Of a stretch of 64,000 nucleotides of DNA, positions 1 through 64,000 are shown one piece after another (within the stretch, counting starts at the first letter, position 1; every line of letters begins with the position of its first letter). Under the pieces are notes generated by a model. The model was given only the letters and a program-made list of their open reading frames with translations, was not told where the DNA came from and did not search any database. Position numbers and translations under genes: made by a program. The DNA is from Minisyncoccota bacterium (GTDB lineage Bacteria; Patescibacteriota; Minisyncoccia; Phycocordibacterales; UBA9973), in assembly GCA_041666045.1 (NCBI GenBank), contig JBAYHR010000004.1:4996-68995 (forward strand). Reading direction: 5' to 3'.

Positions 1-107
1 AAACACTATTTTCATTTTTCATACCATTTATTATACAAAATAATTCATAAAAAATACAATATAAATAATATATTGCCTTTTGAGCTATTATATGCAATAA
101 TAGCCAA

Positions 108-350
108 ATGCAATTAGTCGCAAAAATACTGCCTTATGTGCAGATAATCCTTTCAATAGTATTAGTATTAGCAATCTTACTCCAGCAAACTGGCGCAGGT
201 GTTGGTGGCGCATTAGGAGGAGGAAGTGATGGATCTTTCCATCATACACGTAGAGGTTTTGAAAAATTTCTTTTTTACTTATCAATAGTTTGTGGAATTC
301 TTTTTGCCTTGTCTGCTTTTATCGTTATAATAATAAAAGCTAATAGCTAA
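108..350 (+). CDS. secG: SecG-like preprotein translocase subunit (small membrane protein)
   Basis: 80 aa; two hydrophobic helices flank a Gly-rich loop (LLQQTGAGVGGALGGG), as in SecG. Confidence 0.55.
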   Translation: MQLVAKILPYVQIILSIVLVLAILLQQTGAGVGGALGGGSDGSFHHTRRGFEKFLFYLSIVCGILFALSAFIVIIIKANS

Positions 351-389
351 ATTCTACTGTAACTTACATTTAAGTACTTTTTTCTTTTT

Positions 390-2147
390 ATGGAAAATCC
401 ATACAAAAATATACGCAATTTAAAATTGCCATCAAAAAACGAAGTTAGATCGGCTATTTTTTCGTTTTCAAAAAAAGAATGGTTTATATTTTTAGGACTT
501 GCTGTCGTTTTATTTGTAAGCACACTAATAATACTTGAAAGTATTAATAAATCTTTTATGACGGGCGTTCCCATGCGTGGAGGTTCTATTTCTGAAGGAA
601 TCATAGGAACACCACGCTTTATTAATCCAATACTTGCTCTATCTGATGCTGATCAAGATTTGGTATCACTCGTTTATTCAGGTCTTATGAGAAAAAACAC
701 AGATGGCACTTTAATTCCGGATTTAGCCGAAAAATATGAAATGTCAAAAGATGGATTATCTTATACTTTCACTTTAAAAAACAAAATATATTTTCAAAAC
801 AGTAAACCTGTAACAATTGAAGATATTTTATTCACTATAAATGAAGTTAAAGATCCAATAATTAAAAGCCCATATAAAGCAAACTGGGAAGGTGTAAATG
901 TTGAAAAAATTGACGATAAAACTATAAAATTTAATTTGAAACAACCATATGCATCATTTTTAGAAAATACAACGTTTGGCATAATGCCAGCACACATATG
1001 GAATGGTTCCCCTATTGAACTTAATGATGCTAACACAAATCCAATTGGATCCGGACCATTTCAAGTTGCAAATGTAAACAAACAATCATCAGGACTTATT
1101 AATTATTATGATTTAAAATCATTTAAAAAATTTATATTAGGCTACCCTTATCTTAAACAAATAACTTTGCGTTTTTATCCTAATGAAAATGATCTTATTT
1201 CTGCGCTTGAAAAAGGAGAAGTAGACCAAATAAGTTCTATGACTCCAGCTAATACAAAAATTTTAAAAGAAAAAAAATATCGTATAGAATCTTCAGTTCT
1301 ACCGAGGGTATTTGGACTTTTCTTTAATCAAAATCAAGCTCAAATATTTACAGATAAACATATTATAGAAGCTATTGATCAAGCAATAGATAAAGATAAA
1401 ATCGTAAATGAGGTTTTAGAAGGATATGGAGTTGCGATTGATGAACCAATACCACCAAATATGATTGAATACCAAAAACTAAGTACAGAAAATAATTCTT
1501 CACACGAAGAAAAATTAAAAAAAGCACAAGAGATATTAACAAAAGATGGATGGAAGAAAAACTCTGATGGATTTTTAGAAAAAACAATAAGTGATAAAAA
1601 AAAGAAAACTAAATCAACAACAAATATAGAATTTTCTATTTCAACAGGAAATGCTCCAGAACTTTCAAAATCTGCAGAATTGATAAAACAAGATTTAGAA
1701 AGCATAGGAATGAAAGTTGATATAAAAACTTTTGAAATTGGAAACTTAAACCAAGGAGTTATACGACCACGCAAATATGACGCGCTATTATTTGGACAAA
1801 TAATAAATCACGAATCTGATCTATTTGCATTTTGGCATTCATCACAGAGAAATGATCCCGGATTAAATGTTGCTATGTATACAAATTCAAAAGTAGATAA
1901 AATCTTAGAAGATGCATTTACGATAATAGATGAGAAATCTAGAATTAAAAAATATGCTCAATTTGAAGATGAAATTAAAAAAGATATGCCAGCAGTTTTT
2001 TTGTATAGTCCTAATTTTTTATATATAGTATCAAAAAATCTTGGAGGACTTTCTATAAATCATATTACATCTCCTTCAGATAGATTTTTAAATTCATATT
2101 TATGGTATACTCAAAAAGATAATGTTTGGAAAATATTTTCTAAATAA
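390..2147 (+). CDS. ABC transporter substrate-binding protein, family 5 (peptide/nickel type), membrane anchored
   Basis: 585 aa; N-terminal TM anchor; overall similarity to SBP_bac_5 oligopeptide-binding proteins. Confidence 0.6.
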   Translation: MENPYKNIRNLKLPSKNEVRSAIFSFSKKEWFIFLGLAVVLFVSTLIILESINKSFMTGVPMRGGSISEGIIGTPRFINPILALSDADQDLVSLVYSGLMRKNTDGTLIPDLAEKYEMSKDGLSYTFTLKNKIYFQNSKPVTIEDILFTINEVKDPIIKSPYKANWEGVNVEKIDDKTIKFNLKQPYASFLENTTFGIMPAHIWNGSPIELNDANTNPIGSGPFQVANVNKQSSGLINYYDLKSFKKFILGYPYLKQITLRFYPNENDLISALEKGEVDQISSMTPANTKILKEKKYRIESSVLPRVFGLFFNQNQAQIFTDKHIIEAIDQAIDKDKIVNEVLEGYGVAIDEPIPPNMIEYQKLSTENNSSHEEKLKKAQEILTKDGWKKNSDGFLEKTISDKKKKTKSTTNIEFSISTGNAPELSKSAELIKQDLESIGMKVDIKTFEIGNLNQGVIRPRKYDALLFGQIINHESDLFAFWHSSQRNDPGLNVAMYTNSKVDKILEDAFTIIDEKSRIKKYAQFEDEIKKDMPAVFLYSPNFLYIVSKNLGGLSINHITSPSDRFLNSYLWYTQKDNVWKIFSK

Positions 2148-2185
2148 ATTACTCTATTAAAAATAACTAAACTAATTAAAAAAAA

Positions 2186-4111
2186 ATGATAAGAAAAAAA
2201 ACTAGACTATCTTTCAGCTCAGTCAGTATTGAAAATAAAAAAGAAAATAAAACACCTACTAAACCATACAACTCTGGCTATTCTGGTATAGAACATAAAA
2301 GCCAAGAAAAGAAAAAACTTATAAAAAGTTCCACTTACCAGTATTCCAAATTTGGGAAAGGACAAAATAGAAGAGGAAGCCGTCCTTTTAATTCAAATAA
2401 TCAAAATGAAAATAAAATTTCAAATATAGAAGAAGGAAAAATACGTATCATTCCATTAGGTGGAGTAGAAGAAGTTGGAAAAAATATGACAGCCATAGAG
2501 ATTGGCAATGATATTATTGTGATAGATGCTGGTATGCATTTCTCCAACGAAGAAACACCTGGAGTAGATTATGTAATACCAAATACTACTTATCTTGAAG
2601 AACATAAAGATAAGATACGCGGTTTATTTATAACACACGGACACTTAGACCATATCGGCGGTGTACCTGTTGTTTTATCTCGTATTGGAAATCCACCAGT
2701 ATATTCTCGTAATATTTCTGTACTTTTAATGAAAAAACGTCAAGCTGAATTTCCTCATTTACCAGCAATGAAAGCAATAGTTGTAGAAAAAGATGAAACA
2801 ATAACGTGCGGAAAAATAAAAGTTAGATTTTTTGGTGTCACACATACAATACCAGACTCAATGGGTATAATTATAGAAACTAATAACGGATGGATAGTTA
2901 CCCCTGGAGATTATAAATTGGATCAAGTGGACGGCATAGTGTCACAAGAAGAGGAAAAGGAATATTCAATTTTTGACAAAGCAAAAGTTCTTCTTTTAAT
3001 GACTGATTCTACAAATGTTGAAAATGAAGGATTTTCATTGCCTGAAATAAAAGTTCATCAAGGACTTGAAAATTTAATAAAAAAAGTAAATGGTAGAATT
3101 ATAATTGCGGCATTTTCTTCATCTATTACTCGCTTAACTCACATCATTAAAGTTGCAGAAGCATTAGGTAAAAAAATAGCTATAGACGGACGCTCAATGA
3201 AAACAAATATAGACGTAGCAATTGAAGCAAATTATTTTAAACCTAAAAAAGATACGATAATTCCAATTGAAGAAGCAAATAATTACCCTCCAAATAAAAT
3301 GGTAATTCTTATGACTGGGGCTCAAGGTGAAGAATTTGCTGCACTTTCACGCGCTGCAAATAAATCTCACAAAAAATTCGCTATAAAAAAAGGAGATACT
3401 ATAATCCTTTCCGCATCTATCGTTCCAGGAAATGAAAGAGCTGTGCAAAAAATAAAAGATAATTTATCAAGACAAGGTGTAAAAATTATAAGTTTTCGAA
3501 CTCCTGGAGAAGATTTCGTGCACGCAACAGGACACGGAAACAAAGAAGATATTAAGTGGCTACACAGAAAAACTCACCCAAAATTTTTTATCCCAATACA
3601 CGGAAACCATTTTATGCTAGAACTTCATAAAGAACTTGCTATGGATTTAGGAATGTCTGAAGAAAATGTAATTGTTCCTGACAATGGTTCAATTATTGAA
3701 ATATCTCAAGATGGACAAAAAATAATAATGCGTAAGGAAAAAGCGCCTTCAGCCCCAATGATGGTGGATGGACTTGCTGTGAGCGATATCCAAGATGTTG
3801 TTATAAGAGATAGACAAATGCTTGCGCAAGATGGAATGTTCGTGATAATAACATTAGTGGATCAAAATACTGGAAAATTAAAAAAATCTCCAGATCTTAT
3901 TTCACGTGGATTTATATATCTAAAAGAAAATCAAGAACTCTTGCGCCAAGTTAGAATAATTATAAAAAAAGGAGTTGAAGACGCAACCATTAAAATGAAT
4001 CCTATTGATTTTGATTATATAAAAAATAGTTTAGGTGAAACTGTTTCAAAATTTCTATATCAAAAAACTGCAAAAAGGCCTTTAGTTATACCAGTAGTAT
4101 TAAGTGTTTAA
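2186..4111 (+). CDS. rnj: Ribonuclease J (metallo-beta-lactamase/beta-CASP) with K/N-rich N-terminal extension
   Basis: HxHxDH motif (ITHGHLDHIGG); beta-CASP and C-terminal domain layout typical of RNase J; 641 aa. Confidence 0.85.
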   Translation: MIRKKTRLSFSSVSIENKKENKTPTKPYNSGYSGIEHKSQEKKKLIKSSTYQYSKFGKGQNRRGSRPFNSNNQNENKISNIEEGKIRIIPLGGVEEVGKNMTAIEIGNDIIVIDAGMHFSNEETPGVDYVIPNTTYLEEHKDKIRGLFITHGHLDHIGGVPVVLSRIGNPPVYSRNISVLLMKKRQAEFPHLPAMKAIVVEKDETITCGKIKVRFFGVTHTIPDSMGIIIETNNGWIVTPGDYKLDQVDGIVSQEEEKEYSIFDKAKVLLLMTDSTNVENEGFSLPEIKVHQGLENLIKKVNGRIIIAAFSSSITRLTHIIKVAEALGKKIAIDGRSMKTNIDVAIEANYFKPKKDTIIPIEEANNYPPNKMVILMTGAQGEEFAALSRAANKSHKKFAIKKGDTIILSASIVPGNERAVQKIKDNLSRQGVKIISFRTPGEDFVHATGHGNKEDIKWLHRKTHPKFFIPIHGNHFMLELHKELAMDLGMSEENVIVPDNGSIIEISQDGQKIIMRKEKAPSAPMMVDGLAVSDIQDVVIRDRQMLAQDGMFVIITLVDQNTGKLKKSPDLISRGFIYLKENQELLRQVRIIIKKGVEDATIKMNPIDFDYIKNSLGETVSKFLYQKTAKRPLVIPVVLSV

Positions 4112-4129
4112 AATATATATAATATAAAG

Positions 4130-5284
4130 ATGCTAAATCCCAAGAAAACTTTGCGTATACTATATGCGACAACGTTTCTTTTTTCTATTCATATGGCCTT
4201 AACAAGCTATATTAATTCCAGTTTTTTGGGGACTTTTATTAATCCAAAATTTGTTGGCCTAATATATACAATAACTTCTTTAATAGCCATCTTAGCTCTT
4301 CTTGAAATGCCTAAAATACTAAAAAGATTTGGCAACTACCACACTATTTCTTTTTTTTTATTTATCAATATTATTTCTCTTTTTCTTCTTTCAACATTAA
4401 ATAATAAAACATTTATTATTCTAATTTTTATAATTTATTTAAGCACCATTAATCTAATAATAGCTTCTATTGATATTTTTGTTGAAGATTTTTCAGCTAA
4501 AAAAGCCACAGGCAATATTAGAGGAATATTTTTAACAGTTCTTAATTCAGCTTGGGTAATAGCCCAGCTTGCTATGGGATTCTTTGCCAGTAAAATTTCT
4601 TACAATGGATTGTATGCTATCTCTTTCTTTTTTGTTATAGCTGTTTTACTTATTATTCGTTTTAAACTTAAAAAATTTGAAGATCCTATTTATAAAAAAA
4701 TTCCTGTTAAAGAAACTATCTTAAAAATTCTGCAAAATAAACACATAAGCAAAATATATGCTTCAAATTTTCTTTTACAATTTTTTTATGTTTGGATGGT
4801 GATTTATACACCGATTTATCTTAATCAAAATATGGGTTTCGGGTGGAGTAAAATTGGTATTATTTTTACGATAATGCTTTTGCCTTTTGTTATTTTACAA
4901 TTACCACTCGGTAGACTTTCTGATAAAATTGGTGAAAAAAAATTATTAAAATTAGGTTTTATCATAATAATTATTGCTACTGTATCTTTAGCATTTATAA
5001 ATAGTAAAAGCATACTCATTTGGGGAATAATACTTTTTGCAACAAGAGTAGGAGCATCTATTATTGAAGTAATGAACGAAAGTTATTTTTTCAAACAAAT
5101 TACCGCTCGTGACGCTGATATTATAAGCTTTTTCCGTAATGCATCCCCTACTGCCTATATCATAGCTCCACTTATTGCCACACCTTTTTTAATTTTCTTT
5201 CCTTTTAATTCTATATTTATTTTTCTTGGATTAATAATGACATTGGGTTTATATTCAAGCTTCACTCTCAAAGATACAAAATAA
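4130..5284 (+). CDS. MFS family transporter
   Basis: 384 aa with ~12 predicted TM helices and an MFS-like loop (GRLSDKIG). Confidence 0.6.
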   Translation: MLNPKKTLRILYATTFLFSIHMALTSYINSSFLGTFINPKFVGLIYTITSLIAILALLEMPKILKRFGNYHTISFFLFINIISLFLLSTLNNKTFIILIFIIYLSTINLIIASIDIFVEDFSAKKATGNIRGIFLTVLNSAWVIAQLAMGFFASKISYNGLYAISFFFVIAVLLIIRFKLKKFEDPIYKKIPVKETILKILQNKHISKIYASNFLLQFFYVWMVIYTPIYLNQNMGFGWSKIGIIFTIMLLPFVILQLPLGRLSDKIGEKKLLKLGFIIIIIATVSLAFINSKSILIWGIILFATRVGASIIEVMNESYFFKQITARDADIISFFRNASPTAYIIAPLIATPFLIFFPFNSIFIFLGLIMTLGLYSSFTLKDTK

Positions 5285-5287
5285 AAA

Positions 5288-5316
5288 AATCCTTACGTCA
5301 GTAAGGATTTTTTTAT
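5288..5316. terminator. Rho-independent terminator between convergent genes
   Basis: Perfect 9-bp stem aatccttac/gtaaggatt with 4-nt loop, flanked by an A-run and a T-run. Confidence 0.7.
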
Positions 5317-5329
5317 TTTAGATATATAT

Positions 5330-5824
5330 TTATCTAGTAACAGAAATAGTTGCCAAAAGCTCAGCATCAGGAGCAGCTACTGTGATTCTATCATTAGCTG
5401 TTTTTAAAATTGTATATCCAACACCAATATCACCAACAGCCCAAGAAGGATCTTTTGGAATAGCAGTTATATATTTTTCCAAATCAGTTAATACAGAAAG
5501 ATTAGTAAAGGAATTTGCTACACAAGTAGCATCTGCTGTTGCGGGAGTCCAACAAATTTCTCCTACGGCAACACCAATTGCTGGAAGTTCTGTTGGAAGA
5601 ACACCACCATTATCTATGGTATATTGATAAACTGCATTCAAGATAGTATTAACATCACTTCTTCTTTGAGCATTTCTTGATTCAGCTAATTGCTTTGCAG
5701 GATTGATAGCGATAATAACTATTGCTGCTAAAATGGCTATCATTGCAATAACTAACAAAACTTCTAGAAGAGTAAAACCTTTTTGTTGCTTAAACTTATT
5801 TTTGAACAAATTAAACATTTTCAT
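5330..5824 (-). CDS. pilA: Type IV pilin (major pilin candidate), prepilin-type N-terminal cleavage/methylation domain
   Basis: Class III signal KG|FTLLEVLLVIAMIAILAAI with Glu at +5 after the predicted cleavage site; 164 aa. Confidence 0.65.
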   Translation of the reverse strand: MKMFNLFKNKFKQQKGFTLLEVLLVIAMIAILAAIVIIAINPAKQLAESRNAQRRSDVNTILNAVYQYTIDNGGVLPTELPAIGVAVGEICWTPATADATCVANSFTNLSVLTDLEKYITAIPKDPSWAVGDIGVGYTILKTANDRITVAAPDAELLATISVTR

Positions 5825-5942
5825 ATATTTTTTTTTATTAAAAAACTAATAATAAATTATAGACCTTATAATAATATAATGATAACAATCAGATTATCAA
5901 TCTACAAATTTTTTATGGGGATAAAGTGGATAACTCTAATTT

Positions 5943-6350
5943 TTACAAAACTTCTTGCCAAGAAGTTATATTAATTGATGGATTTATTTGATCAATAGTA
6001 ATTAAAATTTTTCGTACAACTGTTCCTACAACACCATCTACATTAATTGTTCTATTTTCTACTCCATTATCAACAACTGTATAAGTGCAAGAATTTGATC
6101 CAACACTAATTGTATTAGTGCCAACAAATGATGTTAAATTTCTGATTTCTTGTAAAGATGCTTCTGCACATAAATTTGCCAATGATTTTGCTTTTGCAGA
6201 TTCCTCAATAACAAAACCTGTTTTTGAAGCGCCAAGACCTAGTAATAAAACGGAACTGGCAATAGCTAAAGCAACTGTGCCAAAAATAAGCACACTAAAC
6301 ATTGTTACAAATCCTTTCTTCTTATTAAAAAATTTTTTATTTTGATTCAT
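5943..6350 (-). CDS. Pilin-like/pseudopilin protein (atypical prepilin N-terminus)
   Basis: KKKGFVTMFSVLIFGTVALAIA hydrophobic N-terminus; probable start at internal Met; located in the pilin gene array. Confidence 0.45.
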   Translation of the reverse strand: MNQNKKFFNKKKGFVTMFSVLIFGTVALAIASSVLLLGLGASKTGFVIEESAKAKSLANLCAEASLQEIRNLTSFVGTNTISVGSNSCTYTVVDNGVENRTINVDGVVGTVVRKILITIDQINPSINITSWQEVL

Positions 6351-6354
6351 AAAA

Positions 6355-6873
6355 TTAATGTCGCAAGCTTGCGCTTCCATAAAAAGTTCGTGAATAATTA
6401 TATTCATTCCTACCGCTTGGATTTATGTGTGACAATGTAAATGAAATGCCAATTGTATTTGGTGTTAGGTTACGTGATAAGTTCTCAAACAAAAGTCCAG
6501 AAGCAATAACTCGCAAATTATTGGTTAAAGACACTGCTGGATTAAGACCTTCTGCAATATTTATCTCATTACCTAATAAAGCAAAAACTGTTGGATCCAA
6601 TGCTGGATTAATAACGCTAAGAGATAACGAAGTATCATTTGTTCCAAATATTGGAAAATTAACACTATTTGCATTACGTATAGTTTGAGTAATTATTTGC
6701 ATTACTTGCATACCCTCTTGATCCACTTCTAATATAGTTTGATTTTTAATTCTGGAATCAAAAAAAGTAGAAAGAGCTATCGATATTACAAGAAGCATTC
6801 CAACAGCCAAACTAATATATAACATAAGCTCTATTAAGGTATACCCATTATTATTTTTAAAGTTTTTTTTCAT
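6355..6873 (-). CDS. Minor pilin / prepilin-type N-terminal domain protein
   Basis: NGYTLIELMLYISLAVGMLLV prepilin peptidase motif (G|YTLIE). Confidence 0.6.
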   Translation of the reverse strand: MKKNFKNNNGYTLIELMLYISLAVGMLLVISIALSTFFDSRIKNQTILEVDQEGMQVMQIITQTIRNANSVNFPIFGTNDTSLSLSVINPALDPTVFALLGNEINIAEGLNPAVSLTNNLRVIASGLLFENLSRNLTPNTIGISFTLSHINPSGRNEYNYSRTFYGSASLRH

Positions 6874-6876
6874 AAA

Positions 6877-7317
6877 TTAAAATGGTTTCCAATTAGTTAA
6901 ATAAGTAGTTAAAACAACGTTGCCATTTCTTTGTAAATTTTGTTGCCATAGAACTGTGGATATTATTAATTTAGTATTCGCATCAACAGTTGAAATATTT
7001 ATAGTTCTGGTAAAAATATCAGTAACATCAGGCAATGCGGAAAAATCCCACTGATTCCCTGCTTTCACAAGACCATAAGGTCCATCTACTAAATTAGTAA
7101 AATTTTCGTCTCTTATGTTTCTAAGTGCTTCAAGCCCTTCTTCGGCAAGAAATACTGCCTGAGTGCGTTTTCCACCTAAACTTGAAGATTCTTCTCCAAT
7201 ACTTAAAACTCCAAGTAATGCGACTATAAACATAGAAAAAATAGCTACAGTAAGCAATACTTCAATTAAACTAAAACCAGAAATTCTTTTATTAATATGT
7301 AAGTATACCTTTTTCAT
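6877..7317 (-). CDS. Minor pilin / prepilin-type N-terminal domain protein
   Basis: SGFSLIEVLLTVAIFSMFIVALL prepilin motif. Confidence 0.6.
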   Translation of the reverse strand: MKKVYLHINKRISGFSLIEVLLTVAIFSMFIVALLGVLSIGEESSSLGGKRTQAVFLAEEGLEALRNIRDENFTNLVDGPYGLVKAGNQWDFSALPDVTDIFTRTINISTVDANTKLIISTVLWQQNLQRNGNVVLTTYLTNWKPF

Positions 7318-7732
7318 TTATTGTTATTGTGCGAGTATTACTAGAAGCTGATAAATTAATAACACCTGTAGTATTTGGTAAACCGTTTAATTTTGAAAAA
7401 ACAATTTCATCTAAACCAGAAGGAGAAATTATTGATAATATATCTGACACTTCATCAAAAGCAGTATCACGAGTGGCAAAGTTTATTCCTTTAAATAAAG
7501 TTATTTGATTATTTAAAATAATAACTCCCCAATTAGAATCTCCATCAACAGCCATGGACAACACTTGCGCTCTTCTTAAATTTTCAACAATTGTATTAAC
7601 TCCCGTATCCATACCATTGCGAATCTGATAATCCTGATAAACCGGCGCAGCTATGCCAAAAATTAAAACAACAATTGCCATTGATAAAACAACTTCAATT
7701 AACGTAAAGCCATTTAAAAATTTTTTATTCAT
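7292..7732 (-). CDS. Minor pilin / prepilin-type N-terminal domain protein
   Basis: NGFTLIEVVLSMAIVVLIFGIAA prepilin motif. Confidence 0.6.
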   Translation of the reverse strand: MNKKFLNGFTLIEVVLSMAIVVLIFGIAAPVYQDYQIRNGMDTGVNTIVENLRRAQVLSMAVDGDSNWGVIILNNQITLFKGINFATRDTAFDEVSDILSIISPSGLDEIVFSKLNGLPNTTGVINLSASSNTRTITINEKGILTY

Positions 7733-7744
7733 AATTTTTTATTT

Positions 7745-8860
7745 TCACCTAATTTGATTATTCATTCCTCCGATTAAACCATAGATTGGCAAAATAACAG
7801 ATAAAGCAACAGATAAAACTCCAAACCATACGAAAATCAAAAGAATTGGCTCAAGCGCAACTGTTAAATTCTTAACTGTGTTATCAGATTTCTTTTCAAA
7901 AACTTCTCCAATATTTTTTAAAACTCCCGACAAATTGCCAGATTGCTCACCTACTATAATCATTTGAGTAATTGCAGATGGAATTAATTTATTTGTATTT
8001 TTAAAAAGCGCAAAAGATTTTTGAAACGAATATCCTTCTTCAATATTATTTTTTAAATTCTCGTATAATTTTTTGTAATTTAAAAGTCTAGTAGAATCAG
8101 AGAGTGCTGAAAGCGAATCGTGAAGCGGTATGCCAGAACTCAAAAGATTCCCTAAAATATAACCAAATCTTGAAATTTCAACTTCTCTAATTAATTTTTT
8201 AACACCTGGAATAGAAAATAAAAATGCCTGACCGATAAATTTTGTCTTTGAATAATAAAAAATAAAAAAAATAATTAAAAATAAAAAAAACAAAAGAATT
8301 GGAACAAAAATCAAACCATAATTTACTAAAAAACTGCTAAGGCTAATAAAAATTTTAGTTATAAGAGGTAATTTAACATTGAGTTGAGTAAAAATAGGCA
8401 CTAATTTAGGTATTACAAACCAAAAAATTCCAACTGCAATTATAAGTGTAATTGATAACACTAAAACAGGATACGCCATTGCACTTTGCAATCTGGACAA
8501 AGATATTTTATCTTTTTGCTGTTGTATTGCTATTGCAGACAAATTAGACCCAAGTTGCCCCGATTGTTCTCCTATTTTTATTAGAGATATTATTGAAGCA
8601 TTAAAAAATTTTGTATTTTTTAATGCTTGCCAAAGTGGCATTCCTTCTTCTACTTCTTCCTTTATATTTAAAATAATATTTTTTGTTTTTCTTGAACGAA
8701 GACCACTAGCTATAATTTCTAAAGATTCACCTATGCCAACACCAGCATTAATAAGCATTGCTAAATTTTCAACAATATAACTTTTTTCTTCACTAGCCGA
8801 GATATTTGGCAAAAAATCAAAATTGATTTTTTTACGATTTATTTTTTTATTTTTTATCAT
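7745..8860 (-). CDS. pilC: Type IV pilus assembly platform protein PilC (GspF family)
   Basis: Two T2SSF-like repeats with polytopic membrane architecture; likely start at internal Met overlapping the pilB stop. Confidence 0.8.
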   Translation of the reverse strand: MIKNKKINRKKINFDFLPNISASEEKSYIVENLAMLINAGVGIGESLEIIASGLRSRKTKNIILNIKEEVEEGMPLWQALKNTKFFNASIISLIKIGEQSGQLGSNLSAIAIQQQKDKISLSRLQSAMAYPVLVLSITLIIAVGIFWFVIPKLVPIFTQLNVKLPLITKIFISLSSFLVNYGLIFVPILLFFLFLIIFFIFYYSKTKFIGQAFLFSIPGVKKLIREVEISRFGYILGNLLSSGIPLHDSLSALSDSTRLLNYKKLYENLKNNIEEGYSFQKSFALFKNTNKLIPSAITQMIIVGEQSGNLSGVLKNIGEVFEKKSDNTVKNLTVALEPILLIFVWFGVLSVALSVILPIYGLIGGMNNQIR

Positions 8861-10661
8861 AAATATTTTGAGTATGAATAGGAGATGCAACTCTTAATAA
8901 TTCTTCAAGCGTGGTTATGCCGGCTTTTACTTTTTCTAAACCATCTTGAAATAAATTTTTTGCGCCTTGTGTTTTTGCCAAATCCCAAATTTGCTTTGCT
9001 GAAGGATTTTTTAAAATAAGATCGTGAACTTCTGGTGTTATATGCAAAAATTCAAAAAGCGCTGTTCTACCTTTATATCCTGTATTATTACAAGACTTAC
9101 AACCTGCACCTTTATATAAAACCATTTCCTTTTCTAAATATTCATCTGTAAAAAATTTATTTATATTATAATTTTTTAATTCATCTTCAACTTTACAATT
9201 ATCACAAATCTTTTGAACTAAACGTTGTGAAATAATCAATTCAAGGGTAGAAGCTAGAAGAAATGGACTAATACCCATATCTATAAACCTTGGTATGGCT
9301 GTCGCAGCATCATTGGAATGAAATGTTGAAAGAAGTAAGTGTCCTGTTAAAGCAGCTCCTATTGCAATTTGAGCAGTATCTTCATCACGTATTTCCCCAA
9401 CTAATATAATATTTGGGTCTTGTCTTACTATAGACTGCAAACCTTTAGCAAAAGTAAGGTTAGTTTGTGGGTTAACTTGAACTTGATTTATACCTGGAAT
9501 TTTATATTCAACTGGATCTTCTATTGTTGTAATATTTACTCCAGAATTATTCAAAACTTTTAATATAGAATAAGCTGTAGTCGTCTTACCAGAACCTGTA
9601 GGCCCTGTTACAACAATCATTCCAAATGGTTTTTTTGACGCCTCTCCAATAATTGCTTGATGATCTTGAGAAAGTCCAATGTCACTAAGTGAAAAACTTC
9701 TAATATTTTCTGAAAGTATACGGACAGCTATTTTTTCACCATCAAGTGTTGGCAATATTGAAACTCTCATATTAATCGTCACATTATTTTTAACATATCG
9801 TATCGCTCCGTCTTGAGCGGAAAAATGCTCATCTGTGCGCAGATATGCTTGTACTTTAATTCTATTTAAAACATTTTCATAATATTTTTTTGCAAAACGT
9901 CCAACTTCTTGCAAAATACCATCAATTCTAAAACGTACAATAACTTCATTCTCTTGCGGTTCAAAATGAATATCAGAACTTAAATATTGCAAAGCATCAT
10001 TAAATATTTCTTCAATTATTTCTGGTGCAATTCCTCTACCAGAATTTATTATTTCAATAAAACGAGCCTTCAGTGATCTATTATAATTTTTAAATGATTT
10101 ATCAATATCTTCTGAAAGAGAATAATATAATTTAATAACTTTTTTAGTTTCAAAAAATTTTTCTAAAACAGATATATGATTTTTCAAATCTTTTGGCACA
10201 TCAGTGGTTATAAAAATATTTTTATTATCTTCTTTTAAAAATACAGCTCTGTATTTCTTGGCAATTTCTTCTGGGATTCTTAATACTTGTTCAGCTGTTG
10301 CTGGATTTGAACTAAGATCAAAATAAGAAACACCGAACCATTCTGCAATAGCTTCTCCTAAAATATTATTGTTGATTAAACCTTTAATTAATAAACATTC
10401 AATGATAGATATATTATTAGCACTAGAAAACTTTTCAGCCTGTTTAATATCTTCTGGAGTAACATATTTTTTACGTAATAAAATATCTTCAACGACAATC
10501 TCGCCTGCTAAATATTCTTTAATTATCTTTTTTTCTATTAGATAATCTAAAATTGATATATTTTTAGATTTTGCCAACTTTTCTGCTTTTTTTAGATCTT
10601 CACTAGTAATATATCTTCTTTGAACTAAAATATTTTTTACGTTTTGATTAGTTGTATCCAT
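8847..10661 (-). CDS. pilB: Type IV pilus assembly ATPase PilB (GspE family)
   Basis: Walker A VVTGPTGSGKTTT, Asp/His boxes, C-terminal CxxC tetracysteine motif, N-terminal GSPII_E-N repeats. Confidence 0.9.
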   Translation of the reverse strand: MDTTNQNVKNILVQRRYITSEDLKKAEKLAKSKNISILDYLIEKKIIKEYLAGEIVVEDILLRKKYVTPEDIKQAEKFSSANNISIIECLLIKGLINNNILGEAIAEWFGVSYFDLSSNPATAEQVLRIPEEIAKKYRAVFLKEDNKNIFITTDVPKDLKNHISVLEKFFETKKVIKLYYSLSEDIDKSFKNYNRSLKARFIEIINSGRGIAPEIIEEIFNDALQYLSSDIHFEPQENEVIVRFRIDGILQEVGRFAKKYYENVLNRIKVQAYLRTDEHFSAQDGAIRYVKNNVTINMRVSILPTLDGEKIAVRILSENIRSFSLSDIGLSQDHQAIIGEASKKPFGMIVVTGPTGSGKTTTAYSILKVLNNSGVNITTIEDPVEYKIPGINQVQVNPQTNLTFAKGLQSIVRQDPNIILVGEIRDEDTAQIAIGAALTGHLLLSTFHSNDAATAIPRFIDMGISPFLLASTLELIISQRLVQKICDNCKVEDELKNYNINKFFTDEYLEKEMVLYKGAGCKSCNNTGYKGRTALFEFLHITPEVHDLILKNPSAKQIWDLAKTQGAKNLFQDGLEKVKAGITTLEELLRVASPIHTQNIYDKK

Positions 10662-10800
10662 ATAAAATAGTGATATTTATAAATGCACCTTATATTTAAG
10701 AGTATCACAAAAAACTCTTACATAATATACATTTATGTGGATATCTTAATATTAAAAATAAAATGCTATAATAAACCTAAACATTCTTAAAAAACTAAAT

Positions 10801-11019
10801 ATGGCAATAGAAAAATCAACTGGTTTAATCGGCACAATTGTTGATAAATCAAAAGCGACTAAATGTCTTAATCAAGTAGTTCCCGCTTATTCGAAAGATT
10901 CATATATGATGAGATTTAGATATGGATATTTAAATAAAAACAGAACAAAAAATAAAAGATATAGAAAAAAATTCAAAAGCAGAATTCGTGATTTTTTTAA
11001 AAAATGGTTTAATTTTTAA
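10801..11019 (+). CDS. Hypothetical small basic (K/R-rich) protein
   Basis: ORF only; 72 aa, highly basic C-terminus. Confidence 0.3.
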   Translation: MAIEKSTGLIGTIVDKSKATKCLNQVVPAYSKDSYMMRFRYGYLNKNRTKNKRYRKKFKSRIRDFFKKWFNF

Positions 11020-11038
11020 TAATTAAAAATCATTAAAT

Positions 11039-11224
11039 ATGGAAACATTAATTAATAAAACCAAACTAACATTTGAAGCCATAAGTGAAACTGAAACAAA
11101 AGCTATAGTTGTACGTGAAGGAAAAACATACACAACAAGAGTATCTCACGCTTCTTCTAACGATATAGCAGAATTTAAAACATGGAAAGAAAAATATCTT
11201 TCAGAAAATAAATTTTTTGTTTAA
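11039..11224 (+). CDS. Hypothetical protein
   Basis: ORF only; followed by a hairpin terminator at 11303-11340. Confidence 0.3.
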   Translation: METLINKTKLTFEAISETETKAIVVREGKTYTTRVSHASSNDIAEFKTWKEKYLSENKFFV

Positions 11225-11340
11225 GTTACCACTATCACAAACATTAAAGCTATATTTTCATATAGCTTTTTTATTTCCTAAAATTTAAAATTACAAAATA
11301 AAAAAGCAGTATTTTTTTAATAAATACTGCTTTTAAAAAA

Positions 11341-11751
11341 TTAAATACTTTGATATTTTTTACTTAACTTAACAAGCCAATCATACACTTCACTCCAAGT
11401 TCTAATATTAGAATTTTCAAATTCTTTTTTCCATATAGAAAAAGTAGAATCAGCTTTTCCTTTTACATGGGAAAAAATAATTTCAGAATTTTCTTTCAAA
11501 TTAAAAAGTCCGCTTGATCCAAGAAGCTGACCTTCTTTAATATATGTCAAAAATCCTCTGTGGCTTCTAGGTACATTAATATTAATCAAATGTCCAAAGG
11601 AGGGATTAAAATTACTAATGTTTAACGCATACATTCCGGGTATTTTGTTAAAACAATCTACCCATTTTTTAATATCCTGTTTTCTTTGTTCAGATGAATC
11701 ATATTCAGATTCATTTTTAATTTCTGGAAGATTCTGCTTTTTATTTTTCAT
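11341..11751 (-). CDS. Hypothetical protein
   Basis: 136-aa ORF with an intrinsic terminator downstream. Confidence 0.4.
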   Translation of the reverse strand: MKNKKQNLPEIKNESEYDSSEQRKQDIKKWVDCFNKIPGMYALNISNFNPSFGHLININVPRSHRGFLTYIKEGQLLGSSGLFNLKENSEIIFSHVKGKADSTFSIWKKEFENSNIRTWSEVYDWLVKLSKKYQSI

Positions 11752-11922
11752 GTTTTTAAAATTTTAAAGAATTATTACTATACACCTTTCTAATTATAGA
11801 CTAACTGAAAATCTTTGACTTGTCAATTGTTTTATACTAAGATTATATTGGATATGTTTGGGGTATTCTCCATTAAACATTAAATTGTAAATCAATTGTT
11901 TAATCTTTAAAAACTAAATATT

Positions 11923-12135
11923 ATGACAGAAGAAAAAAAAGTAAAACTTCAAGAAGATTTCGATAAAAACTATGAGGCTTTAAAGAAATCAATTAATGAA
12001 CCTCAGTCAAAATCAGCCAAAAAACAAAAAAAGGTTTTTGATTTTATTGAGTTCAGTAATACTTTAAATAAATTACCTGAACCACCAACTTCAATAGAAG
12101 ACATCAAGTTCCGCGGTTTTCATTACGAAAGTTAA
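11923..12135 (+). CDS. Hypothetical protein
   Basis: 70-aa ORF followed by a strong terminator. Confidence 0.35.
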   Translation: MTEEKKVKLQEDFDKNYEALKKSINEPQSKSAKKQKKVFDFIEFSNTLNKLPEPPTSIEDIKFRGFHYES

Positions 12136-12156
12136 TCTATTAAATAAAATCTTTTA

Positions 12157-12187
12157 AAAGCTCTTGCAGAACGCAAGAGCTTTTTTA
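12157..12187 (+). terminator. Rho-independent terminator
   Basis: gctcttgc / gcaagagc 8-bp stem followed by T6. Confidence 0.7.
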
Positions 12188-12271
12188 TTTTACTATTTTT
12201 ATCCACATCAAAATTTGACAGACATTTTAGAAAGAATAAAATAAAGAAGTTCGTTTAACAATTTTAAAAAA

Positions 12272-12466
12272 GTGATTGAGGAAACTGGTTAAATTCCAGT
12301 ACAGTGCCGCTACGGTAAGCCCACGACGTTATGTCGGGGACAAGTCCGATTATCAATCATTTTAGCTTGTCCCGTACTGAGCTTTGCTCTAGTACTGGGA
12401 TTAGTCCCGAGCAGGATATTCCTATATTTTTAGGAACTTAAATTCTGCCCAAAGCAGGATTTTTTT
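12272..12466 (+). promoter_or_regulatory. Candidate cobalamin (B12) riboswitch
   Basis: GC-rich structured leader; GGTTAAATTCC...ACAGTGCCGCTACGGTAAGCC resembles the cobalamin riboswitch core (GGTGAAATTCC...GCCACTGTAA); B12-box-like AGTCCCGAGCAGGA; short hairpin plus U-run immediately before the ATG; a DUF4430 gene lies downstream. Confidence 0.5.
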
Positions 12467-12467
12467 T

Positions 12468-12893
12468 ATGACAAGAAGAGAAAAAACAAAAAAACTAATA
12501 TTGATAATATTTTTACTAATAATTTGTTTAGTATTAATTTATATATATAGAACTCCTCAAAAGGAAAGTAAAAAAATAAATGAAATAAGCCCAACTGAAA
12601 CACAAGCAAAAACAATTACCCTTTTAATAAATGACACAAAATACGAAACAGATATAACTGAAAATAGCACAGTCTATAATCTTATGGATAAAATTAAAAC
12701 AGAAAGCAAAATAGATTTTAAAGAAAAAAATTATTCTGGAATGGGAAAATTTATTGAAGAAATAAACGGAGTAAAAAATGATGAAAAATATTGGATTTAT
12801 TATGTGAATGGAGAAAAAGCTACTATTGGTGTTTCAAAATATCAAATCAATTCTGGGGATGTCGTGTCCTGGAAATATGAGAACAGTTATTAA
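12468..12893 (+). CDS. DUF4430 domain protein (transcobalamin-like, B12-associated), membrane anchored
   Basis: C-terminal YWIYYVNGEKATIGVSKYQINSGDVVSWKY is the DUF4430 signature; N-terminal TM anchor. Confidence 0.7.
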   Translation: MTRREKTKKLILIIFLLIICLVLIYIYRTPQKESKKINEISPTETQAKTITLLINDTKYETDITENSTVYNLMDKIKTESKIDFKEKNYSGMGKFIEEINGVKNDEKYWIYYVNGEKATIGVSKYQINSGDVVSWKYENSY

Positions 12894-12922
12894 TAGTTAG
12901 TTAATAGTTATTAAAAAAATAT

Positions 12923-14716
12923 ATGAAAAATATAAAAGAAATTTTATTTATAACAGTTTTATTATTTGCTTCAATTACTTCAACAGCTTTTGCTGATACA
13001 ACAATTATTCTTGATATAGAAACAGATACTGGTTCTATTTATAATCAAAGCATAGACGTAGCTCCATGTGATAGTGATAATGATTCTATAACTCCAGATA
13101 CAACAAGTGCTTACTGTACATTAGTTCAATCAGGAATTGCAAGTGATTGGTCTGGATTATGGATAAATTCTATTAACAATGTTTTAAATAATGATGGTGG
13201 TAATGGTATTTATTGGATGTGGCTTGCAAATTTAAACATAGATAATCCCTATTCTGATTTTACTTGTCACCAAGATGCTCCATCTGGATGTTCAGCTAAA
13301 GAATACATTTTAAATTCTAATGACAAAATATTATTTTACTACAACACAAACCCATTAAATATTTTAATAGATAATTTAAATCCAACGGTTGGAGATACTA
13401 TAACAATAAGTATAAAAGAATTAGGGTTAGATGGATGGACTTCAGTTTGGAATCCTGCAGTTGGAGGAAAAGTAATTATTAATTCAAATACCTATGATCT
13501 TGATTCTAACGGAGCATATTCTTTTTTAATTTCTGATACTACTCCACTTGAAATAAAAGGACGAAAAGATGGTTTTATTGATACATCACTAATAAACATA
13601 ACCCCATCTCCCAAACCAGAACCTCCTCCAGAACCAGAACACCATAGTTCAAGTGGAAGTTATATTTCTCCAACTATTGTTAATATTCCCATAAAACCAA
13701 CTTTTGATATTAAAAAAGCTTTTGATTTTATTATATCACAGCAAAATGAAAACGGATCTTTTGGTGAAGATATTTATACAGATTGGACTGCACTTGCTCT
13801 TGCAACTGACACATTACATCAAGATCAAAAAAACAAAATTATAAAATATCTTTCAGAAAATAAATTAAACGGAGAAAATTTGACTGATTATGAAAGACAT
13901 TCTATGGCACTTATGGCTTTAGGATTAAATCCATATAGTCTAAACGGAGAAAATTATATTGAAAAAATTATTAAAAATTTTGATGGCATACAATTTGGTG
14001 ATTTAAATCAAGATAATGATGATATTTTTGCTTTGATAGTTCTACAAAATGCTGGATATACACGAGATGAAAAAATTATTACAGATACAATAAATTTTAT
14101 TATTTCTAAACAAAAAGAAAATGGGTCTTGGGATGAAAGTATAGATATGACTGGTGCAGGCATAGAAGCATTAGCGAATTTTAAAGAAAATGAACAAGTT
14201 AAAAATGCATTAACAAAAGCTAAAGAATATCTTAAACAAAACCAAAAAGAAAATGGCGGATGGACTAATGTTTCATCTACTGCATGGGCAATACAAGGAA
14301 TTTTAGCTCTTAGTGAAAAAATTGAAGATAAAACTTTAGAATATCTAGCTTTAAATCAAGACATAGATGGTGGAATCAAAAACGAAAATATGCAAAATAA
14401 AATCTGGCAAACAAGTTATGCTTTGACTTCCCTATCTGGAAAAACATGGAATCAAATAATGCAAAAATTTGATAAATTAGAAATTGAAGCTCCAAAAATA
14501 ATTCCAGAAAGAAATCTTGCTTCAAACATAAATTCTTCACACAAAACAGAATTTATTAAAAAAATATCCAAGTTCCAAAAACAAAAAATAAGTGAAAAAA
14601 ACATAGAAGAAACTGTAAAAATTGATGAAAATCAAACAAAAGAAATTGCACCAGAAATACCCAAAAAAGATAATTGGTTCAAAAGATTAATTAAAAAAAT
14701 TTTTAGTATTTTTTAG
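12923..14716 (+). CDS. Secreted protein with prenyltransferase/squalene-hopene-cyclase-like (alpha-alpha toroid) repeats
   Basis: Signal peptide; repeated QxxENGSW/GGW motifs (QQNENGSFGE, KQKENGSWDE, QKENGGWTN); commonly partnered with DUF4430. Confidence 0.55.
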   Translation: MKNIKEILFITVLLFASITSTAFADTTIILDIETDTGSIYNQSIDVAPCDSDNDSITPDTTSAYCTLVQSGIASDWSGLWINSINNVLNNDGGNGIYWMWLANLNIDNPYSDFTCHQDAPSGCSAKEYILNSNDKILFYYNTNPLNILIDNLNPTVGDTITISIKELGLDGWTSVWNPAVGGKVIINSNTYDLDSNGAYSFLISDTTPLEIKGRKDGFIDTSLINITPSPKPEPPPEPEHHSSSGSYISPTIVNIPIKPTFDIKKAFDFIISQQNENGSFGEDIYTDWTALALATDTLHQDQKNKIIKYLSENKLNGENLTDYERHSMALMALGLNPYSLNGENYIEKIIKNFDGIQFGDLNQDNDDIFALIVLQNAGYTRDEKIITDTINFIISKQKENGSWDESIDMTGAGIEALANFKENEQVKNALTKAKEYLKQNQKENGGWTNVSSTAWAIQGILALSEKIEDKTLEYLALNQDIDGGIKNENMQNKIWQTSYALTSLSGKTWNQIMQKFDKLEIEAPKIIPERNLASNINSSHKTEFIKKISKFQKQKISEKNIEETVKIDENQTKEIAPEIPKKDNWFKRLIKKIFSIF

Positions 14717-15327
14717 TTAATATAAAAAAATCCTAATATAACTGCAGTAAGATTAAGGGCTGCATGAGACCACGAAACTAAGAGTAAATTAGGATATTTT
14801 AAGTAGAGCCAAGCAAAGAAAATCCCTGACACAAAAGCAATTGGCAATCCTATCCCTAGGTTTGGATAAATTACATGAATTAATGTAAACAAAAGAGCAT
14901 TTACTAAAATAATAACGTAACTACTTGTAAAAATTTGTTTTAATTTTGGTATTAAAAAAGAACGAAAAGCAAATTCTTGAAAAAAAGAAACCGGCAAGAA
15001 AAATACGAAGGTTTTAATAAAAAAGATTTTTGTATCTATGTCTGGCATATTTATTTTATGATCAAGTAAAAAAAGAAATCCTATTCCAAGGATAGTAAAA
15101 AATAAATAAAAAAGAAAAGCTTTTTTAAAATTATCATGACGCAAACCCATTTCTTCGTGTGTCCAATGCTCATGACGAATAATCCCATAAATAAAAAGAG
15201 AGCTTATTGCAAGCAAAACCATACGCCAATTAGGAGATAATATATTAAAATAAAGCACCAAAACAGGTAAAACAAAAATTAAAAAAATCTGCGTTATTAT
15301 TAATCTTTTTGAAGGTTTATTTTCCAT
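14713..15327 (-). CDS. CPBP family intramembrane metalloprotease (CAAX protease-like)
   Basis: Polytopic; EExxxR-like (HEEMGLRH), FQEFAFRSF and HAALN motifs. Confidence 0.65.
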   Translation of the reverse strand: MENKPSKRLIITQIFLIFVLPVLVLYFNILSPNWRMVLLAISSLFIYGIIRHEHWTHEEMGLRHDNFKKAFLFYLFFTILGIGFLFLLDHKINMPDIDTKIFFIKTFVFFLPVSFFQEFAFRSFLIPKLKQIFTSSYVIILVNALLFTLIHVIYPNLGIGLPIAFVSGIFFAWLYLKYPNLLLVSWSHAALNLTAVILGFFYIN

Positions 15328-15344
15328 TGTTATTTATTTTAACA

Positions 15345-15380
15345 CAAAAACCCCGTCACTTGTAAGTGACGGGGTTTTTA
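15345..15380. terminator. Bidirectional rho-independent terminator
   Basis: ccccgtcact / agtgacgggg 10-bp GC-rich stem flanked by A- and T-runs. Confidence 0.8.
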
Positions 15381-15384
15381 AAAA

Positions 15385-15513
15385 TTATTCTTCTTTTGTT
15401 TTATGTGATTCATGATCACAACTTTCTCCTTCACATTTATGACCTTCATCTTTTTTACAGCAATCCTTTTCATCCTTTCCAGATCCACAATCACACTTTT
15501 TTTCTTCTTCCAT
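15385..15513 (-). CDS. Small Cys/His-rich acidic protein, possible metal-binding peptide (not in ORF track, below 60 aa)
   Basis: Manual translation gives MEEEKKCDCGSGKDEKDCCKKDEGHKCEGESCDHESHKTKEE (42 aa; 8 Cys, 3 His); ATG start and TAA stop; its own terminator immediately downstream. Confidence 0.45.
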   Translation of the reverse strand: MEEEKKCDCGSGKDEKDCCKKDEGHKCEGESCDHESHKTKEE

Positions 15514-15575
15514 AATTTAAATTCATAGATTAATTAATAATATATCTACGACTATTGCACCAATATTGTAGCATA

Positions 15576-16193
15576 TTATTTCTTTTTCCGCCATTCAACA
15601 TTTTTCCCAATATCACGCTCTATTTTATCAGCCAAACGCAATTTTTTAAAAACCTTTTTGGACGCAATATCATAATGTTTTATTTTATCCAACTCTTCAT
15701 CTATTCCCCACAAATCTTTTTCCTCAACTTCCCATCCTTTTTTAAAAATATTTAAATCAAGCGGTTTAGAATATTTACGTAAAGTCTTTACTCCATTATC
15801 CAAAAAATATTCATGAAAATATGACATCACAAGCTCACGTATATTTTTATAAACAGGCTCGCGATAACGCAAAACTCCATGATTTGTTTTAGATAAAGCC
15901 CCCCATAAACCATCTTCCTTAAATAAGTTGATTATGTGATCAAAGTCATGTTTAGTCGTCTTTAAATGCAAAATCAAAGGTTTATGACCATGTAATGAAA
16001 GGATATATGCTCCCAAAAGTGCCCCTTCCATACAATGTGCATTTTTATCTCTCAAAACCCTGATTGGTGACTTTAAAGTCCCAATTCCATCTTCCTCAAA
16101 ATTAAACTTCAAAGTATTCAAAAAATCCTGCACCTTCACTGGTGTATTTAATTTTTTCATTAAAGCTATTTCTTTTTTTGTGAAAGATAACAT
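15576..16193 (-). CDS. Hypothetical protein, possible transglutaminase-like/papain-fold cysteine peptidase
   Basis: NAHCMEGALLGAYIL ... H ... D arrangement suggests a Cys-His-Asp triad; weak. Confidence 0.35.
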   Translation of the reverse strand: MLSFTKKEIALMKKLNTPVKVQDFLNTLKFNFEEDGIGTLKSPIRVLRDKNAHCMEGALLGAYILSLHGHKPLILHLKTTKHDFDHIINLFKEDGLWGALSKTNHGVLRYREPVYKNIRELVMSYFHEYFLDNGVKTLRKYSKPLDLNIFKKGWEVEEKDLWGIDEELDKIKHYDIASKKVFKKLRLADKIERDIGKNVEWRKKK

Positions 16194-16199
16194 TAAAAA

Positions 16200-16661
16200 C
16201 TAATTTTCAAAACATTTATTCTCGCCACCAAATTTTAGACAATTTTTTAAAATTTTCATATTTGCTTCTTGATTAATAACCTTTTCATATAACATTATCT
16301 CATTATTGTCTTTTTCAAGACTAGACCTAATTAAATCTAAATATGAAAGAGCAACAGTAGCTAACATCACTAAAAAGACTATAAAACCTAAATAAACTAG
16401 ATTTTCTGTTTTTTCAATTCTTTTGACAGCCGTTTTAGTGTTTTCTTCAAGTGTAATAAAACTTTGAACTAGATTGTTTTTCTCTACCTCATCAGCAGAA
16501 GAAACAGGCCTAGAGACGCTTGTATCAATATTACCTGTGTTAGTATTAGTGGTAATACTAGCATTAGAAATATAAATAGATTGATCTAATGTATCAAATC
16601 TTTTTTTATAAAAGAAAACAACAGACAAAAACCAATTTTTAAATTTTTTCAACCAAGACAT
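16200..16661 (-). CDS. Hypothetical membrane protein
   Basis: One TM segment; ORF only. Confidence 0.35.
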   Translation of the reverse strand: MSWLKKFKNWFLSVVFFYKKRFDTLDQSIYISNASITTNTNTGNIDTSVSRPVSSADEVEKNNLVQSFITLEENTKTAVKRIEKTENLVYLGFIVFLVMLATVALSYLDLIRSSLEKDNNEIMLYEKVINQEANMKILKNCLKFGGENKCFEN

Positions 16662-17034
16662 AGTGTTTTTCTGAATCAGTTATTGATTCACCATCTACAG
16701 AAACTTTAATCCAATATTTACCAAATACTGGGAAAAGAATATTAATAAAACTACCAACAAAATTAGCTATACCTGTTTCTTTAAATTCTAATTTCTTTTC
16801 AACAAATGCAATCATTTTATTATTATCACTTAAATTAATAATTTCTATTTTTTGTATACAAGAGGTATTTGGAGAACCTATTGTACTTACAGCAACAGAA
16901 AACTGACTATGAACTGCTGGTGTACTTGTAGCTTGTATTTTTTCAAATACACCAATAAATGAACCTTTACCTTTTTGATCTATAAGTACCTGATCACAAA
17001 CTAACATATAATTTAATTTAATATCATTTCCCAT
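16639..17034 (-). CDS. Hypothetical protein
   Basis: ORF only. Confidence 0.35.
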   Translation of the reverse strand: MGNDIKLNYMLVCDQVLIDQKGKGSFIGVFEKIQATSTPAVHSQFSVAVSTIGSPNTSCIQKIEIINLSDNNKMIAFVEKKLEFKETGIANFVGSFINILFPVFGKYWIKVSVDGESITDSEKHYVLVEKI

Positions 17035-17038
17035 ATTT

Positions 17039-17320
17039 TTATTTTTTATCTCCTAAATCTTTTAAATCAGCCATTTGGATTGGGCTTTGTATTTGCGGTG
17101 GTGTCATGTCAATCACCCCAAATTGTTTTTCATAATTTTCTATTTGCTTATTCATCCAAATTGCTATACTTTTCATTGTTTGTGGTGTTGTTGCAAAAGA
17201 ATCCAAATTATTGCCAGAAGTTAAAGCAAAAGAAAAAAGTTCTTTGCCAAAAGCGCCAATTGCTCCATCGCAAAACTTCTTTGGTAATTGATTCATATCT
17301 ACTTTTGTTGGATCTATCAT
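17039..17320 (-). CDS. Hypothetical protein
   Basis: ORF only. Confidence 0.3.
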   Translation of the reverse strand: MIDPTKVDMNQLPKKFCDGAIGAFGKELFSFALTSGNNLDSFATTPQTMKSIAIWMNKQIENYEKQFGVIDMTPPQIQSPIQMADLKDLGDKK

Positions 17321-17448
17321 AGTTTTATATTATTTAAATTTATAATCTTATCGAGCCATTATAGCACACTTTTAGTAATTTTCAAAATCAAAAAACTCTT
17401 ATTTCTTATAAAAACTATCCTTGTAAATTATTTAAAATATATTTTATA

Positions 17449-18141
17449 CTATTCAATCTTGTCTGATTTTTGTAAATTATGTTTCATACAAAGTAATTTA
17501 ACATTACTTGAAGACAAGCTTGTTCCACCTTTTGAAAAAGGTAAATCATGATCAAAATGAAGATTTTTTGAATCACCACACAAAACACACTTTCCTTGAT
17601 CTCTTTTCCAAACTTCTCTTTTAACTTCTGAAGGTATTAATCTAGTATGTTCAAGTTTTATATTTTCTACGCCAGAATTTTCTTCTCGATTAGATAATTT
17701 TAAAATATACCTAAATACATTTCGTTTTCCATCATTAACAACTTTATAATCTATTAAATCAAAATATCCTTTTAACGACCAAGTTCCGGGTAATATTTTT
17801 TCGTAAACTTTAACTAACTCTGGTTTGTTATCTTTTTTATATTTATTAACAGCTTCAATAAAATATCCATTTTGTGTTAGTTTTCCACTTGGTAACTTTT
17901 CTGGTTGATCTTGTTCTTTAGAGTTTTCAGAATAATTTATTGCTAAATCATGACCTTCATATTCAATAGTTATTCTATCACTATGAATTTTATCAGAATA
18001 TGGAGCATTTGATTTTTGAGACATTAAAACAACAGAGTACAAAGGATTCATACGAAAATTCATTCCACGTTGCATAACCTCCTGATTTTCAGCCTCACAC
18101 ATTTCTCTATAGCTTAATATGTCATCTAAAATTTTTCTCAC
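17449..18141 (-). CDS. HNH endonuclease with N-terminal PUA/SRA-like domain (candidate modification-dependent restriction enzyme)
   Basis: C-terminal CVLCG...HFDHDLPFSKGG...N...C..HN HNH motif; N-terminal YSVVLMS...ITIEYEGHD resembles SRA/YDG-type modified-base readers. Confidence 0.6.
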   Translation of the reverse strand: MRKILDDILSYREMCEAENQEVMQRGMNFRMNPLYSVVLMSQKSNAPYSDKIHSDRITIEYEGHDLAINYSENSKEQDQPEKLPSGKLTQNGYFIEAVNKYKKDNKPELVKVYEKILPGTWSLKGYFDLIDYKVVNDGKRNVFRYILKLSNREENSGVENIKLEHTRLIPSEVKREVWKRDQGKCVLCGDSKNLHFDHDLPFSKGGTSLSSSNVKLLCMKHNLQKSDKIE

Positions 18142-18194
18142 AGCTGCAGCATATCATAATCTATAAATTATTGCAGCGAAAATATTCCCAAAGC

Positions 18195-18224
18195 AAAAAA
18201 GAACCTCTTGTGAGGTTCTTTTTT
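18195..18224 (-). terminator. Rho-independent terminator
   Basis: aagaacctc / gaggttctt 9-bp stem with T-run. Confidence 0.7.
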
Positions 18225-18235
18225 GAAAACATTTT

Positions 18236-18418
18236 TTATTTCATTGCTTCTGCGTCTACTTTTGACATAAACTTAAACATATTTCCTCCACAAACAGAAC
18301 ATTGTCCTTTTGCAGAATATCTTCCATTTTTTTCTTCTACTTTTGGATCCTTCATCACTTGCATGGTTGGCTTATTTTCTGCACTTCTACACTTCATACA
18401 CAATGCTTTTAATTCCAT
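18236..18418 (-). CDS. Small zinc-ribbon protein (CxxC...CxxC)
   Basis: 60 aa with CMKC and CSVCGG pairs. Confidence 0.5.
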   Translation of the reverse strand: MELKALCMKCRSAENKPTMQVMKDPKVEEKNGRYSAKGQCSVCGGNMFKFMSKVDAEAMK

Positions 18419-18463
18419 ATATTTTTTTATTTTATTATTAATAATAATTAACTTATAAATAAA

Positions 18464-18859
18464 TTATTCTGTTGTCTTACCGTCAAAATGCTCAGCTTCA
18501 TCTGCCTCTGCGTCAGCTTTAGTATTATGAACAACTCCATCACGATGATTCGCTGGAGCATAAACTGTGTAAAGTTTCATTTTTGTTGCTCCTGTATTTA
18601 TAATATTGTGTTCTGTCCCAGCTGGAACCAAAATAGCAAAACCATCTGAAATATCATGAGACACTCCATCAAGCACTGCTTTACCTTCCCCACTTTCAAC
18701 TCTCAAAAATTGATCAAGATGATGCACTTCAGCACCGATCTCTTCACCAACATTTAAACTCATTAAAACCAATTGGCAATTTTTCGCAGTATAAAGAACT
18801 TTTCTAAAAAGCTCATTATCTAAACTCAACTTCTCAATATTTTCTACAAATCCTTTCAT
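18464..18859 (-). CDS. Cupin domain protein
   Basis: Cupin_2-like core (GAEVHHLDQFLRVESGEG ... AILVPAGTEHNI). Confidence 0.65.
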   Translation of the reverse strand: MKGFVENIEKLSLDNELFRKVLYTAKNCQLVLMSLNVGEEIGAEVHHLDQFLRVESGEGKAVLDGVSHDISDGFAILVPAGTEHNIINTGATKMKLYTVYAPANHRDGVVHNTKADAEADEAEHFDGKTTE

Positions 18860-18908
18860 AATTTTTTAAAGTTAGTTAATAATACTTACTAAGTATAGTA
18901 TACATCAT

Positions 18909-19244
18909 TTAAACTTCTTTTACTTTAATCTCTTTCGGAAAACTATTTAAAGCTTTTGTAGTGGCGCGGATAGAAAATATCACAAATGGTAAAAAGAAAA
19001 AAGAAGGTATCATAATAAGCCAAAATAGAAATTTAACTATTCCATAAGGCCCTGCGATAAGTGATGTATAACCAAAAATAAAAGTTATTATAAGCAATAA
19101 AAGGTTTATAATAAATATAGTTATAGCTGAACCTCTAACCTCTTTAATAAGAAATTTACTACCAAAACTTTTTGGGTCACGAGAAGCTTCTTTTGCGTCT
19201 TTTATTAAAGACGGTATCATAAAAATTTTAAAGATAAGCATCAA
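18909..19244 (-). CDS. Hypothetical membrane protein
   Basis: Three TM helices; ORF only. Confidence 0.4.
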   Translation of the reverse strand: MMLIFKIFMIPSLIKDAKEASRDPKSFGSKFLIKEVRGSAITIFIINLLLLIITFIFGYTSLIAGPYGIVKFLFWLIMIPSFFFLPFVIFSIRATTKALNSFPKEIKVKEV

Positions 19245-19818
19245 GTTGTTTTTGTTTTTTATAAAACCTAGCTACAACTAAAATAGTCATAAGAGCAATA
19301 AAAGTAATAAGAGATAACATAGGAAAAGAAATATATCCGCCAAATTCATCTACAAGTCTCTGCACACAAGACACTCCTGATGGATCACAAGATTCTGTGT
19401 TAGCTTGAAAGTAATAAATAAAATTCTGATAAATGGCAACAAAAAAACCAGTAATTAAAAGCGGAAAAGAATAATGCGCTACTTTCCTATCTTTTTTAAT
19501 ATATGCCATTCCAAAAAGAACTACTTGAGAAAATAAAAATATTCTTTGGAACCAACATAATTTGCAAGGCAAAAATCCTATAATTTCAGAATAAATTAAA
19601 GAAAATGCCATCGCAAAAAAAGAAATTATAAAACCAATAATTAAAAAATGCTCTTTAATGAAAGAAAGAAATTTATTTTCTTTAGGACCAAAAAATAAAA
19701 AGATAATAGCAAGCACAGATAAAAACTGTAAAATTATTGAGAAAATTCCAAGTGTAAAATTTAAATAACTTATATAAGTAGGCATAATTATTGTGGTATT
19801 TCTGGTGGTAAAACACAA
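19228..19818 (-). CDS. dsbB: Disulfide bond formation protein B (DsbB/BdbC family)
   Basis: Four TM helices; LPCKLCWFQR CxxC in the first periplasmic loop; second Cys pair CDPSGVSC. Confidence 0.6.
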   Translation of the reverse strand: MCFTTRNTTIIMPTYISYLNFTLGIFSIILQFLSVLAIIFLFFGPKENKFLSFIKEHFLIIGFIISFFAMAFSLIYSEIIGFLPCKLCWFQRIFLFSQVVLFGMAYIKKDRKVAHYSFPLLITGFFVAIYQNFIYYFQANTESCDPSGVSCVQRLVDEFGGYISFPMLSLITFIALMTILVVARFYKKQKQLDAYL

Positions 19819-20180
19819 CCAGTTTTTTCTGCAAGCGTGACTAAAGGAATTTCTCCACTTAAGCGCGTATCATCAGCAAATATCCAAGTTGGATAACCTT
19901 TTATATCTTTTTCTTTGCAAATTTGTGTTTGTTCTTGCGCATCTGGAGTTGAACATTCAACATAAGAAAGTAATTTTTCCGATGAACCGAAAAGCTCTTT
20001 TTGCGCTTTGCAATGTGTACACCAAAAAGCGCCATAAAAAACAGCTCCTTTATCTTTTAAACAAATTGCAAAACTGTCATATTTACTAGATGTTTTTGGT
20101 GCAGAATTTTTAGAAACAATAGTTATAATTGAACCTAAAACCAAAATAATAATTATACTAAAAAAGATTTTTATTTTCAT
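19788..20180 (-). CDS. Thioredoxin-fold thiol-disulfide oxidoreductase (DsbA/BdbD-like), membrane anchored
   Basis: N-terminal TM; FWCTHCKAQ CxxC active site. Confidence 0.6.
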   Translation of the reverse strand: MKIKIFFSIIIILVLGSIITIVSKNSAPKTSSKYDSFAICLKDKGAVFYGAFWCTHCKAQKELFGSSEKLLSYVECSTPDAQEQTQICKEKDIKGYPTWIFADDTRLSGEIPLVTLAEKTGCVLPPEIPQ

Positions 20181-20215
20181 ATACTAAATATAACATAAAT
20201 ATTATTAATAATAAA

Positions 20216-20641
20216 TTATATAAATTCTATCTCAAAAGGATACATACCCATTCCACAAGTGCCCTCAAATGTGCCTACTTTTTGTATTCCTATATCAATA
20301 TCTGTTGTACCAGACATTGGTAAATTTTTAGTTAAATTCATACTAGGAATTCTAAGAATAGAAGAACAATCAAAAGTACCATTGGTGTTAACTCTTAATA
20401 TTGTAGGAATACCAGCTTTCGCAGTACTTTTTATTGGGAAAAATCCACCCTTAGCTTTAACTTCAACAATTTGTTTACCATCTACAATAAAAACATTATT
20501 CACATTCTGCTCTTCTATCACCTTTTTTCCTTTAGGAGAAGAAGATGAAAAGTAAATTGCTCCGCCAACAATTAACCCTGCAACTATAATAGAAATTATT
20601 ATTGACGTATTTGAATTATTTATTTGTTTTGTTTTACTCAT
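20216..20641 (-). CDS. Hypothetical exported/membrane-anchored protein, possibly metal-binding
   Basis: N-terminal TM; Cys/Met-containing C-terminus (TCGMGMYP); located in the copper cluster; start probably at the second Met because the first 10 codons are encoded by a repeat copy. Confidence 0.35.
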   Translation of the reverse strand: MSKTKQINNSNTSIIISIIVAGLIVGGAIYFSSSSPKGKKVIEEQNVNNVFIVDGKQIVEVKAKGGFFPIKSTAKAGIPTILRVNTNGTFDCSSILRIPSMNLTKNLPMSGTTDIDIGIQKVGTFEGTCGMGMYPFEIEFI

Positions 20642-20674
20642 TGATTTTACGAAATCACGTCGCGCAACCATCAG
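20641..20674. repeat. GC-rich repeat, family A copy 3 (GATTTTACGAAATCACGTCGCGCAACCATC)
   Basis: About 85% identical to the copies at 43276-43310 and 43347-43381. Confidence 0.6.
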
Positions 20675-20689
20675 ATTAGCGAAACGCGG

Positions 20690-21745
20690 TTAAAAATTAA
20701 AAATTGGAGGTAAAATATTTATTACAACCAATGCATTAATAAGATTAAAAATTGCAAATAATATTACGACTAATCCGGCTGTCTTAAAGAAAATTCCAGA
20801 CTTTGAACTTTTTTGAATACTGAATGAACTGAAAGAAAGAAGCGCAAGTACTGGGAATGTTCCTAATGCAAATGATAACATAGTGAATGCTCCTTGTGAA
20901 AAATTACCAGTGGAAAGTGTAAAGATCTGCATTGATTGAGTAAAACCACAAGGTAAGAAAAAAGTGGCAACACCCACTAACGCTGGAGTAAGCGTATGAT
21001 TTAGTTTTGAAACACCCATAGCATGCTTGGAAATAAATTTTGGCATTCCAGGTTGAAGTTTTTTTGCCCAATGAAAAATATCAAGCAAATTAATTCCTAA
21101 AATTAACATCACTATCGCAATAATAAAACCTAATATAAATGTCCCAATTGAGCCAAGTTGAAAAGCAGATCCAATAGCGCCAATCACTCCTCCTAAAATA
21201 AAGAAAGAAACTAGTCTACTAATATGGAACATCGCATGTGGTTTTATTTTGCCTGCCCCGTAGGAAGTACTCTTTCCTTCGGGGTCTCCTTCGCGCGCAA
21301 ATGTCGCAGACATAGAAAGCACAAGTCCTCCTACTACAGCCATACAAGAAGAAAGCGATGCAATAATTCCTATAATAAAAGCCGTACCATAAGAAATATT
21401 ATCTGTCGCAATTAAATTTACTAATCCAATTTTTTGTAAAAAAACATAAAACACTACAAAAAAAATCGTTATAGGTATAGCAATTTTAAATTCACTCCAT
21501 TTCACTTCTTTTTTATGTTTATCTACTGCAAGAGTATAACCGTGTTTTACTAAAACTGTATTTAATTCTGTGGCAATATCTTCTGGTAATCTATCTCCGA
21601 AATCTCCAACTACTTCAACTAAATTAGAATTTAAGCTTGCTTTAACTTTTGAAATAAAAGGAAATTCTTTTAATTCACTTTCCGTCATTAATTCACATGA
21701 TTTACAATGCATTCCTTTAATATGAAATTTGTATGTTTTTTCCAT
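20690..21745 (-). CDS. HMA-domain fused to CcdA/DsbD-like polytopic membrane protein
   Basis: N-terminal GMHCKSC heavy-metal-associated motif; conserved Cys residues in separate TM helices (LSSCMAV, FLPCGF). Confidence 0.55.
   Translation of the reverse strand: MEKTYKFHIKGMHCKSCELMTESELKEFPFISKVKASLNSNLVEVVGDFGDRLPEDIATELNTVLVKHGYTLAVDKHKKEVKWSEFKIAIPITIFFVVFYVFLQKIGLVNLIATDNISYGTAFIIGIIASLSSCMAVVGGLVLSMSATFAREGDPEGKSTSYGAGKIKPHAMFHISRLVSFFILGGVIGAIGSAFQLGSIGTFILGFIIAIVMLILGINLLDIFHWAKKLQPGMPKFISKHAMGVSKLNHTLTPALVGVATFFLPCGFTQSMQIFTLSTGNFSQGAFTMLSFALGTFPVLALLSFSSFSIQKSSKSGIFFKTAGLVVILFAIFNLINALVVINILPPIFNF
21256..21284. repeat. GC-rich palindromic element, family B (CCCCGTAGGAAG...CTTCCTTCGGGG), in frame inside a CDS
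   Basis: Imperfect 11-bp inverted arms; near-identical copy at 57307-57335; encodes the loop peptide DPEGKSTSYGAG in the CcdA-like protein. Confidence 0.55.
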
Positions 21746-21750
21746 AAATT

Positions 21751-24084
21751 TTATAATTTCTTTGCCTTAATTCTTAATGAATTTGAAACGACCGATACAC
21801 TAGATAATGCCATGGCCATCCCTGCAAAAATTGGATTAAGTAGCCAACCAAATATTGGATAAAAAATCCCTGTTGCAAGTGGAATACCTATAACGTTGTA
21901 GAAAAATGCCCAAAAAAGATTCTGTCTTATTCCACGCATAGTAATTTTAGACAATTTTATAGCTTTAGCAAGTTTTGAAATGTCTCCGTATAAAAGCGTA
22001 ATTCCTGCAGATTCTATCGCTACATCTGTGCCTGTGCCCATTGCTATACCTACATCAGCTTGTGCAAGCGCTGGAGCATCATTTACGCCATCTCCAGCCA
22101 TAGCGACAATCTTACCTTCTGCTTGTAAAGACTTAATAGTATCTAATTTATCTTCTGGCATTACCTCGGCTAATACTTCATCAATGCCAACTTGTTTTGC
22201 AATATATTCTGCTGTTTGTTTATTATCTCCTGTAAGCATTATAATTTTAACTCCAAGCTTGTGAAGTTCAGCAACTGCCTGCATTGATTCTTTTTTTATA
22301 GAATCTGCAATCATAATAAAACCAAGAACTTTTTCCTTCGTCATTAAAACAACTGGCGTCTTTCCTTCCAATGTAAATTTATCTAATTGCGCTGTATCAA
22401 AAGAAATTTTTAAATCATTTATCAATCCAACACTACCAATAAAATATTCTGTATTATTTATTAATCCTTTTAACCCTCTTCCTTTTATGCTTTCAAAATT
22501 GGAAACTTCTTTTAGTTGAATTTTCTTTTCTTTAGAATAATTTAATATTGCATGAGCAATCGGATGTTCTGATTTATTTTCCAAAGACGCAAGAATAGAA
22601 ATCTGATCTACATCTAAATTTTGTATATCAATAAGTTCTGGTTTACCTTTTGTTATTGTTCCTGTTTTATCTACTACTACAACATTTACCTTATGAAGTT
22701 TTTCCAATGTTGCAGCGTCTTTTATTAAAATTCCTTCTTTTGCTCCTTTACCAACTCCCACAATAATAGCAGTTGGTGTAGCAAGTCCAAGCGCACAAGG
22801 ACAAGCTATCACAAGAACACTAACAAACGAAACAAGACCTAAAGACAAAGCGCTAGATAAGCCAAGCGTGCTTGAACCAAGAAATATCCACAAACCTAAT
22901 GACAAAAATGAAATAACTAAAACAATCGGTACAAAAATTCCTGAAATTTTATCCGCTAATGCTTGAATCGGTGCTTTACTACCTTGCGCTTCTTCAACCA
23001 TTTTTATTATATGTGCAAGCAAAGTCTCAAATCCTACTTTCGTAGCTTTAAAATTAAATGACCCGCTAGTATTTATCGTCCCTGCGGAAACTGTATCATT
23101 TATTTCTTTATGAACTGGCATAGGCTCTCCAGTTATCATTGATTCATCTATATACGAACTCCCTTCCACTACTACTCCATCGACAGCTATCTTAGACCCT
23201 GGTTTAACGACAATAATATCTCCGTGTACAACTTCATTTACAGAAATTTCAACTTCTTGTCCACCTCTTACAACCAAAGCTGTCTTTGCTTGCAAATTTG
23301 AAAGTTGTTCTATAGCATCTCCTGTTTTTAATTTTGATTTAGCTTCTAAATATTTTCCTAAAGTTATAAAAGCAATGACGATAATAGTAATATCAAAATA
23401 AGTTTGATCTACATTTAAAAAATCCTGAAGTTGCGTAGAAAAAAAGGTAATTATCATACTGTATAAGTATGCGACTGAAGTTCCTATTCCTATCAACGTA
23501 TCCATATTTGCTCTACCATAACGCAAAAATCTATACACCCCTAAAAGATATGGCTTACCTACAAAGAACAACATATATGTAGCCATAACTGGCAACATAT
23601 AAACAAAAAGTTTTTTAATTAAAATAGATGGCTCAGATACTAATTCATATTTCATTAAAATATCCCAAACCATTACAAAAAGACTAATTATTGCAAGTGG
23701 TATTGCAGACATTACTTTTAATTTCATACTATTTATTTCAGCAAGTTTATCTTTTTTATTTTGACCTATTCCTGTATGCGCCTTATGTTCATCTTCACTC
23801 ATCCCCATCCCGTTAGAGGCAGAGGGTCGCTGCGAGCCCTCGCGGCCTCTAACGGGACCCATACTCTCTGCAGTCTCAGTAATTAAAGAATACCCTAAGT
23901 GTTCTATGTTTTTAGAAAGATTCTCCACATTAATTTTATTTTCATCAAAAGATAATTTTGCAGATTCATTCCCATAATTCACTTCAGCCGAAATTACTCC
24001 ATCTATTTTCTTAAATGTCTTTTCTATTATTCCTGCGCATGAAGCACAATGCATTCCTTTTATTTTGTAAATATTTTTTATCAT
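21751..24084 (-). CDS. copA: Copper-translocating P1B-type ATPase CopA
   Basis: N-terminal HMA GMHCASCAG; CPC motif; DKTGT; GDGVNDAP; 777 aa. Confidence 0.9.
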   Translation of the reverse strand: MIKNIYKIKGMHCASCAGIIEKTFKKIDGVISAEVNYGNESAKLSFDENKINVENLSKNIEHLGYSLITETAESMGPVRGREGSQRPSASNGMGMSEDEHKAHTGIGQNKKDKLAEINSMKLKVMSAIPLAIISLFVMVWDILMKYELVSEPSILIKKLFVYMLPVMATYMLFFVGKPYLLGVYRFLRYGRANMDTLIGIGTSVAYLYSMIITFFSTQLQDFLNVDQTYFDITIIVIAFITLGKYLEAKSKLKTGDAIEQLSNLQAKTALVVRGGQEVEISVNEVVHGDIIVVKPGSKIAVDGVVVEGSSYIDESMITGEPMPVHKEINDTVSAGTINTSGSFNFKATKVGFETLLAHIIKMVEEAQGSKAPIQALADKISGIFVPIVLVISFLSLGLWIFLGSSTLGLSSALSLGLVSFVSVLVIACPCALGLATPTAIIVGVGKGAKEGILIKDAATLEKLHKVNVVVVDKTGTITKGKPELIDIQNLDVDQISILASLENKSEHPIAHAILNYSKEKKIQLKEVSNFESIKGRGLKGLINNTEYFIGSVGLINDLKISFDTAQLDKFTLEGKTPVVLMTKEKVLGFIMIADSIKKESMQAVAELHKLGVKIIMLTGDNKQTAEYIAKQVGIDEVLAEVMPEDKLDTIKSLQAEGKIVAMAGDGVNDAPALAQADVGIAMGTGTDVAIESAGITLLYGDISKLAKAIKLSKITMRGIRQNLFWAFFYNVIGIPLATGIFYPIFGWLLNPIFAGMAMALSSVSVVSNSLRIKAKKL
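23809..23856. mobile_element. 48-bp GC-rich palindromic mini-element inserted in frame in copA (CCCGTTAGAGGC...GCCTCTAACGGG)
   Basis: About 70% GC in a 30% GC gene; 12-bp terminal inverted repeat related to the MITE family TIR; flanked by CCCCAT/ACCCAT (ATGGGK on the coding strand); encodes PVRGREGSQRPSASNG in the HMA-TM1 linker. Confidence 0.6.
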
Positions 24085-24085
24085 T

Positions 24086-24349
24086 TTATTTTCTCTTAAG
24101 CTGATAAACTTTTAATATTTCTTTTGTGGCTTTAGCTGTTTGCCCTTTTTTAATTTGATTAATTAAACAATGCCCCAAATGTCCTTCCATAAGCATATCT
24201 TCAATATTTGAAAGACCTTGCTTAACAGCAGAAGTTTGAGTAATAACATCTATGCAATATTTGTCATTTTCTATCATATTCAAAAGACCTCTCACCTGCC
24301 CTTCTATTATTTTTAATCTATGCGCAATTTTTTGTTTATTATTTTGCAT
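24086..24349 (-). CDS. csoR: CsoR family copper-sensing transcriptional repressor
   Basis: 87 aa; RLKIIEGQVRGL, YCIDVITQ and HLGHC (Cys-His-Cys ligands) of CsoR/RcnR. Confidence 0.8.
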   Translation of the reverse strand: MQNNKQKIAHRLKIIEGQVRGLLNMIENDKYCIDVITQTSAVKQGLSNIEDMLMEGHLGHCLINQIKKGQTAKATKEILKVYQLKRK

Positions 24350-24358
24350 ACGACAAGT

Positions 24359-24437
24359 ATATACCCCCTAGGGGGTATATGTCAAGCATTTTGTGGAAAA
24401 CTATTATATTAAGTATACGGAGGGTAGCCCTCCATAT
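24359..24437 (-). promoter_or_regulatory. CsoR-type operators upstream of csoR-copA
   Basis: Perfect 22-bp palindrome ATATACCCCCTAGGGGGTATAT (24359-24380) and second imperfect palindrome ATACGGAGGGTAGCCCTCCATAT (24415-24437); both are ATACCC-N-GGGTAT type as in known CsoR boxes. Confidence 0.6.
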
Positions 24438-24449
24438 CAAATGACTATA

Positions 24450-24483
24450 AAAAAAATCCTGAGATAAGTCTCAGGATTTTTTA
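24450..24483 (-). terminator. Rho-independent terminator
   Basis: atcctgaga / tctcaggat 9-bp stem flanked by A6 and T5. Confidence 0.7.
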
Positions 24484-25047
24484 TTAAATTTTTTCCAATT
24501 TAGTAAAAATACTTTTACCATTATTTTTTTGAATAACTAAATCAAATCTACTCAATAATAAAGGAAAAAATATTGCTACCAATAACAACACATAACCAAC
24601 ATTGTTATTGTTTACCAAAAAACAAAAACCAATTCCAGTAATTATTGCCGTTGTTAATATGAATAAAAATGTCTTCCAAAATGATAAACTATGATTATAA
24701 ACAACAGTAGTTGCAACTATACACATAAATACAACTGTAGCTAAAACTGTAACTATAACTGCAATAATAAAATAACTAGAAATAATAATACAAATACTAA
24801 CATAAGCAGCTATAATAAACGCGACAATAGTAGCAGTAATAAATGTAAAATAATCATCATCATAATCAATTACAGCAATAACAAAAGAAATAACAGAAAA
24901 AACAACAGCAATGGCAATAATAATGGCAACGGTGGCAACTTTTGAATCATTTGTGATATTAAAAGTTATCACATAGATACACATAAGCACCAATAATACC
25001 ACAACCATACTTAAGGCTAATTTAAAAATCTTTAAATTTAGTTTCAT
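24484..25047 (-). CDS. Hypothetical polytopic membrane protein
   Basis: Five to six TM helices; ORF only. Confidence 0.4.
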   Translation of the reverse strand: MKLNLKIFKLALSMVVVLLVLMCIYVITFNITNDSKVATVAIIIAIAVVFSVISFVIAVIDYDDDYFTFITATIVAFIIAAYVSICIIISSYFIIAVIVTVLATVVFMCIVATTVVYNHSLSFWKTFLFILTTAIITGIGFCFLVNNNNVGYVLLLVAIFFPLLLSRFDLVIQKNNGKSIFTKLEKI

Positions 25048-25233
25048 TTTAAAATCTCCTATATATTAAGTTAAACAATTATTTCAAAAAACTTTATCTA
25101 ACAAAGAATATCACACTACACTATATTTGTCAATACAACATAAAGTGAATTCAACATTGAAGTGCAACACTTAAGAGTTCAATATAAAAACATATAATCT
25201 AGCTTACTAGGCAAGACCTAGTAAGTCTATAAA

Positions 25234-25767
25234 CTATTTTTTCCCTACCATTATAAAAAATGGGGGTAAATTTCTTGGTTCAAAAAATAATTCTGTTTTA
25301 GAAAAATACTTTCTTAAAACTCTAAGCATCATGGGAGTCGTTTGATAAACAATAAAAAGCCCGTCTTTATTGAGCATATTTGCTGTTTGCTCTACAATCT
25401 TTTCTGTATTTTTTTTACTAATATGAGTGAAAGGAATACCTGAAACAACAATATCTGCTTTTTCTATTGTCTTAATAACATCCAACACGTCCCCTCCCGC
25501 TACCACAAGACGCTCATCTTTAATATTACGAAGATCTTCTAAAAAGTTTTTATTGATTTCAATTGCTGTTATTTTCCCATTCTCTGGCAAATATTTTAAA
25601 ATTCTTTTTGTAACTACCCCATCACCAGCTCCATATTCTACGACTTGCAAATGCTCTTTTTTGAATTGTTTTAATATTTTATCTACAACATATTTTGAAG
25701 ATGGCATTATCATAGCTACTCTCCAGAAATCTGTTAACATTGTTTTTAAAAATTTTAAATTTGGCAT
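25234..25767 (-). CDS. Class I SAM-dependent methyltransferase
   Basis: Motif I VVEYGAGDGVVTKRIL; motif II-like VVAGGDVLD. Confidence 0.6.
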   Translation of the reverse strand: MPNLKFLKTMLTDFWRVAMIMPSSKYVVDKILKQFKKEHLQVVEYGAGDGVVTKRILKYLPENGKITAIEINKNFLEDLRNIKDERLVVAGGDVLDVIKTIEKADIVVSGIPFTHISKKNTEKIVEQTANMLNKDGLFIVYQTTPMMLRVLRKYFSKTELFFEPRNLPPFFIMVGKK

Positions 25768-25793
25768 AATATTTTTAAATTATTAATAAAAAA

Positions 25794-26924
25794 TTATTGA
25801 TATTGAATATAAACCGGTTTTGGATTTAATTCCAAAACATCAGCTGGTTGCATTAATACAGTTCCTGCAGTCTTTATATCATTTTTATAAAATAACTTAA
25901 AACCAGTAAACTGCACAGGCTCTTTTACTATGAATTGATTATAAGTATTTTTCTTTTTAGCTTCTCCTCCCCATCCATCCATATGCATAACTATCTGAAC
26001 TTCTGGTAATGGCTTTATATTTTTATAATTTGTAATCATTTTTTGTGTGTAACGATGCACTACAAGAATTTTAGGAGTTAAATTATTTTCTTTTACAAGT
26101 TTAGTTAAATAATTCGTAGCGTAATTTATATCTTGCGCATCAAAAGTACCCACAACAGTCCCTGGTCTTTTTCCTGTCTTCATTGAAAACTCAGCATCTA
26201 TTCCTAAATGCACTTGTGGCATTTTTAAATATTTTTCAAATATAGGTAGTTCAGCTTGTAAATTACTTAAACCAACTTGAATATCAAGAAAAACAATCGC
26301 ATTTATTTTTTCTGCCATTGCAAGAACTTTATCTATTTCTTTATCTGGCATACGGAATCTATACATTCCACTTTCTCCGGGACTTCCTTGCGCTGTAACA
26401 GCAATATAATGAAGCGCTGGAATTGCAGGAATCGTAGGATCAGCGAGAGTCCATTTTTTTACTTCTCCTTGAAGTTTATTAAGCATTTGAGTTTCTGGAT
26501 ATTCTCCAAGAGCTCCCATTTTTGTAGAATATAAATTCCCATAATAAGCGATAATACGATTGAATGGCAAAATCGCTCCAGCGTTTGGATAGACAGTCTT
26601 CACTGGCCATAAATTTGGTTTGGGTTGTGGTGGAGGAATTACTTGCCCTGTTTTCTCGTCTATTTTAGGTTCAACTATTGGTGGAATAGGATTATTAGCT
26701 AATTTTTCTAAAAGAGAATCATATAAAACTGTATCTAATGGAGGAAGAGTTTCTACTATTGGTTCTTCTATTTCTATATTTTTTTCATAAGCTATTTTTT
26801 CTCCAAAAATAAAACCTACATCAAAAAAAGAAACAATAAACAATAAAACCAATACACAACAAGTTGGTATAAAATAACGATGTTTAACTATTTCCTTAGT
26901 TTTGTCTACAATTTTCTTTTTCAT
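25794..26924 (-). CDS. Hypothetical exported protein (N-terminal TM anchor)
   Basis: 376-aa ORF with a Pro-rich linker; no confident family. Confidence 0.4.
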   Translation of the reverse strand: MKKKIVDKTKEIVKHRYFIPTCCVLVLLFIVSFFDVGFIFGEKIAYEKNIEIEEPIVETLPPLDTVLYDSLLEKLANNPIPPIVEPKIDEKTGQVIPPPQPKPNLWPVKTVYPNAGAILPFNRIIAYYGNLYSTKMGALGEYPETQMLNKLQGEVKKWTLADPTIPAIPALHYIAVTAQGSPGESGMYRFRMPDKEIDKVLAMAEKINAIVFLDIQVGLSNLQAELPIFEKYLKMPQVHLGIDAEFSMKTGKRPGTVVGTFDAQDINYATNYLTKLVKENNLTPKILVVHRYTQKMITNYKNIKPLPEVQIVMHMDGWGGEAKKKNTYNQFIVKEPVQFTGFKLFYKNDIKTAGTVLMQPADVLELNPKPVYIQYQ

Positions 26925-26950
26925 TAATATGAAGTATAACAGAAAAATAA

Positions 26951-26980
26951 AAATTTGATAAATTTGATAAATTTGATAAA
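26951..26980. repeat. Tandem repeat (AATTTGATA) x3.3
   Basis: Direct reading; lies just upstream of tRNA-Gln. Confidence 0.7.
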
Positions 26981-27009
26981 CATCAAATTTTATATTATTG
27001 TATCTATAT

Positions 27010-27083
27010 TGGGAGATCGTCTAATGGTAGGACAATGGTTTCTGGAACCATTTATCTAGGTTCGAATCCTAGTCTCCCAGCCA
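27010..27083 (+). tRNA. tRNA-Gln (anticodon CTG), CCA encoded
   Basis: Manual fold: acceptor TGGGAGA/TCTCCCA, D-stem GTCT/GGAC, anticodon stem ATGGT/ACCAT with loop TTCTGGA, T-arm CTAGG-TTCGAAT-CCTAG, discriminator G, then CCA. Confidence 0.8.
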
Positions 27084-27094
27084 AAAAATAGAAT
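27077..27094 (+). repeat. 18-bp direct repeat CCAGCCAAAAAATAGAAT (copy 1, overlaps tRNA-Gln 3' end)
   Basis: Exact second copy at 30405-30422. Confidence 0.6.
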
Positions 27095-27230
27095 CGCCGT
27101 TTTCGCCAAAATTCGGAGCGTCGCAAAGCGACGCGACTGGGGTTGACTTTTTGACTTCAATATGTTATACTTTATATCAATAAAAGTTATCTGAAAACAC
27201 TAAATATAAACCTTTTAAATCTATAAAACC

Positions 27231-27842
27231 ATGGCAATTAAAGAAACATCCATCGGTGAAACTTTTACCGATGACCAAAAGAGACTGATCGCTCTTTACG
27301 AAAAACAAATCGACGATCAACTATTAAATTATTATGTTGAAGGTAAAAAATTAGATGTTAAACCTGAACCTTACCCAAACTTTCACAAAGTTGGCAAAAA
27401 TCTCGGATATGGTTGCGACGAAAGAGTAGTGAGTGAAATTCTAAGAAAATACAGAGAGGCTGGGTGGTTAATCGAATGGGTATTTAACGAATTCCAAAGG
27501 AGCGGAGATTGGGTTTTTAGGTTAAAGAAGATCGACAGCTTTGCTGACTTTAAGGGAAAAAACTTAAAAATTTCTTTTACCTGCAAAAACCCTAAAATCG
27601 TGGTTACGGAACATGAATTGATTATTCCTATATTAGGAGCATGTAAAACCAAAGTTGTTTCTGAAACTAAGGAAGATCTAGATCTAATTGAGTACGTGAA
27701 CTTTTGTATACCATCTAATTTATATATAACAGATGTTAATATAATAAAATACGTAAGGTATTACAACAAGGATAACCATTGGATGGTCTGTCTTCAAGAC
27801 GAAACCTTTGTTTTAGAAAATTTGAAGGTTGAGATAATTTAA
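27231..27842 (+). CDS. Hypothetical protein (GC ~40%, higher than surroundings)
   Basis: 203-aa ORF; composition differs from flanks. Confidence 0.4.
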   Translation: MAIKETSIGETFTDDQKRLIALYEKQIDDQLLNYYVEGKKLDVKPEPYPNFHKVGKNLGYGCDERVVSEILRKYREAGWLIEWVFNEFQRSGDWVFRLKKIDSFADFKGKNLKISFTCKNPKIVVTEHELIIPILGACKTKVVSETKEDLDLIEYVNFCIPSNLYITDVNIIKYVRYYNKDNHWMVCLQDETFVLENLKVEII

Positions 27843-27966
27843 AAATTTCAACAAATAAAGCACATTGATATATTTTATATTGATGTGCTTTTTATTTATT
27901 AAATAATTACTTGTTTATACTTTCTAAATGTTTTTCAATATTAATAAAAAAACATTCATTTATAAT

Positions 27967-28497
27967 TCACTTATTAAAAGTTTCTGATGCTTCATTAAGC
28001 AAATCGTCTAAAGAATAAGTAATTTTAATATTTTTATTTTTCAAACCAACTTGTATTTCTACATCTCGCTTCCTTGAATAATTTGGATCTACTCCAACTA
28101 AAACAGATGCATTCCTTTCTAGAGCCGAGCCTAACTCAAATAGTACGATAGGATTTTCAGAACCAGGAGAAAACCAAAATAATAAAACTTGGGCTTCTCT
28201 AAGTCTAGAATATTCCCAAGTTATTTGTTCTTTTTCTGCATTTGGATCTTCCCTTGGATAATTTTTTCTTCGTGGATTAAAAACAGTAATATCCAAACCC
28301 TCGGAATCCATTTTTTTTACCATCTCGCTCTGCCAATCAGGACAATTTGTAATTCCCCCAGCAAGGAACAAAGATGGTTTTTCAGCCTTTTCTATACTTG
28401 GTGATTCTATGTATTGAATTGATTTAAAAACTTCCTTGGATAAATCCCCTTCTATTACCTTATTCTTTTTTTTGTCACCCGAAGTTATATTTTCCAT
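27967..28497 (-). CDS. Nucleoside 2-deoxyribosyltransferase-like (Rcl/DNPH1-fold) protein
   Basis: PSLFLAGGITNCPDWQ ... LFELGSA motifs; TTTACA-N17-TATAAT promoter just upstream of the second Met, so start set there. Confidence 0.5.
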   Translation of the reverse strand: MENITSGDKKKNKVIEGDLSKEVFKSIQYIESPSIEKAEKPSLFLAGGITNCPDWQSEMVKKMDSEGLDITVFNPRRKNYPREDPNAEKEQITWEYSRLREAQVLLFWFSPGSENPIVLFELGSALERNASVLVGVDPNYSRKRDVEIQVGLKNKNIKITYSLDDLLNEASETFNK

Positions 28498-28645
28498 TTT
28501 ATAATTATATTCCATTACCAGCTACTTGTAAACTACCCCAAACTTGCTTCACTCATAGGGTTACAGCCGAGGGGAACGATGTTTGAATTAGTATTTTAGG
28601 AAAATAAAAAAGAGAAAATAATTAGAATTATTCTCTCTTTAAATA

Positions 28646-28879
28646 TTATTTTGGTGTTGCAGGTCTTAGACGAAAATTTTCAAACATTTTTTCAATGTCT
28701 TTACGTCTAACTTTTTTACTTTGTCTGATAATCCATCTTTGTATGTATAATCTCTTTAAGGCTTCAGTGAATTCTCCTTTTTTATCAAGTTCATCAATGG
28801 ACTTTTCTTGTACTGGCTCTTCGATTTTAAAAATCAATTTACCTTTAACGATTTTAGTTCTTAACTTACATACTTTCAT
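28646..28879 (-). CDS. Hypothetical small basic protein
   Basis: ORF only. Confidence 0.3.
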   Translation of the reverse strand: MKVCKLRTKIVKGKLIFKIEEPVQEKSIDELDKKGEFTEALKRLYIQRWIIRQSKKVRRKDIEKMFENFRLRPATPK

Positions 28880-28902
28880 ATTATTGATTTTAATTGTGAA
28901 TA

Positions 28903-29445
28903 CTAAATAAATCCTTCTCCATAAATTAAATTCGCTAAATAAATCTGTTTTTCAATTAATAAACTAAACATTGATGAAATTCTAATTGATGGAAAGTTAA
29001 TCCATAGAAAAGCTACAAAAATAATACTCAAAAATAAAAGTAGACTAAAAAACAATGTTACAAAAATTGAAGTAAGTAACACCCCAGCGAGAAGAGCTAA
29101 AAAAGCTATTAAACAAATAAAAAATCCTGGATATTCATTATCCCCTGAAAATAACCAAATTAATGTAAATACAAGTATGCATAAAGTTTGACTTAAAAAA
29201 TATAGAGTAAAAGGATTAATCTCTTTTATTCTATTTTCAATTGAATTTAATAATTTTTTTACTCTTTTATTCTTTAAAATAAGATTTTTTAAAAAAGTAA
29301 TTGACATTAAAAACAACAAGATAGCTGTTCCAGCAATTAGTGGAATAATACTTGGTTGATTTAATAAACGACTTGGAAAATCTAAAGGGAACACTATAGT
29401 AATTGAAATTAAAACAATTACTAAAAAAACAATTATTTTTTTCAT
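28903..29445 (-). CDS. Hypothetical polytopic membrane protein
   Basis: Start moved to the internal Met (MKKIIVFLVIV) because the upstream part of the ORF overlaps a terminator and a repeat. Confidence 0.4.
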   Translation of the reverse strand: MKKIIVFLVIVLISITIVFPLDFPSRLLNQPSIIPLIAGTAILLFLMSITFLKNLILKNKRVKKLLNSIENRIKEINPFTLYFLSQTLCILVFTLIWLFSGDNEYPGFFICLIAFLALLAGVLLTSIFVTLFFSLLLFLSIIFVAFLWINFPSIRISSMFSLLIEKQIYLANLIYGEGFI

Positions 29446-29616
29446 ATTATTAGGTATTAAGTTATTTCGAAAAACTGTTATTTTATAAACAATAACATAA
29501 CTAAGTAAAAAATCAAGAACTTCGAATTTGGAAAGATGTTCGAATAAGTATTTTGGGGAAATAAAAAAACAGCTGGATAAAACCATGCTGTTTTAAAAAA
29601 AAATACCAATAATTCA

Positions 29617-30120
29617 TTAATCAAAATTGTATTTGCTCTTTATTTCTTTTACTTTAGCAGAAAGAAGTTCGTCTTTTTTTTCAACTGCACTAAATTCAGA
29701 ACAAAGTTTATTTGCTAAATCTCTTTCCTGAATTAACCAATCTTTAAACTTTTGGGAAGTTTGATTATCAGTGTACTTTAAGTCAAGAGAATACAGGAAT
29801 GTACTCGAGCTTGCATATAAATATTGCTCCAATAAAATCCATTGACATCTATCTAATGTATCAAGTCTATGTTTAATTTCGGCTTTTACCTGAAAAACAG
29901 ATTTACCCAACAATTTGAATTTGAAATTTTCTTTGCAAATGGAATCAAAATTATTGACTAAATTAGTGTAATAGTTGTACACAAATTTATAATTACGCAA
30001 AGCAACTTCACATTGTTTTTTCCTTATCAACATTGAATCAATAAATTGCTGCTCGGTCATTTGTGCTGAGCAAAAGAAAGATAGTGTCATAAGAGACACA
30101 AGAAACATTAATTTTTTCAT
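29617..30120 (-). CDS. Hypothetical secreted protein
   Basis: Signal peptide MKKLMFLVSLMTLSFFCSAQ. Confidence 0.4.
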   Translation of the reverse strand: MKKLMFLVSLMTLSFFCSAQMTEQQFIDSMLIRKKQCEVALRNYKFVYNYYTNLVNNFDSICKENFKFKLLGKSVFQVKAEIKHRLDTLDRCQWILLEQYLYASSSTFLYSLDLKYTDNQTSQKFKDWLIQERDLANKLCSEFSAVEKKDELLSAKVKEIKSKYNFD

Positions 30121-30404
30121 AATTATTAAATTTAAGGTGAATTTATTCTGTGAATTATCTTAATCCCCATTAAGAAACTAGGATAATCCACCGAACAAAT
30201 ACCAACCCAAACCAATTTCAAAGAATCATATTTGGTTATATGATATAATATTTATAGTTATTTGTCAACAATGCTCCGAACTTTGGATAAAGTTCGAATT
30301 TTTGTCACTTTTACCACTTTTTTAAAGTGCACGAGACGCGTCGAAATAATATTATAAAAATAACCTTACAGGGTAAAGCACTGAAAAGTTCTAACTCGAG
30401 AACG

Positions 30405-30422
30405 CCAGCCAAAAAATAGAAT
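30405..30422 (+). repeat. 18-bp direct repeat CCAGCCAAAAAATAGAAT (copy 2)
   Basis: Exact match to the tRNA-Gln 3' end and flank. Confidence 0.6.
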
Positions 30423-30461
30423 TTGTTCGAATTCATAATTATTTTGTGATATAATTATCCT

Positions 30462-30884
30462 ATGAATGAAAACATGAACACAGGTTCAAATTCAGAAGAA
30501 ATAAAAGGACAACAAGAAAAAGAAAATTCTGAATTTTTAGCGAATTATCTTTTAAGACACCCCGAGCCAGTAATTTCTCCGGAAAGTTTAAGAGAAGCTG
30601 GGACAGAAATTATGGAATTAGAAGAAATGTTTATTTCATTTGAATTAAAACATTCTTTAGAAGAATTAAGTTCAATTATTGACCTTACTCCGGCAGATGC
30701 ACCAAATCATCCCGTACGAGAACCAGCAAAAGTTGCACTTATACCCATTGTTGCATTACTCAACACTTTAAAAAAAGAAACAAATATTTCTACTGAAAAA
30801 CACGAAGAATTAAAAGCAAAATATAAAAGACTATCAAGAGCTGTTGGAATGATAAATAATAATAAGGTTGACCACAATAGGTAA
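30462..30884 (+). CDS. Hypothetical protein
   Basis: ORF only. Confidence 0.35.
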   Translation: MNENMNTGSNSEEIKGQQEKENSEFLANYLLRHPEPVISPESLREAGTEIMELEEMFISFELKHSLEELSSIIDLTPADAPNHPVREPAKVALIPIVALLNTLKKETNISTEKHEELKAKYKRLSRAVGMINNNKVDHNR

Positions 30885-30885
30885 T

Positions 30886-31359
30886 TTAAACTTTATTTTT
30901 TAATGCATCACTAATTTTTGTAAAAATCTCTTTATTATTTTTATCTTCAATTATTTGATTAAAGAAATCACTTTGATCTTTTTCACTCATTTTACCATCT
31001 AAATATTCTTTAATACCTTTTAAAAAATTGAACTCCGCATATGCTTTCGATAAATCTGAATTTGTCTTGTTTATTTCTTCAATCCCCGTAAATTTAGATA
31101 AAACCAAAGCTGATTTAGCAGAAAACAACGCTTCTTTCATTTCTTTAGGATATTTCCCCACAAATTCAAGAAGTTTCTGTATTTCTCTTTTTGTTAAGGA
31201 AAAAATGTTTAACACACCATCTGCACTCTGACGAAGACGCTCTTCATCACTTTTTGTTATTTCAGTATTTTTTGCCTCAAGTTCTCTGCGACGCTCTTCA
31301 TATGGACGATCTTTTTCTTTTTTTATTTTTTCATAATTCCTAAATGTCTCAGTCCACAA
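30886..31359 (-). CDS. Hypothetical protein
   Basis: ORF only. Confidence 0.35.
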   Translation of the reverse strand: MWTETFRNYEKIKKEKDRPYEERRRELEAKNTEITKSDEERLRQSADGVLNIFSLTKREIQKLLEFVGKYPKEMKEALFSAKSALVLSKFTGIEEINKTNSDLSKAYAEFNFLKGIKEYLDGKMSEKDQSDFFNQIIEDKNNKEIFTKISDALKNKV

Positions 31360-31712
31360 GAATAATTTTCTGCAAGTTTTCCAGCATAATGTCTTTCAAT
31401 ATAATCTTTCATTTTAAAATTTTTCTCCATTTCACTCTCTATTTGCTTTTTTTGTTCATCTTTTGCATTTTTATTAATATAAATAAGATATTTTTCAATA
31501 ATATCTGCCAATTGTTTTACTTCTTCTTTTTCTTCTTGATTAGCATTTTGTAAAAAAACAAGTAATTCTTTTTCTGTATTAGAGAAAAATTCTCCAGAAT
31601 GTCGTTGCGCATATAAAAACCAAGCCATTCTTTCATAAAACTCATTTTTATCTTCAAAATTTTCATAACTTTCAAATCTATTCATGCATATATTATAACA
31701 GAAATAAGACAA
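31323..31712 (-). CDS. Hypothetical protein
   Basis: ORF only. Confidence 0.35.
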   Translation of the reverse strand: MSYFCYNICMNRFESYENFEDKNEFYERMAWFLYAQRHSGEFFSNTEKELLVFLQNANQEEKEEVKQLADIIEKYLIYINKNAKDEQKKQIESEMEKNFKMKDYIERHYAGKLAENYSCGLRHLGIMKK

Positions 31713-31724
31713 AACTAAAAAACA

Positions 31725-31756
31725 CTCCTCTTGGAGTGTTTTTTAGTTTTTAATCT
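31725..31756 (-). terminator. Rho-independent terminator downstream of cspA
   Basis: acactcc / ggagtgt stem with T-run. Confidence 0.7.
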
Positions 31757-31763
31757 TTAAAGA

Positions 31764-31967
31764 TTATGCACGTTGTACGTTTACTGCATTTAAACCTTTT
31801 GGAGATTCTTCTGTATCAAATGAGACAGCATCACCTTCTCGCAATTCTTCAAAAGAAACGCCTACGAGAGCATTAGTATGAAAAAATAAATCTTTTTCCA
31901 TACCTTCTGCTGAGATGAAACCAAAACCTTTATCTGATACCATTTTTTTTATTGTACCTGTAGCCAT
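31764..31967 (-). CDS. cspA: Cold-shock protein (CspA family)
   Basis: 67 aa; RNP1-like KGFGFI and FFH motifs. Confidence 0.9.
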   Translation of the reverse strand: MATGTIKKMVSDKGFGFISAEGMEKDLFFHTNALVGVSFEELREGDAVSFDTEESPKGLNAVNVQRA

Positions 31968-32098
31968 GATTTTTTAATTAGTTAATAATAGACAAAATAG
32001 AAAGATAGAAAATCGACTTATTTTTTTAATACTATTTGTTTTTTACACAACCATATTTGCACCAATGTGTCACAATACAGTATTCGATTGATAATAAT

Positions 32099-32350
32099 TT
32101 ACAAAACTTCAGCGTTTTGTGGAAGCCAGTCAATAACTTTCTTTCTGTGTTGATCTAGTGACCATTTATTCTTTCCTTTGAAAAAAGAAGCATGGCTTTC
32201 TTTAAATTTTATAAGTTGCGCTTCTGTCACTTTGGGAAAACTGGAAGGCATATTTTTATTAAAAGACACGAGAAACTCTGCGAGAGTTATATGTATTTCA
32301 TTTTCCTTAGGTCCTAGTGGTCGTTTTTTCAATAGCTTTAATGACTTCAT
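32099..32350 (-). CDS. Hypothetical protein
   Basis: ORF only. Confidence 0.3.
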   Translation of the reverse strand: MKSLKLLKKRPLGPKENEIHITLAEFLVSFNKNMPSSFPKVTEAQLIKFKESHASFFKGKNKWSLDQHRKKVIDWLPQNAEVL

Positions 32351-32403
32351 ACTTGCATGATATCACAATTTCATAAAAAAAGCAACGTTCTGTTAAAATT
32401 CCT

Positions 32404-32667
32404 TTAATCAAACTGCAAGACAATAATCCCTTTTTTTAAGATATCTTCTTTTTGACCAAAAAGATCTAAATCAAATTTCAAAACATAGTTAATATATTTT
32501 TCCATTTTTCTTCCTGTATATTCATTTTTACTTGCATCAAATTCTTCCAATATCAAAAGATCCCCTTCTTTTGCGTCAAATTCAGCTAAACGCAATTCAA
32601 ATTTCTTCTTACCTGACTTGATAAGTTCAAAATATTCTGGAGGAATTTTTTTTGTTATTATTGCCAT
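32404..32667 (-). CDS. DUF3850 / ASCH-like domain protein
   Basis: PEYFELIKSGKKKFELR ... EYTGR pattern typical of DUF3850. Confidence 0.45.
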   Translation of the reverse strand: MAIITKKIPPEYFELIKSGKKKFELRLAEFDAKEGDLLILEEFDASKNEYTGRKMEKYINYVLKFDLDLFGQKEDILKKGIIVLQFD

Positions 32668-32783
32668 CCCAGTACTAAAATTTTAAATTTTTATTAATAA
32701 TTTTCATTTCTTTTTTCTTTCTAATTATACTTATCATAATAACATTTACTTAAAAATTTAGTACGGGACAAGTCTTATAATTA

Positions 32784-34439
32784 TTACTTTTTCTTTTTAC
32801 CAACGCAAGCTTTTATAAAAGCTGAAAATAATGGATGTGGAGAAAGTGGACGAGCTAAAAATTCTGGATGAAATTGACTACCTACAAAAAATGGATGTTT
32901 ATTTTTTGGCAATTCAGCTATTTCCATTAAATGCCCTTCTGGTGAACGTCCTGAAAATACAAATCCTTTTGCTTCAAGCTCTCCAATAAATGCTGGATTA
33001 ACTTCGTAACGATGACGATGACGCTCTATTATTTCTTTTTTACCATAAGCATTGCGAGCTATCGTTCCATCACGAAGAATTGCCTTATAAGCACCAAGAC
33101 GCATGCTTCCTCCGTAAGAATTATTTTTTAAATGCTCTTTCTGAGATTCCATAATATCAATAACTATATTTTTTGAATCTGGATTTACTTCCCTAGTATT
33201 TGCATCCTTAAGATGCAAAACATTTCGCGCATATTCTATAACCATCATTTGCATTCCATAACACAAACCAAAATAAGGAATTTTATTTTCACGCGCAAAC
33301 TTTACAGATGAAATTATTCCTTCAACTCCACGAGAACCGAAACCTCCCGGCACAACTATGCCATCATATTTTTTAAGCTCCTTTAATTTGCTAGAATTTT
33401 TTTCAAAATCAACTGAATTTACCCAAGAAATTAACGGTTTTTTGTTTTGCATATAAGCAGAAAATTTTATCGCTTCAATCACTGAAAGATACGAATCGGA
33501 CAAAATAAAATCTCCTGTCTCAAAATATTTGCCAATCATTGCTATCTTTAAAGTATCCTTGCAATCGTGAGTTTTCTTTGCAAAATTTTTCCACTTACCC
33601 CAAGCTTTTTCATCTGCTTTTCGGCAAACAACTCCAAGTATTTCACAAAGTTTATTTGAAAGTTTTTCTTTTTCAAAATTAAGAGGTATATCATAAATAC
33701 TTTTCACATCAGGAGCTGAAATAATTCTATCAGGAATAAAATTACAAAGAAAAGAAAGTTTCTCTTTTCTTTTATCATCAAGACTAGTTGCCCCTCTTGC
33801 AATTAAAAAATCTGGCTGAATACCTGATGCATTAAGAGTTCTTACCGCATTTTGAGTAGGTTTTGTTTTCATCTCACCAATAGTATATGGTGTTGGCAAA
33901 TAAGAAACCATTACAAAAATAACATCTTTGGGAAATTCTATCTTCATCATTCTGGCAGCTTCTAAAAAGAGCATATTTTGATATTCACCGACAGTTCCAC
34001 CAATTTCAATTATAACAACATCAGCTTTGCTATTTTTTTGCGCAGTTTTAATTCTACGAATAACTTCAAGCGGAATATCTGGAACAACTTCCACATTCTT
34101 GCCTTTATATTCAAGATTTCTTTCTTTTTCTATAACAGTCTGATAAACCAAACCAGTAGTCATATAATTTATGCGAGTCAAATCAATATCTAAAAATCTT
34201 TCATAATTACCCATATCTTGATCTGTTTCATTTCCATCTTTCAAAACAAAAACTTCCCCATGTTCTGTTGGGTTCATAGTTCCAGCATCAACATTTATAT
34301 ATGGATCAATCTTTATTGAAGTTACTGAAAGACCGCGATTTTTTAAAATTAAACCAATAGAAGATGAAGTAATACCCTTTCCTACTCCAGAAATAACTCC
34401 CCCAACTACAAATATGTATTTGCAATTATCTTTTTTCAT
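32784..34439 (-). CDS. pyrG: CTP synthase
   Basis: GVISGVGKGITSSSIG; glutamine amidotransferase GLCYGMQ; 551 aa. Confidence 0.95.
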   Translation of the reverse strand: MKKDNCKYIFVVGGVISGVGKGITSSSIGLILKNRGLSVTSIKIDPYINVDAGTMNPTEHGEVFVLKDGNETDQDMGNYERFLDIDLTRINYMTTGLVYQTVIEKERNLEYKGKNVEVVPDIPLEVIRRIKTAQKNSKADVVIIEIGGTVGEYQNMLFLEAARMMKIEFPKDVIFVMVSYLPTPYTIGEMKTKPTQNAVRTLNASGIQPDFLIARGATSLDDKRKEKLSFLCNFIPDRIISAPDVKSIYDIPLNFEKEKLSNKLCEILGVVCRKADEKAWGKWKNFAKKTHDCKDTLKIAMIGKYFETGDFILSDSYLSVIEAIKFSAYMQNKKPLISWVNSVDFEKNSSKLKELKKYDGIVVPGGFGSRGVEGIISSVKFARENKIPYFGLCYGMQMMVIEYARNVLHLKDANTREVNPDSKNIVIDIMESQKEHLKNNSYGGSMRLGAYKAILRDGTIARNAYGKKEIIERHRHRYEVNPAFIGELEAKGFVFSGRSPEGHLMEIAELPKNKHPFFVGSQFHPEFLARPLSPHPLFSAFIKACVGKKKK

Positions 34440-34453
34440 AAAAATCTATGATC

Positions 34454-35413
34454 TTATTTATTTAAATATCTTCTAACTGCAAGGAAAGAAGAAAGCATTC
34501 CTAACATAACTCCTGATAATAAAACTATTCCCGAGATTTGAAAAAAATTTGAAAGATAATAATCGTATAAGTTAAGACCTAGAAAATCTGTCATATTATT
34601 GCCAAGCCAAATTGTTACAGGCAAATATAAAATTAATGTTATCGCTGTGGCAATAAAACCATAAATTGCGCCTTCAATGACAAAAGGTCCGCGAACTTGC
34701 ATTTTACTTGCGCCAACAAGACGCATTATGCCTATCTCTTCTCTAGAAATAAAAATGGCAAGACGAATAGTATTGAAAGTAATAACTAAAGAAATAATTA
34801 TTAAAATAAAAGTAATAATAAATCCTAATTTTTGAGAACCAGCAATAATTGAATTTAATCTATCTATAACTAATTTATTTTGATGATAATTTACTTTATC
34901 TATTATAGATGCAGAACCAAGCACAAGCGCATTATCAGACTTCATAAAATTTGCAATAGTCTCATATTGAGAAACTTCTTTTGCTTTTACATTAAGATAT
35001 CCTCCTAAAGGATTGTCTTTTATTTCATCAAGAGCTTGAATCGTAGGATAATCATTTGAGTGACGTTCACGGAAAAGTTTAAGCGCTTCTTCATCCGAAG
35101 TATAAGAAACTTGAGCTACTTCTGGTAATTTTTCAAGAGATGCTTTTAAAGCTAAAATTTTATCTTCTGAAGAACCAACATTAAAATAAATTGTCACATC
35201 AACTTTATTTTTAATCTGATCTAAAGAAGAATACAATACCGCGTGTAAAAATATTATTGTTGCTATAACAGATAAAGTGATAGTTGTGACCAAAACAGCC
35301 GCCCATGAAATAATCCCATTTCTTTTAAAATTCACAAAACCTGATTTTATAATTCTTCTTAATCCAGTCATCCCATTAAAAATTTTAATTAATAAGCTTA
35401 ATCTTCTAACCAA
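34454..35413 (-). CDS. ftsX: Cell division permease FtsX
   Basis: FtsX topology with four TM helices; adjacent to ftsE. Confidence 0.8.
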   Translation of the reverse strand: MVRRLSLLIKIFNGMTGLRRIIKSGFVNFKRNGIISWAAVLVTTITLSVIATIIFLHAVLYSSLDQIKNKVDVTIYFNVGSSEDKILALKASLEKLPEVAQVSYTSDEEALKLFRERHSNDYPTIQALDEIKDNPLGGYLNVKAKEVSQYETIANFMKSDNALVLGSASIIDKVNYHQNKLVIDRLNSIIAGSQKLGFIITFILIIISLVITFNTIRLAIFISREEIGIMRLVGASKMQVRGPFVIEGAIYGFIATAITLILYLPVTIWLGNNMTDFLGLNLYDYYLSNFFQISGIVLLSGVMLGMLSSFLAVRRYLNK

Positions 35414-35447
35414 GTCCCATGAATTTTTAACGGGACAAGTATGTTAA

Positions 35448-36128
35448 TTATATAATATATTTACCATCTTTGTCATCACGAATAATTTTTCCTTTTTCCA
35501 TAGTAACAACCCTTTTACCAATTGAATCAATAACACCACGATTATGCGTAGTTAAAATAATCGTCGTGCCTAAATCATTTATTTTCTTTAAAATTTGAAT
35601 AACTTCATAAGTATTGACTGGGTCTAAATTGCCAGTTGGTTCATCGGCAATAATAAGCTCCGGTTGATTAATAATAGCACGCGCTATAGCAAGCCTTTGT
35701 TGTTCACCTCCAGACATTTGATGGGGAAAATGAGAAATTCTGTTCCCCAAATCAACAAGTTCTAAAACATGAGGCACATCTGTTGCTATTTCTTCTCTAG
35801 TTTTTCCTACAGCCTCCATTGCAAAAGCAATATTTTCATACGCTGTCTTATTAGAAAGTAATTTAAAATCTTGAAATACTGCGCCAATACGACGACGAAG
35901 CTTTGTTAAATCCTTACTTTTTAACTTATGCACATTAACAGATTCAAAAAAAACGCTTCCATTGCTTGGACGCTCATCTGCCATAATCATTTTAACAAGA
36001 GTTGTCTTGCCTGCGCCAGAATGCCCAACAATAGATACGAATTCACCAGCAGTTACCGTCAAGCTAACATCGTCCATCGCTATTGAATCTCTATTATAAA
36101 TTTTTGAAACATTATTAAAATAAATCAC
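35448..36128 (-). CDS. ftsE: Cell division ATP-binding protein FtsE
   Basis: Walker A GHSGAGKTTL, ABC signature LSGGEQQR, Walker B IIADEPT; GTG start after an AAGGA RBS. Confidence 0.9.
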   Translation of the reverse strand: MIYFNNVSKIYNRDSIAMDDVSLTVTAGEFVSIVGHSGAGKTTLVKMIMADERPSNGSVFFESVNVHKLKSKDLTKLRRRIGAVFQDFKLLSNKTAYENIAFAMEAVGKTREEIATDVPHVLELVDLGNRISHFPHQMSGGEQQRLAIARAIINQPELIIADEPTGNLDPVNTYEVIQILKKINDLGTTIILTTHNRGVIDSIGKRVVTMEKGKIIRDDKDGKYII

Positions 36129-36140
36129 ATCCTTAGTTTA

Positions 36141-36169
36141 TCACAAATTCCTTTCTGCTTCAATAAACA
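36141..36169 (-). repeat. 29-bp direct repeat TCACAAATTCCTTTCTGCTTCAATAAACA (copy at RT 3' end)
   Basis: Identical to 39904-39932 at the prfB 3' end; encodes FIEAERNL plus TGA on the minus strand. Confidence 0.85.
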
Positions 36170-37163
36170 TACTAAGTTTATACCCATTCCCATGCCCCAG
36201 CATCCCCAAATACGAAGCAATGGTATTAGGTTTTTGATTATTCTTTAAATTCCTAAACATCCTTTTCTTTGTGCTATTTCGTAATACTCTGTGTTTAGGA
36301 AAATGTACCCAGCCTAAGAAATCCACACCTGAATAAATAGTTTTAATAAAAACTTTATCTGGATGCATAGTTAATTTTAATTCATTTTCTAAAAACTCTT
36401 TCATTTGTTCTAAAATATTTTCCAAATAATTTTTGTCTTGCGATAATATAACAAAATCATCAGCGTATCTTATATAATATTTCACTTTCAATTTATGTTT
36501 TACAAATTGATCAAATTCATTCATATAGATATTTACAAGGAGTTGAGAAGTTAAATTACCCAAAGGCAAACCTTTTGAAAGTGACACAAACTCTGCCATG
36601 GCAGAGTTTGTGTCACTTGTATAAAAACTATCTATAATATTATCTAAAAGCCAAATGATATCTTTATCTTTTATAAATTTTACTAAAATACTTTTTAAAA
36701 TATTATGATCAATACTCGCAAAGAATTTTTTAATATCACATTTTAAAACCCAACAGGTTTTTGAATTATTTTTACTAACTTTGCGAAAATAATCCCTAAA
36801 CTTATTCATTCCCTTATGAGTACCTTTCCATTTACGGCAAGAATATGAATCACTGATAAATTTTGAATCAAAGAAAAAATACATTTTTTGATAAAGAGCG
36901 TGATGCAATATCCTGTCACAAACAATGGCTTTATGTATATCACGAGGTTTTGGATCAGAAATTTTAAAAGCATAATATCCTGAATGTTTATAATTTTTTG
37001 TTTTTAAATCATTGTGAAGTTTTAATAAATTTTCCATTAAATTTCTTTGCCAAATTTGAACATCTTTTTTATTTGATTTTTCGCTCCTAAAATTTTTCCA
37101 CGCCAAAAGTAAATTTTCCAAAGATATGATATCATTGTAACTATGAATAAAAGTTTTTATCAT
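36141..37163 (-). CDS. Diversity-generating retroelement reverse transcriptase
   Basis: RT motifs including YIRYADDFVIL (YxDD) and the DGR-specific LGxxxSQ (LPLGNLTSQ); 340 aa; the last 8 codons are shared with prfB. Confidence 0.85.
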   Translation of the reverse strand: MIKTFIHSYNDIISLENLLLAWKNFRSEKSNKKDVQIWQRNLMENLLKLHNDLKTKNYKHSGYYAFKISDPKPRDIHKAIVCDRILHHALYQKMYFFFDSKFISDSYSCRKWKGTHKGMNKFRDYFRKVSKNNSKTCWVLKCDIKKFFASIDHNILKSILVKFIKDKDIIWLLDNIIDSFYTSDTNSAMAEFVSLSKGLPLGNLTSQLLVNIYMNEFDQFVKHKLKVKYYIRYADDFVILSQDKNYLENILEQMKEFLENELKLTMHPDKVFIKTIYSGVDFLGWVHFPKHRVLRNSTKKRMFRNLKNNQKPNTIASYLGMLGHGNGYKLSMFIEAERNL

Positions 37164-37176
37164 TCTTCTGATATTA

Positions 37177-37187
37177 CCCCCCCCCCC
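37177..37187. repeat. C11 homopolymer in the 31-bp divergent RT/avd intergenic region
   Basis: Direct reading; striking in a ~30% GC genome. Confidence 0.8.
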
Positions 37188-37194
37188 GACGATT

Positions 37195-37545
37195 TTGCCA
37201 GTTATGCAAAGGGTAAAAACTGTGTATATCCTATGGTTTGAATATTATAAAAAATTAGAAAAAACACACAAATACACGCTTGGTCAAAAAATTGATAATT
37301 TATTTATAGAAATAATAGAAGCCGTATCAATTGCCACATTTTTAGATAAAACAGAAAAACAACCCTGGATAAGACTTGCAATACGGAAATTAGATACAAT
37401 AAAAATACTTTTAATGATACTTTGGGAAACAAAATCTCTTGATAATAAAAAATATATAAACATTTCCAAACCAATAGATGAAATAGGCAGAATGCTCGGT
37501 GGTTGGAATGGACAGCTTACAAAACAAAACTCTCCCAATAAATAG
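37195..37545 (+). CDS. avd: DGR accessory variability determinant (Avd, four-helix-bundle protein)
   Basis: 116 aa basic protein; C-terminal IDEIGRMLGGWNGQL matches the Avd/TIGR02436 EVGRILGSWI region; helical pattern. Confidence 0.7.
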   Translation: MPVMQRVKTVYILWFEYYKKLEKTHKYTLGQKIDNLFIEIIEAVSIATFLDKTEKQPWIRLAIRKLDTIKILLMILWETKSLDNKKYINISKPIDEIGRMLGGWNGQLTKQNSPNK

Positions 37546-37563
37546 GGAGAGAAATGAAAAGAG

Positions 37564-37696
37564 TTGCGAGAGAGAAAAACAAAGCGATTGTTGCCACTCC
37601 ACTTGTTGTCTAAATTCCCATTATTGTTGTTAAGCCACAACCCATCGTTATTGCATTCCACATTGAAAATCCTAGGATTGCCATCGCGATCAGTAT
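37564..37696 (-). repeat. DGR template repeat (TR)
   Basis: 133-bp direct repeat of the VR; differs from the VR only at positions that are A on the sense (minus) strand. Confidence 0.85.
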
Positions 37697-38005
37697 ATAT
37701 AAACTATCATCTATGCCACCACCCTTAGAATGCTCTCCGGGTTGAATTTTATTTAGTATCTAAAATACTTCAATAGTTTATACCAAGTAATTTCATTTTT
37801 TAATGAAGTGTCTGCACACATTACACTATTTTTAATCTTAATTAAAAATATTCTGAATGCATGGATACTGGATTCGGTAGTGAAAAACCTTAATCTTTCA
37901 CATATTCACCTACTACCATTTTTATTTTATCATACTTTTTTTAAAAAAATTCAAAGTTCAAAAATCAAAGAGTCAAAAGAATTCTAAATTGCAAAATCCT
38001 AAGTT

Positions 38006-39859
38006 CTAATTCTTGCGAGAGAGAAAAACAAAGCGATAGTTGCCACTCCACCTGTCGCCTAAATTCCCATCATAGCTGTCAAGCCACAACCCATCGCCAT
38101 AGCATTCCACACCGAAAATCCTAGGACCGCCATCGCGATCAGCAATAGAATCCATCGCAATTCTTAACCATTCTCCCATAAGTTGATCTTTATAATTAAG
38201 TCTAAGCTCTGGACCAACTTGTGGTGGACATAATTCTAAACCAAGTTTTTTTGCTTTATTGTATATTTCTTTTAAAGTAGCTCCATTTGGAAAACCGAGT
38301 TGTTCTATTGAAAATGAAACTAGATTAATTTTTTCTTTTTGTTTTAATGGCTCTATTTTATTTAACATATCTTGAGCATAAGAATATATTTTCATTCCTT
38401 GTACTTTTATTTCTTTTGTATATTCTTCTGATGTTTTAGTTGTAAGTTCTATATTTTTTCTAAATATTTTCTTTTCAGGAAATGATTCATATAAATATTC
38501 AATATTTTTTGGAATCTTTTTTGCAATTTCCGGATTCCATTCTCCTATATATGCTTTAGTATTTTCGTTTATTTCATCTTTATTATATGCAATCTGTTCT
38601 GAATTGCATTCAAAAATAATTGATGCATCTTCTTTGATATTTCTTTGTTTTCTTAATTCTAAAATTCGTGGATCTTTTTCATAACCAAAACTTGAAATAG
38701 AATCATTCATCTCATATAGAAAAACTAAATCTTGTTTGGTAAATTGTTCATTCTTTTCTTGTTTTTTAACAAGCTCAGTCACTTTTTTCATATCATTTGA
38801 TTTTTTATCAAATTTTTCTCCACCCGGCAAAGAATGATATTTTTCTTGTGCAGTATCTATCAAAACAGGTTCTAATTCTTGTCGGTGATTCACTCCACGC
38901 ACTTCTGCTATTTCATCTCCTTGCATTCTAATTGCAATTCTGGGCTCAGAATAATTACCAGCTGTTCCTTTAGTGTAATAAACATAAAAATCACCACCTT
39001 GCAGATGACTTGGCGCGCTTCCTTCGGCTGTACACCAGCCTGTGCCTTTGCCACGAAGTGCATTTTCTAAAATATGATAATCAGAACCTTGATCATATTT
39101 TACCCATTCACCTTTTAATGATTCACGATTTAATGTTCCAGCTGTTTCTATTTGAGCAAAAGTGTAAAGTTTTACAAAATCTTTCTTTTCTATCATCTTT
39201 TCTAAATCAGCTCTTTTTTGTTTTTGATCTTCCCCTGTGAATTCTTGGCTACCGATACCAGTAGTTAGCATTCTGTAAACAAAACCAAGCGCTTCGGAAT
39301 TTATTTCTGGAAATGGAGCAATTGTATAATCTGTGCGTTTACTATACTCTCCTTTTTCTTTATTAAGAGTTCCCATTTTAGACAAATTGCGAACAATAAA
39401 ATACCGAAACCAAGTCGGATATTCTGCATCGTTTTGTTTTAAGTAATCAAGCCAGCCATTTAATGATTTTACTTGAATTTCTCTTTTTTCTTTAGCAAGA
39501 TTTTCATAACCTTTTATTAGCTCATCATTATCTTCCAACTTCATTATTTCATTGCTTCTGCCTTGTTCTATTGCAATTCTTTTTTCTGATTCATAAAGAC
39601 CAACAGCGATTTTTGTAAGTGTATCTTCATCTTTAGTGTCTATGGCTAAATCTTTTATTATTTTATTTTTTAGTAATTCCCAACCTCGCTCGTCTTCCAC
39701 TATTTTATCAAGACGATCTAAATACGCTTCTATTCTTTCATCACGAGAATGCGGAGCAAATTTTCTTTCTGGATCTTTTTTAGCTTTTTCTACTGCTCGA
39801 ACAACCGGTTTTGAACCCGGTAAATCTGAATATTTTTGTTCAAGAAAATTCTTTTTCAT
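38006..39859 (-). CDS. DGR target protein with C-terminal variable (CLec/FGE-like) region
   Basis: 617 aa, no signal peptide; C-terminus ...GVECYGDGLWLDSYDGNLGDRWSGNYRFVFLSRKN is encoded by the VR. Confidence 0.8.
   Translation of the reverse strand: MKKNFLEQKYSDLPGSKPVVRAVEKAKKDPERKFAPHSRDERIEAYLDRLDKIVEDERGWELLKNKIIKDLAIDTKDEDTLTKIAVGLYESEKRIAIEQGRSNEIMKLEDNDELIKGYENLAKEKREIQVKSLNGWLDYLKQNDAEYPTWFRYFIVRNLSKMGTLNKEKGEYSKRTDYTIAPFPEINSEALGFVYRMLTTGIGSQEFTGEDQKQKRADLEKMIEKKDFVKLYTFAQIETAGTLNRESLKGEWVKYDQGSDYHILENALRGKGTGWCTAEGSAPSHLQGGDFYVYYTKGTAGNYSEPRIAIRMQGDEIAEVRGVNHRQELEPVLIDTAQEKYHSLPGGEKFDKKSNDMKKVTELVKKQEKNEQFTKQDLVFLYEMNDSISSFGYEKDPRILELRKQRNIKEDASIIFECNSEQIAYNKDEINENTKAYIGEWNPEIAKKIPKNIEYLYESFPEKKIFRKNIELTTKTSEEYTKEIKVQGMKIYSYAQDMLNKIEPLKQKEKINLVSFSIEQLGFPNGATLKEIYNKAKKLGLELCPPQVGPELRLNYKDQLMGEWLRIAMDSIADRDGGPRIFGVECYGDGLWLDSYDGNLGDRWSGNYRFVFLSRKN
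38013..38145 (-). repeat. DGR variable repeat (VR) at the 3' end of the target gene
   Basis: About 17 substitutions relative to the TR, all at TR adenines (13 A->G, 4 A->T in coding sense); the 3'-terminal ~30 nt are identical (IMH-like). Confidence 0.85.
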
Positions 39860-39903
39860 ATTTTTATATTACCATATAATTTATAAAAATCCAGCGTTTA
39901 AAA

Positions 39904-39932
39904 TCACAAATTCCTTTCTGCTTCAATAAACA
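39904..39932 (-). repeat. 29-bp direct repeat (copy at prfB 3' end)
   Basis: Identical to 36141-36169. Confidence 0.85.
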
Positions 39933-40791
39933 AATCCAAATCTCCTTCTAAAACTTCATCAACATTTGAAGTTTCAACTAGAGTCCTATGATCCTTAACC
40001 ATTTTATATGGATGAAGCACATAAGAACGAATTTGACTTCCCCATTCTATTTCTGTGCCTTTGGAAATCTTCATACTTTCTTCTATGCTCTTTTTTTCTT
40101 CTTGCGCCTTTTTAAAAATCTTTGCCCGGAGAATATTCATGGCTTGCTCACGATTTTGTTCCTGAGAACGTTCTCCTGAAGCGTGAACAGAAATATTTGT
40201 AGGAATATGTACTATGCGTACTGCTGTTTCCCTTTTATTTACATTTTGTCCGCCTGGTCCTCCAGCACGAGCAAATTCTATTTTTAAATCAGCTGGAGGT
40301 ATTATAAAATCTTTCTCTTCTAATTTTGAAAATTTTGGCAAAACTTCAATTAAAGAAAAAGAAGTATGCCTTAACTTTTTTGCATTAAAAGGAGAAATCC
40401 TAACCAAACGATGCACCCCACTTTCATTTTTCAAATTCCCATAAACCCCCTTACCATCTATTTCAAAAGAAACATTTCTATATCCGCCATGATCATTTTT
40501 GTGTTCGTGTATAAAAGAAATGTTCCAACCTTTTTTATCAGCATACTTCATATACATATCCAAAAGCATTTTAGAAAAATCTTCCGCGTCATCTCCTCCT
40601 GCGCCAGAAATTATAGTCAAAATAGCATTACCTTTATCATATTTACCAAAACCTTGTTTCTTATTTTTTAAATCTTCTAATTCTTTTAGAGTTGTCTGCG
40701 CTTTATTTTTATCAGCCCAAAAGTTAGGACTTAACATTTCTTCCTCCAATTCTTTTATTTTTTGTTCTATTTTATTTTTTTCTTCATCCAT
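39904..40791 (-). CDS. prfB: Peptide chain release factor 2 (short N-terminus, no programmed frameshift detected)
   Basis: SPF tripeptide, GGQ ([15 protein letters not shown]), [11 protein letters not shown]; 295 aa; a terminator lies directly upstream, so no frame-0 leader exon. Confidence 0.8.
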
Positions 40792-40827
40792 ATATAGATT
40801 ATAACTAATTTTAATAGATATAAAAAC

Positions 40828-40860
40828 AACTCAGAAAAGACAAAGCTTCTCTGAGTTATT
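40828..40860 (-). terminator. Rho-independent terminator
   Basis: aactcagaaaag / cttctctgagtt stem (1 mismatch) with T-rich tail on the minus strand. Confidence 0.55.
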
Positions 40861-40900
40861 AAATTCTACTTATGAATTAGTGACACAGTTAGAGTTGGTT

Positions 40901-41617
40901 TTAAATAAAAGAAACACACGGATAATTTTTTGCAAAAAAATTATCACTAAGTTCTAGTAATCTTTTTTTTCTGCTTAAATACCCTTCGCCAAGGGTAGTA
41001 AACATTAAAGGAATTGACGAATGCAGGTTAAAGTGTTTATCGGCAATTCGCTGTTGGTAAATAAGATTTTTATTTTTTATTCCTTTCAGTTGGAGTGGCA
41101 TTATGCCACTATTCCACTCTACCTGAAAATCAATACCAATATGATCATACTGATAATCGCATGTTAAATTTTTAAAACTAACACAAGATTTATTATTTGA
41201 CTTAAAAAGTGGCAAAAATTTCATATAATCATATTCTATTTCTATGCCAAAATATGCATTCTTTATTGAATTTATTAATAAATCTTTTAAATGATTTTTA
41301 GAAACAGAAGGTAAAATAATTCTGTTAAAATCATTTATATAAATCCCAAGAAATTTATTTTTTAATGAAAATCTAAAAAATAATTTCAAGTATTTTGTTT
41401 CAGCGAAAAAGATTTTATATAAGATAATAAATTCATTATCATGTATAGGCTTGCATTTTTTTACAAAAAAAATCATTTTATCATGATATAATTCTTTAAA
41501 AATTTCTGAAATTGGCAACATTTGCACATTTTCTACACTCTTTTTTATAAGAGGAAATTTGTGTTCCTTTAAGATTATCATTAAAGGTGGAACATAAAAA
41601 TCTTTATTTTTTTTCAT
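40901..41617 (-). CDS. Hypothetical protein
   Basis: 238-aa ORF. Confidence 0.35.
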   Translation of the reverse strand: MKKNKDFYVPPLMIILKEHKFPLIKKSVENVQMLPISEIFKELYHDKMIFFVKKCKPIHDNEFIILYKIFFAETKYLKLFFRFSLKNKFLGIYINDFNRIILPSVSKNHLKDLLINSIKNAYFGIEIEYDYMKFLPLFKSNNKSCVSFKNLTCDYQYDHIGIDFQVEWNSGIMPLQLKGIKNKNLIYQQRIADKHFNLHSSIPLMFTTLGEGYLSRKKRLLELSDNFFAKNYPCVSFI

Positions 41618-41779
41618 ATATTATAGTTTTTTAAATTTACAGGTTTATTAGACTATAACAATTTTATAAGTTTCTGTCAAATTTTTAACGCCACTATTTT
41701 TTTATATCTTCTGCAAGTCTAATATTATAACTAATTTTAGTATAAAAAAATAAAGCCGTTTGTTATAAAACATTCGACT

Positions 41780-42037
41780 TTATTTAAAGCAAAACAAATA
41801 TTCTCTCTTACCTTCTTTTTCTAGGGTATGCCATTCTCCTGAAAAATTTAAGATAGGATACTTTTTTTTAAGTTCATCTCCCATTTCCCAAATAACATCT
41901 GTATCAATATAAATTCCCTTATCAATTATTGGGATGCGAACACATTTATTTTCTTTATCTAAAAAACTTTTTTCTATATCCCAACGCTCTTCTTTAAATG
42001 TTTCTTTTTTTATTTGATTTAATTTTCCTTCTTTCAT
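41780..42037 (-). CDS. Hypothetical protein
   Basis: 85-aa ORF. Confidence 0.3.
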   Translation of the reverse strand: MKEGKLNQIKKETFKEERWDIEKSFLDKENKCVRIPIIDKGIYIDTDVIWEMGDELKKKYPILNFSGEWHTLEKEGKREYLFCFK

Positions 42038-42119
42038 AATAAGAAATTTAAATTATTTAACAACTATATTATCTATTTTTATACTATCATTATAAATAAA
42101 AAAATCAAAAAATACTTTG

Positions 42120-42192
42120 AGCCATCCCCGAGGATCGAACTCGGGACCCCGTCTTTACGAAAGACGTGCTCTACCAACTGAGCTAGGATGGC
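42120..42192 (-). tRNA. tRNA-Thr (anticodon CGT)
   Basis: Manual fold of the reverse complement: acceptor GCCATCC/GGATGGC, anticodon stem CGTCT/AGACG with loop TTCGTAA, T-arm CCGAG-TTCGATC-CTCGG; no encoded CCA. Confidence 0.8.
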
Positions 42193-42367
42193 AAAACTGA
42201 GTGGTTTTATGATTCCGCTAGAACCTACTTTACCAAAAATCCAATAGAAACGCCAAATCTAAAATTTGAGCTATATTTTTGTCGTCGGGCATAAATTAAT
42301 TATATCAGAAATTAAAATATATCTGATATCTTTTTTATTCTACAAAGAAAATGATATACTAAATCAT

Positions 42368-43237
42368 ATGTGGCAAAAACTTTCTAACATATTAAAATCT
42401 TCTTTCAGTGTAATCTCAATTATTATTGTGCTAGTTGTTTGGTCTACCGTTTCATATTTAGGAATATCTTTTGGTAAAGAATTTTTTTCTAATGCTGACA
42501 CTTCTAGTGTTGAGGAATCATCTGAAAATGAAGATTGTAATGTTTATGGAATAAATATTCATGGTGATGTTGTCACATACCATAGTAATGACGCTTATAA
42601 TGATCAAGATAAATTAATCCTTGACCAAACTTCTGCTGATGAAGTGGAGTGGGCTATAGACAAAGCCGAAAATACAGACACAGTAAAAGCTATTCTTATA
42701 GAAATAGATTCAAGTGGTGGCTATGGTGAAGCAGGAGAAGAAATGATGCGAGTTTTCAAAGAATCTCAAAAACCAGTAGTAGCCTTTATTCGCGGTCAGG
42801 GTTTGTCGGCAGCCTATTTAGCGGCAACGGGAGCAGAAACTATTTTTGCATCTAAATTCTCTGATGTTGGAAGTATTGGTATCACTATGTCCTATTTACA
42901 AAATACAGAAAAGAATAAAAAGGACGGGTTGACTTATATAGATCTAAGTTCAGGAATATATAAAGATTCCGGTAGTCCAAATCGTCCAATAACTGATGCT
43001 GAAAAACAAATTTTTATGCGAGATGTTAAAATAGCTCACGAATATTTTGTAAATCTTGTAGCACAAAATCGTAATTTAGATATTGAAAAAGTAAAAGCCT
43101 TAGCCGATGGCTCTAGTGTGATGGGTGAACAAGCTCTCAAAAATGGTCTGATAGATAAAATTGGATTATTCCCAGATGTAGAAAATTTCCTCACAGAAAA
43201 AATAGGTGCTCCGATTACAGTTTGTTGGCAGAATTAG
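42368..43237 (+). CDS. sppA: Signal peptide peptidase SppA (S49 family), membrane anchored
   Basis: N-terminal TM; ClpP/crotonase-like core with Ser-Lys dyad region (GLSAAYLAATGAETIFAS...SIGI). Confidence 0.7.
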   Translation: MWQKLSNILKSSFSVISIIIVLVVWSTVSYLGISFGKEFFSNADTSSVEESSENEDCNVYGINIHGDVVTYHSNDAYNDQDKLILDQTSADEVEWAIDKAENTDTVKAILIEIDSSGGYGEAGEEMMRVFKESQKPVVAFIRGQGLSAAYLAATGAETIFASKFSDVGSIGITMSYLQNTEKNKKDGLTYIDLSSGIYKDSGSPNRPITDAEKQIFMRDVKIAHEYFVNLVAQNRNLDIEKVKALADGSSVMGEQALKNGLIDKIGLFPDVENFLTEKIGAPITVCWQN

Positions 43238-43275
43238 AAAGTGATTTTTATAACTCTTGCCAAAGTTTGATTTAG

Positions 43276-43310
43276 CGAAATCATGTCGCGCAACCGTCCT
43301 TATAGCGCGA
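43276..43310. repeat. GC-rich repeat, family A copy 1 (TTTGATTTAGCGAAATCATGTCGCGCAACCGTCC)
   Basis: Near-identical copy 71 bp downstream and a third copy at 20641. Confidence 0.6.
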
Positions 43311-43346
43311 CCTGTTCGTCAACATCTAGTCCAGTTGTCTGATTTT

Positions 43347-43381
43347 GCGAAATCATGCCGCGCAATCGTCCATCAAAGCGT
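43347..43381. repeat. GC-rich repeat, family A copy 2
   Basis: About 90% identical to copy 1. Confidence 0.6.
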
Positions 43382-43397
43382 GGCCCTTGCTAAGCAA

Positions 43398-43426
43398 GGA
43401 CGGTCCTTGCTATCCAAATGATTTTT
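43398..43426. repeat. 29-bp direct repeat TGCTAAGCAAGGACGGTCCTTGCTATCCA (candidate att, copy 1)
   Basis: Exact second copy at 48410-48438; contains the 19-bp palindrome AGCAAGGACGGTCCTTGCT. Confidence 0.7.
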
Positions 43427-43545
43427 TATCCACAGCCCAATTTATAATCATTGCACTTTTACTATTAAAAAACATAAAAATATATCATCAAAATAATTTT
43501 AAAGACGCTATTAAGATGCATAACTCTTTTTAAAAACCTAGACTT

Positions 43546-44019
43546 ATGCTATATTGTAAACTACCTAAAAGTATGACTATAGAAGATATAAAACCAGACG
43601 AAGAACCAACATCTCCACAAGAAACAGGAGAAGTAAAATCCCCCGAAGGTAAAGCCCCTTGGTCTTCTTTAAACTCAATAATTCAAGAGCAAGATATAAA
43701 AAGTGTAAAAGATTTTAAATTAGTTAGTAAAATGTTGCTTGGAGAAATTAATCGTTTAATAAAAGAGGTTGGGCAGTTAAACTCTCTTACAGAAGATTAT
43801 AACAAAAAAAATACTGAATTAGCAGTCTTAAAAGAACGACTAGGGGCTTTCAATGTTAGATCATTTTTATTTTCCATAGGAGGTTTATTGGGTGGTGTCG
43901 CTTTTATACCAAATTTATCAACTAGTCAAGAAATTGGAGTAGTTTTGTTGTGTGTTATATGTTTTATGATAGCTATGTTAAACCCCGATTGGTTAAATAA
44001 TTTGTTTGGTAAAAAATAA
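43546..44019 (+). CDS. Hypothetical protein with C-terminal TM segment
   Basis: ORF only. Confidence 0.35.
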   Translation: MLYCKLPKSMTIEDIKPDEEPTSPQETGEVKSPEGKAPWSSLNSIIQEQDIKSVKDFKLVSKMLLGEINRLIKEVGQLNSLTEDYNKKNTELAVLKERLGAFNVRSFLFSIGGLLGGVAFIPNLSTSQEIGVVLLCVICFMIAMLNPDWLNNLFGKK

Positions 44020-44386
44020 TTTTATGAAATTAAAAATAACAAGAATTATAGATGTTGGAAATAAAGAAAAGGAACGAATTGTCCTTAAGGCTTTAGATGA
44101 TGTTAATGTTGGTAGCTATGTAATTTTTAAATCTAAAAAAATTGGAGAAACAATGGTATCTAATATAATCCCTTACACTTTTTGGTTTAAAGACCAACAG
44201 GTTAAAAAGAATGATTTGGTTGTAGTTTATACAAAAACAGGAATACCTAAATCTATTTTGAATGCTACTGGAAATACTTCACACTTTTTTTATTGGAATC
44301 AAAATAATTTTATATTAAATAACGATAATGATGCTATTGTTTTATTGAATGTTAATGAATGGAATTTAAAATTCGTAAAAGAATAA
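44006..44386 (+). CDS. Hypothetical protein
   Basis: ORF only. Confidence 0.35.
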   Translation: MVKNNFMKLKITRIIDVGNKEKERIVLKALDDVNVGSYVIFKSKKIGETMVSNIIPYTFWFKDQQVKKNDLVVVYTKTGIPKSILNATGNTSHFFYWNQNNFILNNDNDAIVLLNVNEWNLKFVKE

Positions 44387-44475
44387 TAATACCTAGTAAC
44401 AATTTTTAAAGTAAAAAAATGAACTACTTTGATGAAATGTAATTATAGTTATGACACTTAAAAGAGAAAAAGACC

Positions 44476-47400
44476 TTAAATTTCAAGTTTAATGTTACCA
44501 ACAATTTTTTCTTTACCTTCGTCGTCTTCTATCCATTCTGAATATCCAATCCTGAAAAAATTCCACCCTGCGCTTTCTAAAACTTGCTGTCTTTGTATAT
44601 CACTTTCCACATAAATACCATAAGCTTCGTCTATATTATCTTTAAAATGAGTAGGACCATCACATTCAATTGCTAGCTGATTACCATTCTTTAAATTTGT
44701 AATAACAAAGTCAATTTTAAAACCACAACTTTCTACTTGATTTTGAATTGTATACCCCCTACCAAGTTTCTTTTTTAATAAATAATAAAATTCTTCTTCA
44801 AAGAAACTATCAAATTTTTTAAGGGCTAATTTAGAAGCTGAAACCTCTCCGTTATCTCTAACATATTCCAAGTATTTCTTTATCCATATACCATTAGGAA
44901 TTTTCTCAATAGGTAAACTTAAAATACAATGAACTTGTAATCTTGCTCGTGAAAATGCAACGTTCACTCTACCAGCATTTATGTCAGCTTTTATATCTCC
45001 AGTTTCCCCAGTTAATGGAATATACTGCCTTTTTTGAGAAGGGTCTCTAATTACAAAAGAGTAGATTATAATATCTTTTTCGTCTCCCTGTATACCTTCA
45101 ATCACCGCAATTTTTAGCTTTTCGCTTTCTTTAATCCTATTATCTTCAAAAACCTTTCTAATTAGTTCTGCTTGGTCATTAAAAAAAGTTAATACCGCAA
45201 ATGTTTTTCCCTCGTATTTCGGATCATCAACCATTTCTTGATATAGTTCAAAAGCTTTTATAGCTTCAGCTCTATTAGTATTATCACTTATTTCTCCTAC
45301 ACCATTATTTTGAATGTTATGAAGAACCATTATTCGGTTTGTATCTTGGTAGGTTAGATATTTATTATTTAAAGCTATCAAACGTTTACCTTTTGGTTCA
45401 TAAAAGTATTTATTACTAAAACCTATCAACTCCATTGGAGAACGATAATGATATTGGAGTATTTTAGGTATACCAAATCTTGTTTTTGCAATATCTAAAA
45501 CTGATTGAACGGCTGTTCCAGTTGGTTTTATTTGTAAACTTTCAGGAACTTTGAAACGACTAGCAAGTTGGTCAAAGGCATTGTTTGATTTAAACATTAC
45601 GGTGCTATCCCTCATTTGTTCAGGGTCACCTACAAATATAGATTTCTTGGCTCTATACATTGAAGGAATTGTGTAAGCGATATTACATTGAGAAGCTTCG
45701 TCAAACACTACATAATCAAATAAATTTGCCACCAAAGGAATAAGCCGACTAGCGTCGTCTAAATCCATAATCCAAACAGGAACTACATTTAATATGGTCT
45801 CAAAGTTATTTGGGTCGCTCTTTAGTTTATCAAAAGTTTTAAATGCTTTTTTTGATTTTTTAAATGCTTTTTGTAATTCTTGAAGTTTTCTGTATATCTT
45901 AACCTGTGAGACATTTCTCTTGATATTATCTTCTATAATTGCCGACAAATACTGTGAAATAATTTCTTTTCTTGTAATATAATTTTTGCTGGTTACTTCC
46001 TTTTTGAGTTTAGTAATTTCATCAACTAAATTTTTTTGGTCGTGATTTAGCGTAATACGGTCTGATAATTTTACTACTAGTTCAGTAGCTGTTATAGATT
46101 TTTCTTTCAAGAATTTAAATAATTCGGAAAGGTTCTCCCTTGATAAATCTAAATTATCTTCTATTTCTTTAAGAGAAATTTCTAGCTTTTCGTTTTCAAT
46201 GGTTGCTTCCCAATAACTACAAAATCGAAGTAGCTGTTCTAGTTCTTGTGTAGCAATATGGCGAGATATGTCTTTCCCAAGAATAGAATTTATTTCTTCA
46301 TAGATTTCTTTTGGTAATTTGGTTAAATGTGATTTAAGTCGGATCTTTCGGCTCAAATTATTTATGTATCTTCCTAGATTAAATGACCTATCAAAGCCAG
46401 TTTTTTTAACGTCAAGAAGAACGGTTTTAACCAAATCTGAAAAAGCAAAATCAGAAAATAAACCTCTATCAAGATTGTATTTTCTTGAAATCGCTTCCAA
46501 GCTCTCAATTAAGGTATTGTTTTCTGATATTCTTTTTTGTGTTTTTATATATGAACTATGTAATTCTTCAGTAAGGTTTGTTAAAATCTTTTCTTCATTC
46601 AATTCAGGAAGTTCTTGCAAAAAATCATACTCACACTTTTTTTCTTCAAGTTCATACACATTTCTTTCAAGTGCGATAGACCTGTCTCTTTTACTTAAAC
46701 TTTCGTCGGTGGTTTGAGTAAATTCTCCTAAATTTGAATTGTCTTTTATGTTATTTTTTTGAGCGCCGTAAGTATCCAAAGAAGCTAATTGAGACGATAT
46801 TGTGTCACTTTCTTCGTCATTTAATTGCTGAAATTTTACGCTAGGTATGTAGCCAAAAAGTAAAGGCACTTCCAGCGTTTTCAATTTGTCTTTTACAACA
46901 CGCAGGGCTTGTGGCTTTTGACTTACAAATAATACTTTATTCTTATTAACTGCTAAATGTGAAATTATATTGGAAATAGTTTCCGATTTTCCTGTTCCGG
47001 GCGGTCCTTGAATTATGGAAGCTTTATTGCCCAAAAGAGAGGTTGTTGCTCTTTGGAATTTATCGTATGGGAATGGAAAATATAAAGCTTTTTCTTCGCA
47101 AACATCAGAATTGATATTTAAACCTTCTTCTGAAAACCAGCCAGATAGAGAAGTATTTTCTAAAAGTTCTTCTTTTTCTCTTGAAAGTTTTGTTAGGTCT
47201 TCAACTAAAAAGAAATTTGCTCTTGGTGCTAATGTTAATCTCAATTCTTCAAGTGTGAAAGATTTTTCATTGAAAGTTGCTTCGGTTAGTTTCAGCTTTG
47301 CTTTTAAAATATGCCATAAATCTAAAAAAGCTTTTTCGGAAGTAATGGGAATAGAGAACGCTTCCTCGCTTTCCATTTTTACATAATCATTTAAAAATTC

Positions 47401-48009
47401 GTAAACTAAATCTTCTTTTTTATATGTTCTAAAGATTTCATAGAGTGGGGGTAAATTTAAACGAACTTCAAAATCAACTGGTGTAATTGAGTATCTGTCT
47501 GTATTATTTTTATCCTTTTCTTTATCAACCCTCACTGGTAGTGAAAATAAATAAAATTGTTTTAACACTAATTTTGCTTCAGCATTTTCAATAAGCTTTA
47601 GTTGTATATTTTCTTCAACTTCTTCCTCGTTTTCTATTATTGGTTCTTCTAAAACTTCAAAGTCAAACTTACCGAAGCGAAGAATTGTTTCTTTCGTGAA
47701 GGAGTCATTTTTTGCCTTATTGTATATTTCGTCTATCTGCAATGCGAGAGCTTTTTCTGCTTTATACTGCTCTGCAATTTCTTCAGTAATATCCTTTGGG
47801 TCGGTATTATAATAACAATCCAAGTTAACAATTTCACTCAAATTGCCGTCAGTATCTCCATTGATAAGATTTGTTAAAGAAAAGTATTTTTGCGGTAATT
47901 TAATGTCTAGTGATGTCCCCCTATTAAAACCTGTCGGCCTAGTTAAACTTAAATATCCCAAACAGTATTTAATATAAGAATTTAAGGAAAATTCCATAAG
48001 TAAACTCAA
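44476..48009 (-). CDS. Large SF1 helicase (AAA_11/AAA_12, Upf1/DNA2-like) fused to a C-terminal DUF559/Vsr-like endonuclease domain
   Basis: Walker A IIQGPPGTGKSETI, Walker B VVFDEASQ, C-terminal ...FKIDFVITNLKNGNQLAIECDGPTHF restriction-endonuclease-like domain; 1177 aa. Confidence 0.7.
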   Translation of the reverse strand: MSLLMEFSLNSYIKYCLGYLSLTRPTGFNRGTSLDIKLPQKYFSLTNLINGDTDGNLSEIVNLDCYYNTDPKDITEEIAEQYKAEKALALQIDEIYNKAKNDSFTKETILRFGKFDFEVLEEPIIENEEEVEENIQLKLIENAEAKLVLKQFYLFSLPVRVDKEKDKNNTDRYSITPVDFEVRLNLPPLYEIFRTYKKEDLVYEFLNDYVKMESEEAFSIPITSEKAFLDLWHILKAKLKLTEATFNEKSFTLEELRLTLAPRANFFLVEDLTKLSREKEELLENTSLSGWFSEEGLNINSDVCEEKALYFPFPYDKFQRATTSLLGNKASIIQGPPGTGKSETISNIISHLAVNKNKVLFVSQKPQALRVVKDKLKTLEVPLLFGYIPSVKFQQLNDEESDTISSQLASLDTYGAQKNNIKDNSNLGEFTQTTDESLSKRDRSIALERNVYELEEKKCEYDFLQELPELNEEKILTNLTEELHSSYIKTQKRISENNTLIESLEAISRKYNLDRGLFSDFAFSDLVKTVLLDVKKTGFDRSFNLGRYINNLSRKIRLKSHLTKLPKEIYEEINSILGKDISRHIATQELEQLLRFCSYWEATIENEKLEISLKEIEDNLDLSRENLSELFKFLKEKSITATELVVKLSDRITLNHDQKNLVDEITKLKKEVTSKNYITRKEIISQYLSAIIEDNIKRNVSQVKIYRKLQELQKAFKKSKKAFKTFDKLKSDPNNFETILNVVPVWIMDLDDASRLIPLVANLFDYVVFDEASQCNIAYTIPSMYRAKKSIFVGDPEQMRDSTVMFKSNNAFDQLASRFKVPESLQIKPTGTAVQSVLDIAKTRFGIPKILQYHYRSPMELIGFSNKYFYEPKGKRLIALNNKYLTYQDTNRIMVLHNIQNNGVGEISDNTNRAEAIKAFELYQEMVDDPKYEGKTFAVLTFFNDQAELIRKVFEDNRIKESEKLKIAVIEGIQGDEKDIIIYSFVIRDPSQKRQYIPLTGETGDIKADINAGRVNVAFSRARLQVHCILSLPIEKIPNGIWIKKYLEYVRDNGEVSASKLALKKFDSFFEEEFYYLLKKKLGRGYTIQNQVESCGFKIDFVITNLKNGNQLAIECDGPTHFKDNIDEAYGIYVESDIQRQQVLESAGWNFFRIGYSEWIEDDEGKEKIVGNIKLEI

Positions 48010-48054
48010 TTATAGCAAAATAAATGAATAAATAATAGTGTTGTGTAATTACAA

Positions 48055-48387
48055 TTATGCAACATTAAACTTCTCAAAAACCTGAAATACGTCCACTGTT
48101 TTCTTCCTAATATCAATCTCGTCGTCATATACGATAAGCATTTCAAGCGAAGAATGTCGGCTAAACTTTCTTACGTCTCTGACATCAAGTTTTTTGAGCA
48201 AGGCAGTAATGAAGAAGTGGCGAAATCCGTGAACTCCTTTTTCAATCCCAACTTCTTTACACAAAGAACCTAGCTGGCGTTTTATTGTCATTGTGGTTAT
48301 CCTTTCACTTTTTCTATTTCCCATACTTTTAAACAAAGCTCCACTTCCGACTTTATTAGTTTTTATGTATTCTCTCAAAACATTCAC
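48055..48387 (-). pseudogene. Truncated tyrosine recombinase/integrase (C-terminal catalytic fragment only)
   Basis: HGFRHFFITALL (box II HxxR) and SRHSSLEMLIVY (catalytic Tyr region); the usual N-terminal ~250 aa are absent. Confidence 0.6.
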
Positions 48388-48409
48388 AGTTTGCGGTGCT
48401 AAATAAATA

Positions 48410-48438
48410 TGCTAAGCAAGGACGGTCCTTGCTATCCA
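48410..48438. repeat. 29-bp direct repeat (candidate att, copy 2)
   Basis: Exact match to 43398-43426. Confidence 0.7.
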
Positions 48439-48512
48439 GAGATTGAACCGGAGACCTCGTTTCCGCCAGAGGCGGACAAGCTTACCAAGAAATGCGGCAT
48501 TTATCCCGTAAG
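48439..48512 (-). other. Partial duplicate of the tRNA-Thr(GGT) 3' half (anticodon loop to T-arm) with a 19-nt insertion after the anticodon loop
   Basis: TTCTTGGTAAG[CTTGTCCGCCTCTGGCGGA]AACGAGGTC matches the tRNA segment TTCTTGGTAAGAACGAGGTC; there is not enough 5' sequence for a complete tRNA. Confidence 0.5.
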
Positions 48513-48585
48513 AGCCGACAATCAGATTTGCACTGATGACCTCGTTCTTACCAAGAACGTGCTCTACTACCTGAGCTATGTCGGC
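48513..48585 (-). tRNA. tRNA-Thr (anticodon GGT) with atypical T-loop (TGCAAAT)
   Basis: Manual fold: acceptor GCCGACA/TGTCGGC, D-arm GCTC-AGGTAGT-AGAGC, anticodon stem CGTTC/GAACG with loop TTGGTAA, T-stem ATCAG/CTGAT; positions 55 and 57 are non-canonical. Confidence 0.7.
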
Positions 48586-48659
48586 TCTTATGGGACCAAC
48601 TATTCTTACAAAATCATATTAGTTTATTTCTGATAATTTTGCAAAAATATTAAAAAATA

Positions 48660-48733
48660 CAGTTAGAAAATTTTCGAGCTGGTCTGGCCCCAAACCGAGG
48701 ACCCGAGAAAATTTTGCTAACTGTATTTTTTTT
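48660..48733. terminator. Long inverted repeat (~18-bp stem, GC-rich 25-nt loop) with T-runs on both sides; bidirectional terminator or small structured RNA
   Basis: cagttagaaaattttcgag ... ccgagaaaattttgctaactg. Confidence 0.45.
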
Positions 48734-48740
48734 GTTTAAA

Positions 48741-49019
48741 TTACATACTTTTTTGTTTAAAACATTTATTCCAAAAATATGCCATAAACCAGCCAAAAAT
48801 ATAACCTACAACAAAAGTCATAATAATTAGTTCTAATGCTTTCATTAAATTAAAAGGCATTATAACTATTGGCATAGTAATCATATGAAGGTTAAGAACA
48901 AAATTCATAAACATTTGCGCAATACCTAAAGCTACTAAAACACTCCATAATAAATGCATAAAAGCTATTAAAAAACCAAATGTTAAAGCTGTCTTACTTT
49001 TACTTATACTCATATCCAT
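48741..49019 (-). CDS. Hypothetical small membrane protein
   Basis: 92 aa with three TM helices. Confidence 0.35.
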   Translation of the reverse strand: MDMSISKSKTALTFGFLIAFMHLLWSVLVALGIAQMFMNFVLNLHMITMPIVIMPFNLMKALELIIMTFVVGYIFGWFMAYFWNKCFKQKSM

Positions 49020-49160
49020 AAAAATATTTTTAAAATTTCAATAATAATGATAATGATATAAGGACAAGACCTTCCTTATATATCTATATTTAGATTATAC
49101 ACTCTTAAAAACTTCTGTCGTTAAATATGGGGATAAATCATAAACACCAACATTACAAAA

Positions 49161-49757
49161 CTATAAATTATAAATTTTTTTGAATTTATTATTTATGATT
49201 TGCCAATTTAAATTCTGAAAAAACGCTTCAATATATGATTTTTTATCAGAGTTGAAATCAATAAAATACGCATGCTCATACATATCCAAAACCAAAATTG
49301 GTGCAACGCCCCAAACAGCATACAAGTTGTGAGCATCCAGTAAAAAGTTTTTTAATTTTCCATCATTAAAATCATAACCCAAAACTACCCAACCCCGACT
49401 ACATAAACCTAAAGCCTTAAATTCTTCCAGCCATTTTTCAAAAGAATCAAAATTTTTTTCAATGGCTTTAATAATCTCACCCGTTATTTCTCCTTTTCCG
49501 CCAAGAATATCAAAATAGGCTTCATGCAAAATGATAGCATTAGCTATAAAACTTTCTTCTACTTTTAATTCTCTTAAATCAGAAAAAGATGCATTCGCCA
49601 AAGACTTATCAGCTTTCTTTAATTTTTCTTGTATTTCCTGCCACTTTTTAACATAACCATCGTAAAGTTTATCATGATGAATAGTGATAGTCTTTTCAGA
49701 AATTCCAACTAATAGATTTTGAAAAGACAACTTTTTTGTTTCTGTATAATTTTTCAT
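49161..49757 (-). CDS. sodA: Fe/Mn superoxide dismutase
   Basis: C-terminal LDMYEHAYFIDF motif (DVWEHAYY-like); 198 aa. Confidence 0.8.
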   Translation of the reverse strand: MKNYTETKKLSFQNLLVGISEKTITIHHDKLYDGYVKKWQEIQEKLKKADKSLANASFSDLRELKVEESFIANAIILHEAYFDILGGKGEITGEIIKAIEKNFDSFEKWLEEFKALGLCSRGWVVLGYDFNDGKLKNFLLDAHNLYAVWGVAPILVLDMYEHAYFIDFNSDKKSYIEAFFQNLNWQIINNKFKKIYNL

Positions 49758-49797
49758 ATATTAATTATAACATATTGTAAAATATGCCTAATCTTGC

Positions 49798-49871
49798 GCG
49801 ACCGACCGGATTTGAACCGGCAACCTCCCGCGTGACAGGCGGGTGCTCTAACCAGTTGAGCTACGATCGCA
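49798..49871 (-). tRNA. tRNA-Asp (anticodon GTC)
   Basis: Manual fold: acceptor GCGATCG/CGGTCGC, anticodon stem CCCGC/GCGGG with loop CTGTCAC, T-arm GCCGG-TTCAAAT-CCGGT. Confidence 0.8.
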
Positions 49872-50063
49872 TTATTAATACATAAACAGATATTTTATTT
49901 TACCACACAATCGTTCCGCCTAGGCGGGTGCTCGCTATAGTCTGGTCTGAGTTGAGCTACGATCGCATTATTAATACATAAACAGATATTTTATTTTACC
50001 ACACAATCGTTCCGCCTAGGCGGGTGCTCGCTATAGTCTGGTCTGAGTTGAGCTACGATCGCA
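49872..50063 (-). repeat. Tandem duplication, 2 x 96 bp, each unit carrying a tRNA-Asp 5'-fragment (acceptor plus D-arm) fused to unrelated sequence
   Basis: Units 49872-49967 and 49968-50063 are identical; each ends with GCGATCGTAGCTCAAC (the tRNA-Asp 5' end) but lacks a foldable 3' half. Confidence 0.8.
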
Positions 50064-50110
50064 GATATTTATTAAATTAACATAAAACAGAAAAAATATC
50101 TATTTTACTG

Positions 50111-50184
50111 TGTCGACGGGTGGAGTTGAACCACCGACCTTGGCTTTATGAGTGCCATGCTCTAACCACCTGAGCTACGTCGAC
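50111..50184 (-). tRNA. tRNA-Met or tRNA-Ile2 (anticodon CAT), elongator type
   Basis: G1-C72 paired; anticodon loop CTCATAA; T-arm GGTGG-TTCAACT-CCACC. Confidence 0.7.
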
Positions 50185-50279
50185 ATAGTTGTCAGAATAT
50201 CATATTTTAATATTTTTTCAAATTCCTTTGCAAAAAATCTTATTTTGTAATACAATGCAAAATACGTTGTGTTTTATAT

Positions 50280-50350
50280 AGCGGGGTAGAGAAGAGGCAT
50301 CTCGTAAGGCTCATAACCTTAAGACCCACGTTCGATTCGTGGCCCCGCAA
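50280..50350 (+). tRNA. tRNA-Met (anticodon CAT) with 1:72 mismatch (A:A) and A73, possible initiator
   Basis: U8, A14, G18G19; anticodon stem TAAGG/CCTTA with loop CTCATAA; T-arm CCACG-TTCGATT-CGTGG. Confidence 0.65.
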
Positions 50351-50360
50351 CAATAATAAA

Positions 50361-50993
50361 TTAAATAAATCCAAATTCACGGAAAACTTGCTCATATAAA
50401 GCAACTACCCTTTTTGCTTCCCTACTTGTAAGTTCAAATTGTAAACCTTCATGCGCTATTCTGTTTCTTACAATATGGGCTTCCCAAGCATCATCAACAC
50501 TGCGAAACCTATCTCTATCAATCATTTTTAATTTTTCTCCCAGATTCTCTCCCTTATATCCAAGTTGATCCAGCAACGCTTCAAGCATAGAATCTGCTTC
50601 TATTATTGCAACTTTCCAATCAGCTGAATTTTCTGAAAAAAGATGATCTAATACTCCTTCCCATCTTTTATTTTTTTGTCCTTCTCCTTTATTCATCAAT
50701 GCCTTTTCTTTTTCAGCTTGCTTTTGTGCGTATAATGCAATTTGTTGATGTAAAAATTCTTTTTCTTTTTTTCTTATTTCAAATATGCGAATAGCGCAAT
50801 AAATAATTATAATAAGAAAAAATAATGCAAGAAAAAAAAGTATAAATTTTAAAATACCTACAAATTCAGCATTAAAAAGATTACGAAAAAAATTAAGAAT
50901 TTGATTGAATAAATATTCCAAATTCAAAAAAGTTGGATCAAAAAGTTTATTTTGAGTAGCTGTATTTAAATTTAATGATTGTGATAAATCCAT
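50361..50993 (-). CDS. Membrane-anchored HEPN-like (DUF4145-type) protein
   Basis: N-terminal TM; C-terminal helical domain with RNRIAHE (Rx4H HEPN motif). Confidence 0.45.
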   Translation of the reverse strand: MDLSQSLNLNTATQNKLFDPTFLNLEYLFNQILNFFRNLFNAEFVGILKFILFFLALFFLIIIIYCAIRIFEIRKKEKEFLHQQIALYAQKQAEKEKALMNKGEGQKNKRWEGVLDHLFSENSADWKVAIIEADSMLEALLDQLGYKGENLGEKLKMIDRDRFRSVDDAWEAHIVRNRIAHEGLQFELTSREAKRVVALYEQVFREFGFI

Positions 50994-51111
50994 CCCGTTA
51001 GAAATAGGAAATCTTTAGATTTCCGTAGTTAATTTATTAATAATAATTTCTATGCACTTCATAATTTATATATCCCACGAAACACAACTTAACTTTTTGA
51101 TTTCTAACGGG
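50994..51111. mobile_element. MITE-like element, copy 1 (118 bp; TIR CCCGTTAGAAAT; TSD ATCCAT)
   Basis: Terminal inverted repeats, internal palindrome GGAAATCTTTAGATTTCC, flanked by a 6-bp direct repeat; sits between the gatA stop and the downstream gene start. Confidence 0.75.
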
Positions 51112-51118
51112 ATCCATA

Positions 51119-52516
51119 TTATATATTTTCTCTTAAATCCTTTTCAATAGCAAATAATGACTCATCAGAAAATGCTGGACCAGTAAATTGTATCCCAAAT
51201 GGCAAACCATTTTCTGAAAAACCAGAAGGTATTGAAATTGAAGGAATCCCAGCAATATTTGCTGGTACAGTAAAAATATCAGATAAATACATTTGCAAAG
51301 GATCTTTCTTTTCTCCAAATTTAAAAGCTGATGTAGGAGTGGTAGGTGTAACAACAAAATCAACTTCTTTAAAAATATTTTTAAATTCTTCTTCTATGGC
51401 ATAACGAACTTTCCAAGCTTTATTATAATAAGCATCATAATATCCATGAGATAAAACGTAAGTTCCCAAGATTATTCTTCTTCTAGTTTCCGCTCCAAAG
51501 CCAACTGACCTGCTTTTTTTATATGTTTCAAATAAAGTATCTCCATCTTTTCGCAATCCATATCGCACTCCATCTAATCTGGATAAATTGGTAGAAACTT
51601 CTGCAGGCATAATAATATAATATACTGCCAAAGAATATTTTGAATATGGCAAATCTATATCAATTATTTCATAACCTTTATCTTTTAATTTTTGAATTGA
51701 TTCTTCAAAATTTTGTAAAACTTCTTTATCTACTCCTTCTTTTAACCAATCACGCGGAATGCCAATTTTTTTGCCTCTTGATTTAGAAATCAAACCAATA
51801 CTAGTAGAATCCATTTCATCTTTTCCAGAGATAACATTAAAAATTATTTGCGAATCTTCTGAATTCTTTGCAAATGGACCTATTTGATCTAAAGAAGAAG
51901 CCATAGCCATAACTCCAGAACGCGAAACAATGCCATAAGTAGGTTTCATTCCAACTATTCCGCAAAAACTTGCTGGTTGACGTATAGAACCTCCTGTATC
52001 AGATCCTAAAGCGCCAAGAGCCATACCAGATGCCACAGCAACAGCAGAACCGCCAGAAGACCCGCCGGGTACGCGTGAAATATCAAATGGATTTTTAACA
52101 GAACCAAAAGCAGAATTTTCAGTTGAACTTCCCATTGCAAATTCATCCATATTCGTCCTACCTATTAAAACTGCGCCAGATTCTTTTAATTTTTTAATTA
52201 CAAAAGCGTCATAGCTCGCAGTATAATTTTCTAACATTTTAGAACCTGCGCTTACTTTTTTTCCAGTTATTAAAATATTATCTTTGATTGCAATTGGTAT
52301 ACCTGTTAAATTGGTTCCCTTGCCAGATTTTATAATTTCATCCGCTTTTTTTGCTTGATCTAAAGCATCAGAAAAAACTTCAAGAAATGCATTTAATTCT
52401 TTATTTTTTTCTTCTATATTTTTTAAACAAGCTGAGACTAATTCTACAGAAGTTAATTCTCCAGAATTCATCATTTCCCCTGCTTTTTTAATAGTTAAAT
52501 TTTTTACATCAAGCAT
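51119..52516 (-). CDS. gatA: Glutamyl/aspartyl-tRNA amidotransferase subunit A
   Basis: Amidase signature GGSSGGSAVAVASG; 465 aa. Confidence 0.95.
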   Translation of the reverse strand: MLDVKNLTIKKAGEMMNSGELTSVELVSACLKNIEEKNKELNAFLEVFSDALDQAKKADEIIKSGKGTNLTGIPIAIKDNILITGKKVSAGSKMLENYTASYDAFVIKKLKESGAVLIGRTNMDEFAMGSSTENSAFGSVKNPFDISRVPGGSSGGSAVAVASGMALGALGSDTGGSIRQPASFCGIVGMKPTYGIVSRSGVMAMASSLDQIGPFAKNSEDSQIIFNVISGKDEMDSTSIGLISKSRGKKIGIPRDWLKEGVDKEVLQNFEESIQKLKDKGYEIIDIDLPYSKYSLAVYYIIMPAEVSTNLSRLDGVRYGLRKDGDTLFETYKKSRSVGFGAETRRRIILGTYVLSHGYYDAYYNKAWKVRYAIEEEFKNIFKEVDFVVTPTTPTSAFKFGEKKDPLQMYLSDIFTVPANIAGIPSISIPSGFSENGLPFGIQFTGPAFSDESLFAIEKDLRENI

Positions 52517-52526
52517 ATAAATAAAA

Positions 52527-52799
52527 TTACATAATCTTTTTTACTTTAATAAAACCATCCTGCGAATCTGGAAATTGATTAATTATTAATTCACTAGAAA
52601 AAACCGAAGAAATCGGCACATCTTCTCGCCAAACATTTTTATTTTCATATTCTATATTTACATCTTTTACCTCAATAGATTCTATTTGCTTCACATAACC
52701 TAAAATACCATCTAAATCTTTTAATAAAGTTTCCTTTTCTGTATCTGAAATCTCTATTTTAGCAAGCTCTGCAAGCTTTTCTACATCTTTAATTTCCAT
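52527..52799 (-). CDS. gatC: Glutamyl/aspartyl-tRNA amidotransferase subunit C
   Basis: 90 aa; position directly upstream of gatA. Confidence 0.75.
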   Translation of the reverse strand: MEIKDVEKLAELAKIEISDTEKETLLKDLDGILGYVKQIESIEVKDVNIEYENKNVWREDVPISSVFSSELIINQFPDSQDGFIKVKKIM

Positions 52800-52916
52800 C
52801 CCGTTTAGAAACAGGTCGCGGTCTATTTCAAAAAATAAACTACTCCTGTCTTACTTATTTAAATAATAATACAACACAATACCCCCTTAAAAACTGCGAC
52901 CGCGGTTTCTAACGGG
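52800..52916. mobile_element. MITE-like element, copy 2 (117 bp; same TIR; TSD TCCAT)
   Basis: CCCGTTTAGAAAC...GTTTCTAACGGG with extended GC-rich inverted arms AGGTCGCGGT/ACCGCGACC; lies between the htpX stop and the gatC start. Confidence 0.75.
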
Positions 52917-52943
52917 ATCCATTATTAGATTATAGCAAAAATT

Positions 52944-53822
52944 CTATCTTCCTAAAAGAGCCTTTACTCTAGCTTCCATTGGTGGATGAGTTGAAAATAA
53001 ATTAGATATTTTTTTAACTCCAAAAGGATTAGAAATAAACAAATGCGCTGTCGCTGTATTTGCACTTGCCATAGGTCGAGAATAATTTGAAATTTTTGTA
53101 AGAGCATTCGCTAAACCTTCTGGATAACGAGTAAGTAGTGCGCCTGATGCATCTGCTAAAAATTCTCTTTTGCGAGAAATTGCCAATTGAATAAGTACAG
53201 CAAAAATCGGCGCAAGAATAGACAAAACTATACCTACAACTAACATTAATCCGCCACCTCTATCATTATCTCTATTTCCACCACCAAAAAACATTGAACG
53301 CAAAAACATATCTGCAACAATAGAAATAAAACCAACTAAAACCACCACAACTGTCGAAAGTAAAATATCTCTATTTCCTATGTGAGAAAGTTCGTGGGAA
53401 ATAACTCCTTCTAATTCATTTTTGTTTAATATCTGCAAAAGCCCCGTGGTCACAGCCACAACTGCATGCTCTTTATTTCTTCCAGTTGCAAAAGCATTTG
53501 GAGAAACATCATTTATGATACAAAGTTTTGGCATAGGCAAACCTGCTGTGATAGAAAGATTTTCAACAATATTCCATAATTCTGGATTTTCTTCTTTTTT
53601 TATTTGTCGTGCCTTATTAAGTTTTAATGCAATTTTATCAGAATACCAATAACTCATCACATTCATCCCAATACTAAAAATTACAAAGAAATATAAAATA
53701 TTTGGATTTCTATAATATTGAGAAAAGAAAAATCCAATACTAATAACTATCACAAAAAACGCGCTCATCAAAAGCCAAGTCTTTGTAACATTTCTTGATT
53801 GATGTGTATATAACGTCGCCAT
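52944..53822 (-). CDS. htpX: Zinc metalloprotease HtpX (M48)
   Basis: HELSHI zinc motif; four TM helices. Confidence 0.85.
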   Translation of the reverse strand: MATLYTHQSRNVTKTWLLMSAFFVIVISIGFFFSQYYRNPNILYFFVIFSIGMNVMSYWYSDKIALKLNKARQIKKEENPELWNIVENLSITAGLPMPKLCIINDVSPNAFATGRNKEHAVVAVTTGLLQILNKNELEGVISHELSHIGNRDILLSTVVVVLVGFISIVADMFLRSMFFGGGNRDNDRGGGLMLVVGIVLSILAPIFAVLIQLAISRKREFLADASGALLTRYPEGLANALTKISNYSRPMASANTATAHLFISNPFGVKKISNLFSTHPPMEARVKALLGR

Positions 53823-53826
53823 TTAT

Positions 53827-54393
53827 TTATTGTATAACAACAGGAATCAAGATAGATTTATCATTTTCAGGAAGACCTGAAGCATTATCGTTATGTAATT
53901 CAATATAACCAGGACCAGCAACTAAACCAGTGAAATCTAAAGTTGTATTAAATGTCACAGGATCTATCGTCATCCAAGCGCTTGTAGCTGTACCATAAGT
54001 AGTTCTTAACACACTTTTACTAGAATCAAGAATTCTCACAATAATATTTCCTTCAAAAAAGTATCCTCCTCTTACTGAACCATTAGCTTGCACTACTCCA
54101 GTAACGATTGAACCTACTGGTATTGAAAAAGAAACTAAATCACTTTTATTTCCCAAAACACTTACATTTGCAATAGGTTTAGTAGAAGTACTTGGTTTAT
54201 TAGGAGTATTAGTATTTACAGTGTCTTGATTAATATTTACACTATCATCTGTAATAATTACATTATCTTCTGCTGTAGGAATTGAAACATCATTTACTAC
54301 TGGTTCTGTAGTTTTTTTATTTAAAAAATAAACAGTTCCTCCTAATGCCACCACTACCACTATCACTAACAATAATTTTCCAAAATTTGTCAT
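53827..54393 (-). CDS. Hypothetical membrane-anchored extracellular protein
   Basis: N-terminal TM; Thr/Asn-rich linker. Confidence 0.35.
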   Translation of the reverse strand: MTNFGKLLLVIVVVVALGGTVYFLNKKTTEPVVNDVSIPTAEDNVIITDDSVNINQDTVNTNTPNKPSTSTKPIANVSVLGNKSDLVSFSIPVGSIVTGVVQANGSVRGGYFFEGNIIVRILDSSKSVLRTTYGTATSAWMTIDPVTFNTTLDFTGLVAGPGYIELHNDNASGLPENDKSILIPVVIQ

Positions 54394-54416
54394 AATATTT
54401 TTTAAGTTATTAATAA

Positions 54417-54968
54417 TTAAAATTTAACTTCAACTGGATTTTGAGCAACATCATTATCTGGCAGATCAAAGAATTCCATTTTAGAAAACTTAAATGTATT
54501 AGCTATCACATTTGATGGGAAACTTTGGATACTAATATTTAGATCACGAACATTTGTATTATAAAATCTTCGCGCAGCTTGAATCTTATTTTCTGTATCA
54601 GAAAGTTCTGATTGTAAACCTAAAAAGTTTTGATTTGCCTTTAAATCTGGATAAGCTTCTGCTATAGCAAAAATTGATTTCAAAGCGCCTGTAAGCATAT
54701 TTTCAGCTTCTGCGTGACCTTTTGTAGGCCCTTGCGCTCCCATAGCCATAGATCTTGCTTTAGTAACATTCTCAAATGCAGAAGATTCATGAGTCGCATA
54801 ACCCTTCACAGCATTTACTAAATTAGGAATCAAATCATATCTTCTTTTTAATTGAACTTCAATGTCAGCCCAAGCTTCTTGTGCTCTATTTCTAAGAGAA
54901 ATAAAACGATTAAACGCATAAACCACCCATAAAATCACTACCCCTAAAATTATCCAAAGATACATCAT
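54417..54968 (-). CDS. lemA: LemA family protein
   Basis: N-terminal TM; LemA-like RRYDLIPNLV motif. Confidence 0.75.
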   Translation of the reverse strand: MMYLWIILGVVILWVVYAFNRFISLRNRAQEAWADIEVQLKRRYDLIPNLVNAVKGYATHESSAFENVTKARSMAMGAQGPTKGHAEAENMLTGALKSIFAIAEAYPDLKANQNFLGLQSELSDTENKIQAARRFYNTNVRDLNISIQSFPSNVIANTFKFSKMEFFDLPDNDVAQNPVEVKF

Positions 54969-55013
54969 ATATTTATTAAAATTAAGTTAATAATAACTAT
55001 TAAAAAATTGAAA

Positions 55014-55910
55014 TTATTTTTTCTTTGCTTGCCACTCTTCCATTAAAACTAAAAGAGGCGAAGCCAAGAAGATAGATGAATATGTTCCAAAGAACATTCC
55101 AGCTGTAAGCATCAAAGCAAAATATTTTGTAGATGTAGGACCAAAGAAAACGAGAGATAACAATACTAATATAACAGTTAAAGATGTACAGATAGATCGC
55201 ACGTATGATTGTTCTAAACTTTTACCAACTGTTTCATTAAAAGTAGTTTCAACTCTGTTTTTTAAATTTTCTCTTATTCTGTCAAAAATAACAATAGTAT
55301 CAGAAACTGAAAGTCCTAAGATAGTAAGTACCGCCACAACAAACAAAGTATCTAACTCTGCTCCATAGTAATGTGAAAGCATTGAAAAAAGTCCAACAGG
55401 AATAATAACATCATGCAATAGAGATATAACAGCCATGAAACCATATTTCCAAGAAGAAACAGGCTTAGAAACTTTTCTGAAAGCATAAGCGATGAAAAAT
55501 ATAATAGCGAGTGATACTAATATGATAGCTATGATAGCTTTCTTTGTAAGTTCACGTCCAACTGAAGGTCCGATAGAATTAAAACTCTTTTCTTCTAAAG
55601 CGCTCTTCCCATCTTGAGAAAGTGTCTTCAAAATTAATCCATGTTCAGCTTCATTTAAATCACGAGACTTTACAATATAACCCATATCTCCTGTAGGTTG
55701 TAATAAAATGGAACCAAAATTTAAAGCTTCTAGTGAAGCGCTTAAGTCAGTTTGTAATGGTCTTGCATCCTTATAAACTACTTCAGTCAAAGCTCCTCCT
55801 TTAAAATCAATACCAACTTTTAATCCAAATACAGAAATTGAAACAATTGAAAGTATGACTAGTACAATTGAGATTCCGATAAATATTTTTTTGTTTTTTA
55901 TTATAAACAT
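55014..55910 (-). CDS. secF: Protein translocase subunit SecF
   Basis: Six-TM SecF fold; position downstream of secD. Confidence 0.85.
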   Translation of the reverse strand: MFIIKNKKIFIGISIVLVILSIVSISVFGLKVGIDFKGGALTEVVYKDARPLQTDLSASLEALNFGSILLQPTGDMGYIVKSRDLNEAEHGLILKTLSQDGKSALEEKSFNSIGPSVGRELTKKAIIAIILVSLAIIFFIAYAFRKVSKPVSSWKYGFMAVISLLHDVIIPVGLFSMLSHYYGAELDTLFVVAVLTILGLSVSDTIVIFDRIRENLKNRVETTFNETVGKSLEQSYVRSICTSLTVILVLLSLVFFGPTSTKYFALMLTAGMFFGTYSSIFLASPLLVLMEEWQAKKK

Positions 55911-55927
55911 TGATTTTATTTTACTTA

Positions 55928-57289
55928 TTATTTTGATAAGCCTGAACTAAATAAAAATCTTGCTAACTTACTTTCTCCAATAAAACTAATTGCTGAAAGG
56001 AAAATTCTTGTGATAGTAATAGCAGAAAGCATTGATACCAATACACCCATACCAAGAGTCAAAGCAAAACCTTTAATCAGTGATGTACCAAACCAGAAAA
56101 GGATAATAGCAGTTATGATACTTGAGGTATTTGAATCACGGATAGAAAACCAAGCGCGAGAGAATCCAGCAGAAACAGAATCTGCAATGGTTCTTCCAGA
56201 ACGTAATTCTTCTTTTACACGTTCAAAAATAAGAACGTTTGCATCCACTGCAATACCTATTGAAATAATAAAACCGGCAATGCCTGCAGCAGTCAGAGTA
56301 ACTGGTAAAAGTTTGAATAAAGTTAACATAATAACAATATAAATACATAAAGAAAGTACTGCTATTAATCCTGGTAATCTGTACCAAAGTATTAAAAACA
56401 ATGCTATAAATAAAAATCCAATTATTGCAGCTTTTACTCCAGAATTCATGGCATTATCTCCTAAACTTGCTCCGATAGTTTGTTTTGAAAGTAATGTTAT
56501 AGGTACAGGAAGAGCGCCAGAGTTTAACCTGCCAACTAATTGTTTTGCTTCTGTCGGTGTAAAATTTCCTGAAATTTGAGCAGTACCGCCTGTTATTTCT
56601 TCACGAACAACTGGAGTAGAAATTGGTGCCCCATCTAGATATATTGCAACAATTTTTCCAACATTATCTTTTGTTATTTGCGCAAACAATTCTGTTCCCT
56701 TATCATCAAATTGTAAACCTACTTTTGGTTCACGAGTATTTTGATCAAATTCTAAAGTTGCTTTCTTTAAATATCTACCAGTTAATTCTGTATCAACAAA
56801 TTGTTGACTTACATCTACAGTTGCTTTTCCATCTTTATCTACAGTTAATTGTTGAGGTTGATCTTTTGGTGCTTCAATTTTAAATTCCAAAAGTGGAGTC
56901 TGTCCGATCATAGCTGTAGCTTTTTCAACATCAGTAATACCTGGAAGATCAACAATAAGCTTCTCTTCCCCTCCTGAAACGAAACCTCCTTCTTGAATCT
57001 GCACTACTGGTTCAGAAACTCCAAAAAGATTAACTCTGCGTTCTATAACATCACGAAGAGCGTTCATTGAATTTGAAACTTCACCAGCTTTTATTGCTGA
57101 AACATCTGCTTTGTAAATCAAATGACTTCCCCCAGAAAGGTCTAATCCCAAACGAAATGGAGTCTTCTTAAAAAATGAACTTTGATTTTCAAAATTTGAA
57201 TTTAATTTAGGTTCAGATTTAAATACAAAAAAAGCAATACCAATTCCTAATAACAATATAATAATAGCTAATATCCTTTTTTTAATCAT
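55928..57289 (-). CDS. secD: Protein translocase subunit SecD
   Basis: SecD periplasmic and TM domains; start set at the internal Met (MIKKRILAII) because the upstream ORF extension is encoded by a family B repeat element. Confidence 0.85.
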   Translation of the reverse strand: MIKKRILAIIILLLGIGIAFFVFKSEPKLNSNFENQSSFFKKTPFRLGLDLSGGSHLIYKADVSAIKAGEVSNSMNALRDVIERRVNLFGVSEPVVQIQEGGFVSGGEEKLIVDLPGITDVEKATAMIGQTPLLEFKIEAPKDQPQQLTVDKDGKATVDVSQQFVDTELTGRYLKKATLEFDQNTREPKVGLQFDDKGTELFAQITKDNVGKIVAIYLDGAPISTPVVREEITGGTAQISGNFTPTEAKQLVGRLNSGALPVPITLLSKQTIGASLGDNAMNSGVKAAIIGFLFIALFLILWYRLPGLIAVLSLCIYIVIMLTLFKLLPVTLTAAGIAGFIISIGIAVDANVLIFERVKEELRSGRTIADSVSAGFSRAWFSIRDSNTSSIITAIILFWFGTSLIKGFALTLGMGVLVSMLSAITITRIFLSAISFIGESKLARFLFSSGLSK

Positions 57290-57306
57290 ATTAATTCTTT
57301 TCCATG

Positions 57307-57335
57307 CCCCGTAGGAAGCTATGCTTTCCTTCGGG
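57307..57335. repeat. GC-rich palindromic element, family B copy 2 (CCCCGTAGGAAGCTATGCTTTCCTTCGGG) in the secD leader
   Basis: About 85% identical to 21256-21284. Confidence 0.55.
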
Positions 57336-57468
57336 ATTCCACATAAATATGAGACTATTCTATACGTTTTCAAAAAAATATGCAATAGTTGCATAAATAT
57401 CGTTCTATATGAATAAATATTATAATTTATATGAATTAAAAAAGCCCCAAATAAAATTATTCAGAGCT

Positions 57469-58089
57469 TTAGTAGTTTGTTAAATTTTGCAAAATAATCC
57501 ATTTTAGATCATCTGAGGTTTCAATATCAATATTAATAGGAATTTTAAAAGTGAGAACTTCAACACTTTTTGGAACATATCGTCTTATTCCACGAAAATT
57601 TATTTCATTAATAAATTTACTTAAAGATGTTTCTATTACACCATTCTCCTTATTAGCAGCATGAATAACAGTTTTATTTTCTGTTGCAATCCCAACATGA
57701 CCAACTCCATCCACAGGATTACTAATATAATAATCGATATAACCAGAAATAAAAACTAAATCACCAGCCATAATTTCTTTAATATCAACAATCTCACCCA
57801 GTTCACGTTGTTGAATAGATCTTCTTGGCAACCAAATACCACGTTGAGCATATAAATATTTCATAAAACTAGAACAGTCTAAAACTGCTGGAGCTTCAAA
57901 AATTCTTACACCACGTCTATATTGTGATTTACCAACACACTGTTTAGCTAATTCAAGAATATCTACTTCAATTTTTTCAAAACCTTTTCTATTTAATATT
58001 TCTAAGGCTTCCTTATGCGAAATAGGTAAATTAAATGAATCAAACATAACAGCACAACGACTTTCTGTAGCTTTATATTCAAATTCCAT
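57469..58089 (-). CDS. NlpC/P60 family peptidase-like protein (no signal peptide)
   Basis: DCSSFMKYLYAQRGIWLPR (catalytic Cys context) ... GHVGIA (His). Confidence 0.6.
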   Translation of the reverse strand: MEFEYKATESRCAVMFDSFNLPISHKEALEILNRKGFEKIEVDILELAKQCVGKSQYRRGVRIFEAPAVLDCSSFMKYLYAQRGIWLPRRSIQQRELGEIVDIKEIMAGDLVFISGYIDYYISNPVDGVGHVGIATENKTVIHAANKENGVIETSLSKFINEINFRGIRRYVPKSVEVLTFKIPINIDIETSDDLKWIILQNLTNY

Positions 58090-58492
58090 TTTTCCTTCTT
58101 TTAATTGTTATTGAACCTTGTAAAAGACAACACAGAGTGGAATTCAAAAAATCTTTTGGAAAATTATCCCCTCTATGCAAAGAAAGCGTTGGAAAAACAT
58201 AAACTTCTTTTATTGGATCATTTGTAATTTGGCTTAAAAAATACATCATTTGTTGGTCATTCGTTTCTCCTACTAATGGAGTAAAAAATTTTCTTATTGC
58301 TGTTAATTCATCTACTGAAAAAAACAAACAAGCATCTACTATGGTAGCGTGTTTATTTTTATTTTTTCTTTTTTCAATGCTTACAGATTTCTTAATTATG
58401 TGTTCAAGCATTTCTAAAAAAGAAATTTTTCCTGTAAATTCTTCAAATTCAATAAGCCTTGAAGAACCTTTTCCGTTTAATTTTAAAACCAT
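58079..58492 (-). CDS. Hypothetical protein
   Basis: ORF only. Confidence 0.3.
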   Translation of the reverse strand: MVLKLNGKGSSRLIEFEEFTGKISFLEMLEHIIKKSVSIEKRKNKNKHATIVDACLFFSVDELTAIRKFFTPLVGETNDQQMMYFLSQITNDPIKEVYVFPTLSLHRGDNFPKDFLNSTLCCLLQGSITIKRRKNGI

Positions 58493-58613
58493 ATTACCTC
58501 CTTTTTTAATGAACTTTTATATCTTTAAAATACCAAACTAAAATTATCTTGTCAAGATATATTAAAAAAATTAATGATTTGCCTTAATTTCATATTTTTA
58601 ATAGAATTAACAT

Positions 58614-59336
58614 ATGGAAAATAATAAAAGTTATGTAGTGTTTGGTTTTATTTTAGGTCTCTCTATTATTATAAGCGCAGGGTTAGGATCTTTTACTTTT
58701 TATAAACTCCGTTCAATGGATTATATTTCAACAACTGGTTCTGCAAAAAAAGCAGTGACTTCAGATAAAGTAAAGTGGACTTCAAGTATCACTCGTCCTG
58801 TAAAAGTTTCAACTATTAAAGATGGTTATGTAAAAATGGATGCAGATTTAAAAGAAGTAAAAACTTTCTTGGCTTCAAACGGAATTGCATTAGAATCAAT
58901 AGATATCTCCCCTGTCTTTATGAATGAAGTTTATGACAACAATCCTGGACAAGAGAAAAATTATAATTTAGTTCAAAACATTGAAGTTCAATCTGAAGAT
59001 GTCCAAAAAATTTCTGAATTATCAAAAAATACAAGTTCTCTAATCATAAGCAAGGGAGTTATCTTTTCTACAAACTCTGTTGAATATTATTATTCAAAAC
59101 TTCCACTTGTTCGCGTAGAACTTTTAGCAAATGCAGTCGGTGATGCAAAAGCTCGCGCAGAACAATTAGCTATTGCAGGAGGAAAGAAAATCGGTGTATT
59201 AAAATCTGCTTCAAGTGGAGTAGTGCAAGTAATGGCTCCTAACTCTGTAGAAGTTTCTGATTATGGAATGTATGACACTTCAAAAATAAATAAAGAAATA
59301 ATGGTCACGGTAAAAGCAAGTTTTGAAATAAATTAG
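58614..59336 (+). CDS. SIMPL/DUF541-like membrane-anchored protein
   Basis: N-terminal TM; overall SIMPL-like pattern (weak). Confidence 0.45.
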   Translation: MENNKSYVVFGFILGLSIIISAGLGSFTFYKLRSMDYISTTGSAKKAVTSDKVKWTSSITRPVKVSTIKDGYVKMDADLKEVKTFLASNGIALESIDISPVFMNEVYDNNPGQEKNYNLVQNIEVQSEDVQKISELSKNTSSLIISKGVIFSTNSVEYYYSKLPLVRVELLANAVGDAKARAEQLAIAGGKKIGVLKSASSGVVQVMAPNSVEVSDYGMYDTSKINKEIMVTVKASFEIN

Positions 59337-59406
59337 CAATTTAAAAACTCAGTAATAAAACTTTTCGCCTGCGGGCACTGGCTTCGTCTTGTCCGCCAGA
59401 AAAGAT

Positions 59407-59964
59407 TTATTGCTGAGTTTTTTGTTTATTTAACTTCTTATATAAAAATCTGACTAAATAAGCAGTTAAAATTCCCAAAATAAAACCTCCTAAAATATCA
59501 ATTGGGAAATGCACTCCTGCGACAATACGAGCTACTCCAATTAATAATGCAAAAAATATAAATAAATAACCAATTTTTTTGTGACTGAAAAATATAGCAA
59601 AAGCTAAAGCCATATAGAATGTCGCATGACCAGACGGAAAAGCAAAACCTGTTTCCGGAATAAGACTTGATACATTTTGAAATTCTACAAATGGTCTAGG
59701 TGTATGAATTAACAATTTTAAAACTTGTGAAATACACCAAGCAAAAATTCCAGAGAAAAAAACCAAAACAATTTCCTTCCATCTTTTTGCAAAAACTTTA
59801 AAAGGATTTTTTGAAAGTAAAACATCATGGTGAAAAAGTAAAAATATTCCCGCCAAAAAAATTACAATATAAGGAAAAGTATGTGCTATAAAAACAACAA
59901 ATTTATCGAAAAATTCTGATCTATGAGCTAAATTATAAAAAAAGAAAAAAATTGTATTATTCAT
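59407..59964 (-). CDS. PAP2 family phosphatase (undecaprenyl-diphosphatase-like)
   Basis: KxxxxxxRP-like, PSGH (FPSGHATF), and SRxxxxxHxxxD-like (RIVAGVHFPID) motifs. Confidence 0.75.
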   Translation of the reverse strand: MNNTIFFFFYNLAHRSEFFDKFVVFIAHTFPYIVIFLAGIFLLFHHDVLLSKNPFKVFAKRWKEIVLVFFSGIFAWCISQVLKLLIHTPRPFVEFQNVSSLIPETGFAFPSGHATFYMALAFAIFFSHKKIGYLFIFFALLIGVARIVAGVHFPIDILGGFILGILTAYLVRFLYKKLNKQKTQQ

Positions 59965-60081
59965 CCCGTTAGAAATAGGAAATCTTTAGATTTCCGTAGT
60001 TAATTTATTAATAATGACTTCTATATACTTCATAATTGTTTATCTTACAAAACACAACTTAACTTTTTAATTTCTAACGGG
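59965..60081. mobile_element. MITE-like element, copy 3 (117 bp; TSD ATTCAT); supplies the last codons and stop of folD
   Basis: About 90% identical to copy 1; flanked by a 6-bp direct repeat; the folD reading frame ends NESR-TAG inside the element TIR. Confidence 0.75.
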
Positions 60082-60964
60082 ATTCATTGTATGTTTGTTT
60101 TAAATTATTTTTTGCTACATTTACTACATTTTTCAATAACATAGCTACAGCCACAGGCCCCACTCCCCCAGGCACAGGCGAAACAAAACTCGCAACATCT
60201 TTCACTGAATCCAAATCAACATCTCCAACGATAGCACCATTTTCTTCAGAAGTTCCAGCATCTATTATCACAACTCCGCTCTTGACCATATCACCTGTAA
60301 TATATTTTCCATTCCCCATTCCAGAAATTATTATATCAGCTTGTTTTATAAGATCTTCTTTATTCTCCCCGCCTGCATCGCTATGCGAAGCATTGCGGGC
60401 AGGTGTTTTGCGAGTAATCACTTTTGGATTCAACCCACGAAATTTAAGAAGTGCCGTAACGGGTTTTCCCACTAATTCACCTTGACCTAAAACAACTATT
60501 TTTTTACTTTTTAAATCTAAATTCAAAGAATCTAAAATCTCCATACAAGAAAGCGGAGCTGGCAGACCTAAATCTATTTTTCCACCATAAAATTCTTTAC
60601 TCCTCTCTTCTCCTAAACAATCAACATCAAGACTAGGATCAATCGCATCTAAAATCTTTTTTTTATCTAAAGATTCTGGAAGTGGAAGTTGAATAATTAT
60701 TCCACACATATTTGGCATTTTATTTAAAATTTTTATTTCTTCCACAAGCTCATTGGTAGATATAGTTGAAGGAAAAATAGCATCATGGAAACTAATGCCG
60801 ACAGATTCTGCTGTACGCTTTTTCATACGCACATATTGAGTTGAAGCTAAATCATCACCAATAAGCACATCGCAAAAAATAGGCTTAAACGATAAAGAAG
60901 CCACATCTTTTTTTAATTTAGATAAAATTTCATCGCGTATTTTTCTCCCGTTAATTATTTTCAT
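60074..60964 (-). CDS. folD: Bifunctional methylenetetrahydrofolate dehydrogenase/cyclohydrolase FolD (with 13-aa GC-rich insertion)
   Basis: FolD core motifs (YVRMKKR, GGVGP); 296 aa; insertion PARNASHSDAGGE relative to canonical FolD. Confidence 0.9.
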   Translation of the reverse strand: MKIINGRKIRDEILSKLKKDVASLSFKPIFCDVLIGDDLASTQYVRMKKRTAESVGISFHDAIFPSTISTNELVEEIKILNKMPNMCGIIIQLPLPESLDKKKILDAIDPSLDVDCLGEERSKEFYGGKIDLGLPAPLSCMEILDSLNLDLKSKKIVVLGQGELVGKPVTALLKFRGLNPKVITRKTPARNASHSDAGGENKEDLIKQADIIISGMGNGKYITGDMVKSGVVIIDAGTSEENGAIVGDVDLDSVKDVASFVSPVPGGVGPVAVAMLLKNVVNVAKNNLKQTYNESR

Positions 60965-62094
60965 ACTCCTAAAAATTCATTTTTTAAATCATCTCTATGC
61001 ACTGATCTTGCATAACTGCGCATACTCATTAAAATGCCTAATCCTGCAAATTCAGTCAAAAGATGCGAACCGCCATAACTCATAAAAGGTAAAGTTATTC
61101 CGGTCACAGGCATAAGTCCTAAATTCATTCCTATATTTATGAGTATATGACTCATTAAATAAATAGCAATGCCCATGCCAAAAAGCATTTCAAAATTAGA
61201 CGCGCCAATAGACGCAGTACTAAGCACTCTCCAAATCACAAGACCAAAAAGCAAAAAAATTAAAAGCGAACCTATAAAACCCCATTCTTCTGAAAAGGCC
61301 GCGAAAATAAAATCTGTTTGATTTTCTGGCAAAAATTTCAAACGTGACTGTGTACCAAAACCTAAACCCTTCCCTAAAACTTGCCCAGACCCAACAGCAA
61401 TAGTAGATTGAAGCGCATTATATCCAGAACCGTGAATATCAGCGAGTGGATTAAGAAAATTTACAATACGGGCCTTTTGATAAGGAGCGAAAGCAAAAAG
61501 CCAAAGTAAAGAAAACATTACAGCTCCAGATAAAAAAACTAAAAGTAAATGTGTTTTAGAAATTCCTGAGACAAGAACCATACCAAGCCATATAAGAAAA
61601 ATAATCATTGCTGATCCAAAGTCTGGTTGAAGTAAAACTAAAACAAAAGGAATTAATGCGTAAAGCCCGGAAATAAAAATGTGTTTTATGTTTTTGATTT
61701 CAACGTGCCTGCGAGAAAAATATTTTGCCAAAATAAGCACCAATACAAGCTTCATCATATCTGCTGGCTGAAAAGAAAATCCTCCAAAATCAAACCAGCT
61801 TTTTGCTCCGTGTGAAATATGCCCCAAAACAAAAAGAATCAAAAGCATTCCAGAAAATAATAATAAAAGAAAAATTAATACATCAGTACGCTTTAAAAAA
61901 CGAAAATCAATAAAAGAAAAAATTAAAAAAACAGCAAAAGACACAACTACCCAAATAATTTGTTTATTAAAAAAACTTGCATTACCTTCAATAGATGCAA
62001 ATGATTTCATTGTTACAAGTCCAAAAAAAATTATAGGAACAATAAAAAGAACCAAAAGCCAATCTATTCTTTTAAAAAAATCTCTTACTTCCAT
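60961..62094 (-). CDS. ftsW: SEDS family peptidoglycan glycosyltransferase (FtsW/RodA)
   Basis: Ten-TM SEDS architecture; conserved C-terminal region (PFMSYGGSHLL). Confidence 0.8.
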   Translation of the reverse strand: MEVRDFFKRIDWLLVLFIVPIIFFGLVTMKSFASIEGNASFFNKQIIWVVVSFAVFLIFSFIDFRFLKRTDVLIFLLLLFSGMLLILFVLGHISHGAKSWFDFGGFSFQPADMMKLVLVLILAKYFSRRHVEIKNIKHIFISGLYALIPFVLVLLQPDFGSAMIIFLIWLGMVLVSGISKTHLLLVFLSGAVMFSLLWLFAFAPYQKARIVNFLNPLADIHGSGYNALQSTIAVGSGQVLGKGLGFGTQSRLKFLPENQTDFIFAAFSEEWGFIGSLLIFLLFGLVIWRVLSTASIGASNFEMLFGMGIAIYLMSHILINIGMNLGLMPVTGITLPFMSYGGSHLLTEFAGLGILMSMRSYARSVHRDDLKNEFLGV

Positions 62095-62098
62095 ATAT

Positions 62099-62881
62099 CT
62101 ATTTTAATTTTACAGAAAAAATATTATACATAGGAATTATTTCCTCAGAAATAATATTTTTAAAAAATGGTTCCGGCCAAGTAAATGTAATTTCTTTACT
62201 CTCTTCTCCAAATAAAGTATCTAAATACGTGCGACTTGAATTCACCACATTTCCTTCTTCATCATATAAAATAACAACGACATTTACTTCTGGAATCTGA
62301 AATAATGAACTATTTTTTAAAGTAGCAGAAAGTATAGGACTTGTGGTTTCATTATTTAATTTTATATTTGAAACCAAAACCTTAAGTTGATCTATTTTAT
62401 CTTGTGAAACTTGAATCCAAACAGGTATCTCTGTAAATTCAAAACTTGTATATACAGGAATAGAATTGCCAATATCTATCGCTGGTTCAAAAACAGCAAA
62501 TTTACCAGATGGTGGAACATAAGTTGTGCCTTCCCTTTTGCCTATATATACATTGTCTTTATCAGCAAAACGAAATCTATAACTTATTTTATTTATTGCA
62601 ATATTTTTATTGTGATTTTCCAAATATGCAACTGCATTATAACGTCCATCAACAACTTTAAAAATACGAGACCAAAGAATTGAAATTTGATCTACTTGAA
62701 AAATACAAGCTTTAGGACAAGATCCTCCGCAATCTATTCCTGTCTCATCTCCATTTTGTTTATTATCTACGCAAGTCGGCGCCTTATTTAAACGTGGATA
62801 AATTATTATAAATCCAAACACAAAAATAAAAACAATCAAAATTGCTAAATAAAAAAGCTGTCTCCTAAAAGCCCATGTCAT
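62099..62881 (-). CDS. Hypothetical membrane-anchored protein
   Basis: N-terminal TM; Cys-rich segment (CVDNKQNGDETGIDCGGSCPKAC). Confidence 0.35.
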   Translation of the reverse strand: MTWAFRRQLFYLAILIVFIFVFGFIIIYPRLNKAPTCVDNKQNGDETGIDCGGSCPKACIFQVDQISILWSRIFKVVDGRYNAVAYLENHNKNIAINKISYRFRFADKDNVYIGKREGTTYVPPSGKFAVFEPAIDIGNSIPVYTSFEFTEIPVWIQVSQDKIDQLKVLVSNIKLNNETTSPILSATLKNSSLFQIPEVNVVVILYDEEGNVVNSSRTYLDTLFGEESKEITFTWPEPFFKNIISEEIIPMYNIFSVKLK

Positions 62882-62943
62882 ATAAAAATATTATAACATA
62901 TTAATTTAATCTATTTAGTAAAACTGAATTCGGGAAATAATAT

Positions 62944-63357
62944 TTGACAAAAGATTGCTTATGCTTTATAATAGAAATAAATAACAGTTCTAAAACAAAT
63001 TTAAATAAAATAATTATGGAAAACAAAACTATCTTTATTATTGTTAATCAAAACAAAAATCTGATTGATAAATTACTTAAAATTGCACACGACAATGATT
63101 TCCAAATTTTAGGAAACACTGTAACTTTTGTAAAAGGAGCGACGCTTCAACAAAAAATTGATTCAACGTGTGATTATCTTCTAGGATACAGTTCAAAACT
63201 ATTAAAATTTGATAAAACAGAAGAAGACGAATATGAAATTGATTTTTTAAGATTTCTTCCAGAAAATTGGAGGAATAAAAAAATTTTAAATGGAAATAAA
63301 AAAAAAGAATTAGACCAAGCAATAACTTGGATAAAAGCAAAAAAATCGCCCCAATAG
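62944..63357 (+). CDS. Hypothetical protein
   Basis: 137-aa ORF followed by a terminator. Confidence 0.35.
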   Translation: MTKDCLCFIIEINNSSKTNLNKIIMENKTIFIIVNQNKNLIDKLLKIAHDNDFQILGNTVTFVKGATLQQKIDSTCDYLLGYSSKLLKFDKTEEDEYEIDFLRFLPENWRNKKILNGNKKKELDQAITWIKAKKSPQ

Positions 63358-63370
63358 GCGATTTTTTTTA
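63343..63370 (+). terminator. Rho-independent terminator
   Basis: atcgcc / ggcgat stem with T8. Confidence 0.7.
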
Positions 63371-63615
63371 ATTTATAAAAATTGCGGTGTTTGCTGGACA
63401 AAGTTCGAAACTATTTCGAGCTAAATCCAAATGATTAAAGTTAATGTGTACGCTCGACGATTTTCTTAATTTTAATATCTCCACTACGCTCGACTAACCT
63501 GTTCCGTACCAAGCTTGGCTTTGGTTCGGGATGTGCTAATTCAAAAGTGGACTTAAGAAAATGGAAACGAATTTTAAATGAAAAACATTATTACGAATTA
63601 TTTAATTTCTTCTAT

Positions 63616-63975
63616 TTAAATTTTTCTACTATCATAGGCCCAGTGCAGAACAGCCTGCCTTTGAGCAGGGCGACAAGACAAATCTTTCGCTCGGCAATTC
63701 TTTCTGATCTGTGATATGTGCCGGCTGATGGCTTTCCAGCGCTTGATCTGTCGTTCATCTTCGTTCGGAAGCCGTCTGCCCATGTAATAACGACAATACC
63801 ACTGAAACCAGCCACGAGGGTCGTGCTCTTCATTGATCCAGCCTTTCTTAATCCAGACTTTGAGTGGCTGGCTGGCATGTTTATGGAAAAAGTTGAGCGT
63901 GTCATCGTGATGTTCGGGCGAAAGCTTAGCTCGTATAAACCAACTTTTAGGAAACTCTTTCTTGCAGTCGGTCAT
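63616..63975 (-). CDS. Hypothetical protein in a compositionally foreign (~50% GC) segment
   Basis: Complete 119-aa ORF (MTDCKKEFPKSWF...); GC and codon usage are unlike the rest of the window. Confidence 0.4.
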   Translation of the reverse strand: MTDCKKEFPKSWFIRAKLSPEHHDDTLNFFHKHASQPLKVWIKKGWINEEHDPRGWFQWYCRYYMGRRLPNEDERQIKRWKAISRHISQIRKNCRAKDLSCRPAQRQAVLHWAYDSRKI

Positions 63976-64000
63976 ATACTTGCCACCAAAGACACCGAGC

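What the first reader, a model, noticed from the sequence alone, without database searches (positions are those of the whole stretch)
37164..37696. Unusual DGR architecture: avd on the opposite strand from RT/TR/VR, with a C11 homopolymer in the 31-bp divergent RT/avd spacer
Canonical DGRs are co-directional (target-VR, avd, TR, RT). Here the TR, VR and RT are on the minus strand while avd is divergent on the plus strand. As a result, a minus-strand TR-RT transcript must read antisense through avd. The only non-coding DNA between the RT ATG (37163) and the avd ATG (37195) contains CCCCCCCCCCC, an extreme outlier in a 30% GC genome. A homopolymer at this position is a classic slipped-strand phase-variation substrate and could toggle expression of the RT, avd or both.
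Basis: partly seen in the sequence, partly recalled or inferred. Interest (0 to 1): 0.55.

Follow-up and report, generated by a model that had tools for sequence, protein, structure and literature searches.

The report
Repeat-tract frame switch in DGR avd
The C11 run sits in a standard candidate-phyla (CPR) diversity-generating retroelement and appears to lie inside the accessory gene avd, where its length sets the reading frame, so it probably acts as a conserved slippage switch for the mutagenesis system.

Summary
RT, TR and VR lie on the minus strand and avd on the plus strand. C11 (37177-37187) is the only C/G run of 7 or more in 64 kb.

The divergent avd is not unusual. It is the catalogued B3 architecture, TR-(avd)-RT, which makes up 90% of CPR DGRs. 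I found it in 138 of 138 related loci.

The new result is that the tract is conserved. 124 of 138 loci carry C6-C13 at this spot and 10 carry other repeats with units of 2, 4 or 7 nt.

Synonymous-site constraints inside the RT gene spell an antisense extended -10 plus an ATG (window 37127-37145). From that ATG the frame is open to the tract in 107 of 107 loci. Codons between the tract and the annotated avd start evolve as coding sequence.

So avd most likely starts at 37143 as a leaderless mRNA, overlaps RT head-to-head, and reads through the tract. With C11 it is out of frame; C10 gives a 133-aa Avd. Across loci, 20 are in frame and 87 are out of frame, yet out-of-frame loci keep adenine-specific TR/VR differences. 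Three close pairs differ by one repeat unit, and in each pair one member is in frame and the other is not.

Best reading: a slippage-controlled switch of Avd, inferred rather than demonstrated.

The parts
36141..37163 (-). DGR reverse transcriptase ORF (340 aa), carrying the LGNLTSQ motif
   Evidence: Pfam RVT_1, E=1e-24. More than 8000 homologs, mostly Paceibacterota/Nomurabacteria.
37127..37135 (+). Inferred extended -10 promoter element (TGaTATCAT) for avd, embedded antisense in RT codons 10-13
   Evidence: The wobble bases that build TGnTAnnnT are constrained in loci with GC of 0.44 or more: Asp11 GAT 29 vs GAC 1, and Ile12 ATC in 36 of 45. Neighbouring wobble sites are free.
37143..37145 (+). 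Inferred true avd start codon (ATG), the complement of the RT His7 codon CAT, 7 nt after the -10 hexamer (leaderless mRNA)
   Evidence: The His7 codon is CAT in 108 loci and CAC in 3; in the GC-rich loci it is 41 vs 2 against a 53% background. From this ATG the frame is open to the tract in 107 of 107 loci, against 11 and 19 of 107 for the other two frames.
37143..37241 (+). ORF read from that ATG with the present C11: 32 codons (MNKSFYHSSDITPPPDDFASYAKGKNCVYPMV), one nucleotide out of frame with avd
   Evidence: Translations with C10, C11, C12 and C13. C10 or C13 gives a 133/134-aa Avd.
37177..37187 (.). C11 (plus strand) / G11 (minus strand) simple-sequence tract, read as poly-Pro codons in the avd leader
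   Evidence: Unique in the window. A homologous tract is present in 124 of 138 loci (C6-C13, mode 9-10) and is replaced by (CT)n, (CA)n, (GCCA)n or (GCCAGCC)n in 10.
37171..37176 (-). -10-like hexamer TAATAT abutting the G tract, 7 nt upstream of the RT ATG (possible leaderless RT promoter)
   Evidence: TANNNT sits directly after the tract in 46 of 124 loci, against a 3.9% background. The tract-to-ATG distance is 13 nt in 32-36 loci.
37195..37545 (+). avd body (four-helix-bundle Avd domain). The annotated start TTG 37195 / ATG 37204 is probably internal.
   Evidence: bAvd and DivGenRetAVD hits. The codon at 37195 is TTG/TTA/CTA/CTG/ATC... in homologs, and the codon before it is Leu encoded by all six Leu codons.
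37520..37551 (-). Hairpin CTCTCCC-N8-GGGAGAG followed by TTTTGTTTTG, directly 3' of TR and overlapping the avd stop codon. Either an intrinsic terminator of the TR RNA or an Avd-binding stem-loop.
   Evidence: Terminator scan. Perfect-stem hairpins with a T-rich tail near the avd stop codon, mostly overlapping it, in 53 of 128 loci; stem sequences differ while pairing is kept.
37564..37693 (-). Template repeat (TR)
   Evidence: 130-nt alignment to VR, 88.5% identity, 15 of 15 mismatches at TR adenines.
37692..37719 (-). Promoter-like site (GTGGCA-16-TATACT) at the 5' edge of TR
   Evidence: Consensus scan only. Conservation not tested.
38013..38142 (-). Variable repeat (VR) at the 3' end of the target gene
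38006..39859 (-). DGR target ORF (617 aa, no family match). A -10-like TAATAT lies 6 nt before its ATG.

Best explanation
The locus is a standard CPR-type DGR with architecture B3: target-VR, TR, reversed avd, RT.

The C11 tract is not intergenic filler. It is a conserved simple-sequence repeat inside the 5' part of the avd reading frame.

Inferred chain:
1. avd is transcribed from an extended -10 element (37127-37135) that lies antisense inside RT codons 10-13.
2. The mRNA is leaderless and starts at ATG 37143, the complement of the RT His7 codon.
3. Translation runs MNKSFYHSSDIT-PPP through the tract and then into the Avd four-helix bundle.
4. Repeat length therefore sets the frame. C10 or C13 gives a 133/134-aa Avd. 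The assembled C11 stops after 32 codons.
5. Slipped-strand mispairing at replication would stochastically switch Avd on and off. Because DGR reverse transcription needs the RT-Avd complex, this would switch mutagenic retrohoming on and off in subpopulations. RNA-polymerase or ribosome slippage on the C run may add leaky expression.

Shown here: conservation of the architecture and of the tract, the synonymous-site constraints, the open leader frame, the coding signature downstream of the tract, the frame statistics, and the one-unit differences between close relatives.

Inferred, not shown: the transcription start, use of ATG 37143, and the switching itself.
For: - Architecture: avd is divergent and adjacent to RT in 138 of 138 non-redundant loci.
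- Tract: C6-C13 in 124 of 138 loci. Ten others carry repeats whose units are 2, 4 or 7 nt, never a multiple of 3.
- Start signal: in 45 GC-rich loci, RT His7 is CAT 41 vs CAC 2, Asp11 is GAT 29 vs GAC 1, and Ile12 is ATC in 36 of 45, while adjacent wobble sites are free. Read antisense this gives TGnTAnnnT-N7-ATG.
- Leaderless context: the same geometry is the normal gene start in this genome, which almost lacks Shine-Dalgarno motifs.
- Open leader: the frame from that ATG is open to the tract in 107 of 107 loci, against 11 and 19 of 107 for the other frames.
- The annotated start is not a start codon in many homologs (TTA, CTA, GTC). The preceding codon is Leu encoded by six different codons, and a conserved SQPKL peptide with wobble changes lies between the tract and that codon.
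- In-frame loci give 130-146-aa Avd ORFs. Three loci with no repeat (L029, L043, L173) are in frame from the same ATG.
- Close relatives differ by one unit, with one member in frame and the other out of frame: L108 C10 vs L048 C11 (70-nt flanks identical on both sides), L113 (GCCA)9 vs L076 (GCCA)10, L094 C8 vs L103/L106 C9.
- Out-of-frame loci still show 93-96% adenine-specific TR/VR mismatches, so they are not dead elements.
Against: - No read-level data, so heterogeneity within a population is untested.
- Four assemblies that carry the same RT protein all have G10.
- Only 20 of 107 loci are in frame. 56 have one nucleotide too many, and whole sub-clades keep that state. This fits a programmed recoding event or a mutational bias as well as it fits random switching.
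- TTG is enriched at the annotated start (about 45% of loci), so internal initiation there cannot be excluded where TTG or ATG is present.
- Two loci with degenerate tracts (L156, L160) and several with short C6-C7 tracts are out of frame.
- The promoter and the leaderless start are inferred from sequence constraints only.
- Part of the antisense ATG signal is tied to a conserved His in the RT.
Confidence: 0.55

Rival explanations
1. Programmed recoding rather than a heritable switch. The tract is in the avd ORF, but Avd is made constitutively at a low level, either by RNA-polymerase slippage on the C/G run or by +1 slippage of tRNA-Pro on CCC-C codons. The 'one nucleotide too many' state would then be the normal working configuration, as with prfB or dnaX.
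For: - 56 of 107 loci, including the window, need the same -1 nt / +1 ribosomal shift.
- One sub-clade holds C9 in that state in 9 or more loci, and no member is in the frame-2 state.
- Out-of-frame loci retain active-looking TR/VR pairs.
- Four assemblies of one species are all G10.
- CCC-C is a known shift-prone site (my own knowledge).
Against: - 31 loci need the opposite shift and 20 need none.
- The replacement repeats (CT)n, (GCCA)n and (GCCAGCC)n cannot support tRNA-Pro slippage. The 4- and 7-nt units are poor substrates for RNA-polymerase slippage, but they are classic substrates for DNA slippage.
- There is no stop or rare codon after the tract to stimulate +1 frameshifting.
- Close relatives differ by one unit at the DNA level.
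Confidence: 0.2
2. The tract is non-coding DNA in a bidirectional promoter. avd starts at TTG 37195 or ATG 37204, and tract length tunes transcription of RT, avd or both through promoter spacing. The model here is the hifA/hifB (TA)n or porA poly-G type of phase variation.
For: - The tract abuts a -10-like hexamer for RT in 46 of 124 loci.
- TTG is the commonest codon at the annotated start.
- Avd family models begin at that residue.
Against: - No conserved -35 was found. The distance from the hexamer to the only conserved upstream hexamer peaks at 16 and 18 nt, almost never 17, and is 31-34 nt in one sub-class.
- No -10 precedes 37195 or 37204, in a genome where genes start 6-8 nt after a -10.
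- The annotated start is TTA, CTA or GTC in many loci, and upstream codons show a coding signature.
- The antisense ATG and -10 are under synonymous-site selection.
Confidence: 0.12
3. A structural element with no switching role. Options are a poly-Pro or low-complexity linker in an N-terminal extension of Avd, or a G-rich DNA/RNA structure (G-quadruplex, H-DNA) in the RT 5' region. The out-of-frame assemblies would then reflect decay or errors.
For: All variants are G-rich on the RT strand. The tract has a fixed 13-nt distance to the RT ATG in many loci.
Against: - A protein-level Pro linker would use mixed Pro codons in AT-rich genomes, not pure CCC runs.
- 81% of loci are out of frame, yet RT and avd ORFs are intact and TR/VR differences remain adenine-specific.
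- (CT)n and (CA)n repeats do not form G-quadruplexes.
Confidence: 0.08
4. The tract is a sequencing or assembly artefact.
For: Some short contigs break at the tract.
Against: It is present at the same position in 124 of 138 non-redundant loci drawn from many studies and assemblers. The second assembly of this same genome shows the identical C11.
Confidence: 0.01

Closest known systems
DGR cassette architecture B3, TR-(avd)-RT (Wu et al. 2018, NAR, PMC5758913)
   Same: Same gene order and strands: target-VR, TR, reversed avd, RT. The paper states that B3 accounts for 90% of its CPR set. The window organism is a Paceibacterota (CPR) MAG.
   Different: Nothing differs in architecture. None of my literature searches linked DGR or Avd to a repeat tract, an overlapping leaderless start or a frame dependence. 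Paul et al. 2017 could not be read.
Simple-sequence contingency loci with translational phase variation. Examples from my own knowledge: Neisseria pilC poly-G, Haemophilus lic1 (CAAT)n and mod (AGCC)n, Campylobacter poly-G genes. Group A Streptococcus mga poly-C is PMC10330708.
   Same: A repeat with a unit not divisible by 3 lies just after the start codon. Homopolymers are 8-13 nt long. Tetranucleotide alternatives exist, including the same AGCC/GCCA unit. Related strains differ in frame state by one unit.
   Different: The gated gene is an accessory factor of a targeted hypermutation system, not a surface or restriction-modification gene. The switch is conserved across a very broad bacterial radiation instead of being strain-specific. 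Switching itself has not been demonstrated here.
Haemophilus influenzae hifA/hifB divergent promoters with (TA)n (own knowledge)
   Same: A repeat tract lies between two divergently oriented genes and could affect both.
   Different: In hif the repeat sets the -35/-10 spacing. Here no conserved spacing was found, and the tract is inside one of the ORFs.
Programmed recoding at slippery runs: prfB +1 frameshift, dnaX and IS-element transcriptional slippage, CCC-C tRNA-Pro slippage (own knowledge)
   Same: A run of identical bases lies in an ORF whose downstream part is in another frame. Most loci need the same +1 shift.
   Different: All three frame states occur. Non-homopolymer repeats substitute for the C run. 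There is no stimulatory stop codon or Shine-Dalgarno element.
Bordetella phage BPP-1 DGR (avd-TR-brt) and its DGR RNA (bioRxiv 10.1101/2023.10.23.563531)
   Same: RT plus Avd plus TR RNA, with adenine-specific mutagenesis. A stem-loop immediately 3' of TR resembles the Avd-binding stem-loop.
   Different: avd is co-directional and its 3' end is part of the DGR RNA in BPP-1. Here avd is reversed, the stem-loop carries a U-tract like a terminator, and avd has a repeat-containing N-terminal leader.

Membership tests
Diversity-generating retroelement (DGR) | Reverse transcriptase of the DGR clade, with the [I/L]GxxxSQ motif | tested here: met
   RVT_1, E=1e-24. LGNLTSQ is present in the ORF translation and invariant in homologs.
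Diversity-generating retroelement (DGR) | A TR/VR repeat pair whose differences fall at TR adenines, with VR at the 3' end of a target ORF | tested here: met
   130 nt, 15 of 15 mismatches at TR adenines. VR ends 5 nt before the target stop codon.
Diversity-generating retroelement (DGR) | Accessory variability determinant (Avd) | tested here: met
   PF22296 bAvd scores 43.7 bits, above its cutoff of 40. NF033474 scores 60.8 bits, below its cutoff of 80, but aligns end to end.
DGR architecture B3, TR-(avd)-RT | avd lies between TR and RT on the opposite strand | tested here: met
   Coordinates. The definition is in PMC5758913. Found in 138 of 138 relatives.
SSR-mediated phase-variable (contingency) locus | A simple-sequence repeat, with a unit not a multiple of 3, inside the ORF or promoter of the controlled gene | tested here: met
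   C11 lies 34 nt after the inferred ATG. The alternative units seen are 2, 4 and 7 nt. That the tract is inside the ORF is itself an inference.
SSR-mediated phase-variable (contingency) locus | Repeat-number polymorphism between closely related strains that changes the frame | tested here: met
   Three pairs: L048/L108, L076/L113 and L094/L103. Counter-example: L162-L165 are all G10.
SSR-mediated phase-variable (contingency) locus | Length heterogeneity within a population at high frequency | not testable with these tools
   No read data are available. Contig breaks at the tract are only suggestive.
SSR-mediated phase-variable (contingency) locus | Reversible ON/OFF change of the gene product | not testable with these tools
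   Needs expression or proteomic data.
Programmed +1 frameshift / transcriptional slippage gene | A single conserved frame relation between the upstream and downstream ORFs across homologs | tested here: not met
   The frame states are 20, 56 and 31 of 107.

The most novel reading that the evidence does not exclude
Most CPR/Patescibacteria DGRs carry a built-in, hypermutable on/off gate. A repeat tract in a previously unrecognised leaderless N-terminal leader of avd, overlapping the RT start head-to-head, keeps the mutagenesis system off in most cells. It is switched on stochastically in a subpopulation. That would be a second-order bet-hedging device, in which a mutable repeat controls a targeted hypermutator.
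Probability: 0.45. Interest if true: 0.85.

Novelty: new variant of a known kind. Interest (0 to 1): 0.7.

Why it matters
To my knowledge, how DGR mutagenesis is restrained and timed is largely unknown, and I found no study of its control in CPR bacteria.

A conserved repeat that sets the avd reading frame would give a simple, testable control principle. It would also correct the avd gene model, which would start inside the RT gene on the other strand. It would explain why annotated CPR avd genes lack a plausible start signal.

Existing metagenomic reads allow a direct test. One would ask whether tract length co-varies with VR diversification.

The result also cautions that 'out-of-frame' or truncated avd calls in MAGs need not mean dead DGRs.

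Tried and rejected
1. Tract as spacer of an RT promoter. I measured the distance from the -10-like hexamer to the only conserved upstream hexamer, which is the antisense of avd codons Leu-Pro. It peaks at 16 and 18 nt, almost never 17, and is 31-34 nt in one class. No support.

2. A conserved RT promoter inside avd. Wobble positions of avd codons 1-42 show no constrained sites.

3. Prediction that loci which lost the repeat should all be locked in frame. L029, L043 and L173 are in frame; L156 and L160 are not. Inconclusive.

4. Same-species tract polymorphism, using contigs that encode identical RT proteins. Four assemblies are all G10, and the other contigs are too short or break at the tract. 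Uninformative.

5. Rfam search of 35900-40100. It returned only chance-level miRNA and snoRNA matches.

6. Literature searches for DGR/Avd combined with homopolymer, phase variation, slipped-strand, frameshift or leaderless found nothing relevant. Paul et al. 2017 could not be retrieved.

7. Viral contigs gave four loci, three of which I inspected. Two distant RTs have co-directional or absent avd and no tract, which serves as a small negative control.

8. The SD-like purine stretch between the tract and the RT ATG. I did not take it as a ribosome-binding site, because this genome shows SD-like motifs at only 2 of 48 ORFs.

Full report
**1. The observation**

The window carries a complete DGR.
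- The RT ORF is 36141..37163 on the minus strand (RVT_1, E=1e-24).
- An Avd ORF lies on the plus strand at 37195..37545 (bAvd, 43.7 bits, cutoff 40).
- NCBIfam's DGR Avd model aligns end to end at 60.8 bits, which is below its cutoff of 80.
- TR (37564..37693) and VR (38013..38142) are on the minus strand. VR is at the 3' end of a 617-aa target ORF.
- TR and VR are 88.5% identical, and all 15 differences fall at TR adenines.
- C11 occupies 37177..37187. It is the only C or G run of 7 or more in this 30% GC window.
The first in-frame ATG is at 37204.

**2. The architecture is the known norm, not an oddity**

The RT belongs to a very large Patescibacteria (CPR) family. I fetched 80 genome loci and 80 metagenome loci with 57-79% RT identity. 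In all 138 non-redundant loci that have upstream DNA, an avd homolog lies immediately upstream of RT on the opposite strand.

Wu et al. 2018 (PMC5758913) list this as architecture B3, TR-(avd)-RT. [quoted passage not shown]

**3. The tract is conserved as a repeat, not as a sequence**

| Element between RT and avd | Loci (of 138) |
|---|---|
| C run of 6-13 (mode 9-10) | 124 |
| (CT)n or (TC)n | 6 |
| (GCCA)n | 2 |
| (CA)n | 1 |
| (GCCAGCC)6 | 1 |
| Degenerate C-rich remnant | 4 |

No replacement repeat has a unit divisible by 3. An assembly artefact is excluded by this recurrence across many studies and assemblers. A second assembly of this same genome also shows the identical C11.

**4. Where avd really starts**

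*The annotated start is often not a start codon.* The codon homologous to TTG 37195 is TTG, TTA, CTA, CTG, CTT, ATC, ATA or GTC in relatives, which is the pattern of a translated Leu/Ile/Val. The avd frame stays open upstream through the tract in nearly all loci, usually with no start codon in between. In a sub-class with a longer gap, a conserved peptide ([ST]..SQPKL) lies between the tract and that codon. Its variation is at wobble positions, and its last Leu is encoded by all six Leu codons.

*An antisense start signal is under selection inside RT.* Upstream of the tract, RT residue 7 is His, encoded by CAT in 108 loci and CAC in 3. In the 45 loci with GC of 0.44 or more:
- His7 is CAT 41 vs CAC 2, against a 53% T-ending background for His elsewhere in the same RT genes.
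- Asp11 is GAT 29 vs GAC 1, against a 55% background.
- Ile12 is ATC in 36 of 45.
- The wobble positions of Phe5, codon 8, Tyr9 and codon 10 are unconstrained.

Read on the avd strand, the constrained bases are exactly those that build T-16 G-15 n T-13 A-12 T-11 n n T-8, then 7 nt, then ATG. This is an extended -10 element with a start codon at the expected transcription start.

*Leaderless starts are normal in this genome.* Only 2 of 48 long ORFs have an SD-like motif. A -10-like hexamer peaks 6-8 nt before the ATG of many ORFs, including the DGR target gene.

*The leader frame is open.* From the antisense ATG the reading frame is open to the tract in 107 of 107 loci, against 11 and 19 of 107 for the other two frames.

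*In the window.* The elements are TG 37127-8, TATCAT 37130-5 and ATG 37143. No -10 precedes 37195 or 37204.

I therefore infer that avd is a leaderless gene starting at 37143, that it overlaps the first seven RT codons head-to-head, and that it reads the tract as Pro codons.

**5. The frame depends on repeat length**

With C11 the ORF from 37143 stops after 32 codons. With C10 or C13 it encodes a 133/134-aa protein, MNKSFYHSSDITPPP(P)TILPVMQRVK..., which is the whole Avd.

| Frame state relative to the antisense ATG | Loci (of 107) |
|---|---|
| In frame (ORFs typically 130-146 aa, median 134.5) | 20 |
| One nucleotide too many (the window's state) | 56 |
| Two nucleotides too many | 31 |

Three pairs of close relatives differ by one repeat unit, and in each pair one member is in frame and the other is not:
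- L108 (C10, in frame) vs L048 (C11, out of frame). Their 70-nt flanks are identical on both sides, and identity over 300 nt is 94-98%.
- L113 ((GCCA)9, in frame, 142 aa) vs L076 ((GCCA)10, out of frame).
- L094 (C8, in frame) vs L103 and L106 (C9, out of frame).

Three loci with no repeat (L029, L043, L173) run in frame from the same ATG. Two others (L156, L160) do not.

Out-of-frame loci are not decayed. Their TR/VR mismatches are 96% (one too many) and 93% (two too many) adenine-specific, compared with 97% for in-frame loci.

**6. Mechanism**

The most economical reading is a contingency switch. Replication slippage changes the repeat number and toggles Avd synthesis. Because cDNA synthesis needs the RT-Avd complex (established for the BPP-1 DGR; quoting Handa et al.), this toggles mutagenic retrohoming.

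Support comes from the interchangeability of homopolymer, di-, tetra- and heptanucleotide repeats, and from the one-unit differences between relatives.

Two findings caution against it:
- The 'one too many' state is over-represented and stable within a sub-clade.
- Four assemblies of one species are identical at G10.

These leave room for RNA-polymerase slippage or tRNA-Pro +1 slippage as a constitutive bypass. I cannot separate the DNA, RNA and ribosome levels without reads or experiments.

**7. The RT and TR side**

A TAnnnT hexamer follows the G tract directly in 46 of 124 loci, against a 3.9% background. The tract-to-ATG distance is 13 nt in about a quarter of the loci, which is the hexamer plus 7 nt. 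In the window this is TAATAT 37176..37171 and ATG 37163. RT may therefore also be leaderless. If so, the two transcription starts face each other 20 bp apart.

I found no conserved -35 and no preferred 17-nt spacing across the tract, so an effect of tract length on the RT promoter is unsupported.

Directly 3' of TR, a hairpin followed by TTTTGTTTT overlaps the avd stop codon (37551..37520). Equivalent hairpins with different but complementary stems occur in at least 53 of 128 loci. This looks like an intrinsic terminator. It may correspond to the Avd-binding stem-loop found just after TR in BPP-1. Either way, a TR-RT read-through across avd is not required.

**8. Novelty**

The architecture is known. 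SSR phase variation is known. Within the searchable literature I found nothing that links DGRs or Avd to a repeat tract, a frameshift or a leaderless overlapping start. Paul et al. 2017 could not be read.

I classify the finding as a new variant of a known kind: a conserved repeat-based frame switch gating a DGR.

**9. Confidence**

| Claim | Confidence |
|---|---|
| DGR of type B3 | above 0.95 |
| Tract is a conserved functional repeat | about 0.9 |
| Tract lies in the translated avd leader | about 0.7 |
| Heritable switching is the main mode | about 0.55 overall |

Noticed in passing
window 37520-37551 (minus strand); homologous positions in L001-L161: A hairpin followed by TTTTGTTTT lies directly 3' of TR and overlaps the avd stop codon and last codons. 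Stems differ between loci but stay complementary (CTCTCCC/GGGAGAG, CTCCGCA/TGCGGAG, ACCCCGC/GCGGGGT and others). It is probably a TR-RNA terminator, an Avd-binding stem-loop, or both.
   Followed up: partly
whole window (60 ORFs of 120 aa or more): The genome almost lacks Shine-Dalgarno motifs (2 of 48 ORFs). It shows a sharp peak of -10-like hexamers starting 12-14 nt before the ATG, so leaderless mRNAs seem to be the usual mode of expression in this Paceibacterota genome.
   Followed up: partly
window 36578-36622: A 36-nt perfect palindrome, GTGACACAAACTCTGCCATGGCAGAGTTTGTGTCAC, sits inside the RT ORF at a length-variable insertion hotspot just before the GLPLGNLTSQ motif. Homologs carry other inserts there, often encoding SAMAE, YAMAE or SAIAE. 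Only chance-level Rfam miRNA hits were found.
   Followed up: partly
L167, L168, L170 (contigs encoding RT proteins identical to P0054 and P0073): Short metagenomic contigs end exactly at or inside the G/C tract. This suggests that assemblies break there, either from length heterogeneity or from sequencing difficulty.
   Followed up: no
window about 50993 (-) and about 59964 (-): Two ORFs of 210 and 185 aa share an identical 30-nt upstream sequence, which implies a duplicated gene or segment in the window.
   Followed up: no
L173 (IMG/VR contig IMGVR_UViG_3300020195_001307), about 2440-2500: A relative labelled as viral has divergent avd but no repeat. Its avd ORF (126 aa) runs in frame from the conserved antisense ATG, while its closest relatives carry (CT)n at that place.
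   Followed up: yes
window 37143-37163: If the inferred starts are right, the avd and RT ORFs overlap head-to-head by 21 bp and their promoters fire towards each other. That geometry predicts transcriptional interference between the two genes.
   Followed up: no

What the first reader, a model, noticed from the sequence alone, without database searches (positions are those of the whole stretch)
43250..48600. Putative integrated-island remnant at tRNA-Thr(GGT): 29-bp direct repeats, partial tRNA duplication, integrase fragment and a giant helicase-nuclease
An exact 29-bp GC-rich repeat, TGCTAAGCAAGGACGGTCCTTGCTATCCA, occurs at 43398-43426 and 48410-48438. It contains a 19-bp palindrome. The repeats flank ~5 kb containing two small hypothetical genes, a 1177-aa SF1 helicase-DUF559 nuclease and a 110-aa C-terminal fragment of a tyrosine integrase (box II and the catalytic Tyr region only). 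The distal repeat abuts a duplicated 3'-half of tRNA-Thr(GGT), which itself abuts the intact tRNA. A tRNA, a partial tRNA duplicate, an integrase and direct repeats together are the classic footprint of a tRNA-targeting integrative element, here apparently decayed because the integrase is truncated. Two copies of another GC-rich ~34-bp repeat (family A, 43276 and 43347; third copy at 20641) sit just outside the proximal boundary and could be arm-type binding sites or another small repeat family.
Basis: partly seen in the sequence, partly recalled or inferred. Interest (0 to 1): 0.7.

Follow-up and report, generated by a model that had tools for sequence, protein, structure and literature searches.

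The report
Decayed mobile island flanked by REP-like hairpins
Next to a threonine tRNA gene in this tiny AT-rich Patescibacteria genome lies a broken piece of a mobile island carrying a helicase-nuclease, but the 29-base "boundary repeats" are copies of a small palindromic repeat found across this bacterial group and tied to an IS200-like transposase, not integration scars.

Summary
It brackets two small ORFs, a 1173-aa helicase-nuclease and a 118-codon integrase remnant.

The att-site reading fails. The 19-bp palindromic core, AGCAAGGACSGTCCTTGCT, occurs at 122 sites in 106 stretches of other genomes, from at least 52 assemblies, nearly all Patescibacteria. In 16 of those loci it sits beside a Y1 (IS200/RAYT-like) transposase gene, and where both gene ends are visible it usually brackets the gene. 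It has no hits in viral contigs. Neighbouring copies in one genome usually share 4-6 flanking bases, so 29-base identity is typical of the family. No tRNA-derived repeat exists at the far boundary.

The island idea survives in part. The integrase remnant plus helicase is 88.6% identical over 3.9 kb to a full integrase-helicase module in another Patescibacteria MAG, in a different chromosomal context. A full-length relative of the integrase lies beside a phage terminase. The integrase break falls exactly at the edge of one palindrome. A degenerate tRNA-Thr(GGT)-like fragment lies between that palindrome and the intact tRNA.

Verdict: an ordinary decayed island, overlaid by a REP-like repeat family that I did not find described for this group. 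Interest is modest.

The parts
43268..43312 (-). Family A copy 1. A two-hairpin GC-rich motif of about 45 nt; on the minus strand it reads GGTCGCGC-13 nt-GCGCGAC, then TGATTT-CGCT-AAATCA.
   Evidence: Repeat family D4. Folds at -12.1 kcal/mol, z = -4.6. The same motif lies directly 5' of ATG codons at window 20640 and L011 4366, and inside a coding region in L067. No Rfam match.
43313..43339 (-). Remnant of a small acidic ORF that is intact in relative L110, here sandwiched between the two family A copies.
   Evidence: Read from the sequences: window gttcgtcaacatctagtccagtt against L110 cttcgtcaacatctaagccagtt. BLAST homology with L110 otherwise stops at 43265.
43340..43385 (-). Family A copy 2, more degenerate, abutting the proximal palindrome.
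   Evidence: One compensatory stem change relative to copy 1 (T-A to C-G), read from the sequence.
43388..43416 (.). Proximal 29-mer: a REP-like palindromic element with its core at 43393-43411. It is preceded by a nested partial copy, CCTTGCTA, at 43385-43392.
43546..44019 (+). 157-aa ORF of unknown function.
   Evidence: No Pfam, NCBIfam or PADLOC hit. Absent from the L132 and L136 islands.
44024..44386 (+). 120-aa ORF of unknown function, with only a weak sub-threshold lamin-tail-domain hit.
44476..47997 (-). SF1 helicase fused to a Vsr/DUF559-type nuclease (1173 aa), related to the Hhe/ProA/PDC-S37 single-protein defence candidates.
   Evidence: Pfam AAA_11, AAA_12, MTES_1575, DUF559. NCBIfam ProA 228 bits and Hhe 140 bits, both far below their cut-offs. 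PADLOC PDC-S37, Hhe, Mko. Full-length relatives at 45-92% identity in many Patescibacteria lineages.
48010..48054 (-). Conserved non-coding stretch after the integrase stop codon (..ATAATTGTAATTACACAAC..), also present after the integrase gene in L120 and L121.
   Evidence: Read. The pattern search hit L120 and L121 only; the window copy differs by three bases (TTG for CTA in ATAACTATAATTACACAAC), so its similarity was read by eye.
48055..48408 (-). Tyrosine integrase remnant. The last 118 codons are kept (HxxR, H and Y present); about 184 N-terminal codons are missing.
48410..48438 (.). Distal 29-mer: a REP-like palindromic element with its core at 48415-48433. It sits exactly at the integrase break on one side and overlaps the T-stem of the tRNA-like fragment by 4 nt on the other.
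48435..48498 (-). Degenerate tRNA-Thr(GGT)-like fragment. Parts: anticodon arm 48491-48481; 19-nt hairpin insert 48480-48462; variable region AACGAGGTC 48461-48453; T arm 48452-48435.
   Evidence: ARAGORN and Rfam do not call it.
48513..48585 (-). Intact tRNA-Thr(GGT), with the unusual T loop UGCAAAU (G where U55 is expected).
   Evidence: (61 bits).

Best explanation
The region is a decayed piece of a mobile, integrase-borne island lodged beside tRNA-Thr(GGT). Two copies of a REP-like palindromic repeat overlie it.

Shown:
- The integrase remnant plus the helicase-nuclease form a module that exists with a complete 300-aa integrase in another Patescibacteria genome, in a different chromosomal context.
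- The 19-bp palindrome is a dispersed, mostly extragenic repeat across Patescibacteria. In other genomes it brackets a gene for a 224-246 aa Y1 HUH (IS200/RAYT-like) transposase, about 30 nt before the ATG and 0-25 nt after the stop.
- The window has no such gene.
- The integrase homology stops at the edge of the distal palindrome.

Inferred:
- The palindromes spread, or once spread, as single-stranded hairpins handled in trans by the Y1 transposase, as for REP/RAYT and IS200/IS605 elements.
- A palindrome-associated event removed the integrase 5' part and the end of the tRNA-like fragment. This could have been an insertion followed by a deletion, or recombination between two copies.
- The tRNA-like fragment is a scar of earlier integration at this tRNA.
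- The helicase-nuclease is probably an anti-phage cargo gene.
- The two 29-mers are therefore generic repeats that happen to bracket the remnant, not recombination products of the integrase.
For: - The 29-mer is exact and occurs twice.
- The core is found in 106 stretches from at least 52 assemblies, almost all Patescibacteria. A uniform-composition estimate gives about 4 hits by chance in 596 Gb. It has 0 hits in viral contigs.
- 16 of the 106 loci carry a Y1_Tnp gene, and in all but L062 the palindrome or a GAAC variant lies next to it. The HUH motif (NHFH) and the YIHxN tyrosine motif are invariant across six copies.
- 90 of 119 sites lie outside long ORFs.
- Neighbouring copies share 4-6 flanking bases in L030, L047, L055, L060 and L021, as in the window.
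- L132 homology covers window 48405-44477 at 88.6% identity, with a full integrase upstream. L129 carries an integrase 85% identical in nucleotides with its N-terminal part present. An IMG/VR relative of 322 aa lies beside a terminase.
- Helicase relatives sit in variable islands with serine recombinases, a KAP NTPase or AAA_15/21 genes.
- The tetranucleotide signature of 43417-48409 is at the 98th percentile of 5-kb windows.
Against: - No Y1 transposase gene lies in the 64-kb window, so activity in this genome is unproven.
- Only two palindrome copies are visible here, and at most about 8 exact copies were seen per MAG. That is far fewer than in classical REP families.
- The transposase scores below NCBIfam's RAYT cut-off (23.5 against 80 bits) and has no sequence match in the PDB.
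- GC content of the segment equals the background (30.2% against 30.0%).
- No empty site was found, and the left limit of the foreign DNA is undefined.
- The helicase family is so widespread and length-conserved in Patescibacteria that it could be partly vertically inherited.
- That the palindrome caused the truncation is inferred only from position.
Confidence: 0.68

Rival explanations
1. The 29-mers are attL and attR of one tRNA-targeting integrative element whose integrase has since been truncated.
For: An exact direct repeat brackets a segment that holds an integrase remnant next to a tRNA and a tRNA-like fragment. The palindrome has the symmetry of a core-type recombinase site.
Against: - The core is a generic repeat in over 50 other genomes with unrelated flanks, and it is tied to Y1 transposase genes.
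- No palindrome accompanies the intact integrase in L132, or the relatives in L119-L121, L129 and L130.
- The repeat cuts into the integrase gene itself, removing about 184 codons.
- No tRNA-derived sequence lies at the far end.
- There are no hits in viral contigs.
Confidence: 0.06
2. The 5-kb segment is a hairpin-bounded cargo cassette. Two identical hairpins in direct orientation would act as left and right ends of a non-autonomous IS200/IS605-like unit. A Y1 transposase supplied in trans could then move the helicase-nuclease gene as single-stranded DNA.
For: - The architecture (same hairpin at both ends, direct orientation, identical 5-nt flanks) copies the minimal palindrome-transposase-palindrome units of 735-800 bp.
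- Other pairs bracket ordinary genes in L016, L021, L030 and L047.
Against: - The same int-helicase module in L132 has no palindromes, and its homology ends at the helicase stop, not at a hairpin.
- A captured, truncated integrase at one end is not expected of a clean cassette.
- No second copy of the bounded unit was found in another context.
- The palindromes also occur singly at most sites.
Confidence: 0.12
3. The palindrome is a functional host signal rather than a mobile-element relic. It could be a transcription terminator or insulator hairpin, or the operator of a conserved DNA-binding protein. The two copies here would simply punctuate transcription units.
For: - It is mostly intergenic.
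- Some copies are extended stems followed by T runs, for example L105, L086, L077 and L007.
- The upstream copy lies at a fixed distance, about 30 nt, from the transposase ATG, like an operator.
Against: - Only 17 of 119 sites have a T-rich tail.
- Neither window copy is called as a terminator.
- A 19/19 identity across classes of Patescibacteria, together with nested truncated copies and tight linkage to a transposase gene, fits a mobile or transposase-maintained repeat better.
Confidence: 0.1

Closest known systems
REP sequences and their RAYT (REP-associated tyrosine transposase) genes of Proteobacteria (from my own knowledge: E. coli TnpA-REP, Pseudomonas REPINs)
   Same: - A short hairpin-forming, mostly extragenic palindrome dispersed in the chromosome.
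- A Y1 HUH transposase gene bracketed by the same palindrome.
- HUH and Tyr motifs present.
   Different: - The core is a perfect 19-bp palindrome, identical across many species and classes rather than species-specific.
- Copy number per genome is low (a few to about 8 exact copies).
- Tandem transposase copies occur in L066.
- The protein has a C-terminal extension of about 100 aa and scores below the curated RAYT cut-off.
- No conserved flanking tetranucleotide was seen.
- Nested truncated copies lie next to many sites.
IS200/IS605 insertion sequences and their non-autonomous palindrome-associated derivatives (PATEs)
   Same: - A minimal unit of 735-800 bp: hairpin, transposase gene, hairpin.
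- Solo hairpins without a transposase, as in this window.
   Different: - Both ends carry the same perfect palindrome rather than distinct left and right ends.
- No target tetranucleotide was identified.
- Multi-copy identical IS units were not shown.
tRNA-targeting genomic islands and prophages with tyrosine integrases
   Same: - An integrase (remnant) on the 3' side of a tRNA gene, beside a partial tRNA-like copy.
- Variable cargo next to the integrase in relatives: a helicase, DUF4268, Dam-type methylases or an Xis-like gene.
   Different: - No pair of tRNA-derived direct repeats.
- The integrase is truncated.
- The intact relatives seen (L132, L119, L129) are preceded by a DUF488 gene, not a tRNA.
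Hhe / ProA / PDC-S37 helicase-nuclease anti-phage proteins
   Same: An SF1 AAA_11/AAA_12 helicase core fused to a C-terminal Vsr-like (MTES_1575/DUF559) nuclease.
   Different: - The protein is shorter (1173 aa against models of 1550-1900 positions).
- No DUF4011 hit.
- Scores are far below the curated cut-offs.
- It belongs to a Patescibacteria-wide family.
Rickettsia palindromic elements (RPEs). This comparison applies to family A only and rests on my own knowledge.
   Same: A short GC-rich hairpin element found between genes, at gene 5' ends and in frame inside a coding region (L067).
   Different: - Only five copies were seen here.
- No sequence relation to RPEs.
- Mobility is not shown.

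Membership tests
tRNA-targeting integrative element (att-flanked island) | Intact tyrosine integrase with the full catalytic set (R, K, HxxR, H, Y) | tested here: not met
   Only the last 118 codons remain. Box I Arg and the Lys lie upstream of the break.
tRNA-targeting integrative element (att-flanked island) | Direct repeats derived from the tRNA at both ends (attL/attR) | tested here: not met
   Local alignment of the tRNA side against the far boundary scored 16-17 against a shuffle mean of 18.7. The only direct repeat is the 29-mer, a generic repeat.
tRNA-targeting integrative element (att-flanked island) | Segment absent from the same site in relatives (empty site), or present elsewhere in another context | tested here: inconclusive
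   The int-helicase module is present in another context in L132. No empty tRNA-Thr site could be found because relatives lack synteny.
tRNA-targeting integrative element (att-flanked island) | Partial tRNA copy adjacent to the target tRNA | tested here: met
   Blocks of 11/11 and 9/9 shared in order, plus a T arm, 14 bases from the tRNA. The fragment is degenerate and carries a 19-nt insert.
REP/RAYT system | Short hairpin-forming palindrome dispersed mainly between genes | tested here: met
   124 sites in all (122 in other genomes plus the two here); 90 of 119 testable sites lie outside long ORFs. Hairpin fold.
REP/RAYT system | Y1 HUH transposase gene flanked by the repeat | tested here: met
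   Met in other genomes: 16 loci. No such gene in this window.
REP/RAYT system | HUH motif and catalytic tyrosine | tested here: met
   NHFH and the YIHxN motif (Y, I, H and N invariant) in six copies. Pfam Y1_Tnp 28.5 bits against a cut-off of 23.
REP/RAYT system | Protein reaches the curated RAYT model cut-off | tested here: not met
   NCBIfam REP_Tyr_transpos 23.5 bits against a cut-off of 80. No PDB sequence match.
REP/RAYT system | Tens to hundreds of repeat copies and a single RAYT gene per genome | tested here: inconclusive
   At most about 8 exact copies were seen per MAG, 3 in the 693-kb RAAC4 contig and 2 in this window. L066 has tandem transposase copies. Diverged copies were not counted, and the whole genome of the window is not available.
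IS200/IS605 insertion sequence | Y1 transposase between subterminal hairpins, with several identical copies and a defined target tetranucleotide | tested here: inconclusive
   Hairpin-gene-hairpin units of 735-800 bp were seen. Copy number per genome and target site were not established, and flanks vary.
Hhe / ProA helicase-nuclease defence proteins | SF1 helicase core plus C-terminal Vsr-like nuclease | tested here: met
   AAA_11, AAA_12, MTES_1575 and DUF559.
Hhe / ProA helicase-nuclease defence proteins | Score above the curated family cut-off, and a DUF4011 N-terminal region | tested here: not met
   ProA 228 against 1500 bits; Hhe 140 against 2000 bits. No DUF4011 hit in Pfam.
Hhe / ProA helicase-nuclease defence proteins | Protection against phage | not testable with these tools
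   Needs an experiment.

The most novel reading that the evidence does not exclude
The perfectly conserved palindrome and its Y1 transposase form a Patescibacteria-wide hairpin-based mobilisation system. Pairs of hairpins, as here, would define cassettes through which defence genes such as this helicase-nuclease are cut out and moved as single-stranded DNA between these reduced genomes.
Probability: 0.12. Interest if true: 0.6.

Novelty: new member of a known kind. Interest (0 to 1): 0.35.

Why it matters
For this window, the result corrects an annotation trap. An exact direct repeat beside a tRNA and an integrase fragment looks like an att pair but is a generic genomic repeat.

More broadly, Patescibacteria are usually treated as poor in mobile DNA. 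Three observations suggest an undescribed layer of small-element dynamics that shapes these genomes and breaks genes:
- A 19-bp palindrome is kept identical across dozens of species and classes.
- It is tied to a conserved Y1 transposase.
- It is accompanied by other small GC-rich hairpin families, some inside coding regions.

The repeat is also a practical marker for assembly breaks and for finding variable or defence regions in these MAGs.

Tried and rejected
1. Family A as a two-repeat CRISPR-like array (period 72 nt). Rejected: the motif lies directly before ATG codons and in frame inside a gene elsewhere.

2. The 19-nt insert in the tRNA-like fragment as a tRNA intron. Rejected: the fragment has no D arm or acceptor strand, neither ARAGORN nor Rfam calls it, and the insert is not at position 37/38.

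3. Logan contig ends as evidence for a population-level indel. L002 ends at 48538, and L117/L118 span 43342/43344-48567. Rejected as inconclusive: those ends fall in a tRNA and in the conserved family A motif, which other species in the same sample can share.

4. Synteny or empty-site test through SppA and SOD relatives. L110, L111, L114, L122, L125 and L126 share no gene order with the window.

5. Search for an attP-like copy of the tRNA near intact integrase relatives (L119-L121, L128-L132). Nothing found.

6. Known RNA families for the palindrome, family A and the tRNA-like fragment. No meaningful Rfam hit.

7. An nhmmer profile of family A on all loci returned nothing, not even the input copies, so it was uninformative.

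8. Association of the palindrome with tRNA genes in general. Only 2 of 35 tRNAs lie within 400 nt of a palindrome.

9. Literature searches for RAYT or REP elements in Patescibacteria, and for the palindrome sequence itself, found no description.

10. Helicase relatives in viral contigs. None found.


Full report
**Source and setting**

The window is an AT-rich (30% GC) Patescibacteria contig. The same DNA occurs in ENA sample ERZ27249449 and in a 111.5-kb JGI contig that NCBI labels Candidatus Paceibacterota. Bacterial RF2, GatA/GatC and SecDF genes surround the region.

**Checking the observation**

The 29-mer is exact and occurs twice, at 43388-43416 and 48410-48438, with none expected by chance. 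It contains the 19-bp palindrome AGCAAGGACGGTCCTTGCT, which folds as an 8-bp hairpin.

Between the copies lie:
- a 157-aa ORF and a 120-aa ORF;
- a 1173-aa protein with AAA_11, AAA_12 and MTES_1575/DUF559 domains;
- a 110-aa ORF matching only columns 77-166 of 172 of Pfam Phage_integrase.

tRNA-Thr(GGT) at 48513-48585 (minus strand) is intact at 61 bits.

The neighbouring "half tRNA" (48498-48435, minus strand) shares TTCTTGGTAAG and AACGAGGTC with the tRNA, in order. It also has a 19-nt insert between them, its own T arm with a canonical TTC loop, a differently paired anticodon stem, and no D arm or acceptor 3' strand. It is related to tRNA-Thr(GGT) but is not a simple duplicate of the resident gene.

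**What the 29-mer is**

A scan of one genome per species (GTDB) with the 19-bp core found 106 stretches holding 122 sites. They come from at least 52 assemblies among the 80 loci listed, and nearly all are Patescibacteria: Paceibacteria, Nomurabacteria, Zambryskibacteria, Taylorbacteria, Colwellbacteria, Saccharibacteria and Minisyncoccia. There are often several per assembly, and the flanks are unrelated. A uniform-composition estimate gives about four chance hits in 596 Gb. The core has no hit in 2.9 million viral contigs.

Features of these sites:
- 90 of 119 testable sites lie outside long ORFs.
- Most are extended by 1-3 further complementary base pairs.
- Only 17 have a T-rich tail, so most are not classical terminators. 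Neither window copy is called as a terminator.
- Many carry nested, truncated copies of the palindrome plus its local flank next to them. The proximal window copy has one, CCTTGCTA at 43385-43392.

**Link to a transposase**

Pairs of palindromes 735-800 bp apart in six loci enclose a gene beginning MLRKDPF.TGEYYH.YNRG.
- It hits Pfam Y1_Tnp (IS200-like), at 28.5 bits against a cut-off of 23 in one copy and 22.1 bits, just below it, in a second.
- Its best NCBIfam match is the REP-associated tyrosine transposase model, below cut-off.
- The HUH motif (NHFH) and a YIHxN tyrosine motif are invariant, and the six copies are 68-74% identical.

In all, 16 of the 106 loci carry such a gene. In all but one of them the palindrome, or a GAAC variant of it, lies next to the gene. 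Where both ends are visible there is usually one copy about 30 nt before the ATG and one 0-25 nt after the stop.

This is the architecture of REP/RAYT units and of minimal IS200-type elements. The window itself has no such gene, so its two copies are solo elements.

Neighbouring copies within one genome commonly share 4-6 bases of flank on each side, as in L030, L047, L055, L060 and L021. The 5+19+5 identity in the window is therefore what this family normally shows.

**What survives of the island idea**

The helicase-nuclease has full-length relatives at 92, 89, 85 and 83% identity, and a large set at 45-48%, in many Patescibacteria lineages.

The 92% relative lies in MAG contig CAZXCD010000006 (L132):
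- It is directly preceded by a complete 300-aa tyrosine integrase and a DUF488 gene.
- The neighbourhood is unrelated to the window: a cell-division gene cluster on one side; AAA_15/21 genes, an HTH_17 gene, a large serine recombinase and tRNA-Glu on the other.
- Nucleotide homology with the window runs from 48405 to 44477 at 88.6%. That is from the edge of the distal 29-mer to the helicase stop codon.
- Reading both sequences shows that the integrase similarity starts immediately after the 29-mer.

Other relatives:
- L129 has an integrase 85% identical in nucleotides, with its N-terminal SAM-like part, followed by a different (DUF4268) gene.
- An IMG/VR contig has a 322-aa relative beside a terminase and an Xis-like gene.
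- The 83% helicase relative (L136) has no integrase but sits among a serine recombinase, a KAP NTPase and DUF3800.

So the integrase is a phage-type enzyme of about 300 aa. The window keeps its last 118 codons, without the first catalytic Arg and the Lys. The integrase-helicase pair is a mobile module. The helicase resembles the ProA, Hhe and PDC-S37 defence candidates, but far below the curated cut-offs.

GC content of the segment equals the background. Its tetranucleotide signature is at the 98th percentile of 5-kb windows, which is weak support for foreign origin.

**What does not fit an att pair**

- No tRNA-derived sequence occurs at the far boundary.
- No palindrome accompanies the intact integrase in L132, or its relatives elsewhere.
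- The distal 29-mer interrupts the integrase gene itself.
- An empty site could not be sought. Relatives fetched through SppA (89%, 79% and 47-48% identity) and SOD (80-84%) share no gene order with the window.
- The contig ends of two Logan assemblies fall in the tRNA and in family A. I judged them uninformative because both sequences are conserved between species.

**The proximal boundary**

In relative L110, SppA is followed by a small acidic ORF. In the window only about 23 bases of that ORF survive (43314-43336), sandwiched between the two family A copies.

Family A is a two-hairpin motif of about 45 nt, with z = -4.6 for copy 1.
- It lies immediately 5' of ATG codons at window 20640 and at L011 4366, where the gene is a methyltransferase.
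- It lies in frame inside a long ORF that I read as phosphoglycerate kinase in L067.
- It has no Rfam match.

It behaves like another small GC-rich insertion element or leader motif, not like arm-type integrase sites.

**Most likely history (inferred)**

1. One or more integrase-borne elements entered next to tRNA-Thr(GGT). They left a tRNA-like scar and possibly replaced the tRNA's 3' part. The resident tRNA has an odd UGCAAAU T loop, whereas the fragment keeps a TTC loop.
2. The island decayed.
3. REP-like palindromes, maintained elsewhere by the Y1 transposase, came to lie at both edges.
4. A palindrome-associated insertion/deletion, or recombination between copies, removed the integrase 5' part and the end of the tRNA-like fragment.

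A rarer possibility is that two hairpins in direct orientation make the 5-kb segment a cassette that the transposase could mobilise in trans. I rate this at about 0.1, because the L132 module lacks hairpins and its homology ends elsewhere.

**Novelty**

Decayed islands at tRNAs and REP/RAYT or IS200 elements are both known kinds. My searches of the paper library found no description of this palindrome or of RAYT-type repeats in Patescibacteria. The family looks like an undescribed member with unusual traits: a perfect, cross-class conserved core, low copy number and nested truncated copies. For the finding as submitted, interest is modest.

Noticed in passing
window 37160-39860 (TR 37564-37693, VR 38013-38142): A diversity-generating retroelement. 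It has a 130-nt template/variable repeat pair in which all 15 differences are A in one copy and G or T in the other. bAvd and reverse-transcriptase genes lie next to it, and the variable copy sits at the 3' end of a 617-aa gene.
   Followed up: partly
window 49854-50045: An exact 96-bp tandem duplication. Each unit starts with the first 17 bases of tRNA-Asp (49796-49870, minus strand), so the second copy leaves a partial tRNA-Asp 5' fragment.
   Followed up: no
window 23802-23866, 50988-51129, 52882-52920, 59959-60099; also L019, L076, L090: Another hairpin repeat family built on CCCGTTAGA...TCTAACGGG inverted repeats. One 47-nt stretch is 98% identical to a different Patescibacteria genome, L090.
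   Followed up: no
L067 2495-2565: The family A motif lies in frame inside a 358-aa ORF that I read as phosphoglycerate kinase (no domain search was run). It adds about 16 residues (GRASMDGARHDSAES), in the manner of Rickettsia palindromic elements.
   Followed up: partly
L010 4653-4720, L036, L044, L045, L024, L055 and others: Many palindrome sites are flanked by nested, truncated copies of the palindrome, each repeated together with the local 4-6-nt flank (for example TTCTAGCAA / TTCTAGCAAGGACGG / TTCTAGCAAGG / full copy). I know of no mechanism described for this pattern.
   Followed up: partly
window 48462-48480 and L084 6390-6420: The hairpin inside the insert of the tRNA-like fragment (TCCGCCTCTGGCGGAAA) is identical over 17 nt to part of a GC-rich inverted-repeat insert in L084, apparently within a coding stretch. 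This may be a third small hairpin family, or it may be chance (E = 0.003).
   Followed up: partly
window 48482-48497 and L023 3794-3809: The 16 bases CCGCATTTCTTGGTAA at the 5' edge of the tRNA-like fragment recur about 35 nt from a palindrome variant just after a Y1 transposase gene in L023. This is unexplained.
   Followed up: partly
window 48513-48585: tRNA-Thr(GGT) has G at the position of the near-universal U55 (T loop UGCAAAU). The other Thr tRNAs seen, tRNA-Thr(CGT) in this genome and a tRNA-Thr(TGT) in L034, have the canonical UUCGA loop.
   Followed up: no
window 48655-48735: A long imperfect inverted repeat (about 23-nt arms) around a GC-rich centre, between tRNA-Thr and the 92-aa gene. 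Short pieces of 17-24 nt match other Patescibacteria loci: L038, L036, L045, L034.
   Followed up: no
L016 4510-4570 and 5890-5945: Two palindrome copies 1.4 kb apart share 36 nt of left flank in direct orientation, but their central base is flipped (G against C). This hints at hairpin flip-flop or inversion of the core.
   Followed up: no
L119 4993-6423, L129 3-1189, L132 8653-9943: A DUF488 gene directly precedes, and overlaps, the integrase gene in three unrelated contigs. This suggests a conserved DUF488-integrase pair.
   Followed up: no

What the first reader, a model, noticed from the sequence alone, without database searches (positions are those of the whole stretch)
44476..48009. 1177-aa SF1 helicase fused to a DUF559/Vsr-like endonuclease domain: candidate defence gene carried on the island
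It combines a Upf1/DNA2-like AAA_11/AAA_12 helicase core (IIQGPPGTGKSETI; VVFDEASQ) with a long coiled-coil-rich middle region and a C-terminal restriction-endonuclease-fold domain (...IDFVITNLKNGNQLAIECDGPTHF). The region before the Walker A motif (~330 aa) has no recognisable catalytic motifs. Such helicase-nuclease giants recur in defence islands but are functionally uncharacterised. Its location inside a putative mobile-element remnant supports an anti-phage or anti-plasmid role.
Basis: partly seen in the sequence, partly recalled or inferred. Interest (0 to 1): 0.55.

Follow-up and report, generated by a model that had tools for sequence, protein, structure and literature searches.

The report
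Patescibacterial helicase–nuclease on decayed island
This is an intact 1173-residue gene from an ultra-small (Patescibacteria/CPR) bacterium that fuses a Upf1-type helicase to a Vsr-type DNA-cutting domain; it sits in the remains of an integrated mobile element and is most likely an untested, CPR-specific relative of known single-gene anti-phage helicase–nucleases, not a new kind of system.

Summary
The ORF is real, but it starts at the ATG at 47997, giving 1173 aa rather than 1177. It carries a split AAA_11 domain, an AAA_12 domain and an MTES_1575 (Vsr-like) nuclease domain, and all helicase and nuclease motifs are invariant across homologs. The roughly 310-aa N-terminal domain occurs only in this family (56 clusters among 1.84 billion representatives). 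It has no PDB fold match and only weak profile similarity to DUF4011. The "coiled-coil" middle is a 350-aa all-helical insert inside RecA1.

The gene lies in a 5.0-kb segment bounded by perfect 29-nt direct repeats, next to tRNA-Thr(GGT), together with a truncated tyrosine integrase. Full-length integrases sit in the same position in two relatives.

Across 51 related loci the context is not conserved. Serine or tyrosine recombinases, restriction-modification genes, XRE regulators and Cas4-like nucleases (DUF2779, PDDEXK_1) recur.

The nearest named families are PDC-S37, Hhe and ProA. The protein scores far below their thresholds, so it is a distinct CPR clade of that class. A defence role is plausible (confidence about 0.55) but untested, and a DNA-repair role is not excluded. 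Novelty: new variant of a known kind. Interest: about 0.4.

The parts
44476..47997 (-). Complete CDS of the helicase-nuclease (1173 aa plus stop codon). The real start is the ATG at 47997, not the TTG at 48009.
   Evidence: P0001 is 100% identical over 1173 aa; all homologs start at MxFSLN.
47068..47997 (-). N-terminal family-specific alpha/beta domain (aa 1-310). It is a possible very remote relative of DUF4011 and the presumed sensor or regulatory module.
46822..47067 (-). First part of RecA1 (aa 311-392), with Walker A GPPGTGKSET (331-340) and motif Ia VSQKxQAL.
   Evidence: invariant columns G331-T340 and F357-L365.
45778..46821 (-). All-helical insert (aa 393-740) that splits RecA1 between Walker A and motif II. 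No conserved HEPN-type Rx4-6H motif.
   Evidence: AF2 secondary structure shows long helices 423-455, 477-505, 579-616 and 637-669 at pLDDT 85-92. The invariant residues in the insert are G534, D536, N546, R550, P562, R676 and Y683, with no invariant His.
44848..45777 (-). Rest of RecA1 plus RecA2 (aa 741-1050). Motifs present: II DEASQ (766-770), III VGDPEQM, IV YHYRS, V EGIQGDEKD, VI GRVNVAFSRAR.
   Evidence: all invariant. The closest folds by Foldseek are Senataxin, Aquarius, Upf1, IGHMBP2 and Dna2, and the PDB profile search agrees.
44479..44826 (-). C-terminal Vsr-like PD-(D/E)xK endonuclease domain (aa 1058-1173; MTES_1575/DUF559/RAP clan). Invariant residues: D1096, E1111, D1113, H1117, D1133, R1136, Q1137.
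   Evidence: Pfam MTES_1575 67 bits against a cut-off of 38.2. Invariant columns.
48055..48387 (-). Truncated tyrosine integrase gene (C-terminal 110 aa only). Its reading frame is open up to a TAG inside the right direct repeat.
   Evidence: Pfam Phage_integrase profile positions 74-166 of 172. PHROG integrase families also match. Relatives L001 and L010 have full-length integrases of 300 and 298 aa at the same position. DNA homology to L001 stops at 48405.
48410..48438 (.). Right copy of the 29-nt direct repeat TGCTAAGCAAGGACGGTCCTTGCTATCCA, which contains a 7-bp hairpin.
43388..43416 (.). Left copy of the 29-nt direct repeat; together with the right copy it delimits a 5,022-bp unit.
48513..48585 (-). 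tRNA-Thr(GGT), 74 nt outside the right repeat. The spacer carries a partial copy of the 3' half of this tRNA.
   Evidence: ARAGORN. Rfam tRNA 61 bits. The partial-copy alignment scores 34 against shuffles of 21.3 +/- 4.1, so it is only suggestive.
43546..44386 (+). Two small overlapping ORFs inside the repeat-bounded segment: 157 aa with a hydrophobic C-terminus (43546..44019) and 126 aa (44006..44386). They are convergent with the helicase gene and their function is unknown. They are not shared with any related locus.
   Evidence: no family hits. DNA homology to relatives stops at the helicase stop codon. They cluster with nothing.

Best explanation
The gene encodes an intact single-polypeptide nucleic-acid surveillance enzyme. 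It belongs to a Patescibacteria-specific clade of the 'DUF4011-like N-domain, Upf1-like SF1B helicase with a large helical insert, Vsr-like nuclease' class, which also contains the anti-phage proteins Hhe, ProA and PADLOC candidate PDC-S37. It arrived here as cargo of a small tRNA-adjacent integrative element that has since lost the front of its integrase and is now fixed in place.

What is shown: the domain architecture, the intactness and conservation of every ATPase, helicase and nuclease motif, the element boundaries, and the variable, recombinase-rich and restriction-modification-rich context of relatives.

What is inferred: in the resting state the N-terminal domain and the helical insert hold the enzyme inactive. 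A feature of infection then licenses loading; candidates are free 5' single-stranded tails, replication or recombination intermediates, or a phage protein, as the T7 DNA-metabolism 'trigger' genes suggest for E. coli hhe. The SF1B motor translocates 5'->3' using ATP, and the C-terminal Vsr-like PD-(D/E)xK domain nicks or cuts the tracked nucleic acid. This destroys the invader, or the infected cell's DNA in an abortive-infection mode. In about a quarter of relatives an adjacent Cas4-like nuclease (DUF2779 or PDDEXK_1) probably assists in degrading ends, and an XRE repressor controls expression. The window copy has neither partner.
For: Architecture and active-site conservation. Upf1-like SF1B core: PDB profile search and Foldseek. 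The defence libraries rank PDC-S37 (2.5e-68), Hhe (9e-31) and ProA (1.5e-67) first. Proteins that are true PDC-S37/Hhe members share the layout of an N-domain followed by Walker A about 300 residues in, a long insert, AAA_12 and MTES_1575. The element is defined by 29-nt direct repeats, a truncated integrase and a tRNA. An integrase-then-helicase pair with a full-length integrase is seen in L001 and L010. Homologs at 81-92% identity sit at different chromosomal sites, such as murE/tRNA-Glu and tRNA-Ala. Across 51 loci a large serine recombinase occurs in 12, a recombinase of either type occurs in 9 of the 25 loci with at least 8 kb of flank, DUF2779 in 7, PDDEXK_1 in 4 (3 of them immediately downstream), XRE HTH genes in 6, and restriction-modification genes in several. 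One neighbour is an AriA/OLD/GajA-like ATPase. No close homolog is found in phage or plasmid collections. E. coli hhe acts as an anti-phage system with triggers and counter-defences (PMC11482910).
Against: No experiment exists for this clade. Scores are far below the curated cut-offs (ProA 228 against 1500, Hhe 140 against 2000; PDC-S37 229 bits against 1150-1300 for real members). The family is unusually conserved for an arms-race gene: at least 45% identity over the full length with near-constant size across CPR classes. In the one pair where a comparison was possible, helicase divergence (46%) resembles that of housekeeping genes (38-52%). Some loci have purely housekeeping neighbours, including recA, recX and a RecD-like helicase. 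The two cargo ORFs beside it give no defence hits. No empty-site genome was recovered.
Confidence: 0.55

Rival explanations
1. It is a cellular DNA-end-processing or repair helicase-nuclease of Patescibacteria, a functional stand-in for Dna2, AddAB or RecBCD in reduced genomes. On this reading its presence on islands is incidental.
For: Conservation is strong over the full length across CPR classes, with constant length. Divergence is similar to that of FtsE, FtsX and PrfB in the L013 pair. A Cas4/RecB-like PD-(D/E)xK partner recurs immediately downstream, giving a two-nuclease-plus-motor logic like AddAB. One locus lies near recA, recX and a RecD-like helicase. Dna2 is among the structural neighbours.
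Against: There is no conserved chromosomal context in 51 loci. Recombinases, restriction-modification genes and XRE regulators are frequent neighbours. Homologs at 81-92% identity sit at different sites, bounded by tRNAs and integrases. NCBIfam RecD2 scores 18.5 bits against a cut-off of 500. Repair helicase-nucleases are normally not carried next to integrases inside repeat-bounded segments.
Confidence: 0.2
2. It serves the mobile element rather than the host, for example by competing with other elements, acting as an addiction or stabilisation function, or processing the element's own DNA during transfer.
For: It sits immediately downstream of a tyrosine integrase, on the same strand, in 3 loci. 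A large serine recombinase lies within 8 kb in 12 of 51 loci.
Against: Most loci (about two thirds of those with at least 8 kb of flank) have no recombinase nearby, and some are in plain housekeeping contexts. The gene remains intact and identical in three samples, although the local integrase is dead. There are no relaxase, replication-initiator or transfer genes in the 5-kb segment.
Confidence: 0.15
3. The target is RNA rather than DNA: a Upf1-like RNA helicase coupled to a RAP-like endoribonuclease that degrades invader or host transcripts. This is a variant of the mechanism, not of the biological role.
For: The closest solved helicases are RNA or RNA/DNA helicases: Senataxin, Upf1, IGHMBP2, Aquarius and ZNFX1. 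All 21 members hit the RAP domain family, which overlaps the nuclease domain. The helicase core also matches the Mokosh proteins MkoA and MkoC.
Against: MTES_1575 and DUF559 are Vsr-type DNA endonuclease folds and score higher than RAP. Partners, where present, are Cas4-like DNA nucleases. SF1B Upf1-like motors also act on DNA; Dna2 and IGHMBP2 are examples from established knowledge.
Confidence: 0.1

Closest known systems
PADLOC candidate PDC-S37 (a single-gene putative defence protein of the form DUF4011, AAA_11, AAA_12, MTES_1575, with or without DUF3320)
   Same: It is the best defence-library hit (2.5e-68). The order of modules is the same: an N-domain of about 300 aa, Walker A, a long insert, motif II, AAA_12 and an MTES_1575 nuclease.
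   Different: Only residues 565-1162 align. The score is 229 bits, against 1150-1300 bits for true members (L023, L043, L046). The insert is about half as long (about 350 aa against about 750). No Pfam DUF4011 or DUF3320 is detected. The protein has 1173 aa, against 1440-1940.
Hhe (the single-gene anti-phage system of E. coli; NCBIfam NF042953, 'DUF4011 domain-containing anti-phage protein Hhe')
   Same: A helicase core plus a Vsr-like nuclease in one polypeptide. The C-terminal 430 residues align. hhe is a working defence with phage triggers and counter-defences.
   Different: The score is 140 bits against a curated cut-off of 2000. No DUF4011 hit is found. No conserved HEPN-type motif occurs in the insert; that Hhe contains HEPN rests on my own recollection of Gao et al. 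2020 and on the MTES_1575 architecture in PMC3710099. The protein is about 700 residues shorter than the Hhe model.
ProA (NCBIfam NF058533, 'anti-phage protein ProA')
   Same: It is the top NCBIfam hit. Residues 423-1162 align to profile positions 970-1695 of 1903.
   Different: The score is 228 bits against a cut-off of 1500. About 970 N-terminal profile positions are unmatched. I could find no paper describing ProA in the library.
Upf1-like SF1B helicases (Senataxin/Sen1, Upf1, IGHMBP2, Aquarius, ZNFX1, Dna2)
   Same: The RecA1/RecA2 core and motifs I-VI are shared, and an accessory domain is inserted in RecA1. These are the best sequence and fold matches among solved structures. A 5'->3' polarity is inferred from this family.
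   Different: Identity is 11-14%. None of them has the N-domain, the 350-aa helical insert or a C-terminal Vsr-like nuclease. The Dna2 nuclease is N-terminal and of a different PD-(D/E)xK type.
Mokosh MkoA/MkoC and other helicase-nuclease defences (Nhi, Hachiman HamAB)
   Same: The logic of coupling a motor to a nuclease is the same. MkoA and MkoC match the helicase core at about 1e-20. Hachiman illustrates the model in which a helicase senses and a nuclease executes (PMC12278908, listed).
   Different: The nuclease types differ (PLD in Mokosh, Cap4-like in HamA) and so do the helicase families (HamB is SF2). There is no homology outside the core. The comparison with Nhi rests on my own knowledge and was not tested here.

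Membership tests
Hhe (NCBIfam NF042953 / PADLOC PDLC02194) | Whole-protein score above the curated equivalog cut-off (2000 bits) | tested here: not met
   140 bits, with only residues 734-1161 aligned. PADLOC Hhe scores 104 bits, against 534-604 bits for true relatives.
Hhe / PDC-S37 | N-terminal DUF4011 domain (PF13195) | tested here: not met
   There is no DUF4011 hit at E<=0.1 for the window protein, and it is not among the families matched by 21 members at E<=1. A profile-profile comparison gives only a weak, motif-level resemblance (hhalign P=4e-4, probability 35%), so remote homology is possible but unproven.
Hhe | HEPN domain with an Rx4-6H motif (from my recollection of the name, and from the architecture of MTES_1575 in PMC3710099) | tested here: not met
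   No HEPN family appears among the Pfam hits. No invariant His or Rx4-6H motif occurs in the insert of 21-50 aligned homologs.
PDC-S37 (PADLOC PDLC05009) | Near full-length match to the 1550-position model | tested here: not met
   229 bits over model positions 738-1330 only. L023, L043 and L046 score 1157-1299 bits, and L046 covers positions 8-1540.
ProA (NCBIfam NF058533) | Score above the curated cut-off (1500 bits) | tested here: not met
   228 bits, profile positions 970-1695 of 1903.
Upf1-like SF1B helicase (AAA_11/AAA_12) | Pfam AAA_11 and AAA_12 above the gathering score, helicase motifs I-VI intact, and a Upf1-like fold | tested here: met
   AAA_11 65 bits and AAA_12 72 bits against cut-offs of 27. 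The motifs are invariant in 21 and 50 homologs. The best fold matches are Senataxin, Aquarius, Upf1, IGHMBP2 and Dna2.
Upf1-like SF1B helicase | ATP-dependent 5'->3' translocation or unwinding | not testable with these tools
   This needs biochemistry. It is inferred from family membership only.
Vsr-like PD-(D/E)xK nuclease (MTES_1575 / DUF559) | Domain score above the gathering score, and conserved acidic and His catalytic residues | tested here: met
   MTES_1575 scores 67 bits against 38.2, and DUF559 23.7 against 20.6. D1096, E1111, D1113, H1117, D1133, R1136 and Q1137 are invariant.
Integrative genomic island (tRNA-associated) | Flanking direct repeats, an integrase and an adjacent tRNA | tested here: met
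   Perfect 29-nt repeats 5,022 bp apart. An integrase fragment. tRNA-Thr 74 nt away. The integrase is truncated, so this is a remnant.
Integrative genomic island | An unoccupied site in a related genome | tested here: inconclusive
   No exact match to the repeat was found in JGI metagenome contigs. Relatives with 89-96% identical SppA share only the sppA gene at the DNA level.
   RecD2 scores 18.5 bits against a cut-off of 500. HelD is only a weak fold hit (rank 41). The context is not conserved in 51 loci.
Anti-phage defence system (functional class) | Protection against phage or plasmid on expression, abolished by mutations in Walker A or the nuclease residues | not testable with these tools
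   No experimental data exist for this clade.

The most novel reading that the evidence does not exclude
The family is a Patescibacteria-specific innate immune effector that current defence-finding tools miss. It would use a previously undescribed N-terminal sensor fold, sometimes working as a three-gene module (XRE regulator, helicase-nuclease, Cas4-like DUF2779 or PDDEXK_1 nuclease). It could account for part of the apparent scarcity of defence systems in CPR genomes.
Probability: 0.35. Interest if true: 0.55.

Novelty: new variant of a known kind. Interest (0 to 1): 0.4.

Why it matters
Patescibacteria (CPR) make up a large share of bacterial diversity. Even so, very few defence systems have been identified in them, and surveys note that their low counts may reflect systems that present tools cannot detect (PMC12259885; PMC12366544). 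This family is widespread in CPR, with more than 900 clusters at 90% identity. It is compact and a single gene, so it should be easy to test in a heterologous host. It would add a CPR-specific branch, with a new N-terminal domain, to the poorly understood class of Hhe-like helicase-nuclease defences. If it proved instead to be a repair enzyme, it would fill a gap in CPR DNA-end processing. In either case it is an incremental advance and does not change the overall picture.

Tried and rejected
3. Literature searches for ProA, PDC-S37 and DUF3320 found no descriptive paper. Gao et al. 2020 is not in the library, so statements about the origin of Hhe rest on my own knowledge.
4. An exact search for the 29-nt repeat in JGI metagenome contigs found nothing. 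blastn-short against all fetched loci also found nothing.
5. The empty-site test through SppA relatives failed, because only the sppA gene itself is conserved at the DNA level.
6. A recent-transfer test, comparing helicase identity with housekeeping identity, was possible for only one pair (L013). It was uninformative: 46% against 38-52%.
7. A phage or plasmid origin is rejected. There are two weak hits in INPHARED, one 25% hit in IMG/VR, and only hits of at most 33% identity to DUF4011/DUF3320 proteins in PLSDB.
8. The idea that the two small ORFs inside the segment are partners of the helicase is rejected. They are absent from all relatives and match no family.
9. The idea that the 29-nt repeat overlaps the tRNA was considered. 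It does not: it lies 74 nt away. The spacer's resemblance to the tRNA 3' half is only about 3 sd above shuffles.
10. The promoter scan was uninformative: 25 sites were found against 22.9 expected.


Full report
**Observation.** The ORF at 44476..48009 on the minus strand is real. Its translation contains the quoted Walker A (IIQGPPGTGKSETI), motif II (VVFDEASQ) and nuclease (IDFVITNLKNGNQLAIECDGPTHF) strings. The TTG start given by the ORF lister is probably four codons too early. All homologs start at M(E/N)FSLN, and a database protein of 1173 aa is 100% identical (P0001). The CDS is therefore 44476..47997.

Pfam places a split AAA_11 domain at about 316-374 and 644-795, AAA_12 at 844-1023, and MTES_1575 at 1066-1162 (67 bits against a cut-off of 38.2). 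DUF559 and RAP hits overlap the nuclease domain. DUF4011 and DUF3320 are not detected in this protein or in 21 family members.

**Organism.** The window has about 30% G+C. It carries prfB, ftsEX, gatCA, htpX, lemA, secDF and sodA. The identical protein is annotated as coming from a Candidatus Paceibacterota MAG. The host is therefore a Patescibacteria (CPR) bacterium.

**Anatomy of the protein.** In alignments of 21 and 50 homologs, every SF1 motif is invariant:
- motif I, GPPGTGKSET (331-340)
- motif Ia, VSQKxQAL
- motif II, DEASQ (766-770)
- motif III, VGDxEQM
- motif IV, YHYRS
- motif V, EGIQGDEKD
- motif VI, GRVNVAFSRAR

The Vsr/DUF559-type residues D1096, E1111, D1113, H1117, D1133, R1136 and Q1137 are also invariant. 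Both enzymatic modules are thus predicted to be active.

A profile search of PDB sequences and a Foldseek search with the full-length AlphaFold model (pLDDT 74.9) both give Upf1-like SF1B helicases as nearest neighbours: Senataxin/Sen1, Aquarius, Upf1, IGHMBP2, ZNFX1 and Dna2. Nothing solved has the whole architecture.

The insert has no invariant histidine and no Rx4-6H motif, so it shows no sign of an active HEPN domain.

**The N-terminal domain.** Residues 1-310 are strongly conserved within the family (IKYCLGY, NGDxDG, KNDxFTK, FGxFxxE, PLFSLPV). A phmmer search of 1.84 billion cluster representatives finds only 56 matches. All are at the N-terminus of proteins of about 1150-1450 aa, or are fragments. 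The seven longer matches that I scanned with Pfam all have the same AAA_11/AAA_12/MTES_1575 architecture.

**Relation to named families.** The best matches are PADLOC PDC-S37 (229 bits, residues 565-1162), Hhe (104 bits), MkoA and MkoC (helicase core only), and NCBIfam ProA (228 bits against a cut-off of 1500) and Hhe (140 bits against 2000).

I scanned true members recovered from other phyla (Methanosphaera L023, Microbacterium L043, Alkalihalobacillus L046). They score 1157-1299 bits on PDC-S37 and 534-604 bits on Hhe, and they carry Pfam DUF4011. They share the same module order, with Walker A about 300 residues after the start of the N-domain and a long insert before motif II. Their insert is about twice as long, however, and the proteins have 1440-1940 residues.

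The window protein therefore belongs to the same broad class but fails every membership threshold. It is a distinct, compact clade.

**The family.** More than 900 clusters at 90% identity were retrieved, all full-length at 1150-1280 aa. Where a source names them, they come from Paceibacterota, Staskawicz-, Moranii-, Magasanik-, Buchanan- and Levybacteria. Identity to the window protein is 68-92% in a close clade and 44-52% for the rest. A few MAGs labelled Omnitrophota, Spirochaetia or Bdellovibrionales also carry it. At least one of these (L013) has CPR-like neighbours, so mis-binning is likely. No close homolog occurs in INPHARED phages, IMG/VR or PLSDB plasmids.

**The island.** A perfect 29-nt direct repeat (TGCTAAGCAAGGACGGTCCTTGCTATCCA) occurs at 43388-43416 and 48410-48438 and nowhere else in the window; none is expected by chance. 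The 5,022-bp unit contains the helicase-nuclease, two small unannotatable ORFs on the other strand, and a 110-aa ORF. That ORF is the C-terminal part of a tyrosine integrase (Pfam profile positions 74-166 of 172; PHROG integrase families). Its frame stays open up to a TAG inside the right repeat.

tRNA-Thr(GGT) lies 74 nt beyond the right repeat. The spacer resembles the 3' half of that tRNA, but only about 3 sd above shuffled controls.

DNA homology to the locus of the 92%-identical homolog (L001) runs from the helicase stop codon (44477) to 48405, which is exactly up to the repeat. In L001 it continues into a full-length 300-aa integrase. L010 has the same integrase-then-helicase pair.

The arrangement with the truncated integrase recurs in three independent assemblies. 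The element is therefore a genuine, decayed and now immobile integrative element.

**Neighbourhoods.** I compared 17 loci with full-length homologs and then 51 family loci after a metagenome scan. Nothing housekeeping is conserved next to the gene. The recurrent neighbours are:
- large serine recombinases, in 12 loci
- tyrosine integrases directly upstream, in 3 loci
- either type of recombinase, in 9 of the 25 loci with at least 8 kb of flank
- DUF2779 proteins, in 7 loci (5 immediately downstream on the same strand)
- Cas4-like PDDEXK_1 nucleases, in 4 loci (3 immediately downstream)
- XRE-type HTH genes, in 6 loci (5 nt upstream in two of them)
- restriction-modification genes, in L064, L066, L017 and L022
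- an AriA/OLD/GajA-like ATPase, in L001

Homologs at 81-92% identity sit at different sites: after murE next to tRNA-Glu in L001 and L007, near tRNA-Ala in L010, and next to tRNA-Thr here. One lineage (P0043; L062 and L018) has only housekeeping neighbours, including recA, recX and a RecD-like helicase.

**Interpretation.** The combination of features fits a defence or anti-mobile-element effector of the Hhe/PDC-S37 kind:
- an intact motor and nuclease in one polypeptide
- kinship with anti-phage helicase-nucleases
- carriage by integrative elements
- variable location
- frequent company of restriction-modification genes, XRE regulators and Cas4-like nucleases

E. coli hhe is used as a functional anti-phage system. 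T7 DNA-metabolism genes behave as its triggers, and several phage genes act as counter-defences (PMC11482910; bioRxiv 10.1101/2024.04.14.589459).

By analogy I propose the following steps, all of them inferred. The enzyme is auto-inhibited in the resting state. It is licensed by replication or recombination intermediates or by a phage factor. It then translocates 5'->3' and cuts with the Vsr-like domain.

The main rival is a CPR DNA-end-processing enzyme. Support for it comes from the unusual conservation, from the Cas4/RecB-like partner, and from the one pair where helicase and housekeeping divergence are similar. I give defence 0.55, repair 0.2 and an element-selfish function 0.15. RNA rather than DNA as substrate is a variant of the mechanism (0.1).

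**Novelty and verdict.** The sequence is already in public databases, annotated generically as an 'AAA domain-containing' or 'DUF559 domain-containing' protein. It belongs to a known class, so nothing here is categorically new. What is new is modest: a CPR-restricted, compact clade with a family-specific N-terminal domain that current defence HMMs assign to no family above their thresholds. The clade also recurs in a module with XRE regulators and DUF2779 or PDDEXK_1 nucleases. Because CPR genomes are reported to have few recognised defences, a cheap heterologous test would be worthwhile. Interest is 0.4, and the novelty class is new variant of a known kind.

Noticed in passing
window 36141-39859 (RT 36141..37163 -, bAvd 37195..37545 +, TR 37564-37693, VR 38013-38142, target gene 38006..39859 -): A complete diversity-generating retroelement lies between ftsE and prfB. 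The 130-nt template and variable repeats are 88% identical, and every mismatch falls at a template adenine. The target is a 617-aa protein whose C-terminal end is the variable region. The public gene calls carry Pfam RVT_1 and bAvd hits.
   Followed up: partly
window 49854-50063: A 96-nt tandem repeat (2.2 copies, 100% identical) duplicates the first 17 nt of tRNA-Asp(GTC) plus 79 nt upstream. Two assemblies of the same organism differ by exactly 96 nt in this spacer (L072 against L073), so the copy number appears to be polymorphic.
   Followed up: partly
window 43265-43416: Just outside and overlapping the left direct repeat there is a run of three related hairpins. Two are 35-nt repeats spaced 72 nt apart (43265-43299 and 43337-43371, 89% identical), and the third is the 29-nt repeat itself. 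There is no Rfam match. They could be terminators of sppA, recombinase-binding sites or a small RNA.
   Followed up: no
L083 1035-6299; also L007, L012, L060, L095, L064, L089, L094, L076: In a subset of relatives the helicase-nuclease forms an apparent operon with an XRE HTH gene 5 nt upstream, a DUF2779 or Cas4-like PDDEXK_1 nuclease 8-286 nt downstream, or both. The window copy lacks both partners. The two DUF2779 partners scanned had no PADLOC match.
   Followed up: partly
L069 1633-10389: In a relative with 89% identical SppA, the gene is followed by a different defence-like cluster: a Cas4-like PDDEXK_1 nuclease, a Schlafen AlbA_2/HATPase protein, type I restriction-modification genes HsdM and HsdR, and an HTH gene. 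The flank of sppA may therefore be a variable region in this lineage.
   Followed up: partly
L035 2227-4971, L041 386-3166 (also L026, L031, L045): A second, shorter (about 920 aa) family of AAA_11/AAA_12 helicases fused to DUF559 also occurs in Patescibacteria and other phyla. It lacks the long insert, and its core resembles the Mokosh proteins MkoA and MkoC (about 190 bits).
   Followed up: no
window 48439-48512: The 74-nt spacer between tRNA-Thr(GGT) and the right repeat contains TTCTTGGTAAG, then a 19-nt insert, then AACGAGGTC. This resembles the anticodon-to-T-arm part of the adjacent tRNA and may be a relic of an older attachment site. The statistical support is weak.
   Followed up: partly
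window 48513-48585: tRNA-Thr(GGT) was missed by the whole-window Rfam scan at gathering threshold, but it scores 61 bits when the region is searched alone and is called by ARAGORN. It has an unusual T-loop (UGCAAAU).
   Followed up: yes
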